NCBI RefSeq assembly: GCF_031998825.1 | Contig: NZ_DAMACX010000001.1 | Coordinates: 46,665 to 110,664 of the forward strand | DNA: 64,000 nucleotides | Direction of reading: 5' to 3' | Origin: Pseudescherichia sp. | GTDB taxonomy: Bacteria; Pseudomonadota; Gammaproteobacteria; Enterobacterales; Enterobacteriaceae | Shown: in pieces, positions 1 to 64,000 of the stretch | How the letters are laid out: the number at the start of each line of letters is the position of its first letter | Position numbering within the stretch: the first letter of the stretch is position 1 | Program-made: the position numbers and the translations under genes | Notes under the pieces: model-generated | Databases searched by the model: none | Seen by the model: the letters and a program-made list of their open reading frames with translations, nothing else | What the model was told of the DNA's origin: nothing

Positions 1-1210
1 AGACGTGGTGGCTGGACTCGCCGAGGGACGGGCTCAGACGCTGGCGGGACATCTCCAGCAGGCCAAAGCGAGAAATATGGCTGATCTGAATACGGGCACG
101 GTCCTGGCGCACCGCTTCGCGCAGGCGGTTTTCTACCGCACGCTGGTGGCGAACCGGGGTCATATCGATAAAGTCGATAACGATCAGGCCACCGAGGTCG
201 CGCAGGCGCAGCTGGCGGGCAATTTCGTCGGCCGCTTCCAGGTTGGTGTTAAACGCCGTCTCTTCGATATCGCCGCCGCGGGTCGCGCGGGCGGAGTTGA
301 TATCAATCGCGGTCAGCGCTTCGGTGGAGTCGATAACGATGGAGCCGCCGGAAGGCAGACGCACTTCACGCTGGAAGGCAGACTCGATCTGCGACTCGAT
401 CTGGTAGTGGCTGAACAGCGGGATCTCACCGGTGTAGAGCTTGATTTTGCTGCTAAAGTCCGGACGGCCCAACGCCGCGATATGCTGGCGTGCCATCTCC
501 ATCACTTTCGGGTTGTCGATGAGGATCTCACCGATATCCTGGCGCAGATAGTCGCGGAAGGCGCGAACAATAACGTTGCTCTCCTGGTGGATCAGGAACG
601 GAGCAGGGCGGTTTTCAGCGGCTTTCTTGATCGCTTCCCAGTGCTTCAGGCGGAAGCTGAGGTCCCACTGCAGCGCTTCGGCCGATTTGCCAACGCCTGC
701 GGTACGAACGATCAGTCCCATGCCGTCCGGCATGTCCAGGCTCGCCAGCGCCTCTTTCAGCTCGGTACGGTCGTCGCCTTCGATACGGCGAGAGATGCCG
801 CCCGCACGCGGGTTGTTTGGCATCAGAACCAGGTAGCTACCGGCAAGGCTGATAAAGGTGGTTAAGGCTGCGCCTTTGTTACCGCGCTCTTCTTTGTCGA
901 TCTGGACAATGACTTCCTGGCCTTCGCGCAGCACATCTTTGATGTTCGGGCGGCCATGAGCACTGTAGTTAGCAGGGAAGTATTCGCGGGCGATCTCTTT
1001 GAGAGGGAGGAAGCCGTGACGCTCAGCACCGTAGTCAACAAATGCGGCTTCAAGGCTCGGTTCGATACGGGTAATTTTGCCTTTGTAGATGTTCGCTTTT
1101 TTCTGTTCGTGTCCCGGGCTTTCGATATCCAGGTCGTACAGGCGCTGCCCATCAACAAGGGCGACGCGCAACTCTTCCTGCTGAGTTGCGTTAATTAACA
1201 TTCTTTTCAT
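1..1210 (-). CDS. rne: Ribonuclease E, N-terminal catalytic portion (3' end lies beyond window edge)
   Basis: Reverse complement of 1141-1210 reads ATGAAAAGAATGTTAATTAACGCAACTCAGCAGGAAGAG... = [23 protein letters not shown], the canonical RNase E N-terminus. The frame stays open to base 1, so it is absent from the ORF track (no stop in window). The 286-aa + ORF 5..865 is its antisense shadow. Confidence 0.95.
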
Positions 1211-1571
1211 CGTAACTTACTCATTATTCTTACATTGACGACTAAGCTGCGGGCATAGTTAACGCCTTTCCGGGGGTGAACCGATGGCCTCGTGTCTGTT
1301 CACGTCGCCAACCTCACGGTTGTCGCACGCTTAAGAGGCGCAGAGTGTCGGCTGCCTGTATTTCATACGGAAAAACAGCGCAATTATCAGGGGAACTGCC
1401 TGGGTATTACTCTCCAGAGTCGATCCCTTTACCGGTAAGGACTGCAACCCGCAGCCCGCTAAGTGCCTGAAGGATCAATACGTCTTACGCCATTGCTGCG
1501 TGGATGATCGGACAAGCAAAATTGGTCATTCCGCAAATTTCCTTGTTTAACAAGATTCAAGCGGAAACAGC
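1211..1571 (-). promoter_or_regulatory. rne long 5' untranslated leader (autoregulatory) and promoter region
   Basis: About 570 nt non-coding gap between rne ATG (1210) and divergent rluC. E. coli rne is known to carry a ~360-nt structured leader that mediates RNase E autoregulation. Extent is inferred from that knowledge, not mapped. Confidence 0.5.
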
Positions 1572-1777
1572 TTCATTATTCCTTGCTAAATCTGTTATAG
1601 CAAGATGACTTTTGCCATTTATCACCCGGTTACTAACAGTTTTTTCACGTTTGCCCAGGGATTGTTCTAAAACCCAGCGAAAAGCGTGATGACAGTCAAC
1701 AAGAGACCGCCAGACATAAATATAAGCATATAAAAATGAGTGGCGCGAATCGGCCTGGGCTTTTAGAATCGCCCCCC

Positions 1778-2725
1778 ATGAAAACAGAGACCCCATCCGT
1801 AAGAATTGTTGCTATTGCGGCCGACGACGCCGGGCAACGTATCGATAACTTTTTGCGCACCCAGCTCAAAGGCGTGCCGAAAAGTATGATCTACCGCATC
1901 CTGCGTAAAGGCGAAGTGCGGGTTAACAAGAAGCGCGTGAAGCCCGAGTATAAGCTGGAAGGCGGGGATGAGGTGCGTATCCCGCCGGTACGTGTCGCCG
2001 AGCGCGAAGAGGAGGCGGTGTCACCACATCTGAATAAGGTGGCCGCGCTGTCGGATGTTATCCTTTATGAAGACGATCATATTCTGGTGCTGAACAAGCC
2101 CTCCGGTACCGCGGTGCACGGCGGCAGCGGGCTGAGCTTCGGCGTCATTGAAGGCCTGCGCGCCCTGCGCCCGGAGGCGCGCTTCCTGGAGCTGGTACAC
2201 CGTCTGGACCGGGATACCTCCGGCGTGCTGCTGGTGGCCAAGAAGCGCTCGGCGCTGCGCTCCCTGCATGAGCAGCTGCGCGATAAAGGCATGCAGAAGG
2301 ACTATCTGGCGCTGGTGCGCGGCCAGTGGCAGTCGCACGTCAAAACGGTTCAGGCTCCGCTGCTGAAGAATATTCTGCAGAGCGGGGAGCGAATTGTGCG
2401 GGTTAATAGCGAAGGTAAACCCTCAGAGACGCGCTTTAAGGTTGAAGAGCGCTATGCGTTCGCGACGCTGGTGCGCTGTAGCCCGATTACCGGCCGTACC
2501 CACCAGATCCGCGTTCATACCCAGCACGCCGGGCATCCTATCGCCTTTGACGATCGCTACGGCGACCGCGAGTTTGATAAGCAGCTGGCAGGCACCGGGT
2601 TAAACCGTCTCTTCCTGCACGCGGCGGCGTTGAAGTTTACCCATCCGGGTACTGGCGAAACCCTGCGCATTGAAGCACCGCTGGATGAGCAGCTGAAGCG
2701 CTGCCTGAAGGTGTTGCGCGGGTAA
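1778..2725 (+). CDS. rluC: 23S rRNA pseudouridine(955/2504/2580) synthase RluC
   Basis: ORF 1736..2725. From the internal ATG at 1778 it reads MKTETPSVRIVAI...GQRIDNFLRTQLKGVPKSMIYRILRKGEVRVNKKR, near-identical to E. coli RluC, which starts MKTETPS. Divergent from rne as in E. coli. Confidence 0.95.
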   Translation: MKTETPSVRIVAIAADDAGQRIDNFLRTQLKGVPKSMIYRILRKGEVRVNKKRVKPEYKLEGGDEVRIPPVRVAEREEEAVSPHLNKVAALSDVILYEDDHILVLNKPSGTAVHGGSGLSFGVIEGLRALRPEARFLELVHRLDRDTSGVLLVAKKRSALRSLHEQLRDKGMQKDYLALVRGQWQSHVKTVQAPLLKNILQSGERIVRVNSEGKPSETRFKVEERYAFATLVRCSPITGRTHQIRVHTQHAGHPIAFDDRYGDREFDKQLAGTGLNRLFLHAAALKFTHPGTGETLRIEAPLDEQLKRCLKVLRG

Positions 2726-2728
2726 CGT

Positions 2729-2799
2729 AACGCCCGGCGGCGCAAGCTTGCCGGGCCTACGATCCTGTAGGCCGGGTCAGGCGAAGCCGCCACCCGGCG
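2729..2799. repeat. REP/BIME-like extragenic palindromic units
   Basis: gcccggcggcgcaagcttgccgggcctac ... tgtaggccgggtcaggcgaagccgccacccggc between convergent rluC and yceF. It resembles enterobacterial REP units (GCCGGATAAGGCG...CCGGC type). Confidence 0.45.
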
Positions 2800-2804
2800 T
2801 TGGT

Positions 2805-3389
2805 TTAGGCTAAAAGAGGATTGCAGTGCTCCCGGCGCAGCATCTGGCAGAGCGCGATCAGCGGCAGCCCCACCAGCGTGTTTGGATCCCGACCTTCAAG
2901 GCGGTCAAACAGTGCAATCCCCAACCCCTCGCTTTTAAAGCTACCGGCGCAGTTCAGCGGCCGCTCTTTACGCAGATAGTCAGTAATCTCCTGCTCGCTC
3001 AGGTGGCGAAAGTGAACGTCAAACGGTTCGCACTCGGTTTGCAGGTGGCCGGTGGCGGAGTTATAGAGCGCCAGCCCGGTATAGAAGGTGATGATATTAC
3101 CCCGCGCCTTCATTAACTGCTGAAAGGCTTTCTCCTCCGTTAACGGCTTGCCGGTTATTTCACCGTCCAGCACGCACACCTGATCGGATCCAATAATCAG
3201 ATGGTTAGGGTAGCGATCCGCCAGCGACTGGGCCTTGGCCTGCGCCAGGCGCAGCACCAGGTGGCGGGGGGCTTCCCCAGGGTTGGGAGTCTCATCCACG
3301 CCCGGTGCGGCACACTCGAAGGCCAGGCCGAGCTTTTCCAGCAGCGCGCGGCGGTATGGTGACGTGGACGCAAGAATAATATTCGACAT
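2805..3389 (-). CDS. yceF: Maf-like nucleotide pyrophosphatase YceF
   Basis: 194 aa, [35 protein letters not shown]..., Maf family. Position next to yceD/rpmF as in E. coli. Confidence 0.9.
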
Positions 3390-3399
3390 ATTTTTTCCA

Positions 3400-3492
3400 C
3401 CCTATATGGCATAACGAGGTCAGGCATTTTAAACTACAGGCCGCAATGTGTGCGAATAATTGGCAAAAGGCAATCGCAAGCTGCCTTTTTCT
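3400..3492 (+). ncRNA. Candidate small RNA (SraB-like position) ending in a strong hairpin
   Basis: The yceF-yceD divergent intergenic region contains an 8-bp stem, aaaaggca-atcgcaagc-tgcctttt (3465..3490), followed by T residues. It cannot terminate either flanking gene. E. coli SraB sRNA is known to map to the yceF/yceD intergenic region. The 5' end is not determined. Confidence 0.3.
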
Positions 3493-3530
3493 TTGACTCC
3501 AGAACGTTACAAAGTTAATATGCGCGCCCT

Positions 3531-4052
3531 ATGCAAAAGGTAAAATTACCCCTGACTCTTGATCCGGTTCGTACCGCTCAAAAACGCCTTGATTACGAGG
3601 GTGTATACACTCGTGAGCAGGCCGAGCGCGTCGCTGAATCCGTAGTCAGTGTAGACAGTGATGTGGAATGCTCCATGTCGTTCGCTATCGATAACCAGCG
3701 CCTGGCGGTTTTAACCGGCGATGCGAAGGTTTCGGTAACGCTCGAGTGTCAGCGCTGCGGCAAGCCGTTTGCACATCAGGTCTACACACAATATTGTTTC
3801 AGCCCGATCGTCAAAGACGAGCAGGCCGAAGCACTCCCGGAAGCGTATGAACCGATTCAGGTTAACGAATTCGGTGAAATCGACCTGCTGGCATTGGTCG
3901 AGGATGAAATTATCCTCTCCCTGCCGGTAGTGCCGGTGCATGATTCTGAACACTGTGAAGTGTCCGACGCGGACATGGTCTTTGGTGAACTGCCTGAAGA
4001 GGCACAGAAGCCAAACCCATTTGCCGTATTAGCCAGCTTAAAGCGTAAGTAA
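3531..4052 (+). CDS. yceD: DUF177 large-ribosomal-subunit accumulation protein YceD
   Basis: 173 aa, [26 protein letters not shown]..., immediately upstream of rpmF as in E. coli. Confidence 0.9.
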
Positions 4053-4088
4053 CAGGTCTCTCCGTAGTAATGGAGTTACCGTAATTGA

Positions 4089-4274
<186 letters not shown>

Positions 4275-4349
4275 TCACGCGCAAGCGTGAGGCTTAGTGA
4301 GGAAATCCCCGCGTAAGCGGGGGTTAACCGAACCAGGCTCGACGATACC

Positions 4350-5384
4350 TTGACACGTCTAACCCTGGCGTTAGATGTCATGGGGGGCGATTTTGGCCCT
4401 TCCGTGACGGTGCCTGCAGCATTGCAGGCACTGCATTCTAACCCTCAGCTCACACTTCTGTTAGTCGGTCATCCCGACGCTATCACGCCATTACTTGCCA
4501 AAGCCGATTTTGATCAGCGCTCGCGCCTGCAGGTTATTCCTGCTGAGTCGGTTATTGCCAGTGATGTCCGTCCCGCCCAGGCCGTGCGCAACAGCCGCGG
4601 TAGCTCTATGCGCATGGCGCTGGAGCTGGTCAAAGAGGGGCGCGCCGAGGCCTGCGTCAGCGCAGGCAATACCGGGGCGCTGATGGGGCTGGCTAAGCTG
4701 CTGCTTAAGCCCATTGAAGGTATTGAACGTCCGGCGCTGATGACGGTGTTGCCGCATCAGCAGAAGGGCAGAACCGTGGTGCTGGATCTCGGCGCTAACG
4801 TTGACTGTGACAGTACCATGCTGGTGCAGTTTGCCATTATGGGATCGGTAATGGCTGAAGAGGTCATTGGTATTGAACATCCGCGCGTGGCGCTACTCAA
4901 TATCGGTGAAGAAGAGGTTAAGGGCCTCGACAGCATCCGCGACGCGTCGGCGCTGCTAAAATCGATCCCATCGATCAACTATATTGGCTATCTTGAAGCT
5001 AATGAGCTGCTCACCGGCAAAACGGACGTGCTGGTCTGTGATGGCTTCACCGGCAACGTGACGTTGAAGACAATGGAAGGCATGGTCAGAATGTTCCTGT
5101 CGTTGCTGAAATCACAGGGCGAGGGCAAAAAACGGTCGTGGTGGCTGCTTTTATTAAAGCGTTGGTTACAAAAAAGCCTGACAAGGCGATTCAGTCACCT
5201 CAACCCCGACCAGTATAATGGTGCCTGTCTGTTAGGATTGCGCGGCACGGTGATTAAGAGTCATGGTGCCGCCAATCAGCGCGCGTTTGCTGTCGCGATT
5301 GAACAGGCAGTGCAGGCGGTGCAGCGGCATGTCCCCGAACGGATTGCCGCTCGCCTGGAATCTGTGTTACCGGAAAAAGACTGA
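4350..5384 (+). CDS. plsX: Phosphate acyltransferase PlsX
   Basis: 344 aa, [28 protein letters not shown]..., TTG start, near-identical to E. coli PlsX. Heads the fab cluster. Confidence 0.95.
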
Positions 5385-5390
5385 GCGTAT

Positions 5391-6344
5391 ATGTATACGA
5401 AGATTAGTGGTACCGGCAGCTACCTGCCCGAGCAAGTGCGAACCAACGCCGATTTAGAAAAAATGGTCGATACCTCTGACGAGTGGATTGTTACCCGCAC
5501 AGGTATCCGTGAGCGTCGCATTGCTGCCACGGATGAAACCGTGGCAACCATGGGTTTTGAAGCCGCTAAGCGCGCCATCGAGATGGCGGGCATCGATAAA
5601 AACGATATCGGCCTGATCATCGTTGCCACCACCTCGGCGACCCATGCGTTTCCAAGTGCGGCCTGCCAGGTGCAGAACCTGCTGGAGATCAAAGGCTGCC
5701 CGGCGTTTGACGTTGCTGCCGCCTGCGCAGGCTTTACCTATGCCCTGAGCATTGCCGATCAGTATGTTAAAAGCGGTGCGGTGAAGCATGCGCTGGTAAT
5801 TGGTTCTGACGTGCTGGCCCGCACCTGCGATCCTGCCGATCGTGGAACGATCATTATCTTCGGTGACGGCGCGGGCGCGGCGGTGCTGAGCGCATCCGAA
5901 GAGCAGGGGATCATCTCTACCCACCTGCATGCAGACGGTAGCTACGGTGAGCTGCTGACCCTGCCGAACCTCGATCGCGTCAAGGCGGACAACCCAACCT
6001 ACCTGACCATGACCGGTAATGAAGTCTTTAAAGTGGCGGTGACCGAGCTGGCGCACATCGTTGAAGAGACGCTGACCGCCAATAACATCGACCGTTCCGA
6101 GCTGGACTGGCTGGTGCCGCACCAGGCGAACCTGCGCATTATCAGCGCGACGGCGAGAAAGCTGGGCATGGACATGGATAAAGTGGTGGTAACCCTTGAT
6201 CGTCACGGCAATACCTCTGCGGCATCGGTGCCTTGTGCGCTGGATGAAGCGGTGCGCGACGGACGTATCAAGCCGGGTCAGCTGGTGCTGCTTGAGGCCT
6301 TCGGCGGCGGTTTCACCTGGGGCTCTGCGCTAGTTCGTTTCTAG
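5391..6344 (+). CDS. fabH: 3-oxoacyl-ACP synthase III
   Basis: 317 aa, [43 protein letters not shown]..., canonical FabH. Confidence 0.97.
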
Positions 6345-6361
6345 TATTAAGGATAAATAAG

Positions 6362-7291
6362 ATGACGCAATTTGCTTTTGTCTTCCCGGGACAGGGTTCT
6401 CAGACCGTGGGTATGCTCGCCGATGTGGCAGCACAGTTTCCGCTGGTGGAAGAGACGTTCCGTGAAGCTTCTGCGGCGCTGGGCTATGACCTGTGGGCGC
6501 TGGCCCAGCAGGGTCCAGCAGAAGAGCTGAACAAAACCTGGCAGACCCAGCCAGCGCTGCTGACGGCCTCCGTTGCGCTGTGGCGCGTCTGGCAGCAGCA
6601 GGGCGGCAAAACCCCGGCGCTGATGGCAGGCCATAGCCTGGGCGAATACTCCGCGCTGGTTTGCGCTGGCGTGATCGATTTCGCCGATGCCGTGCGCCTG
6701 GTTGAGCTGCGCGGCAAATTTATGCAGGAAGCGGTACCGGAAGGCACTGGCGGCATGTCGGCCATTATCGGCCTTGACGATGCGGCCATTGCCAAAGCCT
6801 GTGAAGAGGCTGCTGAAGGCCAGATTGTCTCGCCGGTGAACTTCAACTCGCCGGGCCAGGTGGTGATCGCCGGGCATAAAGAGGCGGTTGAGCGTGCTGG
6901 TGCGGCCTGTAAAGCGGCGGGTGCCAAGCGCGCGCTGCCGCTGCCGGTGAGCGTGCCTTCCCACTGCGCGCTGATGAAGCCGGCAGCCGAGAAGCTGGCC
7001 GCCGAGCTGGAAAAAATCACCTTCAACGCCCCGGCTATTCCGGTGGTGAACAACGTTGATGTGAAGTGCGAAACCTCGCCGGAAGCGATCCGCGATGCGC
7101 TGGTTCGCCAGCTCTACAGTCCGGTACAGTGGACGAAGAGCGTAGAATTTATGGCTTCCCAGGGCGTAGAGCACCTGTATGAAGCCGGTCCGGGCAAAGT
7201 GCTGACTGGCCTGACCAAACGTATTGTTGACACCCTGACCGCCTCGGCCATTAACGAGCCTGCGGCACTGTCAGCGGCGCTTGAGCAATAA
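6362..7291 (+). CDS. fabD: Malonyl-CoA:ACP transacylase
   Basis: 309 aa, MTQFAFVFPGQGSQTVGML...GHSLGEYSALV (active-site GHSLG). Confidence 0.97.
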   Translation: MTQFAFVFPGQGSQTVGMLADVAAQFPLVEETFREASAALGYDLWALAQQGPAEELNKTWQTQPALLTASVALWRVWQQQGGKTPALMAGHSLGEYSALVCAGVIDFADAVRLVELRGKFMQEAVPEGTGGMSAIIGLDDAAIAKACEEAAEGQIVSPVNFNSPGQVVIAGHKEAVERAGAACKAAGAKRALPLPVSVPSHCALMKPAAEKLAAELEKITFNAPAIPVVNNVDVKCETSPEAIRDALVRQLYSPVQWTKSVEFMASQGVEHLYEAGPGKVLTGLTKRIVDTLTASAINEPAALSAALEQ

Positions 7292-7308
7292 ACAAGGAAC
7301 CCAAAACC

Positions 7309-8043
7309 ATGAGTTTTGAAGGAAAGATCGCACTGGTTACCGGTGCAAGCCGTGGCATTGGCCGCGCAATCGCTGAAACCCTCGTTGCCCGTGGCGCGAA
7401 GGTGATCGGTACCGCGACCAGCGAAAGCGGCGCACAGGCCATCAGCGACTATTTAGGTGCAAACGGCAAAGGTTTACAGTTAAACGTGACCGATCCTGCA
7501 TCTATTGAATCCGTGCTGGAAAATATCCGTGCAGAGTTTGGCGAAGTGGACATTCTGGTAAATAATGCCGGGATTACCCGTGACAACCTGTTAATGCGGA
7601 TGAAAGACGACGAGTGGAACGATATCATCGAAACCAACCTCTCTTCTGTTTTCCGCCTGTCAAAAGCGGTAATGCGGGCTATGATGAAGAAGCGTCATGG
7701 TCGCATTATCACTATCGGTTCTGTGGTGGGTACCATGGGAAATGCTGGTCAGGCTAACTACGCTGCGGCGAAAGCAGGCCTGATCGGTTTCAGTAAGTCG
7801 CTGGCGCGTGAAGTCGCGTCCCGTGGCATTACTGTAAACGTTGTTGCTCCGGGCTTTATTGAAACGGACATGACGCGTGCGCTGACTGAAGATCAGCGTG
7901 CGGGTACGCTGGCGGCAGTTCCGGCGGGTCGCTTAGGCGAACCAAAGGAGATCGCCAGTGCGGTTGCATTCTTAGCCTCTGACGAGGCGGGTTACATCAC
8001 TGGTGAGACCCTGCACGTCAACGGCGGAATGTATATGGTTTAA
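7309..8043 (+). CDS. fabG: 3-oxoacyl-ACP reductase
   Basis: 244 aa SDR, MSFEGKIALVTGASRGIGRAIAETL...NYAAAKAG. Confidence 0.97.
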   Translation: MSFEGKIALVTGASRGIGRAIAETLVARGAKVIGTATSESGAQAISDYLGANGKGLQLNVTDPASIESVLENIRAEFGEVDILVNNAGITRDNLLMRMKDDEWNDIIETNLSSVFRLSKAVMRAMMKKRHGRIITIGSVVGTMGNAGQANYAAAKAGLIGFSKSLAREVASRGITVNVVAPGFIETDMTRALTEDQRAGTLAAVPAGRLGEPKEIASAVAFLASDEAGYITGETLHVNGGMYMV

Positions 8044-8221
8044 CCACGTTATTTCCTAAAGCACTATATGGGAATAATTTTATTTGCGTTATTAGGGCAA
8101 AAGGCCTCAGAATAGCGCAAAATCGTGGTAGGACCTGCCGGGATTTAGTTGCAAATTTTTCAACATTTTATACACTACGAAAACCATCGCGAAAGCGAGT
8201 TTTGATAGGAAATTTAAGAGT

Positions 8222-8461
8222 ATGAGCACCACTATCGAAGAACGCGTTAAGAAAATTATTGGCGAGCAGCTGGGCGTTAAGCAGGAAGAAGTAACTAACA
8301 ATGCTTCTTTCGTTGACGATCTGGGCGCGGATTCTCTTGACACCGTTGAGCTGGTAATGGCTCTGGAAGAAGAGTTTGATACTGAGATTCCGGACGAAGA
8401 AGCTGAGAAAATCACTACCGTTCAGGCTGCCATTGATTACATCAACGGTCACCAGGCGTAA
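8222..8461 (+). CDS. acpP: Acyl carrier protein
   Basis: 79 aa, [52 protein letters not shown]... (DSLD phosphopantetheine site). One extra Thr near the N-terminus relative to E. coli AcpP. Confidence 0.98.
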
Positions 8462-8472
8462 GTGAACATCTC

Positions 8473-9791
<1,319 letters not shown>

Positions 9792-9921
9792 CGCCGTATG
9801 ACCGGGTGGCCTTTGCGCTGCCCGGTCTGCTCCGCACGTTTTCCCTTTCAATTCAGCTTTCTCCGCTTGTCCTGCGCTACGCATCCTGCCAGACTACCCG
9901 GTCACTGACACAGGAGCCGCT

Positions 9922-10737
9922 ATGTTCTTGATAAATGGCTGCCAACAGCAGACGCTGGCGGCAAACGACAGGGCAGTACAGTTTGGTGACGGCTGCTTTA
10001 CCACCGCCCGGATCCAGACCGGCCAGGTTCAGCTGCTCCCGGCACATCTTGCGCGGCTGCGTGAGGCCTGTGAGCGTCTGCTGCTGCCCTTTCACGACTG
10101 GACCCTCCTCGAGCAGGAGATGGTCACTCTGGCGAGTCAACAGCAGACCGGCGTGCTAAAGGTGATTATCAGCCGGGGCGCAGGCGGGCGCGGCTACAGC
10201 GCTACGGGCTGCGAGACGCCGACGCGTATTCTAAGCCTTTCGGCGCAGCCTGCGCACTACGATCGCTGGCGGCAGGAGGGGATTACCCTTACGCTCAGCC
10301 CGGTCCGGCTCGGACGTAATCCTCATCTTGCAGGAATTAAGCATCTCAATCGCCTGGAACAGGTGCTGATCCGTACTCATCTTGAGCAGACGGCAGGGGA
10401 CGAAGCGCTGGTTCTTGACAGCGATGGGTTGCTTACGGAATGCTGTGCCGCGAATTTATTCTGGCGGAAAGGCGCGACGGTATTTACGCCGCGTCTTGAC
10501 CATGCAGGCGTGAAGGGCATTATGCGCAGGTTTATTATCGATCGGCTGGCTGCATCTGAGTTTAGCTTCGCCGAAGTGGCTGCGCGGCCAAAGGCGCTGG
10601 CAGATGCCGATGAGGTGCTGATCTGCAATGCGCTGATGCCGGTTGTGCCGGTTAACGCCTGTGACGAGTGGGGTTGGACCTCCCGCGAGTTGTATACCTT
10701 TTTATCCCCCCTTTGTGAGCGTGCGATGTCGTCATGA
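9922..10737 (+). CDS. pabC: Aminodeoxychorismate lyase
   Basis: 271 aa, [31 protein letters not shown]..., class IV aminotransferase fold. Position after fabF as in E. coli. Confidence 0.9.
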
Positions 10738-11756
10738 AGAAAATGCTTCGTTTTGTTTTACTCCTGCTGGTGGTGCTGGGCATTACCGCGGGTGCAGGTT
10801 ACTGGAAGGTTCGCCAGCTGGCGGAGAGCAAGCTGCTGATCAAGGCAGAGACGATCTTTACCCTGAAGGCAGGCACTGGCCGACAGGCGCTGGGAACCCA
10901 GCTCTACAGTGAGAAGATTATCAATCGCCCCCGCGTCTTCCAGTGGCTGCTGCGCGTGGAGCCGGATCTCTCCCACTTCAAGGCCGGGACCTATCGCTTT
11001 ACCCCGGATATGACGGTGCGTGACATGCTGCGGCTGCTGGAGAGCGGCAAAGAGGCGCAGTTCCCGCTGCGTCTGGTAGAGGGGATGCGTCTTAGCGACT
11101 ACCTGAAGCAGCTCCGGGACGCACCCTATATTCAGCATACGCTGAAGGATGACAGCTACGCCACGGTGGCCGAGGTGCTCAAGTTTGACCATCCTGAATG
11201 GATCGAAGGCTGGTTCTGGCCCGATACCTGGCTCTACACAGCGAACACTACCGATGTGACAATGCTCAAGCGCGCCCACGACAAGATGGTCGCTGCGGTC
11301 AATAACGCCTGGGAAGGGCGAACCGAGGGCCTGCCGTACAAGGATCAGAACCAGCTGGTCACCATGGCCTCAATCATTGAAAAAGAGACGGCGGTTGCCA
11401 GCGAGCGGGACCAGGTTGCCTCGGTCTTTATTAACCGCCTGCGTACCGGTATGCGCCTGCAAACCGATCCCACCGTGATCTACGGGATGGGGGAGAGCTA
11501 CAACGGTAAAATCAGCCGTAGCGATCTGGAGACGCCAACGGCGTATAATACCTACACCATCAGCGGCCTGCCGCCGGGACCGATTGCCATCCCGAGCGAT
11601 GCGTCGCTGCGCGCTGCCGCACATCCGGCGAAAACGCCGTATCTCTATTTTGTCGCTGACGGCAAAGGGGGGCATAACTTTACCACCAACCTCGTCAGCC
11701 ACAATCGCGCGGTGCAGGACTATCTGAAAGTGCTTAAGGAAAAAAATGGCCAGTAA
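10734..11756 (+). CDS. mltG: Endolytic murein transglycosylase MltG (YceG)
   Basis: 340 aa with N-terminal TM segment and YceG-like domain (...[38 protein letters not shown]...). 4-nt overlap with pabC. Confidence 0.93.
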
Positions 11757-12387
11757 ATACATCGTTATCGAAGGGCTGGAAGGGGCCGGAAAGACCACCG
11801 CCCGCGATACCGTCGTGGAGACGCTGACCCAGCTCGGCGTAGGCGAGATGATCTTCACTCGCGAGCCCGGCGGCACGCAGCTCGCTGAGAAGCTGCGCAG
11901 CCTGGTTCTGGATATCAAATCCGTAGGCGATGAGGTCATCACTGACAAAGCCGAAGTGCTGATGTTCTATGCTGCCCGTGTCCAGCTGGTGGAGACGGTC
12001 ATCAAGCCCGCGCTGGCCCGAGGCTGCTGGGTGATTGGCGATCGCCACGATCTCTCAACTCAGGCTTACCAGGGCGGCGGACGCGGCATTGATGCATGTA
12101 TGCTGGCTACGCTGCGCGATACCGTATTAGGCGATTTCCGTCCGGATCTGACGCTTTACCTCGACGTGGAGCCGGAAGTAGGCCTGAAACGCGCCCGCGC
12201 CCGGGGCGAGCTGGACCGCATCGAGCAGGAGTCCTATGACTTCTTCCATCGCGCCCGCGCCCGTTATCTGGCGCTTGCCGCGGCCGATCCGCGGATCAAA
12301 ACCATCGACGCCACTCGTTCCCTCGAGGAGGTGATGAGCGACATTCGCCAGACGGTCACCGCCTGGGTGCGGGAGCAGGGCGCATGA
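11746..12387 (+). CDS. tmk: Thymidylate kinase
   Basis: 213 aa, [18 protein letters not shown] (P-loop). Overlaps mltG 3' end. Confidence 0.95.
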
Positions 12388-13388
12388 AATGGTATCCATG
12401 GTTACGCCCCGATTTTGAACGTCTGGTTGCCAGCTATCAGGCCGGACGCGGACACCATGCGCTACTGATCCACGCTCTGCCCGGAATGGGCGATGAGGCA
12501 TTAATCTACGCCCTGACGCGTTATCTGCTCTGCCAGCAGCCTGACGGACATAAAAGCTGCGGTCGCTGCCGCGGCTGTCAGCTGATGCAGGCGGGAACCC
12601 ATCCGGATTACTACCTGCTGGAGCCAGAGAAGGGCAAAAGCACGCTGGGCATCGACGCGGTGCGCGAGGTCAGCGAAAAGCTCTACGAACATGCGCGCCT
12701 GGGCGGGGCGAAGGTGGTTTGGGTTAGCGACGCGGCCCGGCTGACCGAGGCCGCCGCCAACGCGCTGCTGAAAACCCTGGAGGAGCCGCCAGCTAATACC
12801 TGGTTCTTCCTCGCCTGTCGCGAACCTGCCCGTCTGCTGGCGACTCTGCGCAGCCGCTGCCGTCTGCATCACCTTGCGCCACCGGACGAGCGTTACGCCT
12901 GTGCCTGGCTGGCGCGTGAGGTTCAGACGTCGTCCGAGGCGATCCTGACGGCTTTGCGCCTCTGCGGCGGTGCGCCGGGCACGGCGCAAATTATGCTCGC
13001 TACCGATGCCTGGGCGCAGCGTCAGGCGCTGTGTGCCGCAGTAGATGCGGCGCTGACCAGCAGCGACTGGCTCTCTCTGCTGCCTGCGCTGAACCATGAC
13101 AGCGTCGCCGATCGCCTGCACTGGCTGGCTTCGCTCTATCTCGACGCCATGAAAATCCAGCAAGGAGCGACGCTGCTTAGCAACGCCGATGCCCATCCGC
13201 TGGTGATCCGACTGGCTAAAATTATCGCGCCTGCCCGGTTGCGCGTTATCTTAGCGGCGATCTTTACCTGCCGGGAGCAGCTGTTGGCCGTGACCAGCGT
13301 CAATCGCGAACTGCTGTTAACCGATTTACTCCTGAGCCAGGAGCACTGGCTGCAACCCGACGCCGTGCTGCCTGTATCCCATCTTTAA
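12384..13388 (+). CDS. holB: DNA polymerase III delta-prime subunit
   Basis: 334 aa, [44 protein letters not shown]...[10 protein letters not shown] (zinc module). ATGA overlap with tmk. Confidence 0.93.
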
Positions 13389-13398
13389 GAGAGACATT

Positions 13399-14196
13399 AT
13401 GTTTTTAGTCGACTCCCACTGCCATCTCGATGGCCTTGATTATCAATCTCTGCACCGGGACGTGGACGACGTGCTGGCGAAAGCCGCTGCCCGCGACGTT
13501 AAGTTCTGCCTCGCCGTGGCCACCACATTGCCGGGCTACCGCGCCATGCGTGAGCTGGTGGGCAATCGTGACAACGTCGCGTTCTCCTGCGGCGTACATC
13601 CGCTCAATCAGGACGAGGTGTATGACGTCGAGGAGCTACGTATCCTGGCGGCAGAAGAGGGCGTCGTCGCTATGGGCGAGACGGGGCTGGACTACTTCTA
13701 TACCCCGGAAACCAAACCCATCCAGCAGGAGTCGTTTCGCAACCATATCCGCATTGGCCGCGAGCTGAACAAGCCGGTGATTGTCCATACCCGCGATGCC
13801 CGCGAAGATACGCTGGCGATTCTGACCGAGGAAAAGGTGACGGATTGCGGTGGCGTACTACACTGTTTCACAGAAGACAGAGAAACGGCAGGTAAGCTGC
13901 TGGATATGGGCTTCTATATTTCGTTCTCTGGCATTGTTACGTTCCGTAACGCTGAACAGCTGCGCGACGCTGCACGCTATGTGCCGCTGGACAGAATGCT
14001 GGTAGAGACGGATTCACCCTATCTGGCACCGGTACCGCACCGGGGCAAAGAGAACCAGCCCGCAATGACCCGCGACGTGGCGGAGTATATGGCGGTGCTG
14101 AAAGGCGTATCGCTGGACGAGCTGGCGCAGCAGACCACGCAAAACTTCGCCACGCTGTTCCACATTGACCCCGCGCGCCTGTTATCCCGCCCATAA
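13399..14196 (+). CDS. ycfH: TatD-family metal-dependent DNase/hydrolase YcfH
   Basis: 265 aa, MFLVDSHCHLDGLDY... (HxH motif), ...VETDSPYLAPVPHRGKENQPA. Confidence 0.9.
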   Translation: MFLVDSHCHLDGLDYQSLHRDVDDVLAKAAARDVKFCLAVATTLPGYRAMRELVGNRDNVAFSCGVHPLNQDEVYDVEELRILAAEEGVVAMGETGLDYFYTPETKPIQQESFRNHIRIGRELNKPVIVHTRDAREDTLAILTEEKVTDCGGVLHCFTEDRETAGKLLDMGFYISFSGIVTFRNAEQLRDAARYVPLDRMLVETDSPYLAPVPHRGKENQPAMTRDVAEYMAVLKGVSLDELAQQTTQNFATLFHIDPARLLSRP

Positions 14197-14335
14197 GTCT
14201 GTTTTTTTAAGGCTCGTAATTAATTGTCAATGCGAGTAGAGTGCACCGCCATAAACTTGGCGGTGAATCGAGTTTTTGATACTTTCAGACACCGTTTTTG
14301 TAAATAAGTGAAAGTTTTCAGGTGACCACGTTTTG

Positions 14336-14357
14336 AAACGTGATAACCGTCAAACAA
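14336..14357 (+). promoter_or_regulatory. CRP-binding site of the ptsG P1 promoter
   Basis: aaacGTGAtaaccgTCAaacaa matches the remembered E. coli ptsG CRP site (AAACGTGATAGCCGTCAAACAA) at the same distance from the start codon. Confidence 0.5.
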
Positions 14358-14369
14358 ACTTAGGGCGAT

Positions 14370-14394
14370 TTATTTTACTCTGTGTAATAAATAA
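14370..14394 (+). promoter_or_regulatory. Mlc (DgsA) operator overlapping ptsG promoter
   Basis: TTATTTTACTCTGTGTAATAAATAA, a palindromic TTATTT...AAATAA element identical to the remembered E. coli ptsG Mlc operator. Confidence 0.55.
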
Positions 14395-14491
14395 AGGGCA
14401 CTTAGATGCTCTGTCCAGGGCGCGGTTCTCCCCCCGTGCCAATGCGTGAAAACGTACAAAAAAGCACAAATACTCAGGAGCACTCTCAATT

Positions 14492-15925
14492 ATGTTTAAG
14501 AATGCATTTGCTAACCTGCAAAAGGTCGGTAAATCACTGATGCTGCCCGTTTCCGTACTGCCCATCGCAGGGATCCTGCTTGGCGTCGGTTCGGCAAACT
14601 TTACCTGGCTTCCAGAAGTGGTTTCCCATGTTATGGCAGAAGCGGGCGGTTCCGTTTTTGCTAACATGCCTCTGATTTTCGCTATCGGTGTTGCGCTTGG
14701 CTTCACCAATAACGATGGCGTGTCTGCGCTGGCGGCAGTGGTTGCCTATGGCATTATGGTGAAAACCATGGCCGTGGTTGCGCCGCTGGTGCTGCATCTG
14801 CCTGCGGAAGAGATCGCGGCGAAACACCTGGCGGATACCGGTGTTCTCGGCGGGATCATCGCGGGTGCGATTGCTGCCTACATGTTTAACCGCTTCTACC
14901 GTATCAAGCTCCCTGAGTATCTGGGCTTCTTCGCCGGTAAGCGTTTCGTGCCGATCATCTCTGGTCTGGCTGCGATCTTCATGGGCGTGATCCTCTCCTT
15001 CATTTGGCCACCGATCGGTACGGCTATCCAGACCTTCTCCCAGTGGGCTGCTTACCAGAACCCGGTTGTGGCGTTTGGTATCTACGGCTTCATTGAGCGC
15101 TGCCTGGTACCGTTTGGTCTGCACCACATCTGGAACGTTCCTTTCCAGATGCAGATTGGTGAATACACCAACGCGGCAGGCCAGGTCTTCCACGGCGATA
15201 TCCCGCGCTATATGGCAGGCGACCCGACCGCAGGTAAACTCTCCGGTGGCTTCCTGTTCAAAATGTACGGCCTGCCGGCTGCTGCGATTGCCATCTGGCA
15301 CTCTGCAAAACCGGAAAACCGTGCCAAAGTGGGCGGGATCATGATCTCCGCCGCGCTGACCTCGTTCCTGACCGGTATCACCGAGCCGATCGAGTTCTCC
15401 TTCATGTTCGTTGCGCCGATCCTCTACGCAATCCATGCGGTGCTGGCAGGTCTGGCCTTCCCGATCTGTATCCTGCTGGGTATGCGTGACGGGACCTCCT
15501 TCTCGCACGGTCTGATCGACTTCATCGTGCTGAGCGGTAACGGCAGCAAACTGTGGCTGTTCCCGATTGTCGGCCTGTGCTACGCGGCAATCTACTACAC
15601 CGTGTTCCGCGTGCTGATCAAAGCGCTTGATCTGAAAACGCCGGGCCGTGAAGACGCAACCGAAGATTCTAAAGCTGGCGCAACCAGCGAGATGGCTCCG
15701 GCGCTGGTCTCCGCCTTCGGTGGTAAAGAGAACATCACTAACCTCGACGCCTGTATTACGCGTCTGCGCGTGAGCGTGGCCGACGTGGCGAAGGTTGACC
15801 AGGCTGGCCTGAAGAAACTGGGTGCAGCGGGTGTGGTGGTTGCAGGTTCGGGCGTTCAGGCAATTTTCGGTACTAAATCCGATAACCTGAAAACCGAAAT
15901 GGATGAGTACATCCGCAACAGCTAA
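14492..15925 (+). CDS. ptsG: PTS glucose-specific EIICB component
   Basis: 477 aa, [33 protein letters not shown]... C-terminal EIIB has [13 protein letters not shown]. Confidence 0.97.
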
Positions 15926-15946
15926 TTTGCAGTCTGGGGAGACTGA

Positions 15947-15970
15947 GGGAGCCGCAAGGCTCCCTTTTTT
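15947..15970 (+). terminator. Intrinsic terminator of ptsG
   Basis: gggagcc-gcaa-ggctccc followed by T6. Confidence 0.8.
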
Positions 15971-16081
15971 ATTGCTTACCTTTTGGTAATTCATGCCCTT
16001 AAGGCGTAATCACTATGATAAGTAATAAATGGAGGCTAAGCTTTTCATACCTGTCTAATGCTGAAACAGAGAGTAATTTGT

Positions 16082-17185
16082 ATGTCTCAACCAACACTAT
16101 TTACCCCGCTACGCATCAGGAATCTGGAGATTGAAAACCGGATCGTGATCGCACCAATGTGTCAGTACTCTGCTGAAGAGGGATGCATGACTGACTGGCA
16201 CGTGATGCATCTGGGACAGCTGGCGCAATCCGGTGCGGGTTTACTGACGATTGAAGCCACCGCCGTCTCCCCTGAAGGGCGCATCACCTATGCTGATGTC
16301 GGTCTCTATGATGATAAGTCTGAGGCAGCCATGGCCCGGGTGCTTGATGCGGTCCGTAAATGGTCGGATATGCCGATTGCGATCCAGCTGGCTCACGCAG
16401 GACGGAAAGCATCGACCTACAAGCCGTGGGATAAACAGGGCCAAATCGCGCCTGACCAGCAGGGCGGCTGGCAAACGTTAGCGCCTTCCGCCGTTCCCTA
16501 CAGCTCGGGCTATACGCCTCCTACAGCGCTGGACAGTGCCGGGCTAGACGAGATCCGCACCCAGTTTGCCAATGCCGCGAAACGCGCTGCCAAACTGGAT
16601 ATCGATCTGATTCAAATTCACGCCGCGCATGGCTATCTGCTGCATCAGTTTCTGTCGCCGCTATCGAACCAGCGTACCGATGAGTACGGCGGCTCGCTGG
16701 AGAACCGTGCCAGATTCCCACTGGAAATTTTTGACGTAGTTCGGGAAGCCTTCCCGGCAGAAAAAGCGATCAGCGTGCGCATCTCCGCGACCGACTGGGT
16801 TGAGGGCGGATTCGATATTGCAGAGGCCGTGGCGTTTGCCAAAATGCTTGAGGCGCGTGGGGTTGATGCTATCCATGTTTCCAGCGGTGGTCTCCATCCC
16901 GACCAACAGATCGATGTCTATCCGGGCTATCAGGTTCCGCTAGCAAGAGCGGTGAAATCTGCGGTGAGCATTCCGGTTGTGGCCGTTGGACTGATCACCG
17001 AGCCGCAACACGCCGAGGCAATCGTCTCGAGCGGCGATGCAGATATTATCGGGATTGCACGCACGGCGCTGTACGATCCGCGTTGGCCCTGGCACGCTGC
17101 GGCGACACTGGGTGCACAGGTGCGGGCCGCCAGCCAGTACCTTCGTTGCCAGCCGCATACGCTTAAAAACCTGTTTAAGTCCTGA
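16082..17185 (+). CDS. NADH:flavin oxidoreductase, Old Yellow Enzyme family (YqjM/NamA-like)
   Basis: ORF 16058..17185. ATG 16082 gives MSQPTLFTPLRIRNLEIENRIVIAPMCQYSAEEG...HAAHGYLLHQFLSPLSNQRTDEYGGSLENR, typical OYE motifs. Confidence 0.85.
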   Translation: MSQPTLFTPLRIRNLEIENRIVIAPMCQYSAEEGCMTDWHVMHLGQLAQSGAGLLTIEATAVSPEGRITYADVGLYDDKSEAAMARVLDAVRKWSDMPIAIQLAHAGRKASTYKPWDKQGQIAPDQQGGWQTLAPSAVPYSSGYTPPTALDSAGLDEIRTQFANAAKRAAKLDIDLIQIHAAHGYLLHQFLSPLSNQRTDEYGGSLENRARFPLEIFDVVREAFPAEKAISVRISATDWVEGGFDIAEAVAFAKMLEARGVDAIHVSSGGLHPDQQIDVYPGYQVPLARAVKSAVSIPVVAVGLITEPQHAEAIVSSGDADIIGIARTALYDPRWPWHAAATLGAQVRAASQYLRCQPHTLKNLFKS

Positions 17186-17419
17186 CACAGCAGGTGGGGG
17201 CAACCCGCCTTTTCAGAGCGGGTGTGGTTGAGATGAGATAACCTGGAATTACGTGTACATCACTCAGGCCCTTATTGCGGGGCCTGCTTGAGTAACAGTT
17301 GCGCGACCTGTCGAGCATCGTCAGCGGCTGATCTATTTCCAGTTGCTGGGTCAGCGTGAACATAGCCAGAATGCGCTCCTGCGGGGTATCCGCCTTATTA
17401 CGTTCTGCCCGTAAGATAA

Positions 17420-18496
17420 CTACTCATTCCCAGGGACACCAGGACCAATCAATGTAGCCCTTACCTGAGGAAGACTCTGCGGATAATTTTGTTGAATAAA
17501 CTCAATCATTTTTTCCCGCACGTGACAGCGTAAATCGAAGGCCATAGGTGAATTTTGCGCCGTCATTAACAATCTGATTGTCATGCTCTTTTCAGTCGTA
17601 TCGGTAACCTGGAGGACCTGCGTTTGTTGATCCCAGAGTTTTGTTTCACTGAGCACCTTTTCAAAGTGTTTTCGAAGAGGCTCTAAGGGCATCGAATAAT
17701 CCAGATAAAGAAAAACAGAGCCTAAAATTTGTGCATTGTTACGCGTCCAGTTTTGAAATGGATTTTCTGTAAAGTAGGTAATCGGTAAGACCAGTCGGCG
17801 CAGATCCCAGAGACGCACTACAACATACGTCAGGTTTATCTCTTCAATCCAACCCCACTCTTTTTCAACCACCACAGCATCATCGATTTTTATGGGTTGC
17901 GTAAACGCTATCTGAATTCCGGCAAACAAATTGACAAGCGATTTCTGTAGGGCAAAACCAATTATTATTCCGGCAACCCCTGCACCGGCCAGGATGGTCG
18001 TGCCAAATTTTCTAACGCCAGGGAAGCTAAGTAGAATCAGTGAAAGACAGAACGTCACAAGCACAACAATAGCGACTTTCTTAACATACATTATCTGAGT
18101 GCGAATTTTGCGGGCACGAAGATTATTCGATATATTAATATCATAACGTATGAAAAGCATATCCTGTGCAACATTAATCAATCGAATCAGCACAGAGCAA
18201 AATGACAATATAATAAATATATTGATTGCAGTTATAATAAATAGAAAGGATTCAGGTTGAATGTGGACATAATTAACCCCTATGCGTATTAACAGCAGAG
18301 GAATGAAAAGAAACATTGATCCACGAAGGTGTTTCTCCAGTGATTTGAATAGCTTTCTGTCGCGACTCTGCCAGTAGCGGATGAATCGTAGAAGTATAAA
18401 TCTCGCGAGAAAACCTACCGCGAGCGAGAGAGTCACGACCAATACCGCAGGCACCCATGTCGGCGCGACAGATAACTCACCAAATAAAAAAGACAT
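17420..18496 (-). CDS. Mechanosensitive ion channel family protein (MscS-like)
   Basis: 358 aa with several N-terminal TM segments, then ...GVAGIIIGFALQKSLVNLFAGIQIAFTQPIKIDDAVVVEKEWGWIEEINLTYVVVRLWDLRRLVLP..., the MscS pore helix/beta-domain signature. Visibly AT-rich. Confidence 0.8.
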   Translation of the reverse strand: MSFLFGELSVAPTWVPAVLVVTLSLAVGFLARFILLRFIRYWQSRDRKLFKSLEKHLRGSMFLFIPLLLIRIGVNYVHIQPESFLFIITAINIFIILSFCSVLIRLINVAQDMLFIRYDINISNNLRARKIRTQIMYVKKVAIVVLVTFCLSLILLSFPGVRKFGTTILAGAGVAGIIIGFALQKSLVNLFAGIQIAFTQPIKIDDAVVVEKEWGWIEEINLTYVVVRLWDLRRLVLPITYFTENPFQNWTRNNAQILGSVFLYLDYSMPLEPLRKHFEKVLSETKLWDQQTQVLQVTDTTEKSMTIRLLMTAQNSPMAFDLRCHVREKMIEFIQQNYPQSLPQVRATLIGPGVPGNE

Positions 18497-18916
18497 TGTT
18501 TCCCCTTATATCCTGCCAACAACCCTATATTATTTGTTCGGTAAAAATCTTTCATCTTACTCTTGAAGCTAATCACTATATTAGCCTGCTTTACGCGCAT
18601 TTTTAGAAGAAAAGGATGAAAATCTTGCCTGTAAAACTTAACGAGGATGTGTAACGTGCTGAGTAGTAAAGGAGCCTTTATTTTGCGACAGCGAGGCGTT
18701 ATGCGTGGCGCGCCGCAACATAGAGAGAATGGACGCAGTAGAATGGCCGTGGCGCTTGAGGCTTTTTGCCTCATAACGTTGAGGTGGTAAAGATGTGGTG
18801 AGGCAGAAAGAAGAAAGCCCCGAAGGTCATTTTTCAATTAACCAACGAGGCCTACTCTATGCCTGGACAACATCAGAGTAGCCGTTTACCCGCCGCAAGG
18901 CGGAGAAGAAGGCTAT

Positions 18917-20430
18917 TGTTAACGCCAGGCTGTAATATCCCCTTTAAACCATCCTAAAATGTCCCCGTCGATTTTTCGGGGATATTTTTCATGCGCAAAG
19001 AGACAGTTACAATGAGCTATAAGGAACTCGACAGGCTTCAGATTATTCAGGGCTCTGTGAACAGACATATTACTCAGGAGCAGGCAGCATTGCGTATGGG
19101 TATATCTGTTCGTCAGGTTAAAAGACTGGTGAACCGGTACCGAAATGAAGGACCTGCCGGTCTGGTTTCTCGCCGTCGCGGGAAGCGACCCAATAATGCA
19201 TTTACTCCTGAATTCAAAGCGGCTGTTATATCTCTCCTGAAAGAACGTTACTCAGATTTCGGTCCCACTCTTGCCGGTGAGAAACTGCGCGAGGTTCACG
19301 GCTTATCTCTATCAACTGAAACACTCAGAAAGTGGATGGTGGAGGAAGGGTTGTGGCGGGAACGTCGGCGTAAAATTGCCCGAATCTACCAGCGCCGCAT
19401 GCGTCGTCCTTCGTACGGCGAACTGATCCAGATTGATGGGTCTCCTCATGACTGGTTTGAGGCACGAGGTCCGCGATGTACCCTAATTGTCTTTATTGAT
19501 GATGCCACCAGTGCCCTGATGGCGCTGCGCTTCGCCCCGCGGAAACGACCCGTGCTTATATGGAGACGCTCCGGGGATACCTCACAGATCATGGGGTACC
19601 CCTGGCTCTCTATTCGGATCGGCACAGTATATTTCGCGTAAATAACCCGGAGCGCGAAGGGGAGCTGACCCAGTTTACCCGGGCGATTAAGATCCTGCGT
19701 ATAGAGCCCATTCATGCCAACACGCCTCAGGCAAAAGGTCGCGTTGAGCGGGCAAACCAGACGCTCCAGGACCGGCTGGTAAAAGAACTGCGCCTTCAGG
19801 GGATCAGCGATATCGAAACGGCAAACGCATGGTTGCCGGAGTTTATTGAAGCGTATAATAACCGCTTTGCCACCGCACCCCGTGACTCTGCTAATGCCCA
19901 TCTCGATGTACACCATTCGGAAGAAGAGCTGAACCATATCTTCAGCTATCAGGCGAAACGAGTTCTCTCAAAAAACCTCACCTTTCAGTACAAAACCAGT
20001 GCGTTCCAGATACGCAGTGAAGGGCGCGGTTACCGGCTCCGTAATTCAGTTGTTACCGTGTGTGAGAGTTTTGAAGGAGAGATTGCTGTTCTGTATGAGG
20101 GCAGGGCACTGGGCTGGGAAAAATATGTCGACGGACCTGAACCCATACCTCTTGACGACGAAAAAAGCGTCCACGAGCGGGTGGACAGGGCCCGGGTAAA
20201 TCTGCGCTCAAAATACTATGTCAAACCTAAAGCAGATCATCCCTGGCATACCCGCAGAACGCAAAGTCATGAACAGGCAAAGCCGCCACGATTACCTGCA
20301 AGGAAATCGGATATGGATAAACCGGACTGAAACTAAACGCACAGGGTTGAATGCATACAAGGTCAAAGCGTAGATAACTGTGCTGTGTTTCTGACGTTTT
20401 TGTTTGGGTGGTAGCCACTATTTTAACGGT
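18917..20430 (+). mobile_element. Degraded ISNCY (IS1202-group)-like insertion sequence; ends not defined
   Basis: Contains the frameshifted transposase below. I could not identify terminal inverted repeats, so the boundaries are approximate guesses. Confidence 0.35.
18991..20330 (+). pseudogene. ISNCY-family (IS1202-group) transposase, split by a 1-nt frameshift
   Basis: ORF 18991..19641 (HTH ...QEQAALRMGISVRQVKRLVNRY...IQIDGSPHDWFE...LIVFIDDATSALMALRFAP) continues in another frame as ...AETTRAYMETLRGYLTDHGVPLALYSDRHSIF...QAKGRVERANQTLQDRL (DDE integrase core; ORF 19560..20330). The two frames join at ccccGcggaaacg (about 19539), consistent with loss of one base. Confidence 0.8.
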
Positions 20431-20496
20431 AGCGCGTCAGAAGAGCACTCAGCTGGTTATAGCAGTAGGTTTCTCGCAAGGCAGGGTAGAAGCGTA

Positions 20497-21798
20497 TCAC
20501 TGAACTGAGATGTGATGAATTCGGAATGCATCGTTAGGTGATGTTGTGAAGACAATCACCTGACGATATTTCAGACTACCGAGTCTTAACTGCTGTTCCA
20601 TCATATCGTAGTAGTGGTACATCTTTTTACCTGTATCGAGCTCAACAATATACAAGCCAAGTATAGATTGACCAATAACTGGGGTAAATGCAATTTTCAG
20701 CACCTGAAATTTTGCTGCAAAATTGAGTAGATAAGGTGATGGGAAGTTCGGACGAATCACCCCATCACTGAGGGATAAGTGACCTTTGAGGACGACATCT
20801 CCAACGACATAATTCCCTACATCTACCTCATGGAATAGAATGCGGGCACGCGAAGAGGAGCTTAAGTGCCTGACCGTTAAAATTTGCTCGGCTCTCCTCT
20901 CTGGAGTTAGTAGCTGACTCATAGCCAAATCAACGCTTTCCTTTAAAATTCCCAACTTATATGTCGCTAATGTGTGTTGATCATAACTGAACTTATTTAT
21001 GCTAGGTGCCTTAGGGTAGAGAGTTTGCCGATCAAAGCCCCGTTGATTGTATTGTAAAGTATCGAAGTGCTCACCAATTGACCCAATATAACGAGCATTC
21101 ACCGTCATAGTATTCAACCGGGCAACTCCCAAATAAAGTGATGCTAAATTCTTAGCTCGATCTTGCGAAGTGGGGAGTGGACCAAAGCCTAGTGAACTAT
21201 AGAACCTCCAGATGGCTTTTTTGTCGCGAAATCGGTAGTCATTTCGTTTAACAATAGATAGATAAGGCTCTAATACCATTTTACGGTCGAGCCAGTTATT
21301 TCTTTTTAGAGCAAAACCCCAATTGAAACCCGCATGTATAAGCCTCTGTTCGTTATTTTTTTGGTATTCAAGTGAAGTGTGGTACTCAGGACCACAGCAG
21401 GTCACCATGCCGACTTGATTGTTACTCAGATAAGTTCGAACCAGAGCATTGAGAAGTTGAAAATAATGAGGCTGGACGACTAAATCATCCTCAAAGAAAA
21501 AGGCGTATTCTGCCTGGAGTTCTTCAAATACAAATCGCTCAGCACGGTCATAATTTAGAGCGATACCAATATTTTCCCGATTAGAGTGTACCACTCCCAA
21601 AGGAAAATACGATTGAAAGAGTTGGACGCACTGATCAGTTAATGCAATTTCATCTTGCTCTAGTCTCGGCCCGTCCTGAAACAAATGATATGTAAATTGG
21701 TGATGTTCAACAAGATCTTGCTGACTTAGGCTATCTAATACTGTTTGTAGATATTGTGGGCGATTATAAGACAAAATCACAACAGGCACTTCATTCAT
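20497..21798 (-). CDS. GT-A fold glycosyltransferase (EDD motif) with unassigned C-terminal domain
   Basis: ORF 20497..21801 with ATG at 21798. N-terminus VPVVILSYNRPQYLQTVLDSL...AFFFEDDLVVQPHYFQLL resembles GT2/GT13 (GnT-I-like EDD) nucleotide-sugar transferases. The last ~200 aa have no motif I recognise. Start overlaps the upstream stop (ATGAATGA). Confidence 0.7.
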   Translation of the reverse strand: MNEVPVVILSYNRPQYLQTVLDSLSQQDLVEHHQFTYHLFQDGPRLEQDEIALTDQCVQLFQSYFPLGVVHSNRENIGIALNYDRAERFVFEELQAEYAFFFEDDLVVQPHYFQLLNALVRTYLSNNQVGMVTCCGPEYHTSLEYQKNNEQRLIHAGFNWGFALKRNNWLDRKMVLEPYLSIVKRNDYRFRDKKAIWRFYSSLGFGPLPTSQDRAKNLASLYLGVARLNTMTVNARYIGSIGEHFDTLQYNQRGFDRQTLYPKAPSINKFSYDQHTLATYKLGILKESVDLAMSQLLTPERRAEQILTVRHLSSSSRARILFHEVDVGNYVVGDVVLKGHLSLSDGVIRPNFPSPYLLNFAAKFQVLKIAFTPVIGQSILGLYIVELDTGKKMYHYYDMMEQQLRLGSLKYRQVIVFTTSPNDAFRIHHISVQ

Positions 21799-22393
21799 CA
21801 ATCAGCACCTTGTGTAGGACTCTGGTTTGATTGAGTGTATTGTGGAACGCCAAGCGACCATGCAGAGAAGAGTGATTATCCACTATTAATCCATCACCAG
21901 CCTCAAGCTTGATTTTGAGTACATTTTTCTTGAGTTCAGCTACAAATGCTAACCAAGCATCTAGAAAATATTGAGAACGCACCTTCTCAATACTGCGGTA
22001 ATTGTGAGGGACACGAATAATATCGTTAGAGTAAATTTGATAGGTACATCGATTACCAACTTTTTCATGGGCTACGCTTTCCTTATTTAAAACCTCGAGG
22101 ATATGTGGTGACACACATCTACTCACATTGCCAATCAGTAAAGACTCTCCTCCAACAGGGGCCGGACTCTCACAAAATAATAAGAGATAGCGTGGAGGTA
22201 CAGGGCTCCAGAAAATATCAGTATGAGGTGGTACCAGGATGTTTGAATGCTCTACTGTCCCTGCTCCCTGAAACTTTATAGTTTTGGTAGAAAAAATCTT
22301 ATGGTGAGGTAAGTACGACCTAAGTGTCGAAATATTGCCCACATCTTTCAAATGCACCCAGCCCTCTACGGCTAACCGTTCCGATATATTCAC
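21791..22393 (-). CDS. TauD/TfdA-like Fe(II)/2-oxoglutarate dioxygenase (short form)
   Basis: 200 aa, GTG start in a GTGA overlap with the upstream stop. Has ...NILVPPHTDIFWSPVPPRYLLLFC...GGESLL...IVDNHSSLHGRLAF (HxD...H facial triad plus Arg pattern of the TauD family). Confidence 0.7.
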   Translation of the reverse strand: MNISERLAVEGWVHLKDVGNISTLRSYLPHHKIFSTKTIKFQGAGTVEHSNILVPPHTDIFWSPVPPRYLLLFCESPAPVGGESLLIGNVSRCVSPHILEVLNKESVAHEKVGNRCTYQIYSNDIIRVPHNYRSIEKVRSQYFLDAWLAFVAELKKNVLKIKLEAGDGLIVDNHSSLHGRLAFHNTLNQTRVLHKVLIDE

Positions 22394-23691
22394 TTAGAAG
22401 CCTTAGTTGTATGAATGCGATATAAATATCTTGGGCTATCTTCAGGAATATTATCTCGCCCATGCAACATTCGTTTGTTATCAACGAATAGCGCCTCGCC
22501 AGGCTTTAGTCTTAATATAACCTGTTCAGCATGAGAAATTGACGATTCAAGTGCCTGAAGTGCAACTATTTGTGTTTCACTATAATTATCAAGTAACAAC
22601 CAACGTGTATAGTAGATCTCATCTGACGTTGCACCTGGTCTTAAAATAGGATAAATATCTGTTTTAAAACGCTTATAAAGTGGAAAGCCAATGTGCGTTT
22701 TACGGAGTATCTCGCGGGTACTTTCGGGAAGGGATTCAATTAGTGGCTTACAATCAATCAGAACACTGCTACCTACATGCGGATCTTGTCTAATGCAATA
22801 CCAAGCTACGGTGTTAACCAGTGGTGAATCTGTATGAGGGGACAAGGATTCTGGCTTGTTAAACTTCAGTTTCGACTCATTATTTAATTTAATATCAGAT
22901 ATGGTTTTTACACTACCAAGATGCTCGTTAATATCTACATATTGCTCAAAGCTTAACTCCTGCTTAATGTGGCAATAACCATGTTGTTGCAACTCGCCTT
23001 CAACATAAGTAGCGAGTTGATCCACACTCTTCATCTTTATAGATTGTGGTTTCGGCTCATTTACAGCTAGCATTTTTATTATCTCGATAACTTGCTCTTT
23101 TGATTTTCCTTCACTGAACACCAAGCGAGCAGGTAGCGAATACAATAAAATCGTTTCTGTAATTTCAAATCGCTTAGAGTAGGAGTTAAAAAAAGCTTGG
23201 CTATTCTCTAACAGAGCTTTACTTGTAACTTGATTCCGTTCGTAAGATGGCGTTGGGACATGGTGAATATAACGTCCATAGTTATCATAGCACCAGCTTT
23301 GATACTCATAACTAAAAGTTAAAAACTGGTGCCAGAATTCATCGATGATGCCCGACATCATAGCACCATGGCCAGTTTCAACCCAACGTTCAAATTCTTC
23401 AAATAGGTAGTATGGATTATCCTCTATAAGTTTCAGAATCGTAGGGTGAGTCGTCTTTCGAAGGACTTTTAACGTACGTTCACACACCTCCCGAATCCGA
23501 TAAGACTTAACGTAGTGTTCAGGTTTATCAGCATACTTTAGAAAGAAATTGTCCGCTTTAATGAATGGATGTATTTCTTTGGTGAGATCGCTGTATTGTT
23601 CAGGCAGATAACCAGGCAGGTAATCCGATAGTTTTTTTGGAAGATTTCCCTTTGATTGATAGACTGCGAAGCTTAATTGTTTCAAAATCAT
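22390..23691 (-). CDS. Fusion protein: N-terminal GRDP/DUF1399-like domain + C-terminal TauD-like Fe(II)/2OG dioxygenase
   Basis: ORF track gives 22390..23805 from a TTG. I prefer ATG 23691 (MILKQLSFAVYQ...) because AGGGA lies 6 nt upstream and the TTG extension overlaps the peptide ORF. C-terminus has ...SLSPHTDSPLVNTVAWYCI...FVDNKRMLHGRDNI. N-domain has IDEFWHQFLTFSYEYQSWCYDNYGRYIHHVP. Confidence 0.65.
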   Translation of the reverse strand: MILKQLSFAVYQSKGNLPKKLSDYLPGYLPEQYSDLTKEIHPFIKADNFFLKYADKPEHYVKSYRIREVCERTLKVLRKTTHPTILKLIEDNPYYLFEEFERWVETGHGAMMSGIIDEFWHQFLTFSYEYQSWCYDNYGRYIHHVPTPSYERNQVTSKALLENSQAFFNSYSKRFEITETILLYSLPARLVFSEGKSKEQVIEIIKMLAVNEPKPQSIKMKSVDQLATYVEGELQQHGYCHIKQELSFEQYVDINEHLGSVKTISDIKLNNESKLKFNKPESLSPHTDSPLVNTVAWYCIRQDPHVGSSVLIDCKPLIESLPESTREILRKTHIGFPLYKRFKTDIYPILRPGATSDEIYYTRWLLLDNYSETQIVALQALESSISHAEQVILRLKPGEALFVDNKRMLHGRDNIPEDSPRYLYRIHTTKASK

Positions 23692-23734
23692 GGCATATCC
23701 CTGATTATTGCCTGGAGTAGGTCGCTTGAGTGAG

Positions 23735-23875
23735 TTATCGATCCCAGCCGCAATCATTGCAGTTGCTGTGACACTGATTGCATTCACTGCTCTCCGTATT
23801 TTCAATCATTGCACTAGCAACTGAATCCAAGTCAATGTTATGAGCTTGCTTGATTTCTTCAACTGTGTTTTCCAT
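23735..23875 (-). CDS. Unannotated 46-aa Cys-rich peptide (candidate RiPP precursor)
   Basis: Reverse complement reads ATGGAAAACACAGTTGAAGAAATCAAG...TGCGGCTGGGATCGATAA = MENTVEEIKQAHNIDLDSVASAMIENTESSECNQCHSNCNDCGWDR. AAGG lies 9 nt upstream of the ATG. Same strand as, and 43 nt upstream of, the dioxygenase gene. Below the ORF-track size cut-off. Confidence 0.5.
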   Translation of the reverse strand: MENTVEEIKQAHNIDLDSVASAMIENTESSECNQCHSNCNDCGWDR

Positions 23876-24491
23876 CTTTTAGTACCTTAAATTTTATTCA
23901 TATAGTGACGGAAAGAATCTATACAGCATTCTTTCACTTAGTACCTAAGAGAATCTTCGATTAAGCCTACATTCCCGTATAGACATAAAGCGCTCCCTCA
24001 GATTCAAAGACGGGCTGATTTTAAATATATACCCTTTTGTTAGATTATAATATTTTGTTCTCAGATTCAACCAGCAAACTAATGGCGAATTTACGGTTTT
24101 CTGGAAGACCGGTCTTGAACGAGATGGTGAGCTGAAAGTCGATTTGGGGAGCTGTACGATACGCTTCCTGCACAACATAGGCGGTAATGGACATCAGTTC
24201 GGGTCAGTAAAAGTGCCATCAAAAAAGCGCATGCAATGATGAACATCTTTGGTAATCACGGAAAGCAAGAAGTCTTAATACTTGCATATCTCTAACAGCA
24301 AACGTATGCACTTGATGACTACGCAGGTCATCGCCTTTAATGAAATATCTTTGCTCCAAAATTCCGTTCTAACCGCGAGCAGCATATCTGGCATGGGCCA
24401 TCGGGGAACAGGTCAGCGGAAACGGCTGAAATTATCCCGCATTACGCTGGCACCAGCTTAGGGCTGGCGACCAGCTTGAAGGGAGCTTCAG

Positions 24492-25481
24492 CTATTGGTT
24501 TCTGAAGAAAGCGGTCCTTGAAAGGGTCATTTGCGTCTGGCAGTCGACCATTTTCTTGACTTCAGCATCTGTTCCCTGCATTGAAACTTTGCCGCACATG
24601 GCATCCTTAGTTTTGATCCACTGGCGCTGAGAAGGTAGTAACTCTTTTTTCTTCGCCGGCGTTAACGTGCTCCAGGTGGTATTCAAATCAGAGTCGGCAT
24701 TCGCAAATGCCATTCGGGACTGATCAAGGCTGCCAGCTTTTTGTTGCTGAGGCTGCTGGTAGGATTGTTGTGGAATGGTTTGCTGAACCTGCTGCTCTGC
24801 CTTTTCTTGCGCCTGAAGCTGTGTCTGCCTCTCAATTTGCTGATCACGCTCATACTTCGCCTGTTGCTGCGCCCTGAGTTGTGCCTGTTGTTCCGCTTCA
24901 ATTTGAATCTGCTGGGCATCCTTAGCCTGCTGGATTTTCTGCTGCTCAACGATCGGGTTGATGATGGAAAGCGATGTCAGTGCAGCGGCACCCACTGATA
25001 TCGGATTATCAGAAGAGGCTTTTACAAAAACGATTTTTTGATCGTCGGTCGCCTGCGCGGTGTAGGAGATGCGTTTTGAAAAGGCGTTTGCGTTGTTATC
25101 CAATGACAGGCTTTCCATTTGCTTGTCGAGATTACGGTTAAAGTTCTTTCTGTAAGCATCAGAAAGCTGGGTGTAGTCGTTGGCAGGTAAGGTCATCGTC
25201 ACGGTCCCTTCACAGGTTTTCATTGTGCTGCCCGTGTCACTTGAGGTTGTGGAAATTTCAGAGATGACCAGTTTGATCTTGTCTAAAGCGCTTCGTTTGG
25301 TCTGATTAGTGACGTCAGGGTATTTGTCGACCTGTTCAGAGAGTCCTTCATAAGCAGATTTTTTTAATAAATCCATGAGAGCTGACTGGGTCATTTCAGA
25401 GGAACAACCGATCACGTCTTTTTTGTTATCACAGCCTGTAATGGCAACGGCGAGTAAGAGTGCTGAGTATTTTAATCTCAT
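24492..25481 (-). CDS. Lipoprotein with Gln-rich coiled-coil linker and C-terminal DUF1311 (LprI-like) domain
   Basis: MRLKYSALLLAVAITGC-D lipobox with Asp at +2. Central QQ(A/E/K)-rich low-complexity stretch. C-terminus ...LPSQRQWIKTKDAMCGKVSMQG...VDCQTQMTLSRTAFF resembles DUF1311. Confidence 0.7.
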   Translation of the reverse strand: MRLKYSALLLAVAITGCDNKKDVIGCSSEMTQSALMDLLKKSAYEGLSEQVDKYPDVTNQTKRSALDKIKLVISEISTTSSDTGSTMKTCEGTVTMTLPANDYTQLSDAYRKNFNRNLDKQMESLSLDNNANAFSKRISYTAQATDDQKIVFVKASSDNPISVGAAALTSLSIINPIVEQQKIQQAKDAQQIQIEAEQQAQLRAQQQAKYERDQQIERQTQLQAQEKAEQQVQQTIPQQSYQQPQQQKAGSLDQSRMAFANADSDLNTTWSTLTPAKKKELLPSQRQWIKTKDAMCGKVSMQGTDAEVKKMVDCQTQMTLSRTAFFRNQ

Positions 25482-26142
25482 GAGTTCCCTTTAGAGTAAG
25501 GATTGGCTTTTGAGAGGCGGCCTGTAATCAGTCCGGAGGGCTAAAGTAAACAGCACTGACACTGAACGCATCACAAGCAAGGACCAAGGTGATATCGGCA
25601 AAAGCTGTGAAATCTTTAATTCAGCTGATGAGAAAGGTATGCGCAGGGTACTGTAACAATGATCCCGAAGCCGGAAAACTGCAAGGCAGGTTCTCGCTGC
25701 TGAACTTAATAAAGGTCAGGGTAAAGCCAGCGCAGGCGCACCGTTTATGACCTTTCATCTGTGCTAATCCACACAGCCGTTCAGATCGGTGGTTTCTTCG
25801 CTGGTGTATTTGTTATGGCGAGTCTCATTTGACCTAATCCTACTTATCACCTTTATTAAAAAGGGGGGATTACTCCACCTCCGCGGAACACGATAAGAAT
25901 TTCATTGAAAGTTGTTCTTGGCTCATATGACCTGCTCCCTTCAAAGCAATGCAGACCGAGCTTAGAAGCTTCCGTTTTTGGCACTAAGTGGACATTCATT
26001 GCTTTAAATCTGACTGTAGCTACTTAATCCATCCTTCCTGTTTTAGATAGTGCTGCTTTGATTTTGGTGGCATCCACCGCGGCGCAATCCTGCGGCAGGA
26101 TGGAATCGAAGCGGGCGCATAAGGCGTTAACCAGGTGTGCGT

Positions 26143-26165
26143 GGCGAGGCGAGGCGAGGCGAGGC
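26143..26165. repeat. Pentanucleotide tandem repeat (GGCGA)x4 + GGC
   Basis: gtGGCGAGGCGAGGCGAGGCGAGGCc read directly. Lies inside a non-coding/degenerate stretch. Confidence 0.85.
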
Positions 26166-26500
26166 CTACTTGCCGATCACCACTAAGCGCATCGGCAGTT
26201 CCGGGCGTTTGATCACGGCGTCGTGATACGCGGGCATGATGAATGAGCAGATAAGACTCAGACTTATCTGCTAAAAATATCAGCTTCTGATGGTTGTTAA
26301 GCTCCTGCCCGGATTCAGGAACCTTGCTGACTTATTTATCTCACTGGTTTACCTCTGTACGAAACCCGCTGCAAGGCGCAGACAGCTCACCAGCTATATG
26401 ACTGGTTCCGTGATGAGATAGGCATTGAGCTACGCGCCGAGCATGGCGATTACCAGCTACAGAGCTGCAAAATTCGGCCTGCGATTGTAAAAGAAGACTG

Positions 26501-26521
26501 ACCGCCTCCGGGCGGTTTTTG
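26501..26521 (+). terminator. Intrinsic terminator after a gene remnant
   Basis: accgcc-tccg-ggcggt followed by ttttt. It follows an orphan reading-frame tail ending ...HQLYDWFRDEIGIELRAEHGDYQLQSCKIRPAIVKED* (no start codon). Confidence 0.6.
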
Positions 26522-26653
26522 CTTCCTTTTACATTGAGTAGCCTAAGCGTTCTCATCTGTATCACCAAAATTAGTAGGATTTTCCTTAGGTTGTTGCTTT
26601 GCTGTGTTACATCTTGTAATGATTGTTGCGCCTTAAATAACAAGCACATAACC

Positions 26654-27103
26654 ATGAAAACCTTAAAAGGGATTAGCAGCTTATTACTGCTGTTATCTGC
26701 ACACAGCAACGCAGCCTGGCAAGAGCGCGAGCTCAACACCTGGTATGAGAAAGACAAAGTTTTATACGACATCACGCAAACTGTCGATGACAATCCTGTA
26801 ATGATAAGCATCGCTCAGGCTGACTATAAAACAGCTAATCTTGCTGTTTCGTATATGTCTAATGGAGGATGTTCAGACCATACCCAGTCGCTAAGAATTA
26901 ATAACACCATTGTGCCTGCTGCTTATAAGTGTGTACCGGTGGGGAAGAATAAAATTGAGCATTACATTGTCGATGACGCTGATAAGGTCAACGCCCTTGT
27001 AGGGCATCTGGAATCAGACTTTACGGCAGTGATTCAGGGAGACATCAAAGTCTGGGCGGCCAATATCAAGTCGCCGAAGTACGGAATGGCCCCGAAATTT
27101 TGA
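26654..27103 (+). CDS. Secreted hypothetical protein (signal peptide)
   Basis: ORF 26519..27103. ATG 26654 gives MKTLKGISSLLLLLSAHSNA-AWQERE..., a classic Sec signal. No family recognised. Confidence 0.6.
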   Translation: MKTLKGISSLLLLLSAHSNAAWQERELNTWYEKDKVLYDITQTVDDNPVMISIAQADYKTANLAVSYMSNGGCSDHTQSLRINNTIVPAAYKCVPVGKNKIEHYIVDDADKVNALVGHLESDFTAVIQGDIKVWAANIKSPKYGMAPKF

Positions 27104-27120
27104 CGGAACTGCTGAACGTA

Positions 27121-27142
27121 AACCGCCTACGGGCGGTTTTTT
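27121..27142 (+). terminator. Intrinsic terminator
   Basis: aaccgcc-tac-gggcggtt followed by tttt. The stem is nearly identical to the terminator at 26501. Confidence 0.7.
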
Positions 27143-27366
27143 ATTGGTAGCAAAACGAGAGGCGCTATGTCAGTAGAAGGCAGCTATAACCCGGGCAAGC
27201 TCCGCGAAGGTGGAACAAGCAGACCGATCGTAAATAGCAGGCATTACACAGAGGCATCCCCGGGGCACTTGATTATGAAAATTACGAGGCCCTATCATTT
27301 TTGAGGTATAGGAATAATCTCAGGCTGGTGATATTAAATAACCACAAAAAAAGTGGAGATCTGGTC

Positions 27367-27630
27367 TTGAAAATTTTAGGGTTAGATGAGCAAAGAACAC
27401 TTCGTGGGAGTGGAGTGTTGAAGTTTTTTGAGCTTGAGCGCGTTCCAAATAGTGACTGGGTTGAGATATTTGAAAGCCTGTTCACTCAGGAAAACGAGAA
27501 GACGTGGGTTGAAGGATATTGCCTAGTCACTAGTTGCCCCACGAGTGAGGTGCCAGCCCGCCTCAAGCTGATTGAGGAAAAATGCGTTTTGGCGAATGAG
27601 CTTTTAAAGAAACGACTTCCTTCTCTGTAG
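27367..27630 (+). CDS. Hypothetical small protein (start uncertain)
   Basis: ORF 27301..27630 has no ATG start. TTG 27367 is preceded by GGAG (8-nt spacer). Product ...KILGLDEQRTLRGSGVLKFFELERVPNSDWVEIFESLF... has no recognised family. Confidence 0.3.
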   Translation: MKILGLDEQRTLRGSGVLKFFELERVPNSDWVEIFESLFTQENEKTWVEGYCLVTSCPTSEVPARLKLIEEKCVLANELLKKRLPSL

Positions 27631-27706
27631 CTCATCAACTTTGAAGCCGCCTACGTGAACTGCACCCAAACAGTTGGATACCCAACGAAATAAGGTGCAG
27701 TTTTTT

Positions 27707-27841
27707 ATGAGCAAATATTCTCTCAGCTTTAAGCTTGAGGTTGTGCAGCACTATCTTTCCGGACCGGAAGGGCAGAAAGCGACTGCAAAACGTTTTGGTA
27801 TCGATCACAGTGCCGTTCGTAAGTGGTTTCCCTGCACCTGA
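27707..27841 (+). pseudogene. IS3-family transposase OrfA N-terminal fragment
   Basis: MSKYSLSFKLEVVQHYLSGPEGQKATAKRFGIDHSAVRKW then FPCT*. This is the HTH module typical of IS3-family orfA, truncated after about 40 codons. No orfB follows. Confidence 0.65.
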
Positions 27842-27973
27842 CGGTGGGAGAGGAAAGCATGGTTGTAAGAGAAGGCTGTTCGGCAATAGCCCGGACTGAT
27901 GAGCCGCACAGCTATGCCTGCGCGGGAGATGACGCACTGATTTTTACCATGACGGTGAGCGAAAGGGCGCGAT

Positions 27974-28003
27974 AAGAAAAGGAATGGCGGACTATACCGC
28001 CAT
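27974..28003 (-). terminator. Probable intrinsic terminator of sugE
   Basis: Minus strand: atggcgg-tatagt-ccgccat followed by tccttttctt. Confidence 0.5.
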
Positions 28004-28014
28004 CCCGTAAAGCG

Positions 28015-28329
28015 TCAGGACGCCAGTTTCATCATGATGAGACCGGCTACGATTACTGCCGCCGCCAGTATACGCATCAGCGAGGCCGCCTCTCCCAGAA
28101 AATACAGCCCTGCGATAAACGAGCCGACTGCACCGATCCCGGTCCAGATGGTATAGGCCGTCCCCAGCGGCAGCGAGCGCATCGCGGTCGCCAGCAGTAC
28201 AAAGCTGGCTATCATGCCGGCTACGGTTACAGTCGTGTACAGCGGCCGCGTAAAGCCTTCAGACAGCTTCATTGAATACGCCCATACCACCTCAAGTACA
28301 CCTGCGGCAACCAGTAATAACCACGCCAT
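28015..28329 (-). CDS. sugE: SMR-family guanidinium exporter (SugE/Gdx)
   Basis: 104 aa, MAWLLLVAAGVLEVVWAYSMKLSEGFTRP...GTAYTIWTGIGAVG... with the conserved membrane Glu (LEVVW). 4-TM SMR. Confidence 0.9.
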   Translation of the reverse strand: MAWLLLVAAGVLEVVWAYSMKLSEGFTRPLYTTVTVAGMIASFVLLATAMRSLPLGTAYTIWTGIGAVGSFIAGLYFLGEAASLMRILAAAVIVAGLIMMKLAS

Positions 28330-28348
28330 AGTTACTTCTCCTCTTAAT

Positions 28349-28398
28349 CACCGGGTCGTCCCGTCAGAGGCCATCATTGTGCACGGGTCGTCCCGACA
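28349..28398 (-). promoter_or_regulatory. Guanidine-II (mini-ykkC) riboswitch
   Basis: Leader RNA reads GUCGGGACGACCCGUG-CACAAUGAUGGCCUCUGA-CGGGACGACCCGGUGAUUAAGAGGAGAAGUAACUAUG. It has two CGGG-ACGA-CCCG hairpins (ACGR tetraloops) 20 nt apart, the second abutting the SD of sugE. Confidence 0.7.
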
Positions 28399-28425
28399 CG
28401 GCCGGAATTTGGCAGACAGGTTTTC

Positions 28426-29064
28426 TCATCCCTGTGCAGCGGCAAGCCGGGCTGCAAAACCGATAAACAGCAGCCCTGTGAGCGAGTTGCCCAGCCTGAC
28501 CAGGCGTCTGCGCGTGCCCAGCCAGCGGGCAACAGCTGCGCCGGCCAGCAGTAAAAACGTCATCCATGACAGACTGATCAACTGCAGCACTGCGCCCAGC
28601 AGGCTGAACGCGGCGGCGCTGTGTGCCGATGATGGATCTATAAACTGAATAAAAAAAGAGACATAGAACAGAATTGACTTCGGGTTCGTTATGCTCAGCA
28701 TAAACGCCTTAAGAAAGTAGTTTTCTTTCCTGATCGCCGGTACGTTACCGGCTTCCCGGGGCTGATGCAGGGCGGACCAGATGATTTTTATGCCAAGCCA
28801 GCTCAGAAAGAGAGCGCCCAGGTACTTGATGGCGGTGAAAACATGCGGGCTCGCCTGGATCAGAGTGGCTATACCGGCCCATGCCAGAAAAATAAGGAAC
28901 ACGTCCCCGAGCACAACGCCGGCGACGCCCCGGTACGCGGCGCGTATTCCGCGGCTTATTCCCGTGCGCAGTACGTACAGGCTGTTGGGACCCGGGACCA
29001 TTACGATAACCAGCGCGCCGGCGAGAAATGTCCAGAAATTGACCACGCCATAGTCATGAAACAT
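28426..29064 (-). CDS. LysE/RhtB-family amino-acid exporter, LeuE-like
   Basis: 212 aa, MFHDYGVVNFWTFLAGALVIVMVPGPNSLYVL...NPKSILFYVSFFIQFID...GFAARLAAAQG. Aligns along its length with remembered E. coli LeuE (YeaS). Confidence 0.85.
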   Translation of the reverse strand: MFHDYGVVNFWTFLAGALVIVMVPGPNSLYVLRTGISRGIRAAYRGVAGVVLGDVFLIFLAWAGIATLIQASPHVFTAIKYLGALFLSWLGIKIIWSALHQPREAGNVPAIRKENYFLKAFMLSITNPKSILFYVSFFIQFIDPSSAHSAAAFSLLGAVLQLISLSWMTFLLLAGAAVARWLGTRRRLVRLGNSLTGLLFIGFAARLAAAQG

Positions 29065-29126
29065 TTGTTACCTCTCTTACTGCATATGTGAAACAGGAAT
29101 AGCGCCCGAACCGTGTACCGTGCCCG

Positions 29127-30434
29127 TCAGGCCGGAGTGACTGCATTACCTGACTCGCGCAGCGCGTCGGCCAGGTCCTGTGCCAGAACTTCTGACTGTT
29201 CGTCACTGAGTGAGCCTGGCGTCAGACGGATGGCGTGATGCGGCTCCGTAAGATAAAAACCTGCACCTGCGCGGACGAGCCAGCCGCGCGCTTCCATCAG
29301 TCTGACGAGCTCAGCAGGTTCATTGCGCAGCGGGAGCCAGACATTAAGCCCGTCATACTCACGGGCTGCATCCACGCCGCGTGCGTAAAGCGCCCCGAGC
29401 AGTACATTTCGCCGGTTCTGATAGAGCAGAGCCGCTTCGCTGACTTTTCGCGCCACGGCAGCGGATGACAGAGCCTCTTCCGTCATGTCCTGAAGTATAT
29501 GGCTCACCCAGTGAGTACCGGAGGCCATGCGGCGGCTCAGCCTTTCAGACGTATCAGGATTACAGGCGACCAGCGCCAGCCTCAGATCGGGCCCGTAAAA
29601 TTTAGAAACCGAACGCACAACGGCCCAGTTTCGCGTTTCACTGGAGATCACGTTGTAATAATCGTGCCCTGAGAGCAGCGAAAAATGGTCGTCCACGATA
29701 ACCATCACGTGCGGGAACCCGGCCAGCACCGCCCTGATTTCCGCCGCCCGCTCCGGACTCAGGCTACAGCCGGTTGGGTTATGCGCCCGGGGAGTGATAA
29801 TCACCACCTGCGCCCCCTCCACCAGGATGTCATGCAGTGGGCCGGGAAGCAGGCCGTACCGGTCAACCGGTACGCCGGCCGGCACGTATCCAAGGCTGCG
29901 GATAGCATTGATGCTGCTCAGAAAGCAGGGCTCCTCGACCGCAATTTTCTCACCTGCTGTCAGATAGCCGGTGACCAGCCGCTCGACTGCGTCGATCGCC
30001 CCGTGCGTCAGGCTGAGGCCAAACGTGCCGGGAACGTCGCGGCTGAACCACTCACGGCCCGCCCTCTCAAGGCCCGGATTGATAACACCCGCACCATAGC
30101 TGCGCGGCGTCAGGCTCACGGCCTGCAGCAGCGGCGCCAGATCAGGCAGCACTGACGGCTCCGGATTGCCACCGGACACGTCAGTCAGGACAGTCTGACA
30201 GGCAGGGCCTTCCTGTTCTGTTGCCTCTTCAGCCTGTGTGATGGTTGTGCCGTAGCGCCCGTTCGTGACCGCGATGCCGGCTGCAGCCAGCTTTTTATAC
30301 GCTGAGGCAACGGTGTTGCGATGTACTCCAAGCCGGACGGCCAGCTCCCTGACGGAAGGCAGCGCGTCGCCGGGCCTGAGTCTGCCTGTACGAACCTTCT
30401 TTCTGACGGATTCAAAAATTTCGGATGCAGTCAT
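29127..30434 (-). CDS. MocR-subfamily GntR regulator (wHTH + PLP aminotransferase-like domain)
   Basis: ORF 29127..30626. ATG 30434 gives MTASEIFESVRKKVRTGRLRPGDALPSVRELAVRLGVHRNTVASAYKKL..., followed by a fold-type I aminotransferase-like domain. Divergent from the DapA-like gene. Confidence 0.85.
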   Translation of the reverse strand: MTASEIFESVRKKVRTGRLRPGDALPSVRELAVRLGVHRNTVASAYKKLAAAGIAVTNGRYGTTITQAEEATEQEGPACQTVLTDVSGGNPEPSVLPDLAPLLQAVSLTPRSYGAGVINPGLERAGREWFSRDVPGTFGLSLTHGAIDAVERLVTGYLTAGEKIAVEEPCFLSSINAIRSLGYVPAGVPVDRYGLLPGPLHDILVEGAQVVIITPRAHNPTGCSLSPERAAEIRAVLAGFPHVMVIVDDHFSLLSGHDYYNVISSETRNWAVVRSVSKFYGPDLRLALVACNPDTSERLSRRMASGTHWVSHILQDMTEEALSSAAVARKVSEAALLYQNRRNVLLGALYARGVDAAREYDGLNVWLPLRNEPAELVRLMEARGWLVRAGAGFYLTEPHHAIRLTPGSLSDEQSEVLAQDLADALRESGNAVTPA

Positions 30435-30652
30435 TTTCTTTTTCCCGGTCTCAGCGGGCCTTAAGGTATGCGTATGTTCCGGTACAGACTTACTGTCATT
30501 CAGCTGCGTGGCCCGCTGAAACCCTATACCGGTTATAATGATAATGCCTGATGGCATTATACTTTTTTCTCTCAACATTGTCATGTGACAATGTTTTTTG
30601 CTGCTGCTATTATCGCCGGTATTCATTCATACCAACCCTGCAGGAGCACTCT

Positions 30653-31546
30653 ATGTTTACTGGCCTGAGCGCCTTTCCACTGACTCCCGTCACGCCCGCC
30701 GGCTTTGATGAGCGCGGCTACATCGATATTCTTGAGCGTATTACGTCAGCCGGTGCCGATTCCATCGGCGTTCTCGGCTCAACGGGAAGTTACGCCTACC
30801 TGACGCGCAGCCAGCGCAGCCGGATAGCCGGCATCGCAAAATCGCATGCGGGTAAAATTCCGGTAATGGTCTGCGTGGGATCGGTCAGCACTGATGAGGT
30901 GCTGCGACTGGCCGATGACGCACAGAAGGCCGGGGCTGACGCGCTGCTGCTGCCGCCGGTTTCGTATCAGACGCTCAGGGACGATGAGGTTTTCGGCCTG
31001 TTTGAGACGCTTACGCAGCACGCCTCGGTGCCTGTCTGCATCTATGATAACCCGGGCACGACGCGCTTTGAATTCTCTGACGATCTGCACGGTCGCATCG
31101 CCGGGCTGCCGGGTATCAGATCCGTAAAAATCCCCGGCGTTCCGCCTTCGCCGGAAGACGCCCTGGCGCGCGTGCAGCGCCTGAAGTCGAAGCTGCCTGA
31201 AGGGGTGACGGTCGGCATCAGCGGTGATGCCAGCGCCGCCACCGGCCTTAACGCCGGCTGCGAAGTGTGGTACTCCGTCTGTGGGGGCCTGTTTCCGCAT
31301 GTGGCAAAGGAAATTACCGACGCGGCGGCCCGGGGAGAGCGCGAATGCGTTGTGCAGCTCAGTGATCGTCTGCAGCCGCTCTGGAACCTGTTCCGCAGGC
31401 ACGGCGGTAGCATCCGCGTCATGGCGGCCGCGGCGGGCGTGCTCGGGCTGACGGACCCGGATTGTCTGCCGCGTCCTCTGCGCCCCCTGTCCGCTGATGA
31501 CATTGCAGATGTTGCTGCCGTCATCCACCGTCTTGAGCTGAGGTAA
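30653..31546 (+). CDS. Dihydrodipicolinate synthase/N-acetylneuraminate lyase family class I aldolase
   Basis: ORF 30551..31546. ATG 30653 lies after CAGGAG. MFTGLSAFPLTPVTPAGFDERGYIDILERITSAGADSIGVLGSTGSYAYLTRSQR... is the typical DapA-family N-terminus. Confidence 0.85.
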   Translation: MFTGLSAFPLTPVTPAGFDERGYIDILERITSAGADSIGVLGSTGSYAYLTRSQRSRIAGIAKSHAGKIPVMVCVGSVSTDEVLRLADDAQKAGADALLLPPVSYQTLRDDEVFGLFETLTQHASVPVCIYDNPGTTRFEFSDDLHGRIAGLPGIRSVKIPGVPPSPEDALARVQRLKSKLPEGVTVGISGDASAATGLNAGCEVWYSVCGGLFPHVAKEITDAAARGERECVVQLSDRLQPLWNLFRRHGGSIRVMAAAAGVLGLTDPDCLPRPLRPLSADDIADVAAVIHRLELR

Positions 31547-31551
31547 GTGGC

Positions 31552-32796
31552 ATGCCGGAGAAGACGCTGCCTGGTTACGCCCGGACTGAAGGCATGGACA
31601 GGTCAGGCCTGGCCCGGTATGTGCTGGCCGCCACGCTTGCCCGGCTGGCTGACGGAGGGGGGGTTCTGGCGGTGATCCTCCTGTGCGTTGCGGGCAGTCA
31701 CTCTGCCGCCTGGGCCGGCACGCTGGCCGCCTGCATCACGCTGCCGCACCTGGCCGGCCCCTTCATTGCCCGTCGTCTTGACACGTCGCATGACGGCCGG
31801 CGCGTCATTGCTGCAGCCTGTCTGATCCACACAGGACTTATCGTGACGGCTACGCTGACCTTTTCCCGTGTGCCGCTTCCCGTGACAGGTGTCCTGCTGG
31901 CCGGCGCAGGCCTCTGCGGCCCGCTGCTTACGGGCGGCATCAGCAGCCTCCTTCCGGCTATTGCCGGTCGATCGCGCCAGAGCCAGCGCCGGGCGCACGG
32001 CTGGGACGTGGCAACCTACGGGACGGGCGGCACGGTCGGGCCTTCGCTCGTTGCGGCACTTGCCGCCTGGTTTTCTCCTCCTGCAGCGCTGTATGCGTTG
32101 GCAGGAGCAACATTGATGGCCGTTTTTTTTATCATGCGCATCCCGTACGCTTCTGGCGACGCTGGAAGTGAAAACCGGCAGGTACCGGGATCGGTTGCGA
32201 CGATGATGCTGTTGGTCCGGAATGTGCGTCTGAGAAGAACGCTGTACCTGACGCTTGCCACAGCTTTTTGCGTGGCGGTGCTCCCGATCACGGCTGTCGG
32301 TCTGGCACCTTCGCTCGGCGTGGCAGCCACTACTGCCGCCAGCCTGACCATTGCCTACGGCGGTGGTAATCTTGCAGGCTCGGCATGCCTGATGGTCCGC
32401 CCGCTCGGCGGGGAGCCGGATGCACTGATGGTCCGCTTTGCCTGCTTTATTGCTGCCGGTGTCTTTCTTATCGTGTTCAGCATGCACTTCGCCGTCCTGC
32501 TACTGCTGTTTTTTATCATCGGCATGCTTAACGCCGGATTCTTTGCCGCTACCCTGGCCGCACGGAGCGAATATTCCCCCCCTGACTGCCGGGGGCAGGT
32601 GTTTGTCTGGGTTGGGGCGCTGAAAATTACGGCAGGGTCACTGGGTACGGCTGCGGCGGGCAGGCTGATGCTGATGGACATCACCCTGCCTCTGGCGGTC
32701 GGCAGTATTGTGCTTGCTATTTTTACAGGACTTGCGGTGACAGAGCTTACTCTGGCATCCCCTCAACCGGGGAACCGGGACAAACGGGACGGTTAG
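31552..32796 (+). CDS. MFS transporter
   Basis: 414 aa, about 12 hydrophobic segments, very GC-rich. 5 nt after the aldolase stop (operon). Confidence 0.8.
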   Translation: MPEKTLPGYARTEGMDRSGLARYVLAATLARLADGGGVLAVILLCVAGSHSAAWAGTLAACITLPHLAGPFIARRLDTSHDGRRVIAAACLIHTGLIVTATLTFSRVPLPVTGVLLAGAGLCGPLLTGGISSLLPAIAGRSRQSQRRAHGWDVATYGTGGTVGPSLVAALAAWFSPPAALYALAGATLMAVFFIMRIPYASGDAGSENRQVPGSVATMMLLVRNVRLRRTLYLTLATAFCVAVLPITAVGLAPSLGVAATTAASLTIAYGGGNLAGSACLMVRPLGGEPDALMVRFACFIAAGVFLIVFSMHFAVLLLLFFIIGMLNAGFFAATLAARSEYSPPDCRGQVFVWVGALKITAGSLGTAAAGRLMLMDITLPLAVGSIVLAIFTGLAVTELTLASPQPGNRDKRDG

Positions 32797-32943
32797 CAAT
32801 ATGGCTGAGATGCATAATGTCCGCTTTTCCAGCGTCGTTATCACATGAGTGCTTTGCGCGACATCGCTGCATGACCATGGCTGACGAGGAGCTGAACGTT
32901 TCCCGTAATACATGAAATATACTCTTAAAACTCTTCAGGAGAG

Positions 32944-33411
32944 ATGCCCGTGAACGATCAACATCTGACTTTCCGGAAAGACGGCTTCACCGTAACTACG
33001 GACCCTTCACTTTTCCAGACTGGCGCCATACATGATTTTCTTTCGCAGTCATCATGGGCACCCGGAATTGATGAAGAAACGGTGCGGTTATCAGTCCAGA
33101 ACAGTCTGTGCTTTGCGCTGCTGAACGATTCAGAGCAAATCGGATTTGCCCGTCTGGTGACCGACTATGCCACGTTTGGCTATCTCTGTGATGTGTATGT
33201 TCTTGACGAATATCAGAAAACAGGGCTGGGGCGCTGGTTGATGGAGTGCTGCCATGCCCACCCGCTGATGGCACGTTTACGCCGGATAATGCTGGTTACA
33301 GACAGCGCGCCCTGGTTATATCAGAAACTGGGCTATTCGCCGGTGAACCGGCCTGATTTTGTCTGGCAGATTAATCGCCCGGATATGTATCTCAAAAAGG
33401 ATCCTCACTAA
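32944..33411 (+). CDS. GNAT-family N-acetyltransferase
   Basis: 155 aa, ...IGFARLVTDYATFGYLCDVYVLDEYQKTGLGRWLME... (acetyl-CoA binding Q/RxxGxG/A-like motif). Confidence 0.8.
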   Translation: MPVNDQHLTFRKDGFTVTTDPSLFQTGAIHDFLSQSSWAPGIDEETVRLSVQNSLCFALLNDSEQIGFARLVTDYATFGYLCDVYVLDEYQKTGLGRWLMECCHAHPLMARLRRIMLVTDSAPWLYQKLGYSPVNRPDFVWQINRPDMYLKKDPH

Positions 33412-33432
33412 CAGCTCCTTACAGGCCGGGCG

Positions 33433-34830
33433 CTATAAAACGCTTTGCAGCCTGACAAGAACGGCTTCCAGCTCCTGAATATCACCGTGAGCAAATCCCA
33501 GAATAAGATAATCCGGCCGAATCTCTGTGCGGAAAAGATAATGCCGGGGGTCTGCAGCCTGGATGTTATTCGTACGCAACCAGTCTGCTATTCGTGCTGC
33601 TTTTGCTGGATCAGGAAAACGAAGATGAAGCTGCAGACCCCCGGATGGCACGGTAAAACAGGCGTCAGGCAGGTATTTGGTCACTAACCTGATGACGCAG
33701 TCCCGTTTATGGCGATACACCGTGCGCATACGCCGGCTATGGCGCTCGTAAGTCCCGTTTTTGATAAGCTCAGTGACCCATTGCTGTAATAAGCCGCTTG
33801 TTCCACGTGACAGCTCCCAGTGAAGGGTGGCCATCTGTTTTATAAGCGGCTCATCAGCGACCAGGTATCCAAGTCTGACCGTATTAAACAGCACTTTTGA
33901 AAATGTGCCCATATAGACAACATGCTGCCCGGCAGCTGAGGAACGTAAAGCCGGACGGGGGGCCCGGTCAAAATAAAATTCACTGTCATAATCATCTTCC
34001 AGAAGTAATACATTCCTGCTGCACGCCAGCCGGATAATGTCACTTCGTCTGTTGTCAGAGAGAGTGATGCACTGAGGGAAATGGTGCTCCGGCATCAGAT
34101 AAAGGATATCCCGGGAAGATCCCTGAAAATCGGATATATCAATCCCTTCGTCATCCATCAGATGCGATTTCAGGCTATAGCCAAAACGCGAAAAGGTACG
34201 TGCAAACTCCATATAGCCAGGTTCGCCAAAATGGAAGCAGGAGCGTTCCTGCTGTTTTACCATCGCAAGCAGCAGGCTTCCGTATTGTGAGCCGGGAACG
34301 ACCAGCACTTCTGTGGGAGAGGCAGATATTCCGCGTGAAGGGAGTATTTTATCGCAGATAAGCTGGCGCAGTTCCCGGTGACCCGCGCTCTCACTAAACT
34401 GATTCAGCCTGGCAGGGTAACGCAGCACACGACTGAAGGCCTGTCGAAATTCACTGACAGGCAAATGCGCTGTGCTGGCATGGCTGGGAAGTAATGAAAG
34501 ACTGCCTGGCAAAAATGTTTCTGTCACAGCGCCGACAGGCGTGGGCAGTTTCTCACTGCGCTCCTGGAGCACATGCTCTGATCCGGTGCGAAAGGCAACC
34601 ATCGTCCCTTTCCCGGTACGGCTGTGACAGTACCCTGCAGAACATAACAATTCATATGCGCGGACAACGCTTCCCCTGGACACGCCCAGCTGGCGTGCCA
34701 GTTCCCTGGAAGGCGGCAGATGTTCTCCGTAACGCAGCTGACCCCGGATAATTTGCCCGCTGATCTGCTGCTCGATTTGATGGTAAATGGGCAGGGCCGA
34801 AGCACCACGGCTCAGATGCAGTTCGATCAT
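33433..34830 (-). CDS. MocR-subfamily GntR regulator (PdxR-like architecture)
   Basis: ORF 33433..34848 begins with TTG. ATG 34830 gives MIELHLSRGASALPIYHQIEQQISGQIIRGQLRYGEHLPPSRELARQLGVSRGSVVRAYELL... plus an aminotransferase-like domain. Confidence 0.85.
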   Translation of the reverse strand: MIELHLSRGASALPIYHQIEQQISGQIIRGQLRYGEHLPPSRELARQLGVSRGSVVRAYELLCSAGYCHSRTGKGTMVAFRTGSEHVLQERSEKLPTPVGAVTETFLPGSLSLLPSHASTAHLPVSEFRQAFSRVLRYPARLNQFSESAGHRELRQLICDKILPSRGISASPTEVLVVPGSQYGSLLLAMVKQQERSCFHFGEPGYMEFARTFSRFGYSLKSHLMDDEGIDISDFQGSSRDILYLMPEHHFPQCITLSDNRRSDIIRLACSRNVLLLEDDYDSEFYFDRAPRPALRSSAAGQHVVYMGTFSKVLFNTVRLGYLVADEPLIKQMATLHWELSRGTSGLLQQWVTELIKNGTYERHSRRMRTVYRHKRDCVIRLVTKYLPDACFTVPSGGLQLHLRFPDPAKAARIADWLRTNNIQAADPRHYLFRTEIRPDYLILGFAHGDIQELEAVLVRLQSVL

Positions 34831-34900
34831 AAAATACCTGTGGTCCAATTATTTAACAAAATTGGACCTTTTAAAGAGAAGGGGACAGGACCAATATACA

Positions 34901-35932
34901 TTGCAGGGTACCACTCATCTTTCTGCGGGCACAGCAATATGGCCCCGTATCATTCAGGCGAAACTGTCAGTGTTTAAACATCTTCCTTCCTTCACTTTTG
35001 ATTTGTATTCAGCTGTTATGGGCATGACGGGCCTGGGGCTTATATGGCGGGCTGCTGCCGGAACCTATGCGCTACCGGCATGGCCGGGTGAAACGTCTCT
35101 TGCGCTGGCGATGGCTGTGTTTATGGTGCTGACGATCACGCAAATTGTGCGCCTGCTTATTTGCCGGGAGGCGGTCCTGGCGGAATGGCGTTCACGCGCC
35201 GGTAAAAATTTCTTTTGTGCCGCAACCATCTCCGGCTTTTTACTGGCAACGGGGTTGCTCCCTTACAGTATTACACTGGCAAGACTGCTTTGGGTGACAG
35301 CAGTATGCGCCCAGCTCCTCTTTCTTTTATCAACCTTTCGCCGGTGGGTTATTGATCCGCTGGAGGCGCATGAGATTAACCCGGCCTGGCTTATCCCGAT
35401 GGTTGGCAACGCTTCACCTGCCTTTGCCGGTGTTGAACTGGGTTATCCTGGCTTAAGTAAAATGTTGTTATTTTCTGCCATCCTTTGCTGGGCATTATTT
35501 ATGCCGTTAATACTCTGGCGCATTGTGTTCGTCCGGCCTGCAACTCCACAAAAAGCCATGCCGGGGCTGGCCATTATGGTGTCTGCACCTGCGGTGATTG
35601 CCGTTGGTCTGTACTGTATCTATAGCGGGGTGAATGAGGCGGTTGAATTTATGGCCTGGACTGCGCTGTTTTTTGCTCTCATCCTTTTAAGCCTCTGGCG
35701 AAGAATGTTGCCAGAAGCTTTCAGCCGGGCATGGTGGGGATTTACGTTTCCGTCAACAGCCCTGGCTTCAGCACTGATCCGTATCGACGGAGCCGCAACC
35801 ACTCCTCTGAACCATAGCCTTGCTCTGGCAGCGTTGACATTCGCCACCTGCATAGTACTTTTAGTGATCGGCCTTACCCTTAAACAGTGGATCAGAGCTA
35901 ACAGGTGGAAAAAATATGCCAAACCGGTCTGA
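34901..35932 (+). CDS. TDT-family (TehA/SLAC1-like) anion/dicarboxylate transporter; start uncertain
   Basis: ORF 34787..35932. Hydrophobic core starts ...KHLPSFTFDLYSAVMGMTGLGLIWRAA. The annotated ATG 34787 overlaps the divergent MocR gene. In-frame TTG 34901 (AGGA 10 nt upstream) is the nearest plausible start. No in-frame ATG before the first TM. Confidence 0.7.
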   Translation: MQGTTHLSAGTAIWPRIIQAKLSVFKHLPSFTFDLYSAVMGMTGLGLIWRAAAGTYALPAWPGETSLALAMAVFMVLTITQIVRLLICREAVLAEWRSRAGKNFFCAATISGFLLATGLLPYSITLARLLWVTAVCAQLLFLLSTFRRWVIDPLEAHEINPAWLIPMVGNASPAFAGVELGYPGLSKMLLFSAILCWALFMPLILWRIVFVRPATPQKAMPGLAIMVSAPAVIAVGLYCIYSGVNEAVEFMAWTALFFALILLSLWRRMLPEAFSRAWWGFTFPSTALASALIRIDGAATTPLNHSLALAALTFATCIVLLVIGLTLKQWIRANRWKKYAKPV

Positions 35933-36662
35933 CAGCGTCTTCTACAGCCCGCTCTATGTCAGGGTTTCGGAATACCTTTTTCATGCCGGGAAACGCACGG
36001 TATTCACGGCAATAGCCCAGGCTGTCATCGATAAAATTGAAGAATTTCCTCATGTGAACATTGAAGAACTGGCGTCACACTGTAATACAACGCCATCGAG
36101 TATTACAAAATTTGTCAGAGAAATAGGCTATGGCTCATTCCAGGAATTGAAAAATGATACTATGCCCTACAGACTGACGCATCAGGGGATCAAGGGACTT
36201 TCTGAAAAAGATATTCTACAGGAAATCTATAACTATATTCCTTATGATGAATGCCTGAAGATGGCAAAGGTTATCAATGCCAGTGGTTCCGTAATCATTC
36301 TGACAAACTCCTTCCTGTTTAATATTGCAAATGTCATGCGGGAAAGCATCAGTGGCAGCAACCGGAGAGTTTATCTGGTTGAGCGATCTAATGATGAGCT
36401 TATCCGTCACCTGTTTAAAAAGATAGACTGTGTATTTATTATGACCCTTACCGGGCAATGGATTAACTCTTGTCAGTATATTAACTCCATCTCACCCGAT
36501 ACCCGCATATGCCTTATTTCCGGACGTGTGCCGGCTGTTTTTGAAAAACGAGAAATCAATGCCATTGAGCTTAATCATTATCCTCAAATGCTCTATGCAA
36601 ACTATTTTTCTCATAAGTATCTTGAAAGCATAGTTTTTAATATGGTTCAAAATGTGATCTAG
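35916..36662 (+). CDS. RpiR/MurR-family transcriptional regulator (HTH_6 + SIS-like)
   Basis: 248 aa, ...IDKIEEFPHVNIEELASHCNTTPSSITKFVREIGYGSFQELK... AT-rich. Overlaps the TDT gene 3' end by 17 nt. Confidence 0.7.
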   Translation: MPNRSDSVFYSPLYVRVSEYLFHAGKRTVFTAIAQAVIDKIEEFPHVNIEELASHCNTTPSSITKFVREIGYGSFQELKNDTMPYRLTHQGIKGLSEKDILQEIYNYIPYDECLKMAKVINASGSVIILTNSFLFNIANVMRESISGSNRRVYLVERSNDELIRHLFKKIDCVFIMTLTGQWINSCQYINSISPDTRICLISGRVPAVFEKREINAIELNHYPQMLYANYFSHKYLESIVFNMVQNVI

Positions 36663-36763
36663 TTCACAATGTCATTTTCCAAAAAAAGAAAATGATAAAC
36701 TTTGCTTTGCTGGCACACTCCTTATATTTTGTTCTTATACCCTATGACAAGAGAGTCACTGAT

Positions 36764-39558
<2,795 letters not shown>

Positions 39559-39773
39559 ACTTCGACCGGGTTACGTTCTGGTGGCATGGATCGCTGGTAT
39601 GTGGCCCGGTTTCTGGCTGAGAAAACTTTCTACTCCGTGGGCAAGAAAAGTACAGATTGTGCCCCGGTGTATGCTGATCATCCCAGCGGTCAGAACTGCA
39701 ATTACCTGCACTGTAGTCTAATGGCAGCCAGAAAGATGTAACGGTGTGCAACCTGTTAATGTCTGTCGCATTA

Positions 39774-40670
39774 TCAACCGGCACAATTATGAAGGCAGAT
39801 ATCTTTGAGCATTTTCAGGAACCAGAGCTTTTCCTTGCCGCTGCGCAGTGTGTTTTGACTGTACAGGCACACTTCTATTCTGGGGAAATCTATCGGAAGC
39901 GGGAGCGCAGTGACGGCAAAATATCGGCCCCGTTGCATGCTGTAGGTCTCCGGAACGACGCTGATACAGTCCGATGACTCAACCAGAGGCGCCACAATAT
40001 TCAGATCCGGGACGGTGAGCGCCGTGATTAATTTCCTGTCTGTGCCGGCATACCATTCCTGATAGAAATTATGCCCTGCCTGAGATGATGCCACGATGTG
40101 CTTCTCTTCCAGGAACTGCGTCAGCGTGATGACGTCACTCACACGTGTATGAGCGTTGCCTTTCAGGCAGACATACCTGTCCCTGAGCAGGATATCGCAG
40201 TGGACATCATGCACGGCATACGTCCTGTTACAGATAGCAGCATCAACAAATCCTTTATCAAGCCATTCCTGCAGTTTCGCTATTTCAAGCGGCAGGATTT
40301 CTATCTCCACTCCAGGTGCGACTCTGGTGATTTCCCGGAAAATCAGCGGCAAATAATAATGCTCACCCAGGTCGGACATCGCGATCACGAACTTGTGTCG
40401 CGAGGTGCGGTGATCGAAGGACTTTCGGGAGGAGACAACCGCATCTATTTCGCCCACCGCTTTACTGAACGTGCGGTATATCTCGACAGCTTGCCGTGTT
40501 GGTTTCATGCCGGTATTCTGACGGATAAATAACTCATCGTTCAGCTCATCACGCATTTTTTTCAGGGCATAACTTACTGATGGCTGAGTAATATTCAGAA
40601 GATCAGCTGCTCCGGAAACGCTCTCCTGTTCATAGATCGCCACGAAGACTTTAACCAGATTCATGTCCAT
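39774..40670 (-). CDS. LysR-family transcriptional regulator
   Basis: 298 aa, MDMNLVKVFVAIYEQESVSGAADLLNITQPSVSYALKKMRDEL... Divergent from the ThDP decarboxylase gene. Confidence 0.9.
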   Translation of the reverse strand: MDMNLVKVFVAIYEQESVSGAADLLNITQPSVSYALKKMRDELNDELFIRQNTGMKPTRQAVEIYRTFSKAVGEIDAVVSSRKSFDHRTSRHKFVIAMSDLGEHYYLPLIFREITRVAPGVEIEILPLEIAKLQEWLDKGFVDAAICNRTYAVHDVHCDILLRDRYVCLKGNAHTRVSDVITLTQFLEEKHIVASSQAGHNFYQEWYAGTDRKLITALTVPDLNIVAPLVESSDCISVVPETYSMQRGRYFAVTALPLPIDFPRIEVCLYSQNTLRSGKEKLWFLKMLKDICLHNCAG

Positions 40671-40696
40671 ATAGAAATTCTCTATATTGATATTAA

Positions 40697-42364
<1,668 letters not shown>

Positions 42365-42453
42365 TCTGCGCAACAAACAGAGGGGAGAATAATCTTCCCT
42401 CGTGAATTCTGCTGTATCGGAGCCTGTGCTCTAATGTAATCTAAGGTGTGAAT

Positions 42454-43233
42454 ATGTCCCTTTCCGCAATTCAGTCCATCATTAAAAACCTGAAATCAAC
42501 CGACATCCATATAGTGGATTTAACCCATCAGTTAAACACGTCCTTCCCCACACTCACCTTACCGGCCGAATATGGTCAGACATGGGCATTCACAAAAGAG
42601 AACATCTCCAGCTATGACGAAAAGGGACCAGCCTGGTACTGGAATAACTTTTCCTGCGGTGAACACACCGGTACTCATTTTGATGCACCGGCGCACTGGA
42701 TCAGCGGTCGCGATCGGGAAAACAATACGGTAGACACCATCGAGGTGAGCAATTTTATCGGCGAGGCCGTGGTTATTGATGCTGTGGAGGAAGTACGTCT
42801 GGACAGCAACTGGGTGCTGACAAAAGAGTATCTTCAGAGCTGGGAGGCAGAGCATGGCCAGATCCCTGATAATGCCTGGGTCCTGTTTCGCAGTGGCTGG
42901 TCCGAGCGTATCAACGACCCTGAAAAATTCGCAAATCTGATTGACGGGAAGCCTCATACTCCAGGGCCGGATCAGGCATGTGTGCAGTGGATGATTGAAG
43001 AAAGAAACGTCCGTGGATTTGGTGTTGAAACGATCAATATTGATGCGGGTCTGTCCTATGACTGGCCAGTTGCCTATCCCTGCCACAATCTGATGCTGGG
43101 GTCTGGTCGCTTTGGCCTCCAGTGTCTGAATAATCTGGCAGACCTGCCTGCCAGAGACATTCTGATCGTCGCAGCCCCACTGAAAATAGAAGACGGCTCC
43201 GGCAGCCCGCTACGTGTCCTCGCTATCTACTGA
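42454..43233 (+). CDS. Cyclase-family protein (kynurenine formamidase-like metal hydrolase)
   Basis: ORF 42448..43233. ATG 42454. Contains ...FSCGEHTGTHFDAPAHWISG..., the HxGTHxDxPxH motif of the putative-cyclase family. Confidence 0.8.
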   Translation: MSLSAIQSIIKNLKSTDIHIVDLTHQLNTSFPTLTLPAEYGQTWAFTKENISSYDEKGPAWYWNNFSCGEHTGTHFDAPAHWISGRDRENNTVDTIEVSNFIGEAVVIDAVEEVRLDSNWVLTKEYLQSWEAEHGQIPDNAWVLFRSGWSERINDPEKFANLIDGKPHTPGPDQACVQWMIEERNVRGFGVETINIDAGLSYDWPVAYPCHNLMLGSGRFGLQCLNNLADLPARDILIVAAPLKIEDGSGSPLRVLAIY

Positions 43234-43261
43234 AAAAAACCGCCAGATGGCGGTTTTTTTA
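43234..43261. terminator. Bidirectional intrinsic terminator
   Basis: aaaaaaaccgcc-agat-ggcggttttttt. Confidence 0.75.
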
Positions 43262-43704
43262 ATTCAGCAGAAAAATGAGTATCAGACAGGTCAGTAAGGG
43301 GGCAATAATGGGTTTGTATTCCCTGTTAAAACCAAGGATCACAATAGCTCCGGACTTAACACCCAGCGCAAAAGCATATCCTGCCTGAATCCAGAACAAT
43401 ATAATGGATGTGGGATTATCTCCGCAGTCATCATCAGTGCAATGCCCGGCCGTAACAGCAACCTTATGGGACGGAAGTATTTTAGTTCAGGTCCTGTGAA
43501 CTCTGTGCGAAGTAGTCTGCGTAGGTTACGCTTACGAGATAACACTTTACACGCGGGTGCCACTCTCTCAATACCCCCTGTTAATTACTTTGAAAAAATT
43601 AGCTAAGCCCGCAGGATCATTCCTGATGGGCTTAAATTTATTATGGCCTTTTTATGATATAGCCGATTCATTAAATTCCATACGGGCTCGAATTACAGCG
43701 CCCA

Positions 43705-46350
43705 CTAACTGTCTCTCAATACTTTAAGAAGATGGTTGCCTGAACCAAAGCGCAGAAGTCCTGCCTGAATGTCCTGTTCTGGCGGAGTGACATTTCCCTC
43801 TCGGGCAAGTTTCCATCCTTTGGGTAGCTGTAAACAGGCCTGCGTGTTGCAGGGGACGGTTAACCGGATTTCGCCGGTCTGCTCATCCCGCGCCCAGTGA
43901 ATGCTTACCTGCCCGTATGGCGATTCGTGACTTGCCTCAGCCCAGTTGATGAAAGCGTTGTTCATATCAGGGCGGAAAAGTATACGGTTGAACGCAACGG
44001 CGCCTTTTTCCATATCCAGCCCTGCCAGATAACGGTACAGCCACTCTCCAATTGCGCCATATGCATAGTGGTTGAAGGAGTTCATGTTATCGCTCCAGAA
44101 ACTCCCATCCTGCCTGATACCGTCCCAGTGCTCCCAGATGGTAGTTGCGCCCTGGTTTACGGAAAACAGCCAGGACGGGAACGTGGTCTGACATACCAGC
44201 CGGACAGCGGTGTCATGGTAACCATAATCCGAGAGTGCAGCACACAGCCACGGCGTACCGAGGAAACCTGTCGTCAGGTGATAGTCGTTTTCCACAACCA
44301 GTTCGTTGAGGCGGGATGCAACTTTCTTCGCATCACTTTCATCAAGAAGCTGAAACGCCAACGGCAGTATATGTGCAGTCTGGGTATCAGCACACATGCC
44401 CCCTTCAGGAGAGAGAAATCTGCTCTTAAAACTGGACCTGATATTGTCAAACCATTGCTGATAGAGACGTTTTTCATTCTCAAGTCCAAGAACCGCAGCA
44501 GCACGGGCAAGGAGGTTTGTTGAATGGGCATAAAAAGCGCTGGCTACCAGATAGACCGGCGTTGCGCCAAAATAACTGTCTGGTTCGGCATCAAGGGCCA
44601 GCCAGTCGCCGAAGTGAAAACCAGTTTCCCAGAGCCAGGGGTTATCACCTGTACTCTGGATATAATGCACCCAGGCTTTCATTGATGGCCACTGCTCCGC
44701 CAGCAGTTGTTTATCACCATACATTTCGTAAATAACCCACGGACAAATAACTGCTGCATCCCCCCAGCCGGATGAAGTATACGTTTTGTCCCCCCACATT
44801 TTAGAGATATAGTCCCGCAGAATGTCGGGGATCACCATGGGGACCGTGCCGTTGGGTTTTTGGTCCGCAGCCAGGCTCTTAAGCCATTTTTTGAAAAACC
44901 GATGAACATTATAATTGTAGGCAGCTGTACGGATAAAGATATGCGCATCCCCGGTCCATCCCAGCCGCTCATCACGCTGTGGGCAATCCGTCGGAATATC
45001 AACGAAATTCCCTCTCTGCCCCCATAAAATATTCTGGTACAGCTGATTAATATCGTTATTCGAACAACTGAAAGAGCCCGTTCTGGCCATATCTGTATGC
45101 AGGACTTCTCCGCGGATCGCATCTAACAACTGTTGGTCGCTGAAGGTGCTGAGCCCGTTTATCTCCAGATAACGAAATCCCTGAAAGGAAAAAGTAGCAG
45201 CATAGTCAATATCTTCTCCGCTGCCGATAAGTGACACCCGTTGCGCAGCCCCGCGTAAATTACCGGTATAAAACTGATTTTGGTTGTCCAGCACTTCGGC
45301 ATGGCGTAACTCAATGCGTTCTCCTTTGGCTAATTTTGCCCGAATCCGGATGCGACCGACCATGTTCTGCCCGATATCCAGAATTGCGCGAGACCCGTTC
45401 CGGGAAATAACCCTCTCAGGTTTCAGCGTCTGAGTTACTCGTACAGGTTCTGCTACTTGTGCGATGAGGTGGGGTCCCGGTTTATCAAGAATATTCACTT
45501 GAGACCATTCACCGGCATCAGTAATGGCATGTTCAACCTGCGCATCCCACGTTTCACCATGATAAAAACTGCTTTGTTGTTGCGGGGCGAGGTGATGCTG
45601 CCATTCATCATCGCTCAGTATCAGGCGTTCCTCGCCATTCTTCATCGTGATATGCAGCTGGACAAAAAGTGCTTTACGATCGCCATACAAATGGCGTTTT
45701 TTAAGCCAGCTCAGCTCGCCCTTGTACCAGCCTTCTGCAAGACCTGCACTTATTTCGTTAGTGCCTTCCTGAAGGAGGCTACTCACGTCCCAGCTTTGAA
45801 ACTGGACGTGATGCTGGTAGCTCGTCCAGCCGGGACTGAACAACTCATCACCCACGGGTTTGTTGTTAATGCTCATCTGGTAGATACCCAGTGCAGAAGC
45901 ATGAAGCGTTGCTTTGGTTACTGAGGCGGGTAGTTGAAAATTACGTCGTAAAACATGAACACTCTCTTCTGCTGTTGTCGCGTCATCAGGCGTGATCCAC
46001 AAACCCCGCCAGACATTCGTTGGCGACGGTGCTGCCTCAAAAAATCCGGGCTGGCTCCATTCGGTTACGTGATTATTACTTTCCTCTATGCGCACGCGGT
46101 AAAAGTAACGCTGTCTGACAACCGGTAAAAAACCCGGAGCCTGAACATGAAGCGAGCAACTATTTTCAACCCAACCACTGTCATAAACGACAGCAGTAAA
46201 GGTTTGGTCTGAAGAAATTTGAAGTTGATAGCCGCGCTGTAAAATATCAGGCACTTCAGAGCTAATAACCCAGCTGAATAAAAGTAAGTTTATATCAGCT
46301 CCAATGAGAGAGCTTTCACCGTTACAGGTAATACGCTCGATAGCGGTCAT
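43705..46350 (-). CDS. Alpha-L-rhamnosidase, glycoside hydrolase family 78 (no signal peptide)
   Basis: 881 aa. Contains ...GNFVDIPTDCPQRDERLGWTGDAHIF..., the GH78 catalytic-domain signature. ATGA overlap with the upstream symporter gene. Confidence 0.85.
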   Translation of the reverse strand: MTAIERITCNGESSLIGADINLLLFSWVISSEVPDILQRGYQLQISSDQTFTAVVYDSGWVENSCSLHVQAPGFLPVVRQRYFYRVRIEESNNHVTEWSQPGFFEAAPSPTNVWRGLWITPDDATTAEESVHVLRRNFQLPASVTKATLHASALGIYQMSINNKPVGDELFSPGWTSYQHHVQFQSWDVSSLLQEGTNEISAGLAEGWYKGELSWLKKRHLYGDRKALFVQLHITMKNGEERLILSDDEWQHHLAPQQQSSFYHGETWDAQVEHAITDAGEWSQVNILDKPGPHLIAQVAEPVRVTQTLKPERVISRNGSRAILDIGQNMVGRIRIRAKLAKGERIELRHAEVLDNQNQFYTGNLRGAAQRVSLIGSGEDIDYAATFSFQGFRYLEINGLSTFSDQQLLDAIRGEVLHTDMARTGSFSCSNNDINQLYQNILWGQRGNFVDIPTDCPQRDERLGWTGDAHIFIRTAAYNYNVHRFFKKWLKSLAADQKPNGTVPMVIPDILRDYISKMWGDKTYTSSGWGDAAVICPWVIYEMYGDKQLLAEQWPSMKAWVHYIQSTGDNPWLWETGFHFGDWLALDAEPDSYFGATPVYLVASAFYAHSTNLLARAAAVLGLENEKRLYQQWFDNIRSSFKSRFLSPEGGMCADTQTAHILPLAFQLLDESDAKKVASRLNELVVENDYHLTTGFLGTPWLCAALSDYGYHDTAVRLVCQTTFPSWLFSVNQGATTIWEHWDGIRQDGSFWSDNMNSFNHYAYGAIGEWLYRYLAGLDMEKGAVAFNRILFRPDMNNAFINWAEASHESPYGQVSIHWARDEQTGEIRLTVPCNTQACLQLPKGWKLAREGNVTPPEQDIQAGLLRFGSGNHLLKVLRDS

Positions 46351-47699
46351 GGGTTCTCCTGTTTAAAATTATAAGCGGTTGGAATAGGGTTTTTTTTATC
46401 TGTCATAGAACGCTGGTAAATGTAAAAGATCACTACCACCGCCCAACAAAAAAAGGCCGGGCCAGCACAGCGAACAAGATTTATCCAGAGAAGCGCTGAA
46501 TCTGACTGAACAGCTACGTTAGGCATGTAACCTGCATAATCTAAAATAAACCCGGCCACGGCAGCTGATACAGCGAACCCCATCTGCATCGAGAGTGCGT
46601 TCAACGAAAACAACATGCCGTCGCTGCGGTGACCATTGAATTTCTCAAGGGAGTCTGACGTTTCTGCCATCATGCCCGTGATGGCAACCAGCAGAATCCC
46701 AATGCCTACACTAAACATGCCGGCCAGGATAAAATAAATGACAGGAAAATTTACTGGAGCAAATATCATTACCATACAGATAGCTCCCATGCACATGTAT
46801 GTCAGTTTTGCACCCTGAGAGTTTCCTGCTCTGGAAATAATTATGGGGGCGCATAATGAACCTATGACCTTACAGGTATAGCTCACCAGGATATAAATGG
46901 GGATGAGATCAGGCTTAACCATGTAATATTTGAGGTAATAGATCCCTACGCTATTTTGTAAACCAACACTCAGACCAAATGTAATCATTGCCAGTACAAC
47001 ACATCTGACCGGAATGCTTGACATAGCCTGACGTATTGCTGCAACAAAGGGTTTCTTTTCTACTGTTGCCGCAACAGGTAGTTCCCGTGTAGTAAAAAAA
47101 AGCATCCATGAGAATAGAATACTAAGAATACCGACCAGCAAGCCAATCCACATAAATCCACTTGCGTTGTTTTCTCCGCCAAAAAAGTAAATGAGTGGGA
47201 GAACAAGAGGAGCGACAATCATCCCTGCAACATTAGAAAATGCACGACTCAACGCAATGAGCTGACTACGCTCAGTGGCATCGCGTGTCAGATTGGGCAC
47301 AAGTCCCCAGATGGCAACGTCAATGCAGGTGAAGCATAATCCCGCAATATTATAAACAATCAGGGCGTAGATAAACTTCATCGTCGGTGACAGGTCCGGC
47401 ACCCAGAACATAAGCCCTGTGAAAATACAAAACGGGATGGGGACAATAAATAACCATGGGCGGAACCGGCCCCAGCGCGTCTGAGTTCGGTCCATCACCG
47501 TTCCTATGAATGGATTAGAGAAAGCATCGATAAGGCGCGTCACAAGCAAGACAATACCTGCCAGTGATGCGGTCAGACCAAATACATCAGTGTAAAAAAT
47601 CATCAAATAGGAAGTAACAACGACGCTGAAAATGTCTTTGCTGAATGCGCCGCTGCCAAAACTCATTTTTTGCCATCGGGAGAGCTTCATCATCATCAC
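46347..47699 (-). CDS. Glycoside-pentoside-hexuronide (GPH) family cation symporter
   Basis: 450 aa, MMMMKLSRWQKMSFGSGAFSKDIFSVVVTSYLMIFYTDVFGL..., a MelB/YicJ-like N-terminus. True start may be one of the later Met codons. Confidence 0.85.
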   Translation of the reverse strand: MMMMKLSRWQKMSFGSGAFSKDIFSVVVTSYLMIFYTDVFGLTASLAGIVLLVTRLIDAFSNPFIGTVMDRTQTRWGRFRPWLFIVPIPFCIFTGLMFWVPDLSPTMKFIYALIVYNIAGLCFTCIDVAIWGLVPNLTRDATERSQLIALSRAFSNVAGMIVAPLVLPLIYFFGGENNASGFMWIGLLVGILSILFSWMLFFTTRELPVAATVEKKPFVAAIRQAMSSIPVRCVVLAMITFGLSVGLQNSVGIYYLKYYMVKPDLIPIYILVSYTCKVIGSLCAPIIISRAGNSQGAKLTYMCMGAICMVMIFAPVNFPVIYFILAGMFSVGIGILLVAITGMMAETSDSLEKFNGHRSDGMLFSLNALSMQMGFAVSAAVAGFILDYAGYMPNVAVQSDSALLWINLVRCAGPAFFCWAVVVIFYIYQRSMTDKKNPIPTAYNFKQENP

Positions 47700-47888
47700 C
47701 TGTTATGAGAAATTAGTATCAGCATCACACACTGCTCACTGAATGGCATTATTCATAGTGCCAGTTCTTCCATCGTCCCTGGCAGTAGGGATAAAACCAT
47801 GCAATACACTTCACATTTCAGTAAAAGAACCTCCAGCACTAACAGTGTTTGTGCTGTACTGATATTGTGGACGACATAACTGGGTAAG

Positions 47889-48725
47889 ATGATGTACAGA
47901 ATAATGTTTGAAAAATATTTCTCAGGCCAGGGACAGCCTGTTGCCATCCATCAGACTCATCCTGAGGTCAACAATATTGAACATGACCATGACTTTGAAG
48001 AGTTAGTTATTGTCGATCAGGGGAGTGGAACGCATATCCTGAACGGTGAACCTATCTCCATTCAGACCGGGGATGTGTTCTATATCCGGCAGGAGGATTA
48101 TCATTACTATGAAAACATGGGTGGGCTTTGCCTGACAAATATCCTCATTCATAGTAATGTTAAGTTTTATAATATACCGACGCTGCCACAGATACTCAAA
48201 AATACTTTTACATCTTCATCATCCAGTATTTTTCATCTACCACTTGAGTCCCGGAAACAATTTAACAGTCTTTTAACCCAATTCAGGGATGTATTGGATG
48301 ATGAAAGTCCTGTGTTATCTGTCCGCCGGGAAGGTTTGCTTCTGCAGTTGATTTCATTACTTAGCTTTCATCGTATCAGGGGGGCACACACAAAAAATCG
48401 TAGTGGAATTGAATCCTTGCTTGATGAGTTGCGCTGTTGCCACACTGCCACAATAGACTGGGGGGATCTTTGTGAGAAATATGGCGTTTCTCAAAGAACA
48501 CTTTACCGTTCCATCCGTAAACTGACCAGCTATTCACCAGAGAATTACCTGTTGCGCTTGCGCCTGAGAACTGCACGGCATATGTTGTTGTTTACAGAAG
48601 AAACCATAACAAATATTGCATTTGAGAGTGGATTTATAAACCCCTCTCATTTTTCTCAGTGCTATAAACGTATTCATGGGATATCGCCCACAGAAGAACG
48701 TTATCGTAGGGGAAGTCGCTCATAA
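47889..48725 (+). CDS. AraC-family regulator, RhaS/RhaR-like (cupin + HTH)
   Basis: 278 aa, ...EHDHDFEELVIVDQGSGTHILNGEPISIQTGDVFYIRQEDYHYYENMGGLCLTNILI... parallels RhaS. C-terminal AraC HTH has ...FINPSHFSQCYKRIHGISPTEER. Divergent from the rhamnosidase operon. Confidence 0.85.
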   Translation: MMYRIMFEKYFSGQGQPVAIHQTHPEVNNIEHDHDFEELVIVDQGSGTHILNGEPISIQTGDVFYIRQEDYHYYENMGGLCLTNILIHSNVKFYNIPTLPQILKNTFTSSSSSIFHLPLESRKQFNSLLTQFRDVLDDESPVLSVRREGLLLQLISLLSFHRIRGAHTKNRSGIESLLDELRCCHTATIDWGDLCEKYGVSQRTLYRSIRKLTSYSPENYLLRLRLRTARHMLLFTEETITNIAFESGFINPSHFSQCYKRIHGISPTEERYRRGSRS

Positions 48726-49204
48726 GTTGACGCCGATGTATTAGTAACTCCGGCATTTTTGTCTTAAGCGAACGCGCATATTATCAGGCCTGGACCTGCT
48801 TCTCTTTTCCTGGGCATTAAACGATATCGTTCTGTACAAGGCCGCAACGGTAAGCGTAAGGCTGGTAACAGGTAGTGACGGAGGAATGACAGCCACAGAG
48901 ATTGTGGATCATATGGTTTTCATGGATCAACCATCGCGGAGCAGTAGGCTGGTTAATTTCAGAGTGCGGAAATGTTCCTGCGAAAGATGTGCTGACGGTT
49001 TTCCTGAGAGACCATAATCACTGGCAGGAATGTTATTCTGATGACGACTTATCAGGCGGCTTCAGTGGACGTTATGAGCGAGCACTCTAAGCCTGCATGG
49101 CGTTACTCATTTCGCGGTGGATTAACAGGGAGCAGAGCAGGTCAACTTGCGGCCAGGTGCGGTGCCCCCCAGCCTCAGCGGCTCAGCACAAAAAGGAAGA
49201 ACTG

Positions 49205-50116
49205 ATGCATACTGTAAATATCCGTGTAACGATCGGAGTGGCTTTTTTACTGATGTCAATCTTGGTCCAGGCGTCCGCAGATCAACATCTGTCCGAACCT
49301 TCAGAACATCCTGACTCGCAGCGTATCTCTGTACAGACGCAGGGCTCAGGAAAGGATGTCATACTGATTCCGGGGCTGGCGTCGTCTCGCGAAATCTGGA
49401 CCGATTTAGCAGCAGGTTTGCGTACCCGCCACCGCATTCATCTTGTCGAACTTGCGGGCTTTGCAGATACACCAGCCGTTTCCAGCCTGGACGGGAAGGT
49501 CATTGCTCCGGCTGCTGACGCTATTGCTGAATACATCCGCACCAGGCACATAAAAGCACCGGTGATCATTGGCCACTCTCTTGGGGGGGAGATTGCACTG
49601 ATGCTGGGAGCTCGTCATCCCGACCAGGTCGGTCGCCTGATGGTCGTCGATGCCTTACCGTTCTATACGTTGATGATTGACCCTGCGGCGACCAGCGAAA
49701 CGGCTGTCCGGCAGGCCACTGCTATGCGGGACGGGGTAATGGCACAGTCACCGGAGCAAATCATAAAGTTTCAGAAAACATCCATCGCCCGTTTAGCCAG
49801 GACCGAGGCAGTGAGGCCTGCTCTGGTGGCTGCGGGAAACCGTTCCGATCGCAAAACAGTTGCGGATGCAGTGTATGAACTAATGACTACCGATTTGCGA
49901 CCTGAGCTTGGCCACATCAAAGCGCCGGTTGAGGTTGTCTACGCGTATGATGCCTTATTTGGGGTACCGGCAGCCAGCGTAGATACAATGTACCGCCACG
50001 CCTATACCTCTGCACCAGATATTCATTTCACGCGGATCGATGATAGTTTTCACTTTGTTATGCTTGATCAGCCAGAACGGTTCTCCAGCGTGGTTGAGTC
50101 ATTCCTTAATAAATAA
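49205..50116 (+). CDS. Secreted alpha/beta-fold hydrolase
   Basis: ORF 49097..50116. ATG 49205 lies after AAGGAAG. MHTVNIRVTIGVAFLLMSILVQASA signal peptide. GHSLGG nucleophile elbow. Confidence 0.8.
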   Translation: MHTVNIRVTIGVAFLLMSILVQASADQHLSEPSEHPDSQRISVQTQGSGKDVILIPGLASSREIWTDLAAGLRTRHRIHLVELAGFADTPAVSSLDGKVIAPAADAIAEYIRTRHIKAPVIIGHSLGGEIALMLGARHPDQVGRLMVVDALPFYTLMIDPAATSETAVRQATAMRDGVMAQSPEQIIKFQKTSIARLARTEAVRPALVAAGNRSDRKTVADAVYELMTTDLRPELGHIKAPVEVVYAYDALFGVPAASVDTMYRHAYTSAPDIHFTRIDDSFHFVMLDQPERFSSVVESFLNK

Positions 50117-50300
50117 AGGGTGCCGGAAGCAGCTGGTCAGATTACTATAATCTCAGCAAAATTATCTTCAGCAACACTTCCGTTTTCTGACCTTTGCGCA
50201 TAAATTTTAATGGATGCGAACGGAGAGAATGGCCCTAGTTATTTTCCTGAGGCTCGCTGCTCATTCTGAAAGCCCGGCGACTGAGTCGGATAATGTTAAA

Positions 50301-50474
50301 CTAGTCTTTATTTTCCAGAGCCCGTTTGGTTAATTCGAGTTTCGCTGTCTGGCGGCGCATTTCCAGCAGGTGGAGCGTTTCATATACATCGATGCCAACA
50401 AGGTTTTGCTCTCCCGGCATATCCAGATCGCGTTTGAGCATCTCGATTTCGCCTTGGGTGATTAATGGCCGCAT
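50301..50474 (-). CDS. Hypothetical 57-aa protein
   Basis: Not in ORF track. Reverse complement gives MRPLITQGEIEMLKRDLDMPGEQNLVGIDVYETLHLLEMRRQTAKLELTKRALENKD*. Helical-looking, no family recognised, no strong SD. Confidence 0.35.
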   Translation of the reverse strand: MRPLITQGEIEMLKRDLDMPGEQNLVGIDVYETLHLLEMRRQTAKLELTKRALENKD

Positions 50475-50545
50475 AATGTTCTACTGGTCTTAGATATTTG
50501 GCCCTTTGCTTTCAGTAAAGCAGGGCATGACCTTATGGTCGTTGC

Positions 50546-51023
<478 letters not shown>

Positions 51024-51036
<13 letters not shown>

Positions 51037-51290
51037 TGCGGTTTTCTCGCCAGGAGTTTCTCCATCGCCGGATTAGCGGTGACCGGCGCATCCAGCATGT
51101 CGATAAACTCGGCGTACTGTTCATCATTAAGATTAAACATTCGGCGGTCAAGGATAACGTTTTCCGCTGCCTGGCAGGCTGTCTCCAGTATAAAATCGGT
51201 ACGTGATTTATGGAGAATCTCGGCGGCAGTATCAATCAGGGTCCGCTGGGCTTTTTTCGCCCGAATGTTAAGCTGAACATCAGAGTTCAT
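51024..51290 (-). CDS. DUF1778 (TacA-like) antitoxin
   Basis: ORF 51024..51335. ATG 51290 lies after AAGAGGA. MNSDVQLNIRAKKAQRTLIDTAAEILHKSRTDFILETACQAAENVILDRRMFNLNDEQYAEFIDMLDAP... Overlaps the toxin GTG start. Confidence 0.85.
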
Positions 51291-51487
51291 AATTCCTCTT
51301 GCGTATAGCAATTCGTATACATATCTAAGCGCCATCGTATATCAAATGCTCTACAGAGAAAGAGTAATTTTCTACGGGAACAGGGCATACTTACCAATCT
51401 GGCTGCAGCCTTCACAGCCGTAATGACATTTCTGAATGGCGGGAAAGGTGCCACTTCTGCTTTGCGTTGACAGGGGAGAAGAAGGCT

Positions 51488-51646
51488 ATGAAGCTGCCAC
51501 GGAGCGCTCTCATCTGGTGCGTATTAATCGTGTGTTTAACGCTATTGATATTCACCTGGCTGACGCGAAAATCGCTGTGTGAAATTCGCTACAGAGACGG
51601 GAGCAGGGAGGTGGCTGCTTCAATGGCTTACGAATCCGGTAAGTAG
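51488..51646 (+). CDS. hok: Hok/Gef-family type I toxin
   Basis: Not in ORF track (52 aa). [52 protein letters not shown] is near-identical to plasmid R1 Hok as remembered. A GTG-initiated overlapping upstream frame (mok-like) starts about 51448. 3' hairpin ggcggggg-taa-ccccgcc-tttt at about 51655..51677. Confidence 0.85.
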
Positions 51647-51833
51647 CAACCTGGAGGCGGGGGTAACCCCGCCTTTTCAGGAATGATGTGTCTGAGCATT
51701 GCTAGCGCCTTTTAAGGGTTGCTGGTTCAGACCAGTGGCCCTTTTCTATAAGGGTGGAAAGCCATTGATTATGCTTCTCTTTTTGACGCCATTAATGATA
51801 GGGTTATACGCTAACGCTAAAAGGAGATAAATC

Positions 51834-52145
51834 ATGATCGTCCGCACATGGCACGGCTGCGTTCCACTGAAGCATGCTGAAGGTTTTGCAGCACACCTCA
51901 ATAAAACCGGTGTCGATCACTCAAAAAGCGTGGCGGGAAACCTGGGGGCGCTTGTTCGCCGAGAGGCGCAAGGTGACTGGGAGCACTTTTTTCTTGCTAC
52001 ATATTGGCAAGATTTGACAGCGATAAAGGCGTTTGCCGGGGAGGATTATCATGTGGCAGTGACCTATCCGGACGATGAACAGTTTGAACTGCTCTCAGAT
52101 CCCTACGTTTTTCAGCATGAGGTGGCCGCAGTGTCGCCGCTTTAG
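51834..52145 (+). CDS. ABM (antibiotic biosynthesis monooxygenase-like) superfamily protein
   Basis: 103 aa, MIVRTWHGCVPLKHAEGFAAHLNKTGV...ATYWQDLTAIKAFAGEDYHVAV..., the pattern of small dimeric alpha+beta-barrel proteins. AAGGAG SD. Confidence 0.6.
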   Translation: MIVRTWHGCVPLKHAEGFAAHLNKTGVDHSKSVAGNLGALVRREAQGDWEHFFLATYWQDLTAIKAFAGEDYHVAVTYPDDEQFELLSDPYVFQHEVAAVSPL

Positions 52146-52250
52146 AGGGCTGTAGGTGAGTTTAAATAGCATCACCAGCTTACTTAAACATGCTGTTAAG
52201 TGTTGGTTTTTGCCGATCTTTAGCCAAAGCAGCACAATCAGCAGCTCATA

Positions 52251-52284
52251 AAACCTGCGATCCGCTAAGCGGCGCAGGTTTTTT
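52251..52284. terminator. Bidirectional intrinsic terminator between convergent genes
   Basis: aaacctgcg-atccgctaagcgg-cgcaggttttt. Confidence 0.6.
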
Positions 52285-52302
52285 ACAGGTACGGTCTGAA
52301 CA

Positions 52303-52851
52303 TTAGCCGCGGAGGTAATCTTCCGTGGATATCACTTTGCCATAGCCAAATTCAAAGGCAGCCATCATTGCAGCATGCACATGGGCGGCTGGCACGGTGA
52401 CGTTGTTAAAGGTGAGATTCAACGTGGCACAGGCATCGTGCAGAATGGTGACGGGGTAGCCCATGTCAACGGCAGCGCGCACGCAAGCATCCACACACAT
52501 ATGACTCATTGCACCGACGATAATGACCTCTTCAACGCCTTGCGCATCAAGCTGCGCTTTAAGGTCGGTATCGCGAAACGCATTTATATGGTTTTTAACA
52601 ATAACCGGCTCGTTTTCCGTTGGGTAAACAGATGGCTGGATCTGTACGCCCTCGGTCCCAGGGGTAAATATCGGTGCATCTTCGCTAACAGACTCATGGC
52701 GAATGTGGAACACAGGATGTCCATGCAGGCGAAAATCAGCAATCACGCGTGCGGCATTGGCTGCAGCAGCGTCAATATTGGTTAAGGGAAGCTTACCGCT
52801 GGATAGATATTCGTTTTGCAGATCGATGACAATAAGGCCACGCTTTTTCAT
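52303..52851 (-). CDS. Isochorismatase-family cysteine hydrolase
   Basis: 182 aa, MKKRGLIVIDLQNEY...VIIVGAMSHMCVDACVRAA... (D-K-C triad context). Confidence 0.85.
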   Translation of the reverse strand: MKKRGLIVIDLQNEYLSSGKLPLTNIDAAAANAARVIADFRLHGHPVFHIRHESVSEDAPIFTPGTEGVQIQPSVYPTENEPVIVKNHINAFRDTDLKAQLDAQGVEEVIIVGAMSHMCVDACVRAAVDMGYPVTILHDACATLNLTFNNVTVPAAHVHAAMMAAFEFGYGKVISTEDYLRG

Positions 52852-52971
52852 ATATCCTCTCGCTCAATGATATCGTGAGGCTCTATTGTGTCCCGGCTAA
52901 GCACTGCTGCTAAGTGGCTTCAGCGACATTATTAGAGGCAATAACGACACAACGTTGCTGCCTCAGGAACA

Positions 52972-53949
52972 TTATACAGCTGCCCCAGCGCTAAAGCGGC
53001 GGCGGTACTCTCCTGGCGTCAGGCCCACGATACGGGTAAATACCTTGCGGAAGGCCCCAGTGTCATTATAGCCAACCTCCCAGGCCACGCTGTCAACCGG
53101 CGCAGTGCTAAACTGTAACAGCTCCCGCGCCCGGCCTACGCGCAGCCGCTGGCAATATTCAGTGCTGGTCATTCCCGTCGCTTTTTGAAAGCGCCGCAGG
53201 AAGGTACGCTCTTCCAGGCTTGCCTGAAGAGCCAGAGCGCTAAGTGAGATATCCTTTGCCTGAGTAGCTTGTAACCAGTGTTGTACTTTCAGTATCGCCG
53301 CGTCGCCGTGATCAAGGCGAGGGGAGAATACGCTGTAATAACGTTGTTCACGACCAGGTGGGTCAACCAACAGCATGCGGGCAGTGTGTATCATGATGGT
53401 TGGGCCCAGCAGACGATCAACCAGCCTGAGTCCAAGATCCGTCCAGGACATAAGCCCACCTGCAGAGATAATATCCCCGTCGTCAATAATGAGCCGATCC
53501 GCATCGACAGTAATATCAGGAAAGCGCTGCTGTAATAGCTCGGCATATTTCCAGTGGGTGGTCATGCGCCGTCCCGCCATCAGCCCCGTCGCCCCCAGCA
53601 AGAAAGCGCCTGCACAGATCGACCCCAGCACCACACCTTGTGCATGCCGATCGCGTAACCACTGTGTCAGCCTGTCACTTCTGTCGGGCACCACTGGCGT
53701 AGACAGGGTAGGAGGTAGGATCAACGCCGACAGCGTACATGAATTGCGGGTGCACGCGTCCCACGTAGGTGTCGGGTCCTGCTCCGGTGTCGGCGACTGC
53801 CAGTGGGTTACACGTAAGATGGTGTGCTGTTGATACGCTGCGGCAATGCTGTTGGCGACGCTGAAAAGGTCAGTTAACCCTAAAACGGCTGCCTGCTGGA
53901 CACCGGGGTAGAGTAGCAGCCCAATTTCGATCGCCTTCGTCTGGCTCAT
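52972..53949 (-). CDS. GlxA-family regulator (DJ-1/PfpI-like domain + AraC HTH)
   Basis: 325 aa, ...LGSICAGAFLLGATGLMAGRRMTTHW... then ...TSTEYCQRLRVGRARELL...VGYNDTGAFRKVFTRIVGLTPGEYRRRF. Confidence 0.85.
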   Translation of the reverse strand: MSQTKAIEIGLLLYPGVQQAAVLGLTDLFSVANSIAAAYQQHTILRVTHWQSPTPEQDPTPTWDACTRNSCTLSALILPPTLSTPVVPDRSDRLTQWLRDRHAQGVVLGSICAGAFLLGATGLMAGRRMTTHWKYAELLQQRFPDITVDADRLIIDDGDIISAGGLMSWTDLGLRLVDRLLGPTIMIHTARMLLVDPPGREQRYYSVFSPRLDHGDAAILKVQHWLQATQAKDISLSALALQASLEERTFLRRFQKATGMTSTEYCQRLRVGRARELLQFSTAPVDSVAWEVGYNDTGAFRKVFTRIVGLTPGEYRRRFSAGAAV

Positions 53950-54018
53950 ATATCGTTTTCATCTTCACCTGGGAGGGAATTAAAGTCTGTTAGTTCCCCC
54001 GTCGGGTTGCAAGCAAAT

Positions 54019-54042
54019 AAAAAAGGGAGCCTTTCGGCTCCC
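54019..54042 (-). terminator. Intrinsic terminator of fhuE
   Basis: Minus strand: gggagcc-gaaa-ggctccc followed by T6. Near-identical inverted copy of the ptsG terminator. Confidence 0.8.
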
Positions 54043-54060
54043 TCAGTCATTCAGGCGCGA

Positions 54061-56256
54061 TTAGAAGCTGTAGTTAGCGCTGACAGAGAAGTTACGCGGC
54101 TCACCATAGACAACGGTGCGGCTGTCGATGTCGGTCTCATAGGTTTTGTCGAACAGGTTGTCGACGTTCGCCTGCAGGGAGAACGCTTTAGTGACCTGAT
54201 AACGGGCAAACAGATCCACCAGGGCGTAGCTGCCTTGCTCAGCGCGCAGGGTGCCGTCCGCAACGGCAACGTTAGACCAGACGCGGTTCTGCCAGTTGAC
54301 GCCGCCGCCAACGGTCAGATCCTGAATGGCTGGCAAACGGTAGCTGGTAAACATCTTCACGCTGGTACGCGGCAGGTTCGGGTTAACCGCATCGCCTTCG
54401 CCATCGTTCGCCACGTAGCGGGTTGCGCCAAAGGTCATCTGCCAGTTATCGGTCAGCGCACCGTTGATCTCAAACTCAACGCCTTTGCTCACCGTGCCGT
54501 CCGCTTCGCGATAGGCAGTCTCACCGTTGCTGCCAGGTATGACCAGACCGGTAGACTGCGCCAGGTGATCCTGCTCAATGCGGAACACGGCAAGGGAGGT
54601 GGTCAGACGGCTGTTCATCCAGTCGGCCTTCACGCCCGCCTCATAGTTGTTGCCAGTGATCGGCGACAGGTACTTACGTTGTGCGTCGCGCTCGGTCTGC
54701 GGCTTGAAGATCGAGGTATAGCTGGCGTAGGTAGACCAGCTGTCGTTGATATCAAATACCACGCCCGCGTAAGGAGAGGTGTTGTTCTTCTCCATCTGCT
54801 GGTTCAGCGTATCCAGGTTGTACTTGGTATAGCGCGCACCGAGGATCACATGCAGCGGATCGGCCAGGGAGATGCGGGTCGCCGCATAGACTGATTTCTG
54901 GTGGACGGTGTCATCCTGGGCCAGGCTCAGCGGGTTCCAGTTGGTCTCCGGGAAGTTGCCGTTGTAACTCGCGTAGTTGCCCAACTGGGTATCACCAATG
55001 TTCTCCCAGGAGCTGTAGTAGATGTTGTTCTGGCGCGAGTAGTTAGTACCAATCATCAGCTCGTGCTGGCGGCCAAACAGATCGTAAGAGCCGTTAGCAA
55101 AGGTATCGATGGCGTCCACTTTACGCTTGCCGGTGTTGTAGCCGGTGCCGCCCACGTAAGGGTAGGATGCACCATACGGGCTGACCATCAGACCCGTGGT
55201 GCGGTCAACCTGGCCATCCAGATAGAGCTGCTTGCTGTCGAGCTCCTGCTCAGTATGAGTACCGTTGACGGTCAGCTGCCAGTTGTCGCCCAGCTTCTGT
55301 TTCAGGGTTGCGAAGGTACGCTCAGACTTTTTATCAACATAGGCCCACTCTGGCGCGGTGCTGAAGCTGCGATCCGAGTTAACGCGGGTGCCGTCAGTAT
55401 ACCAGCGTGGAATGCCGCCCCAGGTAGGGCTGTTGGAGTTGGTATCCTGGTAGTCATAGCCGACGGAGAAGGTCGTCGCGTCGGTCAGATCCACATCCAG
55501 CACGCCGTAGAAGAATTTTTTCTCCTGGCTATAGCGGTCCAGCCAGCTGTCATTGTGCTGGTAGCCTGACACCATGCGGCCCCGGATGCGACCGTCGTCG
55601 GTCAGCGGGGTAGAGAGGTCAGCCACGTAGCGCTGTTTGTTCCAGCTGCCGTACTCGGCGGAGACGTTGCCAACAAATTCACGGCTGTCGGCGTGCTTGC
55701 GCACCATGTTAATGGCGGCGGAAGGGTTACCGGAGCCGGTGGTCAGGCCGTTAGCGCCGCGAACCACTTCAATACGTTCATACAGGGCGGTATCGGAGAG
55801 GGCATCACCCATATTCCAGCGGGTCTCAAACAGGGTCGGAATGCCGTCGACCATAAAGTTATCTATCTCAAAACCACGGGAGTAGAAGTTGGTGCGCTCA
55901 GAGTCCGTCGCGCTTTGGGTAATACCGGTGGTGTTTTTCAGCACGTCGCCGAGGGACTCCAGCTTCTGATCCTGCATACGCTGTTTGCTGATGATGCTCA
56001 CGGACTGTGGGATATCACGCGGAACCAGCAGCATTTTGGTGCCTGAGGTAGTGGTTTTAACGCTGTAGTCCTGGCTCTCTTCATCGGCATAGCTGCTGGC
56101 TGCGGAGCCATCAACGATAACGGTATCGCCGCTGGTAGTGTCCGGCGTGGCGGCAAAGCCTGTAGCTGGCGCAAGTGCAAAGGCAATACAGACTGCCAGC
56201 AGTGACGGAGCGGCGGCAGGACATTGTCCATCCCTGGCGTGAACGGTGAAAGACAT
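54061..56256 (-). CDS. fhuE: TonB-dependent ferric coprogen/rhodotorulic acid receptor
   Basis: ORF 54061..56274. ATG 56256 lies after AAGGG. ...DYSVKTTTSGTKMLLVPRDIPQSVSIISKQRMQDQ (plug/TonB region) ... C-terminal ...GEPRNFSVSANYSF. Collinear with remembered E. coli FhuE. Confidence 0.93.
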   Translation of the reverse strand: MSFTVHARDGQCPAAAPSLLAVCIAFALAPATGFAATPDTTSGDTVIVDGSAASSYADEESQDYSVKTTTSGTKMLLVPRDIPQSVSIISKQRMQDQKLESLGDVLKNTTGITQSATDSERTNFYSRGFEIDNFMVDGIPTLFETRWNMGDALSDTALYERIEVVRGANGLTTGSGNPSAAINMVRKHADSREFVGNVSAEYGSWNKQRYVADLSTPLTDDGRIRGRMVSGYQHNDSWLDRYSQEKKFFYGVLDVDLTDATTFSVGYDYQDTNSNSPTWGGIPRWYTDGTRVNSDRSFSTAPEWAYVDKKSERTFATLKQKLGDNWQLTVNGTHTEQELDSKQLYLDGQVDRTTGLMVSPYGASYPYVGGTGYNTGKRKVDAIDTFANGSYDLFGRQHELMIGTNYSRQNNIYYSSWENIGDTQLGNYASYNGNFPETNWNPLSLAQDDTVHQKSVYAATRISLADPLHVILGARYTKYNLDTLNQQMEKNNTSPYAGVVFDINDSWSTYASYTSIFKPQTERDAQRKYLSPITGNNYEAGVKADWMNSRLTTSLAVFRIEQDHLAQSTGLVIPGSNGETAYREADGTVSKGVEFEINGALTDNWQMTFGATRYVANDGEGDAVNPNLPRTSVKMFTSYRLPAIQDLTVGGGVNWQNRVWSNVAVADGTLRAEQGSYALVDLFARYQVTKAFSLQANVDNLFDKTYETDIDSRTVVYGEPRNFSVSANYSF

Positions 56257-56571
56257 GGTGAACCCTTTTCGCAAGTTTAATAGTGTGCTCTGACCGATAC
56301 GTTGCCGATGCCGAGCGTGCTGTGTTTGTTTTCATGGTGCAATTGCGCATGAAAATGCAAATGCGAAATATACGCATTCATCTTATCGCTGTAAACAGAT
56401 GTAATATTTATTAAGTAAATTAGCGGAGCACTGTTAACGGTGAAAAATCAGGCGTAACGGCGGCGCATAATCCTAATGCGTGAAGAAAAGCGGCGTAATA
56501 GTTGAAACATCAGGAGATTCTCGATCATACTCTCTTGTTGAGTCCCGCAGTTATTCATTAAGGAAGACGTC

Positions 56572-56928
56572 ATGGCCGAAGAAACGATTTTCAGTAAAAT
56601 TATCCGCCGCGAAATTCCGTCGGATATCGTCTGGCAGGATGAGCTGGTCACGGCATTCCGTGATATCTCGCCGCAAGCGCCAACGCATATCCTGATTGTG
56701 CCTAACCTGCTGATCCCAACGCTAAACGACGTCTCCGAAGCGCACGAGCAGGCGCTGGGGCGTATGCTCACCGTGGCCGCGAAGCTCGCCGCGCAGGAGG
56801 GGATTGCCGAAGATGGTTACCGGGTGATCATGAACTGCAACCGCCACGGCGGCCAGGAGGTGTACCATATTCATCTGCATCTGCTGGGTGGCCGCGCGCT
56901 GGGCCCAATGCTGACACATAAAGGTTAA
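56572..56928 (+). CDS. hinT: Purine nucleoside phosphoramidase HinT (HIT family)
   Basis: 118 aa, [42 protein letters not shown]...HIHLHLLGG (HxHxHxx motif). Confidence 0.95.
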
Positions 56929-56932
56929 GTCT

Positions 56933-57307
56933 ATGCTGAGAGGAGGCCTGGCCGCGCTGCTGGCGCTGGCTGCATTGACCGGCTGTAGCTCACGTCCGGC
57001 GATTCCGGTGAGTGACGATCAGACGCTGGTGATGGAAGCCAACGTGCTGGCGGCCGGCATAAACGCAGAAAAACCGGTGCTGAATAACGCTGAGATCCAG
57101 CCCTCTGCGTCCTCAACGCTCTATAACGAACGGGGCGAAACCGCCACCGTAAACTATCGTTTTTTCTGGTATGACGCCAGAGGTCTCGAGATGCATCCGC
57201 TGGAAGCGCCCCGGCGCATCACTATTCCTGCGCATTCATCGGTAACGCTCTACGGCAGCGCCAACTATCTGGGCGCGCGTAAAGTGAGACTCTATCTCTA
57301 TTTGTAA
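56933..57307 (+). CDS. ycfL: Lipoprotein YcfL
   Basis: 124 aa, MLRGGLAALLALAALTGC lipobox. Position after hinT. Confidence 0.9.
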   Translation: MLRGGLAALLALAALTGCSSRPAIPVSDDQTLVMEANVLAAGINAEKPVLNNAEIQPSASSTLYNERGETATVNYRFFWYDARGLEMHPLEAPRRITIPAHSSVTLYGSANYLGARKVRLYLYL

Positions 57308-57317
57308 GGGGTGAATC

Positions 57318-57974
57318 TTGATCAATAAACTGGGGCGTTATGCGCTACTCACGACCGTAGCGATGATCCTTTCGGGATGTATTATGCGGGGCGAGCAGCA
57401 GCCCGCGCCCGTGGAAGAAGCCAAGCCGCAGCCGCAGCAGCCAATTGAACAGCCGCAGCCGCAGCCGGTTCCGGAGGTGCCGTCCGTGCCGACGGTTCCA
57501 TCCCAGCCGGGTCCTATTGAGCATCAGGATGAAACGGCGCAGCCTACTCCGCGCGAGCGTCATTTTGACTGGAGCGGGGCGGTCTCGCCGATGGTCAGCA
57601 AGATGCTGCAGGCGAGCGGTGCTTCCGGTGGTAGCGTGCTGCTGGTCGACAGCGTTAATAACCGTACCAATGGCTCGTTGAACACCGCTGAAGCCACAGA
57701 AGTACTGCGCGGCGCGCTGGCGAATAACGGTAAGTTTACGCTGGTCTCTGCCCAGCAGCTCTCCATGGCTAAGCAGCAGCTCGGCCTGTCGCCGCAGGAT
57801 AGCCTCGGCACGCGCAGTAAAGCGATCGGTATCGCCCGCAACGTTGGGGCGCAGTATGTGCTCTACACCAGCGCCTCCGGCAACGTCAATTCCCCCGCGC
57901 TACAGATGCAGCTGATGCTGGTGCAGACGGGCGAGATCGTCTGGTCAGGTAAAGGTGCGGTTCAACAACAGTAA
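57318..57974 (+). CDS. lpoB: PBP1b activator lipoprotein LpoB
   Basis: 218 aa, TTG start, ...AMILSGC lipobox, Pro/Gln-rich linker, C-terminal ...[41 protein letters not shown]... as in E. coli LpoB. Confidence 0.92.
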
Positions 57975-58776
57975 TCCTGAGCGTGACGAGATCCTGTCAC
58001 GCTTTTTCCCTCACGCCGCGCTCGTCGCCAGCCCTGACCATACGGGGCTGAGCGGCGGGAGCTGCGTTATTGCCAACGGCCAGCAGCGGCTGGTGCTGCG
58101 TCAGCAGCATGCAGCCACCACGCCAGCGCCGTTTCTCCGTCAGTACCGCGCCCTGAAGCGCCTTCCGGACACCCTTGCACCCCGTCCACGGTGGCTGGGC
58201 CAGGGCTGGATGGCCGTTGACTATCTTGCAGGCGAGGTGAAAGCCACGCTTCCGGATCCCCATCCCCTCGCCGACTTGCTGTATCATCTGCATCAGCAGC
58301 CCCGTTTGGGCTGGCGGATAACCCTGCTGCCGCTGCTGGAGCGCTACTGGCAGGCCTGCGATCCTGCGCGTCGAACGCCGCGCTGGCTGGCGCGGCTAAA
58401 GCATCTTAAGCGTGAGCGCGAGCCGGGGGTTATCAGACTGGCTCCGTTACATATGGATGTGCATGCAGGTAATCTGGTACATACCGCCTCGGGCCTGCGG
58501 CTGATTGACTGGGAGTATGCCGGTGATGGCGATATCGCCCTCGAGCTGGCCTCGGTCTGGACGGCGGATGAGGCCGAGCGCCAGCGGCTTATTCGCGCTT
58601 ACGCCTGCATGGCAAATATAGAGAATACCCAGCTGGCGCAGCAGGTGCAGCGCTGGCGGCCCTGGGTGCTGATGCTGATGGCAGGCTGGTACGAGTGCCG
58701 CTGGCAGCAGACCAGGGAGCAGCAATTTATTATGCTGGCAAATGAAACATGGTGTCAGCTAGAGACAAAAGGATAA
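57955..58776 (+). CDS. thiK: Thiamine kinase
   Basis: 273 aa, GTG start overlapping lpoB, ...[35 protein letters not shown]... (APH-like kinase motif), collinear with E. coli ThiK. Confidence 0.9.
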
Positions 58777-58787
58777 GAGAGGTCAGT

Positions 58788-59813
58788 GTGGGTCCGGTAA
58801 TGTTAGATGTGGCAGGCTATGAGCTGGATGCGGAAGAGCGCGAGATTCTGGCGCATCCGCTGGTAGGGGGCCTGATCCTCTTTACGCGAAATTATCACGA
58901 TCCGGCGCAGCTGCGCGAGCTGGTGCGGCAGATCCGCGCCGCCTCGCATCATCGCCTGGTGGTGGCGGTGGATCAGGAGGGGGGTCGGGTGCAGCGTTTT
59001 CGCGACGGCTTTACGCGCCTGCCTGCGGCCCAGTCGTTCGCTGCGCTGCTCGGTATGGAGGAGGGGGGCAGGCTGGCCGAGGAGGCGGGCTGGCTGATGG
59101 CCTGCGAGATGATCGCCATGGATATCGATATCAGCTTTGCTCCGGTGCTCGACGTCGGCCACATCAGCGCGGCCATCGGCGAGCGCTCGTACCATGCCGA
59201 TCCGCACAAGGCGCTGGCTATTGCTACCCGCGTGATTGACGGCATGCACCGGGCAGGCATGAAGACTACCGGCAAGCACTTTCCAGGCCATGGGGCGGTA
59301 ACGGCGGACTCCCATAAAGAGACGCCACGCGATCCGCGGCCGGAGGCGCTGATCCGCGAGCATGACATGTCGATCTTTAGCTCGCTGATCCGTGACGGCA
59401 AGCTGGATGCCATTATGCCCGCGCACGTCATCTACAGTGAAGTCGACCCGCGCCCGGCCAGCGGCTCGCCGCACTGGTTAAAAACGGTTCTGCGCGGTGA
59501 GTTAGGCTTTAATGGCGTGATCTTCTCTGACGATCTCTCCATGGAGGGGGCGGCGATCATGGGCAGCTATGCCGAACGCGCTCAGGCCTCGCTGGATGCC
59601 GGCTGCGATATGGTTCTGGTCTGTAACAATCGCCAGGGGGCGGTGAGCGTGCTGGATAACCTGTCGCCGATCAATGCAGCGCGTGTTACGGAGTTGTATC
59701 ATAAAGGTTCGTTTACGCGTCAGGAGCTGGTTGCGTCCGCCGAATGGAAAGCGGTGAGCAGCAAACTGGAACAGCTCCAGGCCCGCTGGCTGGAGCGGTC
59801 AGCGGCCCATTAA
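58788..59813 (+). CDS. nagZ: Beta-N-acetylhexosaminidase NagZ
   Basis: ORF 58749..59813. GTG 58788 after AGAGAGG gives (M)[45 protein letters not shown]..., matching the E. coli NagZ N-terminus. Confidence 0.95.
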
Positions 59814-59850
59814 CCCTCCCTGAAAGGGAGAGAGCACAGGGTGAGGACAG

Positions 59851-60393
59851 ATGATCATCTACTTACATGGTTTTGATTCAAACAGTCCGGGCAATCACGA
59901 GAAGGTACTGCAGCTGCAGTTTATCGATCCCGACGTGCGCCTGCTGAGCTACAGCACGCGCCATCCGAAGCATGATATGCAGCATCTGCTGAAAGAGGTC
60001 GATAAGATGCTGCAGCTCAACGTCGATGAGCGACCGCTGATTTGTGGCGTAGGCTTAGGCGGATACTGGGCCGAGCGGATCGGTTTTCTCTGCGACATCC
60101 GGCAGGTGATTTTTAATCCTAATCTCTATCCGCAAGAGAATATGGAGGGCAAAATCGACAGGCCGGAAGAGTATGCAGATATCGCCACCAAGTGCGTGAC
60201 CAACTTCCGCGAGAAGAACCGCGACCGCTGCCTGGCGATCCTCTCCCGCCACGATGAGGCGCTAAACAGCCAGCGTACCGCCGAAGTACTGCACGACTTT
60301 TATGAGATTGTCTGGGACGAAGAGCAGACGCATAAGTTTAAGAATATCTCTCCGCACCTTCAGCGCATCAAGGCCTTTAAAACCCTCGGTTAA
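59851..60393 (+). CDS. ycfP: UPF0227 esterase-like protein YcfP
   Basis: 180 aa, [43 protein letters not shown]... Confidence 0.93.
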
Positions 60394-60404
60394 ATGAGTA
60401 TGAG

Positions 60405-60433
60405 CCGTACCTGGGCCCCAGGTGCGGTTTTTT
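60405..60433 (+). terminator. Intrinsic terminator of ycfP
   Basis: ccgtacctgg-gcc-ccaggtgcgg followed by T6. Confidence 0.7.
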
Positions 60434-60599
60434 ATTATCAGCATGCACTTTTTTCACTTATCAAATTTTATCAGTTATTTAGCGATAATAAATTACTTCT
60501 ACGCCTCTCATTTGTCATCCTATAAAAAGCGCGACTATCTACTTTTTAGATTCACGCCAGATTTATCTTACCCTATATAAATATATAAAAGGAAGAAAT

Positions 60600-61937
60600 A
60601 TGATGAATGATGCTGAATTGTGTGGCGATGAAAGCTTGCCGACAAATATACCTTTGGTTTGTGCTCTCTCGGTAGGTATCGAGCGCAATACGGATGTAGA
60701 CCAAAGTGCCAAAATTAACACCGAGCTTGCTACGGCGGCTGCGAATAACAAAGGGTTATTTTTCCCCGCAGGTAAATATCGGGTTGATGACAACATCATT
60801 GTGCCGACGAAAGGCTCTCTGGTTGGATCCCGAACAGGAACGACTCTTTTTTACTCTACGCTTCCTGCGGCACGTTTTATTGGCGATGATGTCTATGGCA
60901 ACGTGGTTGAAAATCTCATGATTAGTGATATTATTTTTGATAATATTGCAGTCTCTTTTTATGGTAATGCAAAGAGAAATATTACTGTTAGATACAATGC
61001 TTTTATTAATACAAAAACGCTACATACTCAACCCCAACTTTCCGTAGCGCATGGGAATTATGTTGTTAAAGGCAACGTTTTTATGCGCGGCAGAAATTAT
61101 CCTGGCGTCGGCCTTAGCACTTACAAAAGTAATAATTCTACAATAAGCTATAACTTTTTGGGATCCGCCAGCAATAAAGACAGAGCGAGCACCTATATCG
61201 ATACCCGTACCCGCAATTTGATAACTAAACTGGTCAATGCGAAAAATGCTGGCCAGCTTGTCATGGATGACGATCAGGGAAATTATGTTAGCGGATGGTA
61301 TGCAACCGATGAACTCAGGAACTCTTCATTTTTCAGAAACTTTTTTGCTGGTAATATTCAGCAAATGCTGTTTAACCCTCAAACTCAGCTAGAAGATATT
61401 CAGCGCGATCATATCATTTATATCAAACAATATGATAACGTTGATGTTTATCAAAACTATTTTACCGGATGGCCTACGACAGCGGCGGGGCAGCTCAAGT
61501 TCCGCAACGCTGAAAACCTCGTTTTTGCTGCTAACTACCTTGATACAACAAACTTTGATGCTCGCCCTTATAATCACAGCCCAAAATTATTTATGCGGAA
61601 TACATATATATTTAATAACTATGTACATGAGGGTAAGGTGACGTTCTGGCAGAATTTTGATGATAGTGATGAAAAGAGCATTGAGGTTGAAGACTATCTT
61701 GTGTTCAGTAATATTTTCTCCGCCGCGGACATGACTCTCGCCAGAATCACCCGAACGGAAAGAAACAGGAGTAGTAATTTTTACATTACTCAATCCAGCA
61801 ACCTCTATACCGATACAACAACCGAAGTTGTTGCCAGCAGCAACTTTAATAATATTACCCTGGAGGCAATGCATGCCAAAATCCCTGCGGATAAACAGCG
61901 TTTCCTGACGATGACGTACATTGCGCCTCAGAGCTGA
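60600..61937 (+). CDS. Right-handed beta-helix (pectate-lyase-fold) repeat protein, function unknown
   Basis: 445 aa, AAGGAAG SD. ...INTELATAAANNKGLFFPAGKYRVDDNIIVP... resembles the N-terminal motif of pectate-lyase-superfamily/tailspike-like proteins. Repeated N-x-[VIF]-x-x-N-x-F coils (ISDIIFDNIAVSF, VRYNAFINT, VKGNVFMRG, ISYNFLGS). Very AT-rich, no signal peptide. Confidence 0.6.
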   Translation: MMNDAELCGDESLPTNIPLVCALSVGIERNTDVDQSAKINTELATAAANNKGLFFPAGKYRVDDNIIVPTKGSLVGSRTGTTLFYSTLPAARFIGDDVYGNVVENLMISDIIFDNIAVSFYGNAKRNITVRYNAFINTKTLHTQPQLSVAHGNYVVKGNVFMRGRNYPGVGLSTYKSNNSTISYNFLGSASNKDRASTYIDTRTRNLITKLVNAKNAGQLVMDDDQGNYVSGWYATDELRNSSFFRNFFAGNIQQMLFNPQTQLEDIQRDHIIYIKQYDNVDVYQNYFTGWPTTAAGQLKFRNAENLVFAANYLDTTNFDARPYNHSPKLFMRNTYIFNNYVHEGKVTFWQNFDDSDEKSIEVEDYLVFSNIFSAADMTLARITRTERNRSSNFYITQSSNLYTDTTTEVVASSNFNNITLEAMHAKIPADKQRFLTMTYIAPQS

Positions 61938-62080
61938 CCCCCTCTAGCTTACCTTCAAAACGCCCGGAAGATGCCGGGCGTCATAGAACCTCCAGCGTCG
62001 TTCCGATGTCGACAACATGTCGTAAACATACTTTTTTTCGCCCTTCGGCTGAAACCTGGTTATCTTTTATGCATCAAAAC

Positions 62081-62094
62081 TTGATATATATCAA
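62081..62094. promoter_or_regulatory. FNR box in ndh promoter region
   Basis: TTGATatatATCAA is a perfect match to the FNR consensus TTGAT-N4-ATCAA. E. coli ndh is known to be FNR-repressed. Confidence 0.65.
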
Positions 62095-62225
62095 TTTTGG
62101 TATGACCAATGCACCGTTCATGCTATTCTCAGGGTGTATTTGAACATTTGTGCGGCTAACTTGTTGTTAATTAAAAGCTATTTACATAACTTTTAGTTAA
62201 CAATTGGTTAATATTTTAGGGGGTC

Positions 62226-63533
62226 GTGTTGACTACACCATTGAAAAAGATTGTGATTGTTGGCGGTGGAGCTGGCGGACTAGAGCTGGCCACCCAGCTG
62301 GGTAAGAAGCTGGGTCGGGGTAAAAAAGCCAAAATTACCCTCGTCGATCGCAACCACAGCCATCTGTGGAAGCCGCTGCTGCATGAGGTCGCCACCGGCT
62401 CGCTGGATGAGGGCGTGGATGCGCTGAGCTATCTGGCCCACGCGCGCAATCATGATTTCCAGTTCCAGCTTGGTTCGGTTGTGGATATCAATCGCGAAGG
62501 CAAAACCATCACCCTGGCCGAGCTGCGGGATGAGAAAGGTGAGCTGCTGGTACCTGAGCGCAAGCTGCCTTACGACACGCTGGTGATGGCGCTGGGGAGT
62601 ACCTCCAACGACTTCAACACGCCGGGCGTGAAAGAGCACTGTATTTTCCTCGACAACCCGCACCAGGCGCGCCGTTTCCATCAGGAGATGCTGAACCTGT
62701 TCCTGAAATACTCCGCTAACCTGGGTGCCAGCGGTAAAGTCAACATCGCTATCGTTGGCGGCGGTGCCACCGGCGTTGAGCTGTCAGCCGAGCTGCATAA
62801 CGCGGTGAAGCAGCTGCACAGCTACGGCTATAAGGGCCTCACCAACGAGGCGCTGAACGTAACGCTGGTCGAGGCGGGCGAGCGTATTCTGCCTGCGCTG
62901 CCGCCGCGCATCTCCGGGGCGGCTCATAGCGAGCTGACCAAGATGGGCGTGCGCGTGCTGACTCAGACTATGGTCACCAGCGCCGACGAAGGCGGTTTGC
63001 ATACCAAGGATGGCGAATATATCCAGGCCGATCTGATGGTGTGGGCGGCAGGGATCAAAGCGCCTGACTTTATGAAAGAGATTGGTGGTCTTGAGACCAA
63101 CCGTATCAACCAGCTGGCGGTGGAGCCAACGTTGCAGACGACCCGCGATGCGGATATCTATGCGATTGGCGACTGCGCCTCCTGCTCTCGTCCGGAAGGG
63201 GGCTTCGTGCCGCCGCGCGCGCAGGCTGCGCACCAGATGGCGACCTGCGCACTGCACAACATTATCGCGCAGATCAAAGGCAAGCCGCTGAAAGCTTACG
63301 TCTACAAAGATCACGGCTCGCTGGTATCGCTGTCGAACTTCTCCACCGTGGGCAGCCTGATGGGTAACCTGATGCGCGGCTCAATGATGGTCGAGGGGCG
63401 TCTGGCCCGCTTCGTCTACATCTCGCTCTACCGTATGCACCAGGTCGCCCTGCACGGTTATTTCAAAACAGGGCTAATGATGCTGGTAGGCAGCATCAAC
63501 CGCGTGATCCGTCCGCGCCTGAAACTGCACTAA
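62226..63533 (+). CDS. ndh: Type II NADH:quinone oxidoreductase NDH-2
   Basis: 435 aa, (M)[30 protein letters not shown]..., near-identical to E. coli Ndh. Start is either GTG 62226 or TTG 62229. Confidence 0.95.
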
Positions 63534-63540
63534 GCCCATC

Positions 63541-63566
63541 GCCCCGTCGTCTTCCGGCGGGGCTTT
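63541..63566 (+). terminator. Possible terminator after ndh
   Basis: gccccg-tcgtcttccgg-cggggc followed by ttt (short T tract). Confidence 0.45.
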
Positions 63567-63724
63567 AGCATATCCTTCTGCTGATTTCCATCAGGTGGCT
63601 CAGATTTCTCTGAATCATTGTGATTTGCCACATAACCCCCCGTTATTTACCGCCTTTCTGATTGGCTTCTGTCCGCTCTGATTGCAGAATTATGACTATC
63701 AGAGCCAACCAGAGGGACTATTCA

Positions 63725-64000
63725 ATGAATAAATCCATGTTAGCGGGTATCGGAATTGGTGTGGCCGCTGCACTGGGCGTTGCTGCGGTGGCGGGCCTGG
63801 ACGTTTTCAATCGCGGCCCTCAGTATGCACAGGTGGTTTCTGCTACACCCATCAAAGAGACGGTAAAAACGCCGCGTAAGGAGTGCCGCAACGTGACGGT
63901 AACCCACCGACGTCCGGTTCAGGATGAGAATCGGTTGACCGGCTCGGTGCTGGGCGCAGTAGCGGGTGGCGTGATTGGCCATCAGTTCGGCGGCGGACGC
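63725..64000 (+). CDS. ycfJ: Outer-membrane/Rick_17kDa_Anti-family protein YcfJ (5' part; runs off window)
   Basis: ATG 63725. MNKSMLAGIGIGVAAALGVAAVAGLDVFNRGPQYAQVVSATPIKETVKTPRKECRNVTVTHRRPVQDENRLTGSVLGAVAGGVIGHQFGGGR..., matching E. coli YcfJ. The 80-aa minus ORF 63740..63982 is its antisense shadow. Confidence 0.9.
   Translation, partial: MNKSMLAGIGIGVAAALGVAAVAGLDVFNRGPQYAQVVSATPIKETVKTPRKECRNVTVTHRRPVQDENRLTGSVLGAVAGGVIGHQFGGGR

Follow-up and report, generated by a model that had tools for sequence, protein, structure and literature searches.

Does an AT-rich run of four genes on the chromosome of a Pseudescherichia sp. encode a pathway that modifies a small Cys-rich peptide, as a sequence-only reading of the locus had proposed? 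The window analyzed here, a stretch of 64,000 nucleotides, carries on its minus strand four close-packed ORFs (20497-23875), and an ORF check placed all of them, together with their stop/start overlaps, exactly where that reading had put them. In window coordinates, the genes and their parts are the following.

23876..24101, minus strand: conserved noncoding 5' region of the cassette, delimited by cross-genus DNA homology
23735-23875, minus strand: peptide gene, 46 aa
23786..23875, minus strand: leader part of the putative precursor, residues 1-30, MENTVEEIKQAHNIDLDSVASAMIENTESS, varying between loci
23735..23785, minus strand: invariant core of the putative precursor, residues 31-46, ECNQCHSNCNDCGWDR, plus the stop codon, with an identical pattern across loci
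22390-23691, minus strand: gene 2, 433 aa counted from ATG
22987..23691, minus strand: N-terminal helical domain of gene 2, residues 1 to ∼235, UCP032817-like/GRDP-like (PF27765, hhalign)
22390..22986, minus strand: C-terminal TauD/clavaminate-synthase-like Fe(II)/2OG oxygenase domain of gene 2 (Pfam, Foldseek)
21791-22393, minus strand: gene 3, short TauD-type Fe(II)/2OG oxygenase, 200 aa, GTG start (Pfam TauD)
20497-21798, minus strand: gene 4, 433 aa counted from ATG
20929..21798, minus strand: GT-A catalytic domain of gene 4, residues 1 to ∼290 (AF2 model, Foldseek)
20497..20928, minus strand: cassette-specific C-terminal domain of gene 4, residues ∼291-433, plus the stop codon (homolog comparison)

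Between the peptide stop codon and gene 2 lie 43 nt, which include an AGGGA located 6 nt before the ATG at 23691, and the tight packing continues with a GTGA (22390-22393) common to genes 2 and 3 as a stop/start overlap and with ATGAATGA (21791-21798), in which genes 3 and 4 overlap. The peptide gene has a Shine-Dalgarno-like AAGG ∼10 nt before its ATG, and the segment 23876..24101 is presumed to be the promoter and 5' UTR of the cassette; a consensus scan of this segment yielded no sigma-70 site. The AT richness described earlier was borne out (GC content of 0.39-0.41 over 21-24 kb versus 0.55-0.66 in most core stretches of a chromosome with 55-60% GC), as was the proposed horizontal acquisition. 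Indeed, the same gene order and the peptide are also found in Kluyvera, Vibrio parahaemolyticus, Marinobacterium, and many metagenome contigs, a recurrence that places the arrangement far beyond chance. Across the four genera, the conserved DNA module consists of exactly these four genes, with 80-87% nucleotide identity, and runs from ∼20483-20499 to 23953-24101, including ∼80-225 nt upstream of the peptide. Upstream homology extends to 24101 in Kluyvera, 24070 in Marinobacterium, and 23953 in Vibrio, with unrelated flanks beyond. Downstream, it stops right at the gene 4 stop codon, so the cassette is complete and has not been truncated by the degraded insertion sequence, as had earlier been suspected. 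That neighbor (18991-20330) is a transposase whose HTH and rve parts are now separate ORFs. In other genomes too, the surroundings of the cassette are variable and mobile, with integrases, IS elements, or plasmid genes alongside. The cassette is rare and horizontally mobile, its named hosts are all aerobes or facultative aerobes, and no published description of the system was found in the literature searched.

The small ORF is a genuine gene under strong purifying selection. As anticipated, it is present immediately upstream of the gene 2 homolog at every locus for which upstream DNA is available, including loci whose gene 2 homologs are just 33-47% identical. The C-terminal 15 residues follow the pattern C-N-Q-C-H-[S/D]-N-C-N-D-C-G-[W/Y]-D-R in 16/16 distinct peptide sequences recovered, with a 2-3-2 Cys spacing that places four Cys within 11 residues, and this core stays constant even where the leaders are unalignable and gene 2 is down to 33-37% identity. 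A codon comparison of the 17-codon core showed synonymous differences near saturation and nonsynonymous changes at four positions only (S30, E31D, S37D, and W44Y), all core Cys, Asn, and Asp being invariant. In four-gene loci, the leader keeps a helix-like motif, N-[IV]-D-[LM]-x2-[VI]-A-x-[AS]-M, and in loci with two genes it is unrelated and K-rich. The peptide shows neither a double-Gly nor any other known cleavage motif.

Gene 2 encodes a fusion of two domains. The N-terminal one carries a precomputed Pfam assignment (PF27765), had no match in our local Pfam copy or among PDB sequences, and aligned by hhalign over residues 58-177 with a family of ∼1,100 small standalone UCP032817-like proteins (99.7% probability, E 3.9e-27). 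In an alignment of ten rows, in which L020 alone represents the two-gene form and the standalone L014 is included, D117, W120, C134, H143, H144, and P146 are invariant, and H108, H121, and E151 occur in at least 90% of the rows. Local Pfam detected no RRE in this domain, only two weak winged-helix matches (E 0.03). Among 140 standalone relatives, the motif-carrying ones among the top matches of the ∼1,100, 55 (39%) have at least three Cys in their last 40 residues versus ∼1.3% expected, which ties the UCP032817-like domain to such segments. These tails are hypervariable and of low complexity, in length as in sequence; the commonest Cys-Cys spacings are 2-4 residues and the surroundings are rich in N/D/S/G, which is also the style of CNQCHSNCNDC in the peptide core. 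Furthermore, L021 holds an additional standalone UCP032817-like gene, with a separate TauD-like gene beginning 8 nt after it, so this domain and a TauD enzyme occur together in a further, independent case. The oxygenase domain of gene 2 matches Pfam TauD over residues 250-426 (40.2 bits, cut-off 27; 4.9e-10), and its top Foldseek matches are TauD, clavaminate synthase, KDO1, AtsK, BBOX1, and AsnO (E ∼1e-10). H286-x-D288, H410, and R412 are invariant in 13 homologs, and the AF2 model of gene 2 is weak at residues 131-156.

Seven loci, which represent no fewer than four independent contig families (L020, L021/L022, L023, and L024-L026), contain the peptide and the gene 2 fusion enzyme without genes 3 and 4. 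The earlier proposal of a peptide and an enzyme triad as one unit holds for the four-gene loci and breaks down in these. What stays constant is the pair of peptide and gene 2, which makes gene 2 the class-defining partner and genes 3 and 4, gained or lost as a pair across loci, an accessory pair. Gene 3, found in four-gene loci only, matches Pfam TauD (57.6 bits, 2.5e-15), and its H57-T58-D59 and H178-G179-R180 are invariant in seven homologs, down to 30% identity. Residues 6-145 of gene 4 match Pfam Glycos_transf_2 (25.8 bits, cut-off 23.3), the profile-HMM search thereby agreeing with the enzyme types first proposed. In the AF2 model of gene 4, block-mean pLDDT is mostly 77-98 to ∼residue 270 and ∼60 by 290, and the top Foldseek matches are GnT-I (1foa, 1.4e-11), POMGnT1, MGAT2, and SpsA. 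The GT-A assignment thus stands as to the fold, but the likeness is to GnT-I, POMGnT1, and MGAT2, and no SunS-type enzyme occurs in the top 50 matches. In the FFEDD motif, F101, F102, E103, and D105 do not vary among 24 homologs, at least 90% of which also have D104. The nearest noncassette relatives of the catalytic domain are housed in polysaccharide GT clusters and lack the C-terminal domain, which the distant L009-L011 cassettes conserve as far as residue 394 and which is a candidate acceptor-binding domain; its AF2 pLDDT is below 50, the model being weak at residues 295-433. Overall, Foldseek confirmed the folds of genes 2 and 4, and catalytic motifs are intact in all three enzymes (HxD...H and HGR in genes 2 and 3, FFEDD in gene 4). 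Every NCBIfam equivalog match of the cassette enzymes fell far under its cut-off and no characterized small-molecule family emerged; the earlier hypothesis has thus survived the refuting outcomes that it had named for the small ORF and for the enzyme families.

Our current reading, held with moderate confidence, is that the cassette encodes an undescribed, self-contained, horizontally mobile peptide-modification (RiPP-like) pathway, the chemistry of which we infer. The 46-residue product would be the precursor, made up of an N-terminal leader that varies and a C-terminal core that is invariant and rich in Cys, Asn, Asp, and His; gene 2 would be its dedicated partner enzyme. The UCP032817/GRDP-like helical domain would engage the Cys-rich core, as suggested by its occurrence in cis with Cys-rich tails elsewhere, and the oxygenase domain may oxidize core side chains, the likeliest reaction being β-hydroxylation of Asn, Asp, or His. 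In the four-gene form, gene 3 would install a further hydroxyl that gene 4 may glycosylate, Cys or Asn being alternative targets. The core has no invariant Ser/Thr, S37 being D in Marinobacterium, whose cassette has the GT, which suggests that the sugar is attached to Cys, Asn, or an installed hydroxyl. The RiPP-like reading is weakened by the lack of a leader peptidase, exporter, or immunity gene in the conserved module, of a known cleavage motif in the peptide, and of an RRE match in the N-terminal domain of gene 2, by the polysaccharide setting of the nearest noncassette relatives of the GT catalytic domain, and by AF2 models that are weak in the most important parts. In addition, the closest characterized TauD/CAS-like relatives act on free or carrier-bound small molecules, and most antimicrobial RiPPs have a variable core and a constant leader, the reverse of the cassette peptide.

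Strict invariance of the core is rather what would be expected of a metal or cofactor site than of a diversifying natural product, and it is possible, if rather unlikely, that the peptide is no substrate at all but a small Cys4-His metal-binding partner or cofactor carrier of the UCP032817-TauD enzyme, doing there what the Cys-rich tails do in the standalone proteins, while the enzymes act on some other substrate, a small molecule or a protein. Those tails in cis suggest a working role for the Cys segment within the protein, the module has neither protease nor exporter, and most TauD/CAS-like relatives use small molecules. However, a structural metal site would hardly look like these hypervariable, low-complexity tails, a variable leader of 30 residues before a conserved end of 16 suits a precursor, and the cassette has no linked genes that are candidates for a small-molecule pathway. 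We also know of no stable metal-binding fold made of four Cys in 11 residues without further scaffold. We consider it improbable that the TauD-type domains, instead of hydroxylating, form O2-dependent C-S cross-links from the four Cys to neighboring Asn/Asp (motifs C35-x2-N38 and C42-x2-D45), giving a compact polycyclic peptide in an aerobic counterpart of radical-SAM ranthipeptide or QhpC-type thioether formation. The invariant Cys, Asn, and Asp and the aerobic or facultatively aerobic hosts would suit this chemistry, ranthipeptide/SCIFF-type cores similarly have close-set Cys among Asn, Asp, Ser, and Gln, and isopenicillin N synthase, an iron oxygenase of the same superfamily, forms a C-S bond. 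To our knowledge, however, no TauD-family enzyme makes such cross-links, and the default chemistry of the closest characterized relatives (AsnO, VioC, KDO1, and GntD) is hydroxylation. There is a slim chance that the cassette is a mobile defense or toxin module whose peptide, or a modified form of it, acts intracellularly against phages or competing elements, as its position near integrases, IS elements, plasmid ParAB, SymE, and a Dam-like methyltransferase and its lack of an exporter could suggest, but no PADLOC model fits any cassette protein, viral contigs lack the peptide pattern, and the neighbor genes differ in every genome, leaving no consistent defense-island signature. Finally, it is very unlikely, and already largely refuted, that the operon tailors a small molecule or polysaccharide and that the small ORF ahead of it is irrelevant or acts as a regulatory leader peptide, through Cys-codon attenuation or sulfur sensing: despite the four Cys codons, the classical tie of TauD enzymes to sulfur starvation, and the GT relatives in polysaccharide clusters, the non-Cys core residues are invariant too under saturated synonymous change, the gap to gene 2 of 43, 15, 0, or -4 nt (a 4-nt overlap) across loci rules out an attenuator for want of room, no Rfam family or terminator-like element was found at the cassette, and the two-gene form is entirely without GT.

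The peptide-modification reading finds partial parallels in known systems. As in the CinX (cinnamycin) and SmaO/SmaX pathways, a small precursor gene adjoins an Fe(II)/2OG oxygenase and the core is Asp/Asn-rich. SmaO/SmaX convert Asp to aminomalonate and exist as SmaO-SmaX fusions, a precedent for Fe/2OG Asp hydroxylases that act on RiPP precursors while fused to a second enzyme (PMC12186529), and gene 2 likewise joins its oxygenase to a second domain. The cassette differs in its TauD/CAS-type oxygenases, in a fused domain that is UCP032817/GRDP-like and not HD or DUF6817, in having no LanM, ATP-grasp enzyme, PCAT, or GG leader, and in an invariant core, with an oxygenase that looks class-defining and not tailoring. 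Glycocins (sublancin SunA/SunS and glycocin F) also pair a Cys-containing ribosomal peptide with an adjacent GT-A (GT2-like) enzyme, which, like gene 4, has ∼420-430 aa and an extra C-terminal domain. In contrast, they have two nested C-x6-C pairs, not a 2-3-2 spacing, a SunS-type transferase, a C39-peptidase ABC transporter, and a thiol-disulfide oxidoreductase, and the two-gene form of the cassette has no GT. The pairing of a 2OG oxygenase with a GT-A enzyme in genes 3 and 4 recalls collagen LH3/GLT25D1 and Skp1 PhyA/Gnt1, although these oxygenases are eukaryotic and come from P4H/JmjC-type rather than TauD-type families; GLT25D1 and LH3 are among the Foldseek matches of gene 4, a generic GT-A similarity, and hydroxylation-dependent glycosylation would be a parallel of logic only.

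Plant GRDP/DUF1399 proteins (glycine-rich domain, PF07173), which have no known biochemical function, share with gene 2 a W-H...C...G-R-x-I-H-H-type motif, and GRDP-like proteins have a low-complexity Gly/Cys-rich region after the domain. One standalone bacterial UCP032817-like relative matches PF07173 (3.8e-5), whereas the gene 2 domain itself does not reach it, and the fusion to an oxygenase is specific to the cassette family. Ranthipeptides/SCIFF and the QhpC γ-subunit are, like the cassette peptide, short, with a conserved C-terminal part and close-set Cys among Asp/Asn/Ser/Thr, the SCIFF core being likewise highly conserved, but they need a radical-SAM maturase, which is absent from the module, whose enzymes are O2-dependent. 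PqqA and mycofactocin MftA are also tiny ORFs with a near-invariant C-terminal motif, located directly upstream of dedicated oxidative enzymes, and their products are used in the cell and need no exporter; their systems employ a radical SAM enzyme with a PqqD-type RRE where the cassette has UCP032817-TauD, and are widespread and chromosomal whereas the cassette is rare and mobile. The product of the cassette may be a dense peptide with metal-binding or redox activity, which would stay in the cell or exit by host functions.

The four minus-strand open reading frames that the sequence-only reading had placed in this part of the window are all present:

Genes of the cassette
23735-23875, minus strand: peptide ORF (gene 1), 46 aa, MENTVEEIKQAHNIDLDSVASAMIENTESSECNQCHSNCNDCGWDR
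22390-23691, minus strand: gene 2, 433 aa counted from the ATG
21791-22393, minus strand: gene 3, 200 aa, GTG start
20497-21798, minus strand: gene 4, 433 aa counted from the ATG

The tight packing described in that reading is likewise as we find it: 43 nt separate the peptide stop from the gene-2 ATG, with AGGGA 6 nt upstream of this ATG, genes 2 and 3 share a GTGA overlap, and genes 3 and 4 overlap in ATGAATGA. The cassette is indeed AT-rich, with a GC content of 0.39-0.41 over 21-24 kb versus 0.55-0.66 in most of the window. Other AT-rich stretches (GC 0.39-0.45), which may be other acquired segments, lie at 36001-37000, 46001-49000 and 60001-62000. The gene-4 protein is 100% identical to WP_312409822.1 from Pseudescherichia sp.

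Whether a small ORF is conserved upstream of the enzymes and evolves under purifying selection had been set as the main refuting check of the earlier reading; both points are borne out, so that the reading survives it. An ORF of 46-54 aa precedes the gene-2 homologue in every fetched contig that has upstream DNA, so that a precursor-like gene is co-located and co-conserved with a candidate modifying enzyme, as in a generic RiPP cluster. A protein search with the peptide added four more leader types, and a degenerate DNA pattern of its core added three more metagenome loci; IMG/VR viral contigs do not contain this pattern. Each of the 16 distinct peptide sequences recovered ends in C-N-Q-C-H-[S/D]-N-C-N-D-C-G-[W/Y]-D-R. 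Selection is evident from these fixed residues combined with near-saturated synonymous differences in the 17-codon core (pairwise pS of 0.27-0.73 when the window is compared with its three closest relatives, and typically from 0.6 to more than 1 in the other pairs), amino-acid changes in the core being confined to four positions (S30, E31D, S37D and W44Y). The peptide has a clear bipartite pattern of leader and core. A helix-like leader motif, N-[IV]-D-[LM]..[VI]A.[AS]M, is common to close and distant four-gene loci, whereas the leaders of loci that contain only the peptide gene and a gene-2 homologue (two-gene loci) are Lys-rich and unrelated to it. The Cys residues of the core are spaced 2-3-2, and its single Ser is not conserved, S37 being replaced by Asp in Marinobacterium, which has the glycosyltransferase. 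A CXXCH haem-attachment site was considered and rejected, given that the Pfam PSCyt3 and Haem_bd matches were weak and below cut-off and that the peptide has no signal peptide.

Public gene-2 starts often lie inside the peptide ORF and thereby hide the peptide gene, which may explain why the system went unnoticed. In the window, the gene-2 ORF can be extended to 471 aa from a TTG at 23805, running through the peptide ORF in another frame (23692-23805, minus strand), and public calls use such upstream starts, at 455 aa for P0001 and 465 aa for P0004, two of the proteins retrieved in our searches. The 46-aa peptide gene is uncalled in the NCBI Kluyvera record (locus L001) and is called on the equivalent Logan contig (L002).

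The cassette is rare. A search of 5.8 billion clustered proteins gave only 14 relatives of gene 2 (E <= 1e-3), and the gene-2 profile retrieved from the GTDB representative genomes only Marinobacterium and one locus encoding a standalone domain, i.e., a UCP032817-like protein without a fused TauD domain. Megablast of the cassette found nothing in PLSDB plasmids and nothing in all complete E. coli genomes. By blastn, the DNA is 87% identical in Kluyvera sichuanensis, 85% in Marinobacterium weihaiense and 80% in Vibrio parahaemolyticus; this cross-genus homology starts 80-225 nt upstream of the peptide gene, its other end lies within 2-14 nt of the stop codon of gene 4, and the conserved module consists of the four genes only. 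Its flanks differ in each genome, with a glyoxalase and SymE/AIDA genes in Kluyvera, an acyl-CoA synthetase-like gene in Vibrio, and an integrase and AlpA in Marinobacterium. Based on these bounds and on the differing flanks, we conclude that the four-gene cassette is complete and self-contained, and that it spread recently between gammaproteobacterial families. The earlier suspicion that the adjacent IS might have truncated it is ruled out, since homology between genera ends at the gene-4 stop. For the same reason (an end 2-14 nt from that stop), there is no shared attC, and we rejected an integron cassette. In the Kluyvera locus (L001, 12890-17398), a SymE-type toxin gene lies ~1.6 kb from the cassette, followed by an AIDA-type autotransporter and its accompanying TibC-like heptosyltransferase. 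Such surroundings are typical of mobile or virulence islands and bear no relation to what flanks the cassette in other genomes.

More distant four-gene loci (L009 to L012) keep the overlapping gene arrangement, some with an integrase alongside, at identities to the window of 46-47% for gene 2, ~36% for gene 3 and ~40% for gene 4. At another locus (L006), the glycosyltransferase gene is interrupted by an IS on a contig that bears ParAB. Seven two-gene loci (L020, L021/L022, L023 and L024-L026), with 27-36% GC and from at least four independent contig families, carry the peptide and a gene-2 homologue at 33-38% identity, and genes 3 and 4 are absent from their contigs (2.7-8.5 kb). Of the four-gene unit put forward in the sequence-only reading, the constant pair is therefore the peptide and gene 2; genes 3 and 4 are accessory and come or go as a pair. 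The four-gene form measures 3.6 kb and the two-gene form 1.5 kb.

Profile searches agreed with the enzyme families first assigned by eye, Pfam placing the C-terminal half of gene 2 and gene 3 in the TauD family and the N-terminal part of gene 4 in GT2. The C-terminal half of gene 2 is a TauD/TfdA Fe(II)/2OG dioxygenase domain (PF02668; 40.2 bits versus a cut-off of 27), confidently modeled by AF2, with Foldseek matches at E ~1e-10 to TauD, clavaminate synthase, KDO1, AtsK, BBOX1 and AsnO. Its facial triad and 2OG-binding Arg (H286-x-D288, H410 and R412) are invariant in homologues. A sequence search of the PDB with gene 2 gave marginal TauD-family matches only, and NCBIfam matches of the cassette enzymes to amino-acid or ammonium-compound hydroxylases (TmpA, GntD, BBOX, VioC and CAS) were far below threshold.

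The first ~235 residues of gene 2 form a helical N-domain that carries the precomputed Pfam label PF27765, "UCP032817-like"; our local Pfam copy gave no match to it, and an N-domain profile searched against the PDB gave spurious cullin matches only. The Foldseek list for the gene-2 model is dominated by the TauD domain and so carries no information on the N-domain. Neither PqqD/RRE (local Pfam, with two weak winged-helix matches at E 0.03) nor HD_4 or DUF6817 (at E up to 10) was matched in it; in the AF2 model, residues ~49-106 follow a beta-beta-helix-helix-helix order, which is no more than suggestive. In 1.84 billion representative proteins, a profile built from an alignment without L020 and L014 retrieved the full N-domain in only nine proteins at E <= 1e-18, six of them at E <= 1e-30. 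Its central motif, D-x2-W-H-x-F-[IL]-L-F-[TS]-x-E-Y-x2-[FW]-C-x3-[FY]-G-x-[FY]-[ILV]-H-H-x-P, was found by hmmsearch in 1,117 mostly small proteins. Both the motif and profile homology place the N-domain in the UCP032817-like (PF27765)/GRDP-like superfamily: hhalign aligned it with the standalone family at 99.7% probability (E 3.9e-27), and one standalone relative reaches Pfam GRDP-like/DUF1399 (PF07173) at 3.8e-5, so that the initial GRDP hunch was right at the superfamily level. Our literature search found no published biochemical function for the GRDP-like/DUF1399 family.

Many standalone proteins end in a Cys-rich tail. At least three Cys occur in the last 40 residues of 55 of the 140 best motif-bearing standalone matches among the 1,117 (~39%), versus ~1.3% expected from the N-terminal Cys frequency of the same proteins (binomial P ~1e-65, an exact value not to be over-read since the matches are treated as independent). 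In these hypervariable tails, Cys recurs every 2-4 residues among Gly, Ser, Asp, Asn and Thr, as in ...NHCSYDCWNSGCMGHCR, ...DCNASCNASCGADC... and ...ACSNNCGQSNCNASC..., a style that is also that of CNQCHSNCNDC with its 2-3-2 spacings. Among the retrieved proteins, P0046-P0186 belong to this standalone family, with tails for example in P0047, P0052, P0120, P0127 and P0159. The tailed proteins look either like carriers of a built-in metal-binding tail or like precursor-type proteins whose leader is a large domain. The separate peptide of the cassette thus often has its counterpart attached in cis to the same domain elsewhere, an argument for joint action of the gene-2 N-domain and the Cys-rich core. 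Independently, at L021, a standalone gene whose product has a tail ending ...NPCKSTDCR lies 8 nt ahead of a gene that encodes a separate 283-aa TauD-like protein (Pfam 5.4e-5 over nearly the whole profile), with a methyltransferase gene next. This second module type (L021, 330-5849) comprises the standalone gene, the TauD-like gene, the SAM methyltransferase and a 1,179-aa NTPase with faint DnaJ CXXCXGXG matches, and shares its contig with a two-gene cassette, an IS1595 transposase lying between them. At L014 (6770-7865), a standalone domain gene is followed by a TehB-like methyltransferase and adjoins a 170-aa CxxC-rich protein.

Gene 3 encodes a minimal TauD/TfdA dioxygenase of 200 aa (Pfam TauD 57.6 bits versus a cut-off of 27) with an invariant HTD...HGR signature (H57/D59/H178/R180). 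Gene 4 has a GT-A glycosyltransferase domain of GT2-like/GnT-I-like type at residues 1 to ~290, confidently modeled by AF2 (Pfam Glycos_transf_2 25.8 bits versus a cut-off of 23.3). The best Foldseek matches were GnT-I (1foa, 1.4e-11), POMGnT1, MGAT2 and SpsA, with collagen GLT25D1 and LH3 lower; a PDB sequence search with the glycosyltransferase found nothing. Four residues of its FFEDD motif are invariant among homologues, and the fifth, D104, is kept in at least 90% of them. The 140-residue C-terminal domain is poorly modeled by AF2 and conserved within cassette copies only, and the nearest non-cassette relatives of the catalytic domain lie in polysaccharide glycosyltransferase clusters.

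In the window, the cassette lies downstream of ptsG, the last stretch in common with E. coli. The E. coli match covers the ptsG/ycfH end only (14000-15972, ~84%), and megablast against 5,426 E. coli genomes found nothing for the ~14 kb that follow. The region 16000-30000 has the look of a variable one and contains an OYE-type flavin reductase, an MscS channel, an IS, the cassette, an LprI-like gene, ORFs without Pfam matches, LysE and a GntR-aminotransferase regulator. The left neighbor of the cassette is an IS-type transposase divided between two ORFs, one HTH and one rve (HTH_29/HTH_32 at 18991-19641 and rve_3 at 19560-20330, plus strand, overlapping in different frames), ~165 nt beyond the gene-4 stop; the split (18991-20330) reflects either a frameshifted, degraded copy or a programmed frameshift. 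The right neighbor (24492-25481, minus strand) encodes a predicted 329-aa LprI-like lipoprotein with a signal peptide ending ...ITGC, a long coiled region rich in Gln and, at the C-terminus, an LprI (lysozyme-inhibitor) domain; this gene lies in a moderately AT-rich stretch (GC 0.45-0.48, 24-28 kb) and outside the module common to other genera.

The cassette would work like a RiPP cluster but is not a member of any described class. It has none of the defining enzymes of lanthipeptides, glycocins, ranthipeptides, MNIO systems or graspetides. The claim that no known RiPP class has this combination is in keeping with our literature search, which found no description of the system and no mention of the core sequence, of UCP032817 or of the enzyme set. 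Within ~12 kb of the cassette lie housekeeping genes, an IS, and transport genes that have no connection with peptide export, and none encodes a RiPP maturase, a peptidase or a peptide exporter; as already noted from the sequence, no LanM or LanB/C, leader peptidase or exporter occurs in the module or within this distance. Unlike a generic RiPP cluster, the cassette has no leader peptidase or dedicated exporter, the module being the four genes only. In contrast to lanthipeptides such as cinnamycin, where CinX acts with LanM, the core does not offer Ser/Thr-Cys pairs, its single Ser being non-conserved. Glycocins combine a SunS-type S-glycosyltransferase, a helix-loop-helix core with two nested disulfides, a C39-ABC exporter and thiol-disulfide oxidoreductases, whereas no SunS-type enzyme is among the best 50 Foldseek matches of gene 4, the cassette core has its 2-3-2 Cys spacing, and exporter and oxidoreductases are absent from the module. 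Ranthipeptide/SCIFF systems have a radical-SAM (SPASM) maturase next to the precursor, and no copy of the cassette carries a radical-SAM gene. The SmaO/SmaX cascade, which converts Asp to aminomalonate, uses an Fe/2OG Asp hydroxylase and an HD-domain (DUF6817) oxygenase that are sometimes fused (PMC12186529); its likeness to gene 2 is one of architecture only, the cassette N-domain not being that HD domain. We rate the cassette as of the peptide-plus-maturase type; both its precursor family and the architecture of its class-defining enzyme are new.

Our current working hypothesis, which we hold tentatively, is that the peptide is the substrate of gene 2, whose N-domain would bind it and whose TauD domain would oxidize core side chains; by analogy with AsnO, VioC, KDO1, CinX and SmaO (PMC12186529), beta-hydroxylation of Asn, Asp or His would be the most likely reaction. 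Since the core has no invariant Ser/Thr and genes 3 and 4 travel together, the sugar transferred by gene 4 would most simply go on a hydroxyl installed by gene 3, or else on Cys or Asn. Such an order resembles the logic of collagen hydroxylysine and Skp1 hydroxyproline glycosylation. The invariant core, and the fact that neither protease nor exporter is present, fit an intracellular product that is cofactor-like or binds metal better than they fit a diversifying bacteriocin. In a bolder reading, possible if doubtful, the UCP032817/GRDP-like domain is a hitherto overlooked module that recognizes Cys-rich peptide segments or acts on them catalytically and, with the TauD oxygenases, brings about an O2-dependent modification of the invariant Cys4-His-Asn/Asp core. 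This modification would be beta-hydroxylation or C-S cross-linking; in the four-gene form, the hydroxyl so made would then be glycosylated, and the product would be cofactor-like or metal-binding.

The peptide might instead be a metal-binding partner that is not a substrate, a possible if doubtful reading. It is unlikely that the oxygenases form oxidative C-S cross-links as an aerobic analogue of ranthipeptide chemistry. A defense or toxin module is very unlikely, as the cassette had no match to PADLOC protein models of anti-phage systems at E up to 0.1. Hardly credible, finally, is a regulatory, attenuation-type leader in a small-molecule operon: the gaps to gene 2 (43, 15, 0 and -4 nt) are too short to hold an attenuator, neither a terminator-like element nor an Rfam match (E up to 1) was found, and every core residue is fixed, not just Cys.

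Returning to our working hypothesis, modification of the peptide would make the cassette a new RiPP-like class, defined by the fusion of a TauD-type oxygenase to an uncharacterized domain; conservation as strong as that of its core is otherwise mainly a feature of cofactor precursors. The combination of an invariant core with such a fusion should surprise a RiPP or metalloenzyme specialist. The data establish the linkage, the selection on the peptide, the intact active sites, the bounds of the module and its mobility; the chemistry and biological role are inferred. Since the cassette is small, self-contained and already present in relatives of E. coli, the chemistry is directly testable by heterologous expression. 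The cassette could give the first functional clue to the UCP032817/GRDP-like superfamily, including the many bacterial proteins with Cys/Gly tails. If the domain does act on Cys-rich segments, the cassette would define a new RiPP class and open a first biochemical way into a superfamily with over 1,000 bacterial proteins, perhaps into the plant GRDPs as well.

Follow-up and report, generated by a model that had tools for sequence, protein, structure and literature searches.

The window analysed here is a stretch of 64,000 nucleotides from Pseudescherichia sp., which contains a low-GC unit of 3.6 kb (20483-24101) that DNA homology defines as a cassette of four genes, all on the minus strand and in the following order: a 46-aa peptide, a fusion oxygenase, a short oxygenase, and a GT-A glycosyltransferase. 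By blastn, this cassette has copies with 80-87% DNA identity in Kluyvera, Marinobacterium, and Vibrio, where they are located at different chromosomal sites with unrelated flanks. The upstream limit of the homology lies at 24101 (Kluyvera), 24070 (Marinobacterium), or 23953 (Vibrio), and the other end at about 20483-20499, short of the flanking transposase; within these limits there are the four genes only, and all the genome flanks differ. The transposase, recognized by its sequence as being of the IS/integrase type (18991..20330, plus strand), is split in two ORFs (18991-19641 and 19560-20330) that border the 3.6-kb unit; it does not belong to the functional cassette. The homology to the Kluyvera, Marinobacterium, and Vibrio loci includes a conserved upstream region (23876..24101, minus strand), a putative promoter or regulatory segment, on whose minus strand no strong sigma-70 consensus was found. 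The loci compared have no conserved gene for a leader protease, an exporter, or immunity beside the cassette, and therefore a secreted antimicrobial is not supported; no transporter or other small-molecule pathway gene was found linked to it across the homologous loci either. Distant loci consist of the peptide and the fusion enzyme only, as two-gene cassettes without the short oxygenase or any other enzyme.

The first gene (23735..23875, minus strand), taken from the ORF list and supported by its conserved position and its codon differences, encodes the 46-aa precursor-like peptide MENTVEEIKQAHNIDLDSVASAMIENTESSECNQCHSNCNDCGWDR, with a putative leader at 23786-23875 and a putative core at 23738-23785. 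Wherever a locus has enough flanking sequence, an ORF of 45-48 aa directly precedes the gene of the fusion enzyme, and the peptide is the sole partner that always accompanies this oxygenase, two-gene cassettes included. The N-terminal 30 residues or so are variable, yet contain a common helix motif, [IV]-x-x-[IV]-x-x-x-[HY]-[NG]-[IV]-x-[LMF], whereas the C-terminal 16 residues are nearly invariant (ECNQCHxNCNDCG[W/Y][D/G]R). Thirteen core columns are invariant in the alignment of 10 loci, and over the last 17 codons synonymous differences reach 10, against a single non-synonymous one. Judged by this codon pattern, the ORF is translated and its last 16 residues are under strong purifying selection. 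The core, which carries a CxxCH/Cx2Cx3Cx2C pattern like those of metal-binding sites, is kept between clades that have 36-37% identity in their enzymes and leaders of unrelated composition. Two features used to recognize RiPP systems are present: a short, co-oriented precursor-like gene adjoins the modifying enzymes and is conserved across loci, and the peptide shows a leader/core organization.

The second gene (22390-23691, minus strand) encodes a fusion protein of 433 aa, counted from the ATG (MILKQL), with a PF27765 and a TauD domain, and the third (21791-22393, minus strand) a short stand-alone TauD-type oxygenase of 200 aa with a GTG start. An earlier note on this DNA had described two TauD-like modules at 21791-23691, and this description agrees with the ORFs and with the Pfam TauD matches (PF02668), both above the gathering score of 27 bits: 39.8 bits (E 6.3e-10) for the fusion protein and 57.6 bits (E 2.5e-15), the higher of the two, for the short protein. 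All the motifs on which it was based were recovered, namely GYCHIK / GWVHLK, LSPHTDSPL / VPPHTDIFW, FVDNKRMLHGR / IVDNHSSLHGR, and IDEFWHQFLTFSYEYQSWCYDNYGRYIHHVP. The oxygenase module of the fusion enzyme (residues ~225-433; 22390..23019, minus strand) is BBOX/TmpA-like according to Pfam, PDB, and Foldseek comparisons. Its best PDB sequence match is BBOX1 (1.6e-7), with which the triad H286/D288 (22828-22836) and H410 (22462-22464) aligns at H202/D204/H347; this triad is invariant in 12 homologues, as is a putative 2OG-binding arginine, R421 (22429-22431), located 11 residues after the distal histidine. The AF2 model of the fusion enzyme retrieved TauD, AtsK, CAS, BBOX, AsnO, and CarC as top Foldseek matches (E~1e-10), and in this predicted structure the module has the DSBH fold. 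In the short oxygenase the triad is formed by H57/D59 (22217-22225) and H178 (21860-21862), invariant in 7 loci together with the HxD, GGE[ST], and DNxxxxHGR motifs; among the same loci, the corresponding arginine (R191, 13 residues after the distal histidine) is found in the window clade and is replaced by lysine in the divergent clade. The best NCBIfam match of the short protein is a partial one to gamma-butyrobetaine dioxygenase (residues 51-196). Intact HxD…H triads are thus present in both modules, as had been anticipated, and both proteins of the window are predicted to be Fe(II)/2OG oxygenases with apparently complete ligand sets.

The two modules are, as previously noted, shorter than classical TauD proteins (about 200 aa versus the 267 positions of the Pfam model). 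In a pairwise BLASTP comparison only a 20-aa DNxxxLHGR stretch was aligned (E 3e-4), but profile-profile alignment of the two families by hhalign was colinear over 187 columns (probability 93%, E 4.9e-8, 20% identity), with the HTD and DNxxxxHGR motifs in register. At the level of sequence profiles, the modules are therefore homologous and colinear. The duplication that the earlier note suggested from this similarity is not demonstrable, because identity is as low as 20% and the distant clade contains the fusion enzyme without a second oxygenase. Translational coupling of the two oxygenase genes is suggested by their 4-bp overlap; the genes of the short oxygenase and the glycosyltransferase overlap by 8 bp.

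The last gene (20497..21798, minus strand), present in all window-clade loci, encodes a protein of 433 aa from the ATG at 21798 that matches Pfam Glycos_transf_2 (1.2e-5, 25.8 bits; cut-off 23.3) and, below threshold, MGAT2 (6.9e-4) and GNT-I (0.059). Two of its motifs are invariant in 6 loci, the N-terminal PVVILSYNRPxYL and the DxD-type FFFEDD (21484-21492), and its C-terminal 130 aa or so are poorly conserved. No significant match, of the SunS type or any other, was found among PDB sequences. The motifs are those of a GT-A enzyme (GT2 or GnT-I-like), for which sugar transfer is predicted.

The N-domain of the fusion enzyme (residues 1-215; 23047..23691, minus strand) was assigned to PF27765, "UCP032817-like," on the basis of the precomputed annotation, which covers the window protein and all its full-length homologues, of profile bridging, and of structural models. 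Against a profile built from free-standing PF27765 members only, the window protein scores 88.8 bits, and a search with the N-domain profile matched 1207 proteins. The conserved core extends over residues ~61-185 (23137-23511); across 45 very diverse sequences D117, W120, Y130, and C134 are invariant and H121, H143, H144, and P146 nearly so. The earlier note had considered this domain DUF1399-like, which stands at the superfamily level but not as direct membership of PF07173: against a copy of Pfam lacking the PF27765 model, no family, PF07173 included, was matched at E<=10. The relation is provided by bridging proteins. Some N-domain-family proteins exceed the PF07173 threshold (P0150, 24.9 bits; P0175, 35.3 bits; P0186, 33.3 bits); P0175, P0179, and P0186, which match the N-domain family profile (P0175 at 8e-32), are also matched by model positions 95-143 of PF07173, with E values from 2e-8 to 4e-6; and the precomputed tables place both families on 3 proteins. 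In the alignment with the PF07173-positive copies P0150 and P0154, the D, W, Y, and C residues are invariant. The AF2 model of the N-domain (pLDDT 83, pTM 0.79) is all-alpha but for two short strands within a low-confidence N-terminal extension, and Foldseek matched it with probability 1.00 to a giant-virus "Glycine-rich domain-containing protein-like" protein, in line with the proposed likeness; no neighbour was found in the PDB (best E 1.4, TM<0.2). The N-domain is thus a member of PF27765, a sister family of PF07173 (DUF1399). Two known folds were considered and rejected: the HD domain of the PhnZ/TmpB/SmaX type, with no HD Pfam match and no PDB structural neighbour, and the PqqD-like RRE, with an all-alpha model that lacks the three-stranded winged-helix sheet and again no PDB match.

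The reading that we favour, with a probability of about 0.55, is that the two oxygenases are oxidative tailoring enzymes of an undescribed RiPP-type cassette, self-contained and horizontally mobile, whose chemistry we infer as follows. The N-domain would dock the peptide on the fusion enzyme through the conserved leader helix and/or the Cys-rich core, possibly by means of a metal shared at its D/H/C/HH motif. The BBOX-like C-domain would then hydroxylate an unactivated side-chain carbon of the core, most likely the beta-carbon of an Asn, Asp, or His next to a Cys, since each of the three core types seen contains "N-C-N" and "C-H." In the window clade, a second site would be oxidized by the short oxygenase, and the EDD-motif GT-A enzyme would then attach a sugar to the new hydroxyl, or to Ser or Cys. 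From the distribution of the genes, the fusion enzyme probably represents the class-defining step, with the short oxygenase and the glycosyltransferase as clade-specific additions.

The modules share with the BBOX1/TmpA/trimethyllysine hydroxylase branch of PF02668 the HxD…H triad, the DN-x3/4-LHGR distal motif, and, in the fusion model, the DSBH fold; in the proteins of the window there is also an arginine about 11-13 residues past the distal histidine, at the position where the short enzyme of the divergent clade has lysine. However, they comprise about 200 aa, compared with about 380 aa in BBOX1, and lack the BBOX N-terminal Zn domain; their NCBIfam scores (20-33 bits) are far under the equivalog cut-offs (268-415 bits); and the substrate, a betaine in that branch, would here be a peptide. 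Enzymes of the TauD/CAS type such as AsnO and SyrP beta-hydroxylate Asn or Asp, and CinX hydroxylates an Asp within a RiPP, Asp15 of cinnamycin. SmaO, in turn, is an Asp hydroxylase of graspetides (PMC12186529). All of them resemble the present enzymes in being 2OG oxygenases encoded beside a precursor or acting on Asn/Asp, and the oxygenases described here have weak profile similarity to AsnO and VioC. Nonetheless, hydroxylases of the CinX/SmaO type are secondary to a class-defining enzyme (lanthipeptide synthetase or ATP-grasp), while here no enzyme other than the fusion protein is conserved together with the peptide. The combination of a 2OG hydroxylase with a GT-A glycosyltransferase bearing a DxD-type (EDD) motif recalls collagen LH3/PLOD3, Skp1 PhyA-Gnt1, and the glycocin S/O-glycosyltransferases (SunS type), but no solved glycosyltransferase, whether of the SunS type or not, gave a significant sequence match, the weak similarity being of the GnT-I/MGAT2 type. 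The usual leader-binding module of RiPP enzymes is the RRE, a PqqD-like winged helix. The role proposed for the N-domain, tethering the precursor to the modifying enzyme, is the same, but its all-alpha fold is unrelated and matches no Pfam RRE/PqqD model.

It is this recognition role that the best-surviving alternative disputes. The N-domain might be a second metal-dependent catalytic or chaperone domain acting on the Cys-rich core, for example one that inserts a metal, forms cross-links, or processes the hydroxylated residue further, which would make the fusion a two-step enzyme; we regard this as unlikely, though clearly worth considering. The D/H/C/HH motif would fit a metal or catalytic site as well as it fits peptide recognition, and the whole near-invariant D/W/H/Y/C/HH/P set, judged by its residues, is more suggestive of a metal or active site than of a peptide-binding groove. 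Two loci (L022 and L023) are informative in this sense. In them, a 170-172-aa protein composed of a PF27765-type domain and the tail GGCINCNTACGTHGCRNNCN is encoded directly upstream of a fusion-type oxygenase; the N-domain of the enzyme has lost the HH pair (changed to NR) while the domain copy of the putative substrate protein keeps it, which argues that the conserved motif does more than leader docking and is apparently needed once per system. By analogy, 2OG hydroxylases are paired with HD domains in TmpA-TmpB, PhnY-PhnZ, and SmaO-SmaX; TmpA is, with BBOX, among the closest named relatives of the C-domain, and SmaO-SmaX fusions occur in RiPP clusters (PMC12186529). Nonetheless, the N-domain matches no Pfam HD domain, Foldseek retrieved neither PhnZ, TmpB, MIOX, nor any other PDB fold for it, and most of the free-standing family members lack a hydroxylase neighbour.

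The role of the short oxygenase can also be read differently, as a structural or regulatory subunit that forms a hetero-oligomer with the fusion enzyme, in which case a single oxidation would take place. The 4-bp start/stop overlap, the minimal size of the module, the lysine in place of the expected 2OG-binding arginine in the divergent clade, and the absence of the gene from a distant clade that makes the same core are all compatible with such a subunit; however, the HxD, GGE[ST], and DNxxxxHGR motifs and the distal histidine are invariant in 7/7 loci and the TauD score exceeds that of the fusion enzyme, and we consider this option improbable. Still less probable is that no peptide pathway exists, the enzymes acting on a small molecule (a betaine, an amino acid, or a sugar) and the small ORF being an unrelated mini-protein that binds metal or else a regulatory leader: small molecules are the substrates of all the nearest named relatives (BBOX, TmpA, AsnO, VioC, and CAS), protease and exporter are absent, and the core resembles a metal-binding pattern, but the small ORF is the only constant partner of the fusion enzyme, L022 and L023 swap it for a Cys-rich tail on a protein with the domain of the enzyme, the core is better conserved than the enzymes, and no small-molecule gene is linked.

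The association of the N-domain with Cys-rich segments extends beyond the cassette, to free-standing proteins as well as to L022 and L023, and it lends the putative role in peptide recognition some indirect support. In a sample of free-standing PF27765 members with long tails (n=93), 42 (~45%) have at least three Cys in the last 35 aa, and the tails of the sampled members are enriched about 3.5-fold in Cys and Gly; no consistent enzyme neighbour was found for the free-standing members. GRDP-like/DUF1399 and PF27765 domains share the motif D-x2-W-H-x-[FH]-x-L-x3-4-Y-x3-C-x3-4-G-x2-[IL]-H-H, and in PF27765, as in plant GRDPs, the domain goes together with a Gly/Cys-rich segment of low complexity. 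In comparison with DUF1399, the N-domain described here has an extra N-terminal extension of about 60 residues, and it is fused to an enzyme, whereas elsewhere the domain is fused to a Gly/Cys-rich tail. Tentatively, and with the odds rather against it, the whole DUF1399/PF27765 superfamily, which is distributed in bacteria, giant viruses, fungi, and plant GRDPs, may act as a "handling" domain on low-complexity tails rich in Cys and Gly.

The cassette would add to the RiPPs a family in which a TauD/BBOX-like oxygenase is the only universally conserved enzyme and in which the proposed substrate-handling domain is not an RRE and resembles no solved fold. Carried on a 3.6-kb unit, a 16-residue core moves among Enterobacteriaceae, Vibrio, and Marinobacterium, and since it is more conserved than the enzymes and travels without an exporter or immunity gene, the product is probably tightly constrained and possibly intracellular or metal-dependent. 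With four genes in 3.6 kb, the system is small enough for direct testing in E. coli. For DUF1399/GRDP-like proteins, which have plant stress and development phenotypes and, to our knowledge, no known molecular function, the pairing, physical or genetic, with Cys/Gly-rich segments, probably hydroxylated, provides a first testable biochemical context. If the handling-domain reading is true, the free-standing Cys-tailed bacterial proteins would be precursors complete in themselves, carrying both domain and core, and in the cassette of the window the two would be split, the domain having been transferred to the oxygenase. The cassette would then represent a new RiPP class, with a TauD-type oxygenase as its defining enzyme; instead of an antibiotic, its invariant Cx2Cx3Cx2C product might be a metallopeptide or a cofactor that acts inside the cell.

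The fusion oxygenase gene occupies 22390-23691 on the minus strand and encodes 433 aa from an ATG giving MILKQL…, with an N-terminal domain (N-domain, residues 1-~215) joined to a C-terminal TauD-type module. The short oxygenase gene (21791-22393, minus strand; 200 aa) starts with GTG and overlaps it by 4 bp. All the sequence strings quoted in an earlier note on this DNA are present in 21791-23691. A longer, TTG-initiated ORF for the fusion enzyme was rejected, since it overlaps the upstream peptide gene and the N-termini of the homologues give it no support. Both proteins match Pfam TauD/TfdA above the gathering score (fusion, 39.8 bits, E 6.3e-10; short, 57.6 bits, E 2.5e-15). Their NCBIfam matches are partial and far sub-threshold, the best being TmpA, gamma-butyrobetaine dioxygenase, GntD, VioC and clavaminate synthase. 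The best solved relative of the fusion protein is BBOX1 (E 1.6e-7, with a profile of 12 homologues); the HTD motif aligns with H202/D204 and LHGR with H347 of that enzyme, residues with established roles there. The top Foldseek matches of the AF2 model (pLDDT 75) are TauD, AtsK, CAS, BBOX, AsnO and CarC, at E~1e-10. H286, D288, H410 and R421 of the fusion enzyme are invariant in 12 homologues, at identities down to 42%, and the short oxygenase keeps H57, D59, H178, GGE[ST] and DNxxxxHGR in seven loci, its R191 being replaced by Lys in a divergent clade. By these residues, the two proteins are predicted to be intact Fe(II)/2OG oxygenases. The earlier proposal of two related short TauD-like modules, to be checked by pairwise and HMM alignment, was borne out. 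BLASTP of the two window proteins matched only a 20-aa stretch around the distal His; hhalign aligned the two families colinearly over their whole length (187 columns, probability 93%, E 4.9e-8, 20% identity), and they are therefore homologous and unusually compact (~200 aa) TauD modules.

The two oxygenase genes belong to a 3.6-kb cassette. Directly upstream of the fusion gene lies an ORF for a 46-aa peptide (23735-23875), which reads MENTVEEIKQAHNIDLDSVASAMIENTESSECNQCHSNCNDCGWDR, and directly downstream of the short oxygenase gene, with an 8-bp overlap, lies the gene for a GT-A-type glycosyltransferase of 433 aa. The latter matches Pfam Glycos_transf_2 at 1.2e-5, and MGAT2 and GNT-I more weakly; PVVILSYNRPxYL and FFFEDD, a DxD-type motif, are invariant among its homologues. 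Against PDB sequences the single sequence found no match, and the best profile hit (E 0.31) was not significant. The order peptide, fusion oxygenase, short oxygenase, glycosyltransferase is kept in Marinobacterium weihaiense, Kluyvera sichuanensis, Vibrio parahaemolyticus and several metagenome contigs, within a small homologue set of 14 clusters and six metagenome loci. DNA identity with those genomes is 80-87% and limited to ~20483-20499 through 23953-24101, that is, from the stop codon of the glycosyltransferase gene to ~80-225 bp upstream of the peptide gene. The flanks are unrelated between genomes and often contain integrases, IS elements and toxin-antitoxin genes; in the compared loci, the cassette is not accompanied by a protease, exporter or immunity gene. 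Neither PADLOC nor PHROGs has a model for it, and scans of the three enzymes and the neighbouring genes gave no matches; it is not among the catalogued defence or phage families.

The cassette lies in an island (~17.4-28 kb) of 39-47% GC, within an enterobacterial-type chromosome of 55-62% GC that includes ptsG (14492-15925). An IS/integrase-type transposase, split in two overlapping ORFs, adjoins the cassette at 18991-20330, and an IS3-type orfA fragment is found at ~27674-27975, on the far side of the island; together they mark it as a mobile-DNA patchwork. The lipoprotein encoded upstream at 24492-25481, which has a coiled segment rich in Gln and, at its C-terminus, an LprI (lysozyme inhibitor) domain (Pfam 4.6e-7), is probably unrelated to the cassette because it lies outside the 3.6-kb homology unit. 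The downstream MscS-like gene (17420-18496) was likewise discarded as a member, being unrelated to the gene at the equivalent Kluyvera position and lying beyond the glycosyltransferase stop codon, where DNA homology ends. A promoter and terminator scan of the operon gave nothing above shuffled expectation. Elsewhere, the neighbours of the cassette are typical of conflict/defence islands, such as the Cas_NE0113, radical SAM, PHP and PRTase genes of the V. parahaemolyticus locus (L006:12572-19302). The copy of the type of protein P0012, found in three independent assemblies (L001:1-92 and 1976-3333, also L002 and L003), appears degenerate, with its glycosyltransferase gene cut to ~130 aa beside a DDE transposase; all three assemblies break off 91 bp before the fusion-enzyme gene begins, and the peptide gene was therefore not recovered.

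The C-terminal end of the peptide is more conserved than the enzymes of the cassette. In its last 17 codons, the window and the locus L008 differ by 10 synonymous changes and one non-synonymous change, and other pairs are similar. The core, defined as the last 16 residues, has 13 columns invariant across 10 loci (E-C-N-Q-C-H-x-N-C-N-D-C-G-[W/Y]-[D/G]-R). Judged from its sequence, the peptide is real and translated, and its core is extraordinarily constrained. A scan for a distant enzyme clade led to the two-gene cassettes L019-L021, whose fusion enzymes are only 36-37% identical to that of the window. Their leaders are Lys-rich and otherwise different, and the core is the same (ECNQCH[G/A/D]NCNDCGW[D/G]R). 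Both the short oxygenase and the glycosyltransferase are missing from these loci; peptide and fusion enzyme are therefore the conserved core of the system. Their linkage is obligate, and the other two genes are clade-specific additions. After these cassettes come a YefM/YoeB toxin-antitoxin pair in one locus (L019:2937-3390) and an SLFN/UvrD-type helicase with a two-component ADP-ribosyltransferase in another (L021:1728-4796). Both clades share a helix-like leader motif, [IVL]-x-x-[IV]-x-x-x-[HY]-[NGS]-[IVL]-[DK]-[LMF]; a derivation of the leader from the last helix of the N-domain family was considered and dropped, as the N-domain of the enzyme still has that helix. Within the Cx2Cx3Cx2C pattern of the core (23738-23785), CNQCH is a literal CxxCH haem-c attachment motif, and weak Pfam matches to cytochrome-type families were noticed (PSCyt3 at 0.023, Haem_bd at 0.17). 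The lack of a signal peptide makes haem attachment unlikely, but the four Cys and the His could plausibly bind a metal. In the divergent clade, an AT-rich hairpin with a U-tract separates the peptide and fusion-enzyme genes (L005:1355-1425, L008:612-685, L011:298-375; -13 to -19 kcal/mol, z -1.7 to -3.7). Its stem varies in sequence with pairing kept, and it is absent from the window clade. It resembles a partial terminator, by which more peptide would be made relative to enzyme.

The N-domain matched no Pfam family even at E<=10, in a Pfam copy older than the PF27765 model, and had no relative in a PDB sequence search; precomputed tables assign it to PF27765 ('UCP032817-like'). Its profile, run against 1.84 billion representatives, retrieved 1207 proteins at E<=1e-3, most of them 130-250 aa long, with the common motif VDEvWHqFiLFTrEYxxFCxxxFGRyIHHxP. 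The family is linked with DUF1399 (PF07173) by three independent lines of evidence. The first consists of bridging proteins: P0150 and P0154 carry tandem copies, one matching the N-domain profile and the other scoring 24.9 bits (P0150, which passes the cut-off of 22.7) or 22.1 bits (P0154, just below it) against PF07173, and three others (P0175, P0179, P0186) match PF07173 at E 2e-8 to 4e-6, at model positions ~95-143 of 143, as well as the N-domain profile, most strongly P0175 (8e-32). Secondly, these three carry both families in precomputed annotation, and the NCBI name of P0186 is 'glycine-rich domain-containing protein-like'. The third line is the predicted fold. The model, built from a 45-sequence alignment, is confident (pLDDT 83, pTM 0.79; 10-residue blocks over residues 61-210 average pLDDT 83-97) and helical from residue 66 on. 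Foldseek matched it meaningfully to three giant-virus proteins only (probability 0.99-1.00; rmsd 3.6-5.2 Å over 114-127 columns), of which one bears the name GRDP-like. The structural check suggested earlier thus yielded a GRDP-like match at a probability of 1.00 and nothing in the PDB. The motif recognition that had prompted the DUF1399 comparison was right at the superfamily level; strictly, the N-domain belongs to a sister family, PF27765.

Free-standing members of this family frequently end in Cys-rich tails. Among the best 141 of the 1207 matches (P0031-P0171), 93 representatives have at least 60 residues after the HH motif (H143/H144 of the N-domain); the last 35 residues contain at least three Cys in 42 of these 93 (about 45%) and at least four in 34. 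Compared with the domain, the same 35 residues are enriched in Cys (6.7% vs 1.9%) and Gly (12.4% vs 3.5%), with CxxxC, CxxxxC and CxxC as the commonest spacings. Examples of Cys/Gly/Ser/Asp-rich tails are CNASCNASCGADCNASCNAS and CGSGCGDGCGNDCASCGSDGSCGD. They recall the Cxxx-repeat targets of radical-SAM enzymes and the Gly-rich segment found in plant GRDPs. Two loci (L022:444-962 and L023:892-1404) encode a 170-172-aa protein with a DUF1399/PF27765 domain (LDEYWHMHILDTKKYMEDC…GKYLHH; 71 bits against a profile of free-standing members only) and a Cys/Asn-rich tail ending in GGCINCNTACGTHGCRNNCN. The next gene downstream encodes a fusion-type oxygenase, in whose N-domain NR replaces HH; the arrangement resembles a 'cis' form of the window's system. 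In a further locus (L024), a 75-aa peptide ending in …WIPNCGINSNCHTNSSTCCNNHYK is followed by a free-standing N-domain gene. The domain is therefore combined with a Cys/Asn-rich segment either in cis or in trans, with the oxygenase present as well in at least two cases, and this DUF1399-related all-alpha domain recurrently accompanies Cys-rich tails. No consistent partner of the free-standing genes was found in the loci examined: a small SAM methyltransferase lies downstream in two unrelated loci, an M16 (PqqL-like) peptidase in a third and nothing in others (neighbours at L014:8335-8865, L015:6651-7241 and L027:3549-4817), a sample too small for a conserved partnership. Divergent from one free-standing gene, in a gammaproteobacterial MAG, is that of a 170-aa protein of CxxCxGxG DnaJ-type zinc-finger repeats (L014:6983-7495).

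In the proposed mechanism, the N-domain would present the peptide to the oxygenase by engaging its leader helix, its Cys-rich core or both, possibly by means of a metal, and the oxygenase would hydroxylate a side-chain carbon. The most likely target would be the beta-carbon of an Asn, Asp or His next to Cys, since the three core types share N-C-N and C-H elements. A second site may be oxidised by the short oxygenase, and a sugar would be added by the glycosyltransferase. In the main competing reading, the N-domain does not dock the substrate but is itself a catalytic or metal-binding domain, as its conserved pattern of D, H, C and HH residues would suggest, together with the L022 configuration, in which HH is missing from the enzyme and present in the upstream protein; against it, the N-domain has no HD-like or other known catalytic fold. 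Since Foldseek found no neighbour in the PDB (best E 1.4, TM<0.2), RRE and HD-domain (SmaX/PhnZ-like) identities were ruled out. Literature searches on DUF1399 returned only plant GRDP phenotype studies, and nothing was found on UCP032817/PF27765. Searches for TauD enzymes in RiPP pathways and for RiPPs with hydroxylase and glycosyltransferase returned only the study of SmaO/SmaX, an Asp-to-aminomalonate cascade (PMC12186529) that is a useful functional analogy only; no account of the present cassette was found. It is a putative RiPP-type pathway, and what is new in it is a TauD-type class-defining enzyme with a proposed substrate-handling domain of a new kind that has no structural assignment.

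Follow-up and report, generated by a model that had tools for sequence, protein, structure and literature searches.

A 46-codon open reading frame (ORF) lies on the minus strand of the window, by which we mean the whole 64,000-nucleotide stretch of a Pseudescherichia sp. contig that was analysed. Comparison of homologous loci indicates that this ORF is a true coding gene whose peptide product is under strong purifying selection, and we favour, with moderate confidence, the interpretation that its 46-aa product is the substrate, a RiPP-like precursor, of the enzyme encoded just downstream, in a previously undescribed peptide-modifying system. That enzyme is a fusion of a UCP032817-like/GRDP-like helical domain with a TauD/TfdA-type Fe(II)/2-oxoglutarate oxygenase domain. 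A literature search returned no prior description of the core sequence of the peptide, nor of GRDP or UCP032817 proteins linked to TauD or to RiPPs, and the system is a candidate new RiPP-like family, in which the logic is known while the enzyme and the precursor are undescribed.

A small gene hidden under a dioxygenase annotation

The peptide gene and its surroundings are as follows.

23735..23875, minus strand: peptide gene (putative precursor), 46 aa, translation MENTVEEIKQAHNIDLDSVASAMIENTESSECNQCHSNCNDCGWDR
23875..23786, minus strand: leader of the peptide, codons 1-30
23785..23738, minus strand: core of the peptide, codons 31-46, ECNQCHSNCNDCGWDR, invariant
23737..23735, minus strand: stop codon of the peptide gene
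23885..23888, minus strand: Shine-Dalgarno-like AAGG, 9 nt before the ATG at 23875
22390..23691, minus strand: fused enzyme gene, 433 aa, start ATG 23691

The ORF exists as the original prediction described it and is conserved in 11 independent loci, in all of which it is open; the GC content of the hosts ranges from 24 to 52%. The AAGG at 23888..23885, also predicted, has an equivalent (AAGG, AGGAG, GAGG or GGAG) 6-11 nt 5' of the ATG in 10 of the 11 loci, the exception being L012. A suspected link to dioxygenase genes was borne out as well: a homologous ORF of 45-54 aa stands directly 5' of every relative of the fused enzyme for which upstream DNA was available (L003, L005-L012 and L016-L022). 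Upstream ORFs of 45-46 aa were found in Marinobacterium, Kluyvera, Vibrio parahaemolyticus and several metagenomic contigs, and the ORF is kept even beside enzymes that are just 42-47% identical to the fused enzyme of the window. The gap between the peptide gene and the enzyme start is 43 nt in the window and varies from -4 to +81 nt among loci.

The codons of the core point to selection on the peptide itself. Among the 11 loci, amino-acid changes in the core occur at two positions only, S37D and W44Y, with Asp replacing Ser in L003 and L007. Each degenerate core codon uses at least two synonymous codons, Ser being encoded by both AGY and TCA, and two loci may differ in as many as 10 of the 16 core codons and in no more than one amino acid. 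None of the five alternative frames, including the TTG extension of the enzyme gene, was conserved in the locus comparison. The synonymous core codons, the non-conserved alternative frames and the Shine-Dalgarno-like element in 10 of 11 loci together argue for purifying selection at the peptide level.

Standard annotation overlooks or overwrites this gene. The mechanical ORF list contains a 471-aa ORF (22390..23805, TTG start) that overlaps the peptide ORF in a different frame, and dioxygenase calls of 455, 465 and 471 aa extend over it. Masking by a TTG-extended dioxygenase call, as had been noticed in the letters, is thus seen in the database too: RefSeq WP_312409827.1 (Pseudescherichia sp.) is a dioxygenase annotated at 465 aa whose call runs across the peptide ORF. 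Database entries from Pseudescherichia sp. match the peptide and the dioxygenase exactly, and the JGI annotation of the peptide is hypothetical protein. The family alignment of the fused enzyme (A1) begins at MILK, which corresponds to ATG 23691 and not to TTG 23805, and the frame that overlaps the peptide is interrupted by stop codons in other loci. Judged from this alignment, the fused enzyme initiates at ATG 23691, which answers in the negative the question, raised with the ORF, of whether the dioxygenase starts at the upstream TTG. The possibility of a spurious ORF within a dioxygenase starting at TTG 23805 was ruled out by the family alignment, the core codons and the stops in the other frame.

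Two further candidates were rejected. An antisense Cys-rich ORF (23708..23824, plus strand) is not conserved, as its Cys codons change to Tyr and stop codons appear elsewhere, and matches of the peptide to Pfam DUF7374 and NCBIfam PreA were far below the cut-offs and reflect the Cys pattern only.

A search among 5.8 billion proteins gave seven clusters for the peptide and 14 for the fused enzyme (90% clustering), and peptide and enzyme clusters were always found together. Scans of genomes and metagenomes yielded just five more loci; the family is thus genuinely rare.

An invariant core behind a variable leader

The predicted division into a leader and a Cys-rich core with the spacing C-x2-C-x3-C-x2-C was upheld by the homologues, which share the C-terminal 16 residues. 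The core, ECNQCH[S/D]NCNDCG[W/Y]DR, is invariant at 14 of its 16 positions across loci and includes an invariant CXXCH motif (CNQCH). It holds four Cys, one Ser and no Thr. The residues that would not be expected to serve as ligands (Asn, Gln, Ser, Asn, Asn, Asp, Gly, Asp and Arg) are conserved to the same degree as the Cys and His residues.

The N-terminal 30-38 residues, on the other hand, are variable, being acidic in some loci and basic in others (alignment A3), and four of the seven peptide clusters, P0018-P0021, combine entirely different Lys-rich leaders with a tail 100% identical to ECNQCHSNCNDCGWDR. Within the leaders a short motif is conserved, [HY]-[NGDS]-[IV]-x-[LM], with variants such as YGVVL and YNILL. 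The original prediction likened the segment HNIDLDSV to the F-N-L-D box of nisin; HNIDL does belong to the conserved leader motif, but the analogy to lanthipeptides fails on gene content. No signal peptide could be read from the N-termini, which are acidic or basic, helical and non-hydrophobic in 12 of 12 sequences, and no recognisable leader cleavage site was found in the peptide, as had been noted before. The combination of an invariant core with a varying leader is the opposite of most RiPP families.

The bipartite leader/core layout (alignment A3) is that of a RiPP precursor, and the co-location and co-orientation of the peptide gene with the fused enzyme gene, seen in the window and 10 other loci, are likewise typical of RiPP loci. 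A descent of the leader from the last helix of stand-alone UCP032817-like proteins was considered and dropped: the register was as expected, but hhalign gave a probability of 4%, which is not significant.

Domains of the fused enzyme

22390..23028, minus strand: TauD/TfdA-type Fe(II)/2-oxoglutarate oxygenase domain, Pfam TauD E = 4.9e-10
23047..23691, minus strand: UCP032817-like/GRDP-like helical domain, approximately residues 1-215, from PF27765, alignment A1 and hhalign

The C-terminal domain belongs to the TauD/TfdA Fe(II)/2-oxoglutarate oxygenases by Pfam match, catalytic residues and fold. It scored 40.2 bits against PF02668, for which the cut-off is 27, and the H286-x-D288...H410 triad together with the 2-oxoglutarate-binding R421 is invariant in the family alignment A1. 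A profile search of the PDB matched BBOX and TmpA, and Foldseek returned TauD, clavaminate synthase, AtsK and AsnO at E of about 1e-10, with KDO1 also near. The fold search saw the TauD half alone, because the motif region of the N-terminal domain was of low confidence in the first AF2 model of this enzyme. The most distant fused enzymes (L018-L022) are 33-37% identical to that of the window.

The N-terminal domain carries the invariant motif DEFWHQF-TFSYEY-SWC-DN--R-IHH-PT (alignment A1) and is a member of the UCP032817-like/GRDP-like domain. PF27765 (UCP032817-like) is precomputed on all members of the fused-enzyme family, and hhalign of the domain against 106 stand-alone members gave a probability of 91% (E = 9.5e-7) over the W-H...Y...C...H-H-x-P motif. 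The Pfam-A copy that we used gave no match to the domain even at E <= 10, and there was no match among PDB sequences. An AlphaFold model of a stand-alone relative was confident and all-helical (pLDDT 83, pTM 0.77), and it had no significant fold match in the PDB (best E = 3.3). An HD-domain (SmaX-like) identity of the N-terminal domain was rejected, as there was neither a Pfam match nor a PDB match of this model.

The stand-alone members are named "glycine-rich domain-containing protein" by NCBI and UniRef, and one of them, P0277, scores above the cut-off of PF07173 (GRDP-like, formerly DUF1399). The literature on DUF1399/GRDP, as far as our search found, reports plant phenotypes only and no biochemistry. 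In the window-type enzymes, (near-)invariant positions of the stand-alone family are replaced (H96 by F, D99 by F and D106 by W), and therefore the case for a catalytic role of the N-terminal domain in these enzymes is weakened.

The mobile cassette and its minimal unit

The peptide and fused enzyme genes are part of a compact operon-like unit.

20495..24100, minus strand: four-gene mobile cassette, 3.6 kb, about 40% GC with flanks of about 56% GC, from blastn and the composition profile
21791..22393, minus strand: short TauD-like oxygenase, 200 aa, accessory, Pfam TauD E = 2.5e-15
20497..21801, minus strand: GT2-family glycosyltransferase, 434 aa, accessory, Glycos_transf_2 25.8 bits against a cut-off of 23.3
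23931..23952, minus strand: conserved upstream block TCTCTTAGGTACTAAGTGAAA, near-invariant in the five-locus alignment A4

The four genes follow one another head-to-tail on the minus strand. Between the three enzyme genes, stop and start codons overlap: the GTG start of the 200-aa TauD-like gene overlaps the stop codon of the fused enzyme gene by 4 nt, and the GT2 gene overlaps the gene before it. The upstream block TCTCTTAGGTACTAAGTGAAA, which contains the palindrome CTTAG-GTA-CTAAG at 23949..23937, is a candidate promoter or operator element on the strength of its conservation; a scan for consensus promoters gave nothing above chance. In L012 a terminator-like hairpin (z = -4.3) lies between the peptide and enzyme genes. 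Such a hairpin after the precursor gene is common in RiPP loci. The spacer between the two genes showed no conserved alternative hairpins among loci, and that of the window does not fold.

The two accessory genes have a narrower distribution than the peptide and the fused enzyme. The short TauD-like gene is restricted to the gammaproteobacterial clade, and its HTD...LHGR residues are kept in the orthologues of L012 and L013. Orthologues of GT2 were found in L003, L008, L010 and L012 and, truncated, in L013; the C-terminal half of the GT2 protein is unassigned, and the protein had no sequence match in the PDB. Both genes are absent from the distant loci L018-L022, where the peptide gene is followed at -4 to +2 nt by a gene for a 431-445-aa PF27765 + TauD protein. 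In L016 the fused enzyme gene starts +15 nt from the peptide gene and the contig ends soon after it. Because the short TauD-like gene and GT2 are lacking in L018-L022, this distribution indicates that the minimal obligate unit consists of peptide and fused enzyme, with the other two as accessories of the gammaproteobacterial clade.

The cassette shares 80-87% nucleotide identity with Kluyvera L008, Marinobacterium L003 and Vibrio L010 by blastn. Precisely at the stop codon of GT2 the homology breaks off. The carriers have unrelated flanks, made up of IS elements, an integrase, or ParAB on a probable plasmid. In the window, the flanks include ptsG and an OYE-type reductase, and an IS-like element follows the GT2 gene. 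Since the DNA near-identity ends at the GT2 stop codon amid unrelated flanks, the comparison indicates that the cassette is a horizontally mobile unit. A phage or plasmid origin was rejected: the core pattern was absent from viral contigs, the cassette was absent at the nucleotide level from PLSDB plasmids and complete E. coli genomes, and the sole plasmid protein match was a distant TauD domain. PADLOC gave no match, leaving a reading as anti-phage defence unsupported. At only 3.6 kb the cassette should be simple to express heterologously, and its horizontal spread takes in Enterobacterales, Vibrio and marine bacteria.

Helical domain, TauD-like oxygenase and Cys-rich segment in other arrangements

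Almost all stand-alone UCP032817-like proteins have Cys-containing C-terminal tails, and about 95 of 120 end in ...NPCxxTxCR. Other tails consist of three to five tandem A[YF]CMAAKP repeats, ANCKS repeats, Gly/Cys-rich stretches or HACHAPSxCACR. The tandem A[YF]CMAAKP repeats resemble multi-core precursors. One relative with a repeat tail, P0285, has no TauD neighbour.

In Beggiatoa alba (L024) and in L016, a gene for a stand-alone protein ending in ...NPCxxTxCR precedes a 283-aa TauD gene, a methyltransferase and a large STAND-type ATPase. In P0026, P0052 and P0088, three clusters that are less than 50% identical to one another, a short TauD domain, a UCP032817-like domain and a tail CW[HN]DCxxRCWHAC are arranged in a single chain. 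These arrangements indicate, at the level of gene and domain order, that the UCP032817-like domain repeatedly occurs together with a TauD-like oxygenase and a short Cys-rich segment, the segment being either fused in cis or split off as a small gene. Through this three-way link, the function of the GRDP/DUF1399 superfamily can be approached by experiment.

Proposed mechanism and alternative explanations

We infer that the peptide is modified, which residues are involved, what the helical domain does and what kind of product results. The helical leader of about 30 residues would dock the peptide on the two-domain enzyme via the [HY]-[NGDS]-[IV]-x-[LM] motif, and the TauD-type Fe(II)/2-oxoglutarate domain would then oxidise at least one side chain of the core ECNQCHSNCNDCGWDR. 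The most likely reaction would be beta-hydroxylation of Asn, Asp or His, or oxidation of Trp/Tyr, the former being judged likeliest because of the structural relatives of the TauD domain. The UCP032817-like/GRDP-like domain may hold the Cys-rich segment or perform a second metal-dependent step on it. In the window cassette, the short TauD-like oxygenase and GT2 may add extra hydroxylation and glycosylation.

A product of fixed structure is proposed because the core is constant while leaders and enzymes diverge. More probably than an arms-race bacteriocin, the product is a cofactor-like peptide of defined structure that binds a metal or is redox-active, as far as the conservation of the core can tell. 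A 16-residue Cys/His/Asn/Asp core that is fixed in hosts of 24-52% GC suggests a precise conserved role, such as metal binding or redox chemistry, which is rarer than a bacteriocin. If the peptide is the substrate, the system would be a candidate new ribosomal peptide class whose class-defining enzyme is a TauD oxygenase fused to a domain that has no solved structural relative.

We also put forward, tentatively, a wider possibility: the UCP032817-like/GRDP-like domain may be a peptide-processing metallo-domain that acts with short TauD-type oxygenases on Cys segments, and ECNQCHSNCNDCGWDR may be the precursor of a redox cofactor or metallophore. As an example, and equally tentatively, the product may be a Cys-Trp/Tyr or Cys-Asn/Asp cross-linked, hydroxylated and glycosylated species. 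Such an activity would establish a new class of RiPPs and, for the first time, assign a biochemical function to the GRDP/DUF1399 superfamily of bacteria and plants.

Several observations speak against a precursor. An invariant core behind a varying leader runs counter to most RiPP families, the substitutions at H96, D99 and D106 weigh against a catalytic helical domain, and P0285 has its repeat tail but no TauD neighbour. The cis-fused Cys tails of P0026, P0052 and P0088 would suit equally well a metal or redox module that is part of the enzyme and stays attached to it, and no leader peptidase, exporter or immunity gene was found in the cassette or the minimal loci, nor any cleavage site in the peptide. 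In the main alternative reading, the peptide would be an unmodified micro-protein that coordinates a metal (Fe, Zn or Cu) through its four Cys and one His or has a redox dithiol pair, and it would act as a detachable oxygenase subunit, a metallochaperone or an electron/redox partner and not as a substrate. This we regard as doubtful. The CxxCxxxCxxC pattern with a His does resemble metal knuckles, the weak profile match falls on the 4Fe-4S region of PreA, similar Cys tails are fused in cis to the enzyme or domain in relatives, a structural metal site would explain the total invariance of the core, and neither a protease nor an exporter was found. However, the non-ligand residues are as invariant as the Cys and His, which is more than a simple metal knuckle needs; the tails differ radically between subfamilies and in some are tandem repeats (three to five A[YF]CMAAKP units), like substrate cores; and GT2 and the second oxygenase of the gammaproteobacterial cassette look like tailoring enzymes.

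GT2 could also be taken as the key maturase of a glycocin-type, S- or O-glycosylated bacteriocin precursor, with the oxygenases as tailoring enzymes, and its place in the same operon, the Cys-rich core and the horizontal mobility of the cassette fit this idea. We consider it unlikely. GT2 and the second TauD gene are missing from distant loci that have an identical core, and therefore GT2 is not class-defining; there is no ABC-transporter/peptidase, thiol-disulfide oxidoreductase or immunity gene; and an invariant core is atypical of bacteriocins. Glycocins are typically helix-loop-helix peptides with nested disulfides, for which the 11-residue Cys span is too short. Even less can be said for a non-coding or regulatory ORF, whether a chance ORF in a TTG-started dioxygenase or a Cys-sensing attenuation leader or upstream ORF, which we hold to be very improbable: the gene callers that extend the dioxygenase over the ORF and the hairpin that follows it in L012 would agree with it, but the family alignment begins only at MILK, and other loci have stops in the overlapping frame. 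Attenuation, moreover, does not need amino-acid-level purifying selection on all 16 core residues, and neither the spacer of -4 to +81 nt nor the lack of conserved mutually exclusive hairpins fits it. There appears to be a negligible chance of a class I lanthipeptide-like precursor in which HNIDLDSV would serve as an FNLD-type box. The leader segment superficially resembles the FNLD region of nisin and the leader motif is conserved, but the motif tolerates Y, G and V and co-varies with a different enzyme family, the core offers a single Ser and no Thr for four Cys, and LanB, LanC, LanM and LanKC/LanL are absent from the cassette and all related loci.

Comparison with known systems

PqqA, MftA, the methanobactin and bufferin precursors and SCIFF are RiPP precursors with invariant cores that give rise to cofactors or metallophores. 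The peptide of the window resembles the precursors of the PQQ, mycofactocin, methanobactin, bufferin and SCIFF systems in having a short gene upstream of the enzyme, a variable leader and a conserved C-terminal core, and it shares with SCIFF a Cys-rich core within about 45 residues. The partner, however, is a UCP032817-like + TauD fusion and not a radical-SAM or MNIO/DUF692 enzyme, and neither the cassette nor the minimal loci have a radical-SAM or DUF692 maturase beside the precursor gene. An RRE-like domain, a peptidase and a transporter were likewise not found.

The closest published functional analogy to the peptide/fused-enzyme pair is SmaO/SmaX, in which an Fe(II)/2-oxoglutarate Asp beta-hydroxylase and an atypical HD-domain Fe enzyme convert Asp to aminomalonate in RiPPs (PMC12186529). 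TauD-like partners have been noted alongside systems of this type (PMC12186529). The SmaO/SmaX cascade and the present system both have a 2-oxoglutarate oxygenase paired, and sometimes fused, with a second helical His-rich domain, and both have Asp-containing cores (PMC12186529). In contrast to SmaX, the N-terminal domain here has no HD_4/DUF6817 Pfam match, and the precursor is Cys-rich and has neither a DG/GD motif nor a double-glycine site.

The window enzyme is related to GRDP-like/DUF1399 (PF07173) and UCP032817-like proteins through its N-terminal domain, which has PF27765 and aligns to the stand-alone family. It differs from the stand-alone proteins in that the domain is fused to an oxygenase and the usual Cys/Gly tail is a separate gene. 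Burpitide cyclases are known in fused and split arrangements, and NHLP/Nif11-type precursors have large leaders. In a similar way to these burpitide (BURP-domain) and NHLP/Nif11-type systems, the core of the present family is either fused in cis to a domain, as in the stand-alone and P0026-type proteins (some with tandem repeats), or encoded by a small gene of its own, as in the window; the fold, the metal chemistry and the kingdom differ.

The CNQCH (CXXCH) in the core recalls c-type cytochromes, but the peptide has no signal peptide, and therefore periplasmic haem attachment is not expected. As the original prediction had noticed, no lanthionine synthetase is present: unlike class I lanthipeptide loci, the cassette has no LanB or LanC, and its enzymes are TauD, TauD and GT2 only. 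Unlike in glycocins, GT2 is dispensable in the family and there is no transporter.

AsnO, VioC, KDO1 and SyrP-type enzymes, amino-acid beta-hydroxylases of the clavaminate-synthase/TauD clade, take free or carrier-bound amino acids as substrates. The TauD domain is only about 15-20% identical to them in sequence, and its substrate would be a ribosomal peptide; the fold and the facial triad match, and Asn, Asp and His, the residues that such enzymes typically target, are abundant in the core.

Start of the enzyme gene and the region around the peptide gene

The annotated N-terminus of the dioxygenase, both in gene-caller output and in RefSeq, runs too far and crosses the peptide gene. The annotated lengths differ (465 aa for RefSeq WP_312409827.1; 455 and 471 aa in other calls), and alignment of the family supports a start at ATG 23691, giving a protein of 433 aa. 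The start codon of the enzyme gene is GTG in several homologues. The features considered in this region were the following.

22390..23805, minus strand: dioxygenase ORF as over-extended by gene callers and RefSeq
23708..23824, plus strand: antisense 38-aa ORF with a TTG start, Cys-rich (…CSCCDTDCIHC…)
23879..23887, minus strand: second occurrence of the 9-mer AGGTACTAA, at the ribosome-binding site of the peptide gene
23937..23949, minus strand: palindrome CTTAG-GTA-CTAAG, ~60 nt 5' of the peptide ATG

The invariant core of the peptide opens with CNQCH (residues C32-H36; 23770..23784, minus strand), which is the canonical CXXCH haem-c attachment motif, but this match may be coincidental because the peptide has no signal peptide. 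The antisense ORF was rejected as a gene: its Cys residues vary in other loci, and its Cys-richness is therefore a by-product of the composition of the sense strand.

Upstream, the palindrome is kept in the Kluyvera and Vibrio copies; together with the recurring 9-mer it may serve as an operator or as a regulatory repeat. At L012, a distant homologous locus, the gene for the peptide is separated from that for the enzyme by a strong terminator-like hairpin (1380..1412; z = -4.3; 13-bp stem followed by a T-run), whereas the 43-nt spacer in the window is unstructured and lacks a hairpin of this type.

Other arrangements of the domain, TauD and Cys-rich segments

The fused enzyme is matched over its C-terminal half by hundreds of stand-alone "short TauD-like" proteins of 200-250 aa, with E = 1e-27 to 1e-42 (P0027-P0169). 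In P0026, P0052 and P0088 (locus L025, 5001..6167), a short TauD is followed in the same chain by a UCP032817-like domain and a Cys tail, C-W-[HN]-D-C-x-x-R-C-W-H-A-C, so that the Cys-rich segment is fused in cis and the order of the domains is reversed relative to the fused enzyme of the window. Other UCP032817-like proteins (P0278, P0280, P0281, P0284-P0289 and P0239) end in three to five tandem repeats of A[YF]CMAAKP, or of ANCKS in Helicobacter, an arrangement reminiscent of precursor peptides with multiple cores. Among these proteins, P0285 (locus L023) adjoins a ribosomal-protein operon and has no TauD gene nearby.

A separate conserved operon, found in Beggiatoa alba (L024, 6001..12495) and at L016 (330..5849), looks like a sister system. 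It opens with the gene for a stand-alone UCP032817-like protein whose C-terminus reads ...NxCxSTxCR, and the further genes encode a 283-aa TauD, a SAM methyltransferase and a ~1200-aa STAND/AAA ATPase; a pentapeptide-repeat protein is present only in Beggiatoa and not at L016.

Flanks of the cassette

The wider surroundings of the cassette (~17400..27600) are lower and patchy in GC, and contain the following features outside the 3.6-kb conserved cassette.

17420..18496, minus strand: MscS-type channel
18991..20330, plus strand: IS-like element, directly beyond the GT2 stop codon
24492..25481, minus strand: lipoprotein of 329 aa that has an LprI domain and a coiled segment rich in Gln

The IS-like element forms one edge of the low-GC islet. 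Its two ORFs, of 216 aa (HTH/IS481-type leucine zipper) and 256 aa (rve_3 integrase core), overlap, suggesting a frameshifted or programmed-frameshift transposase.
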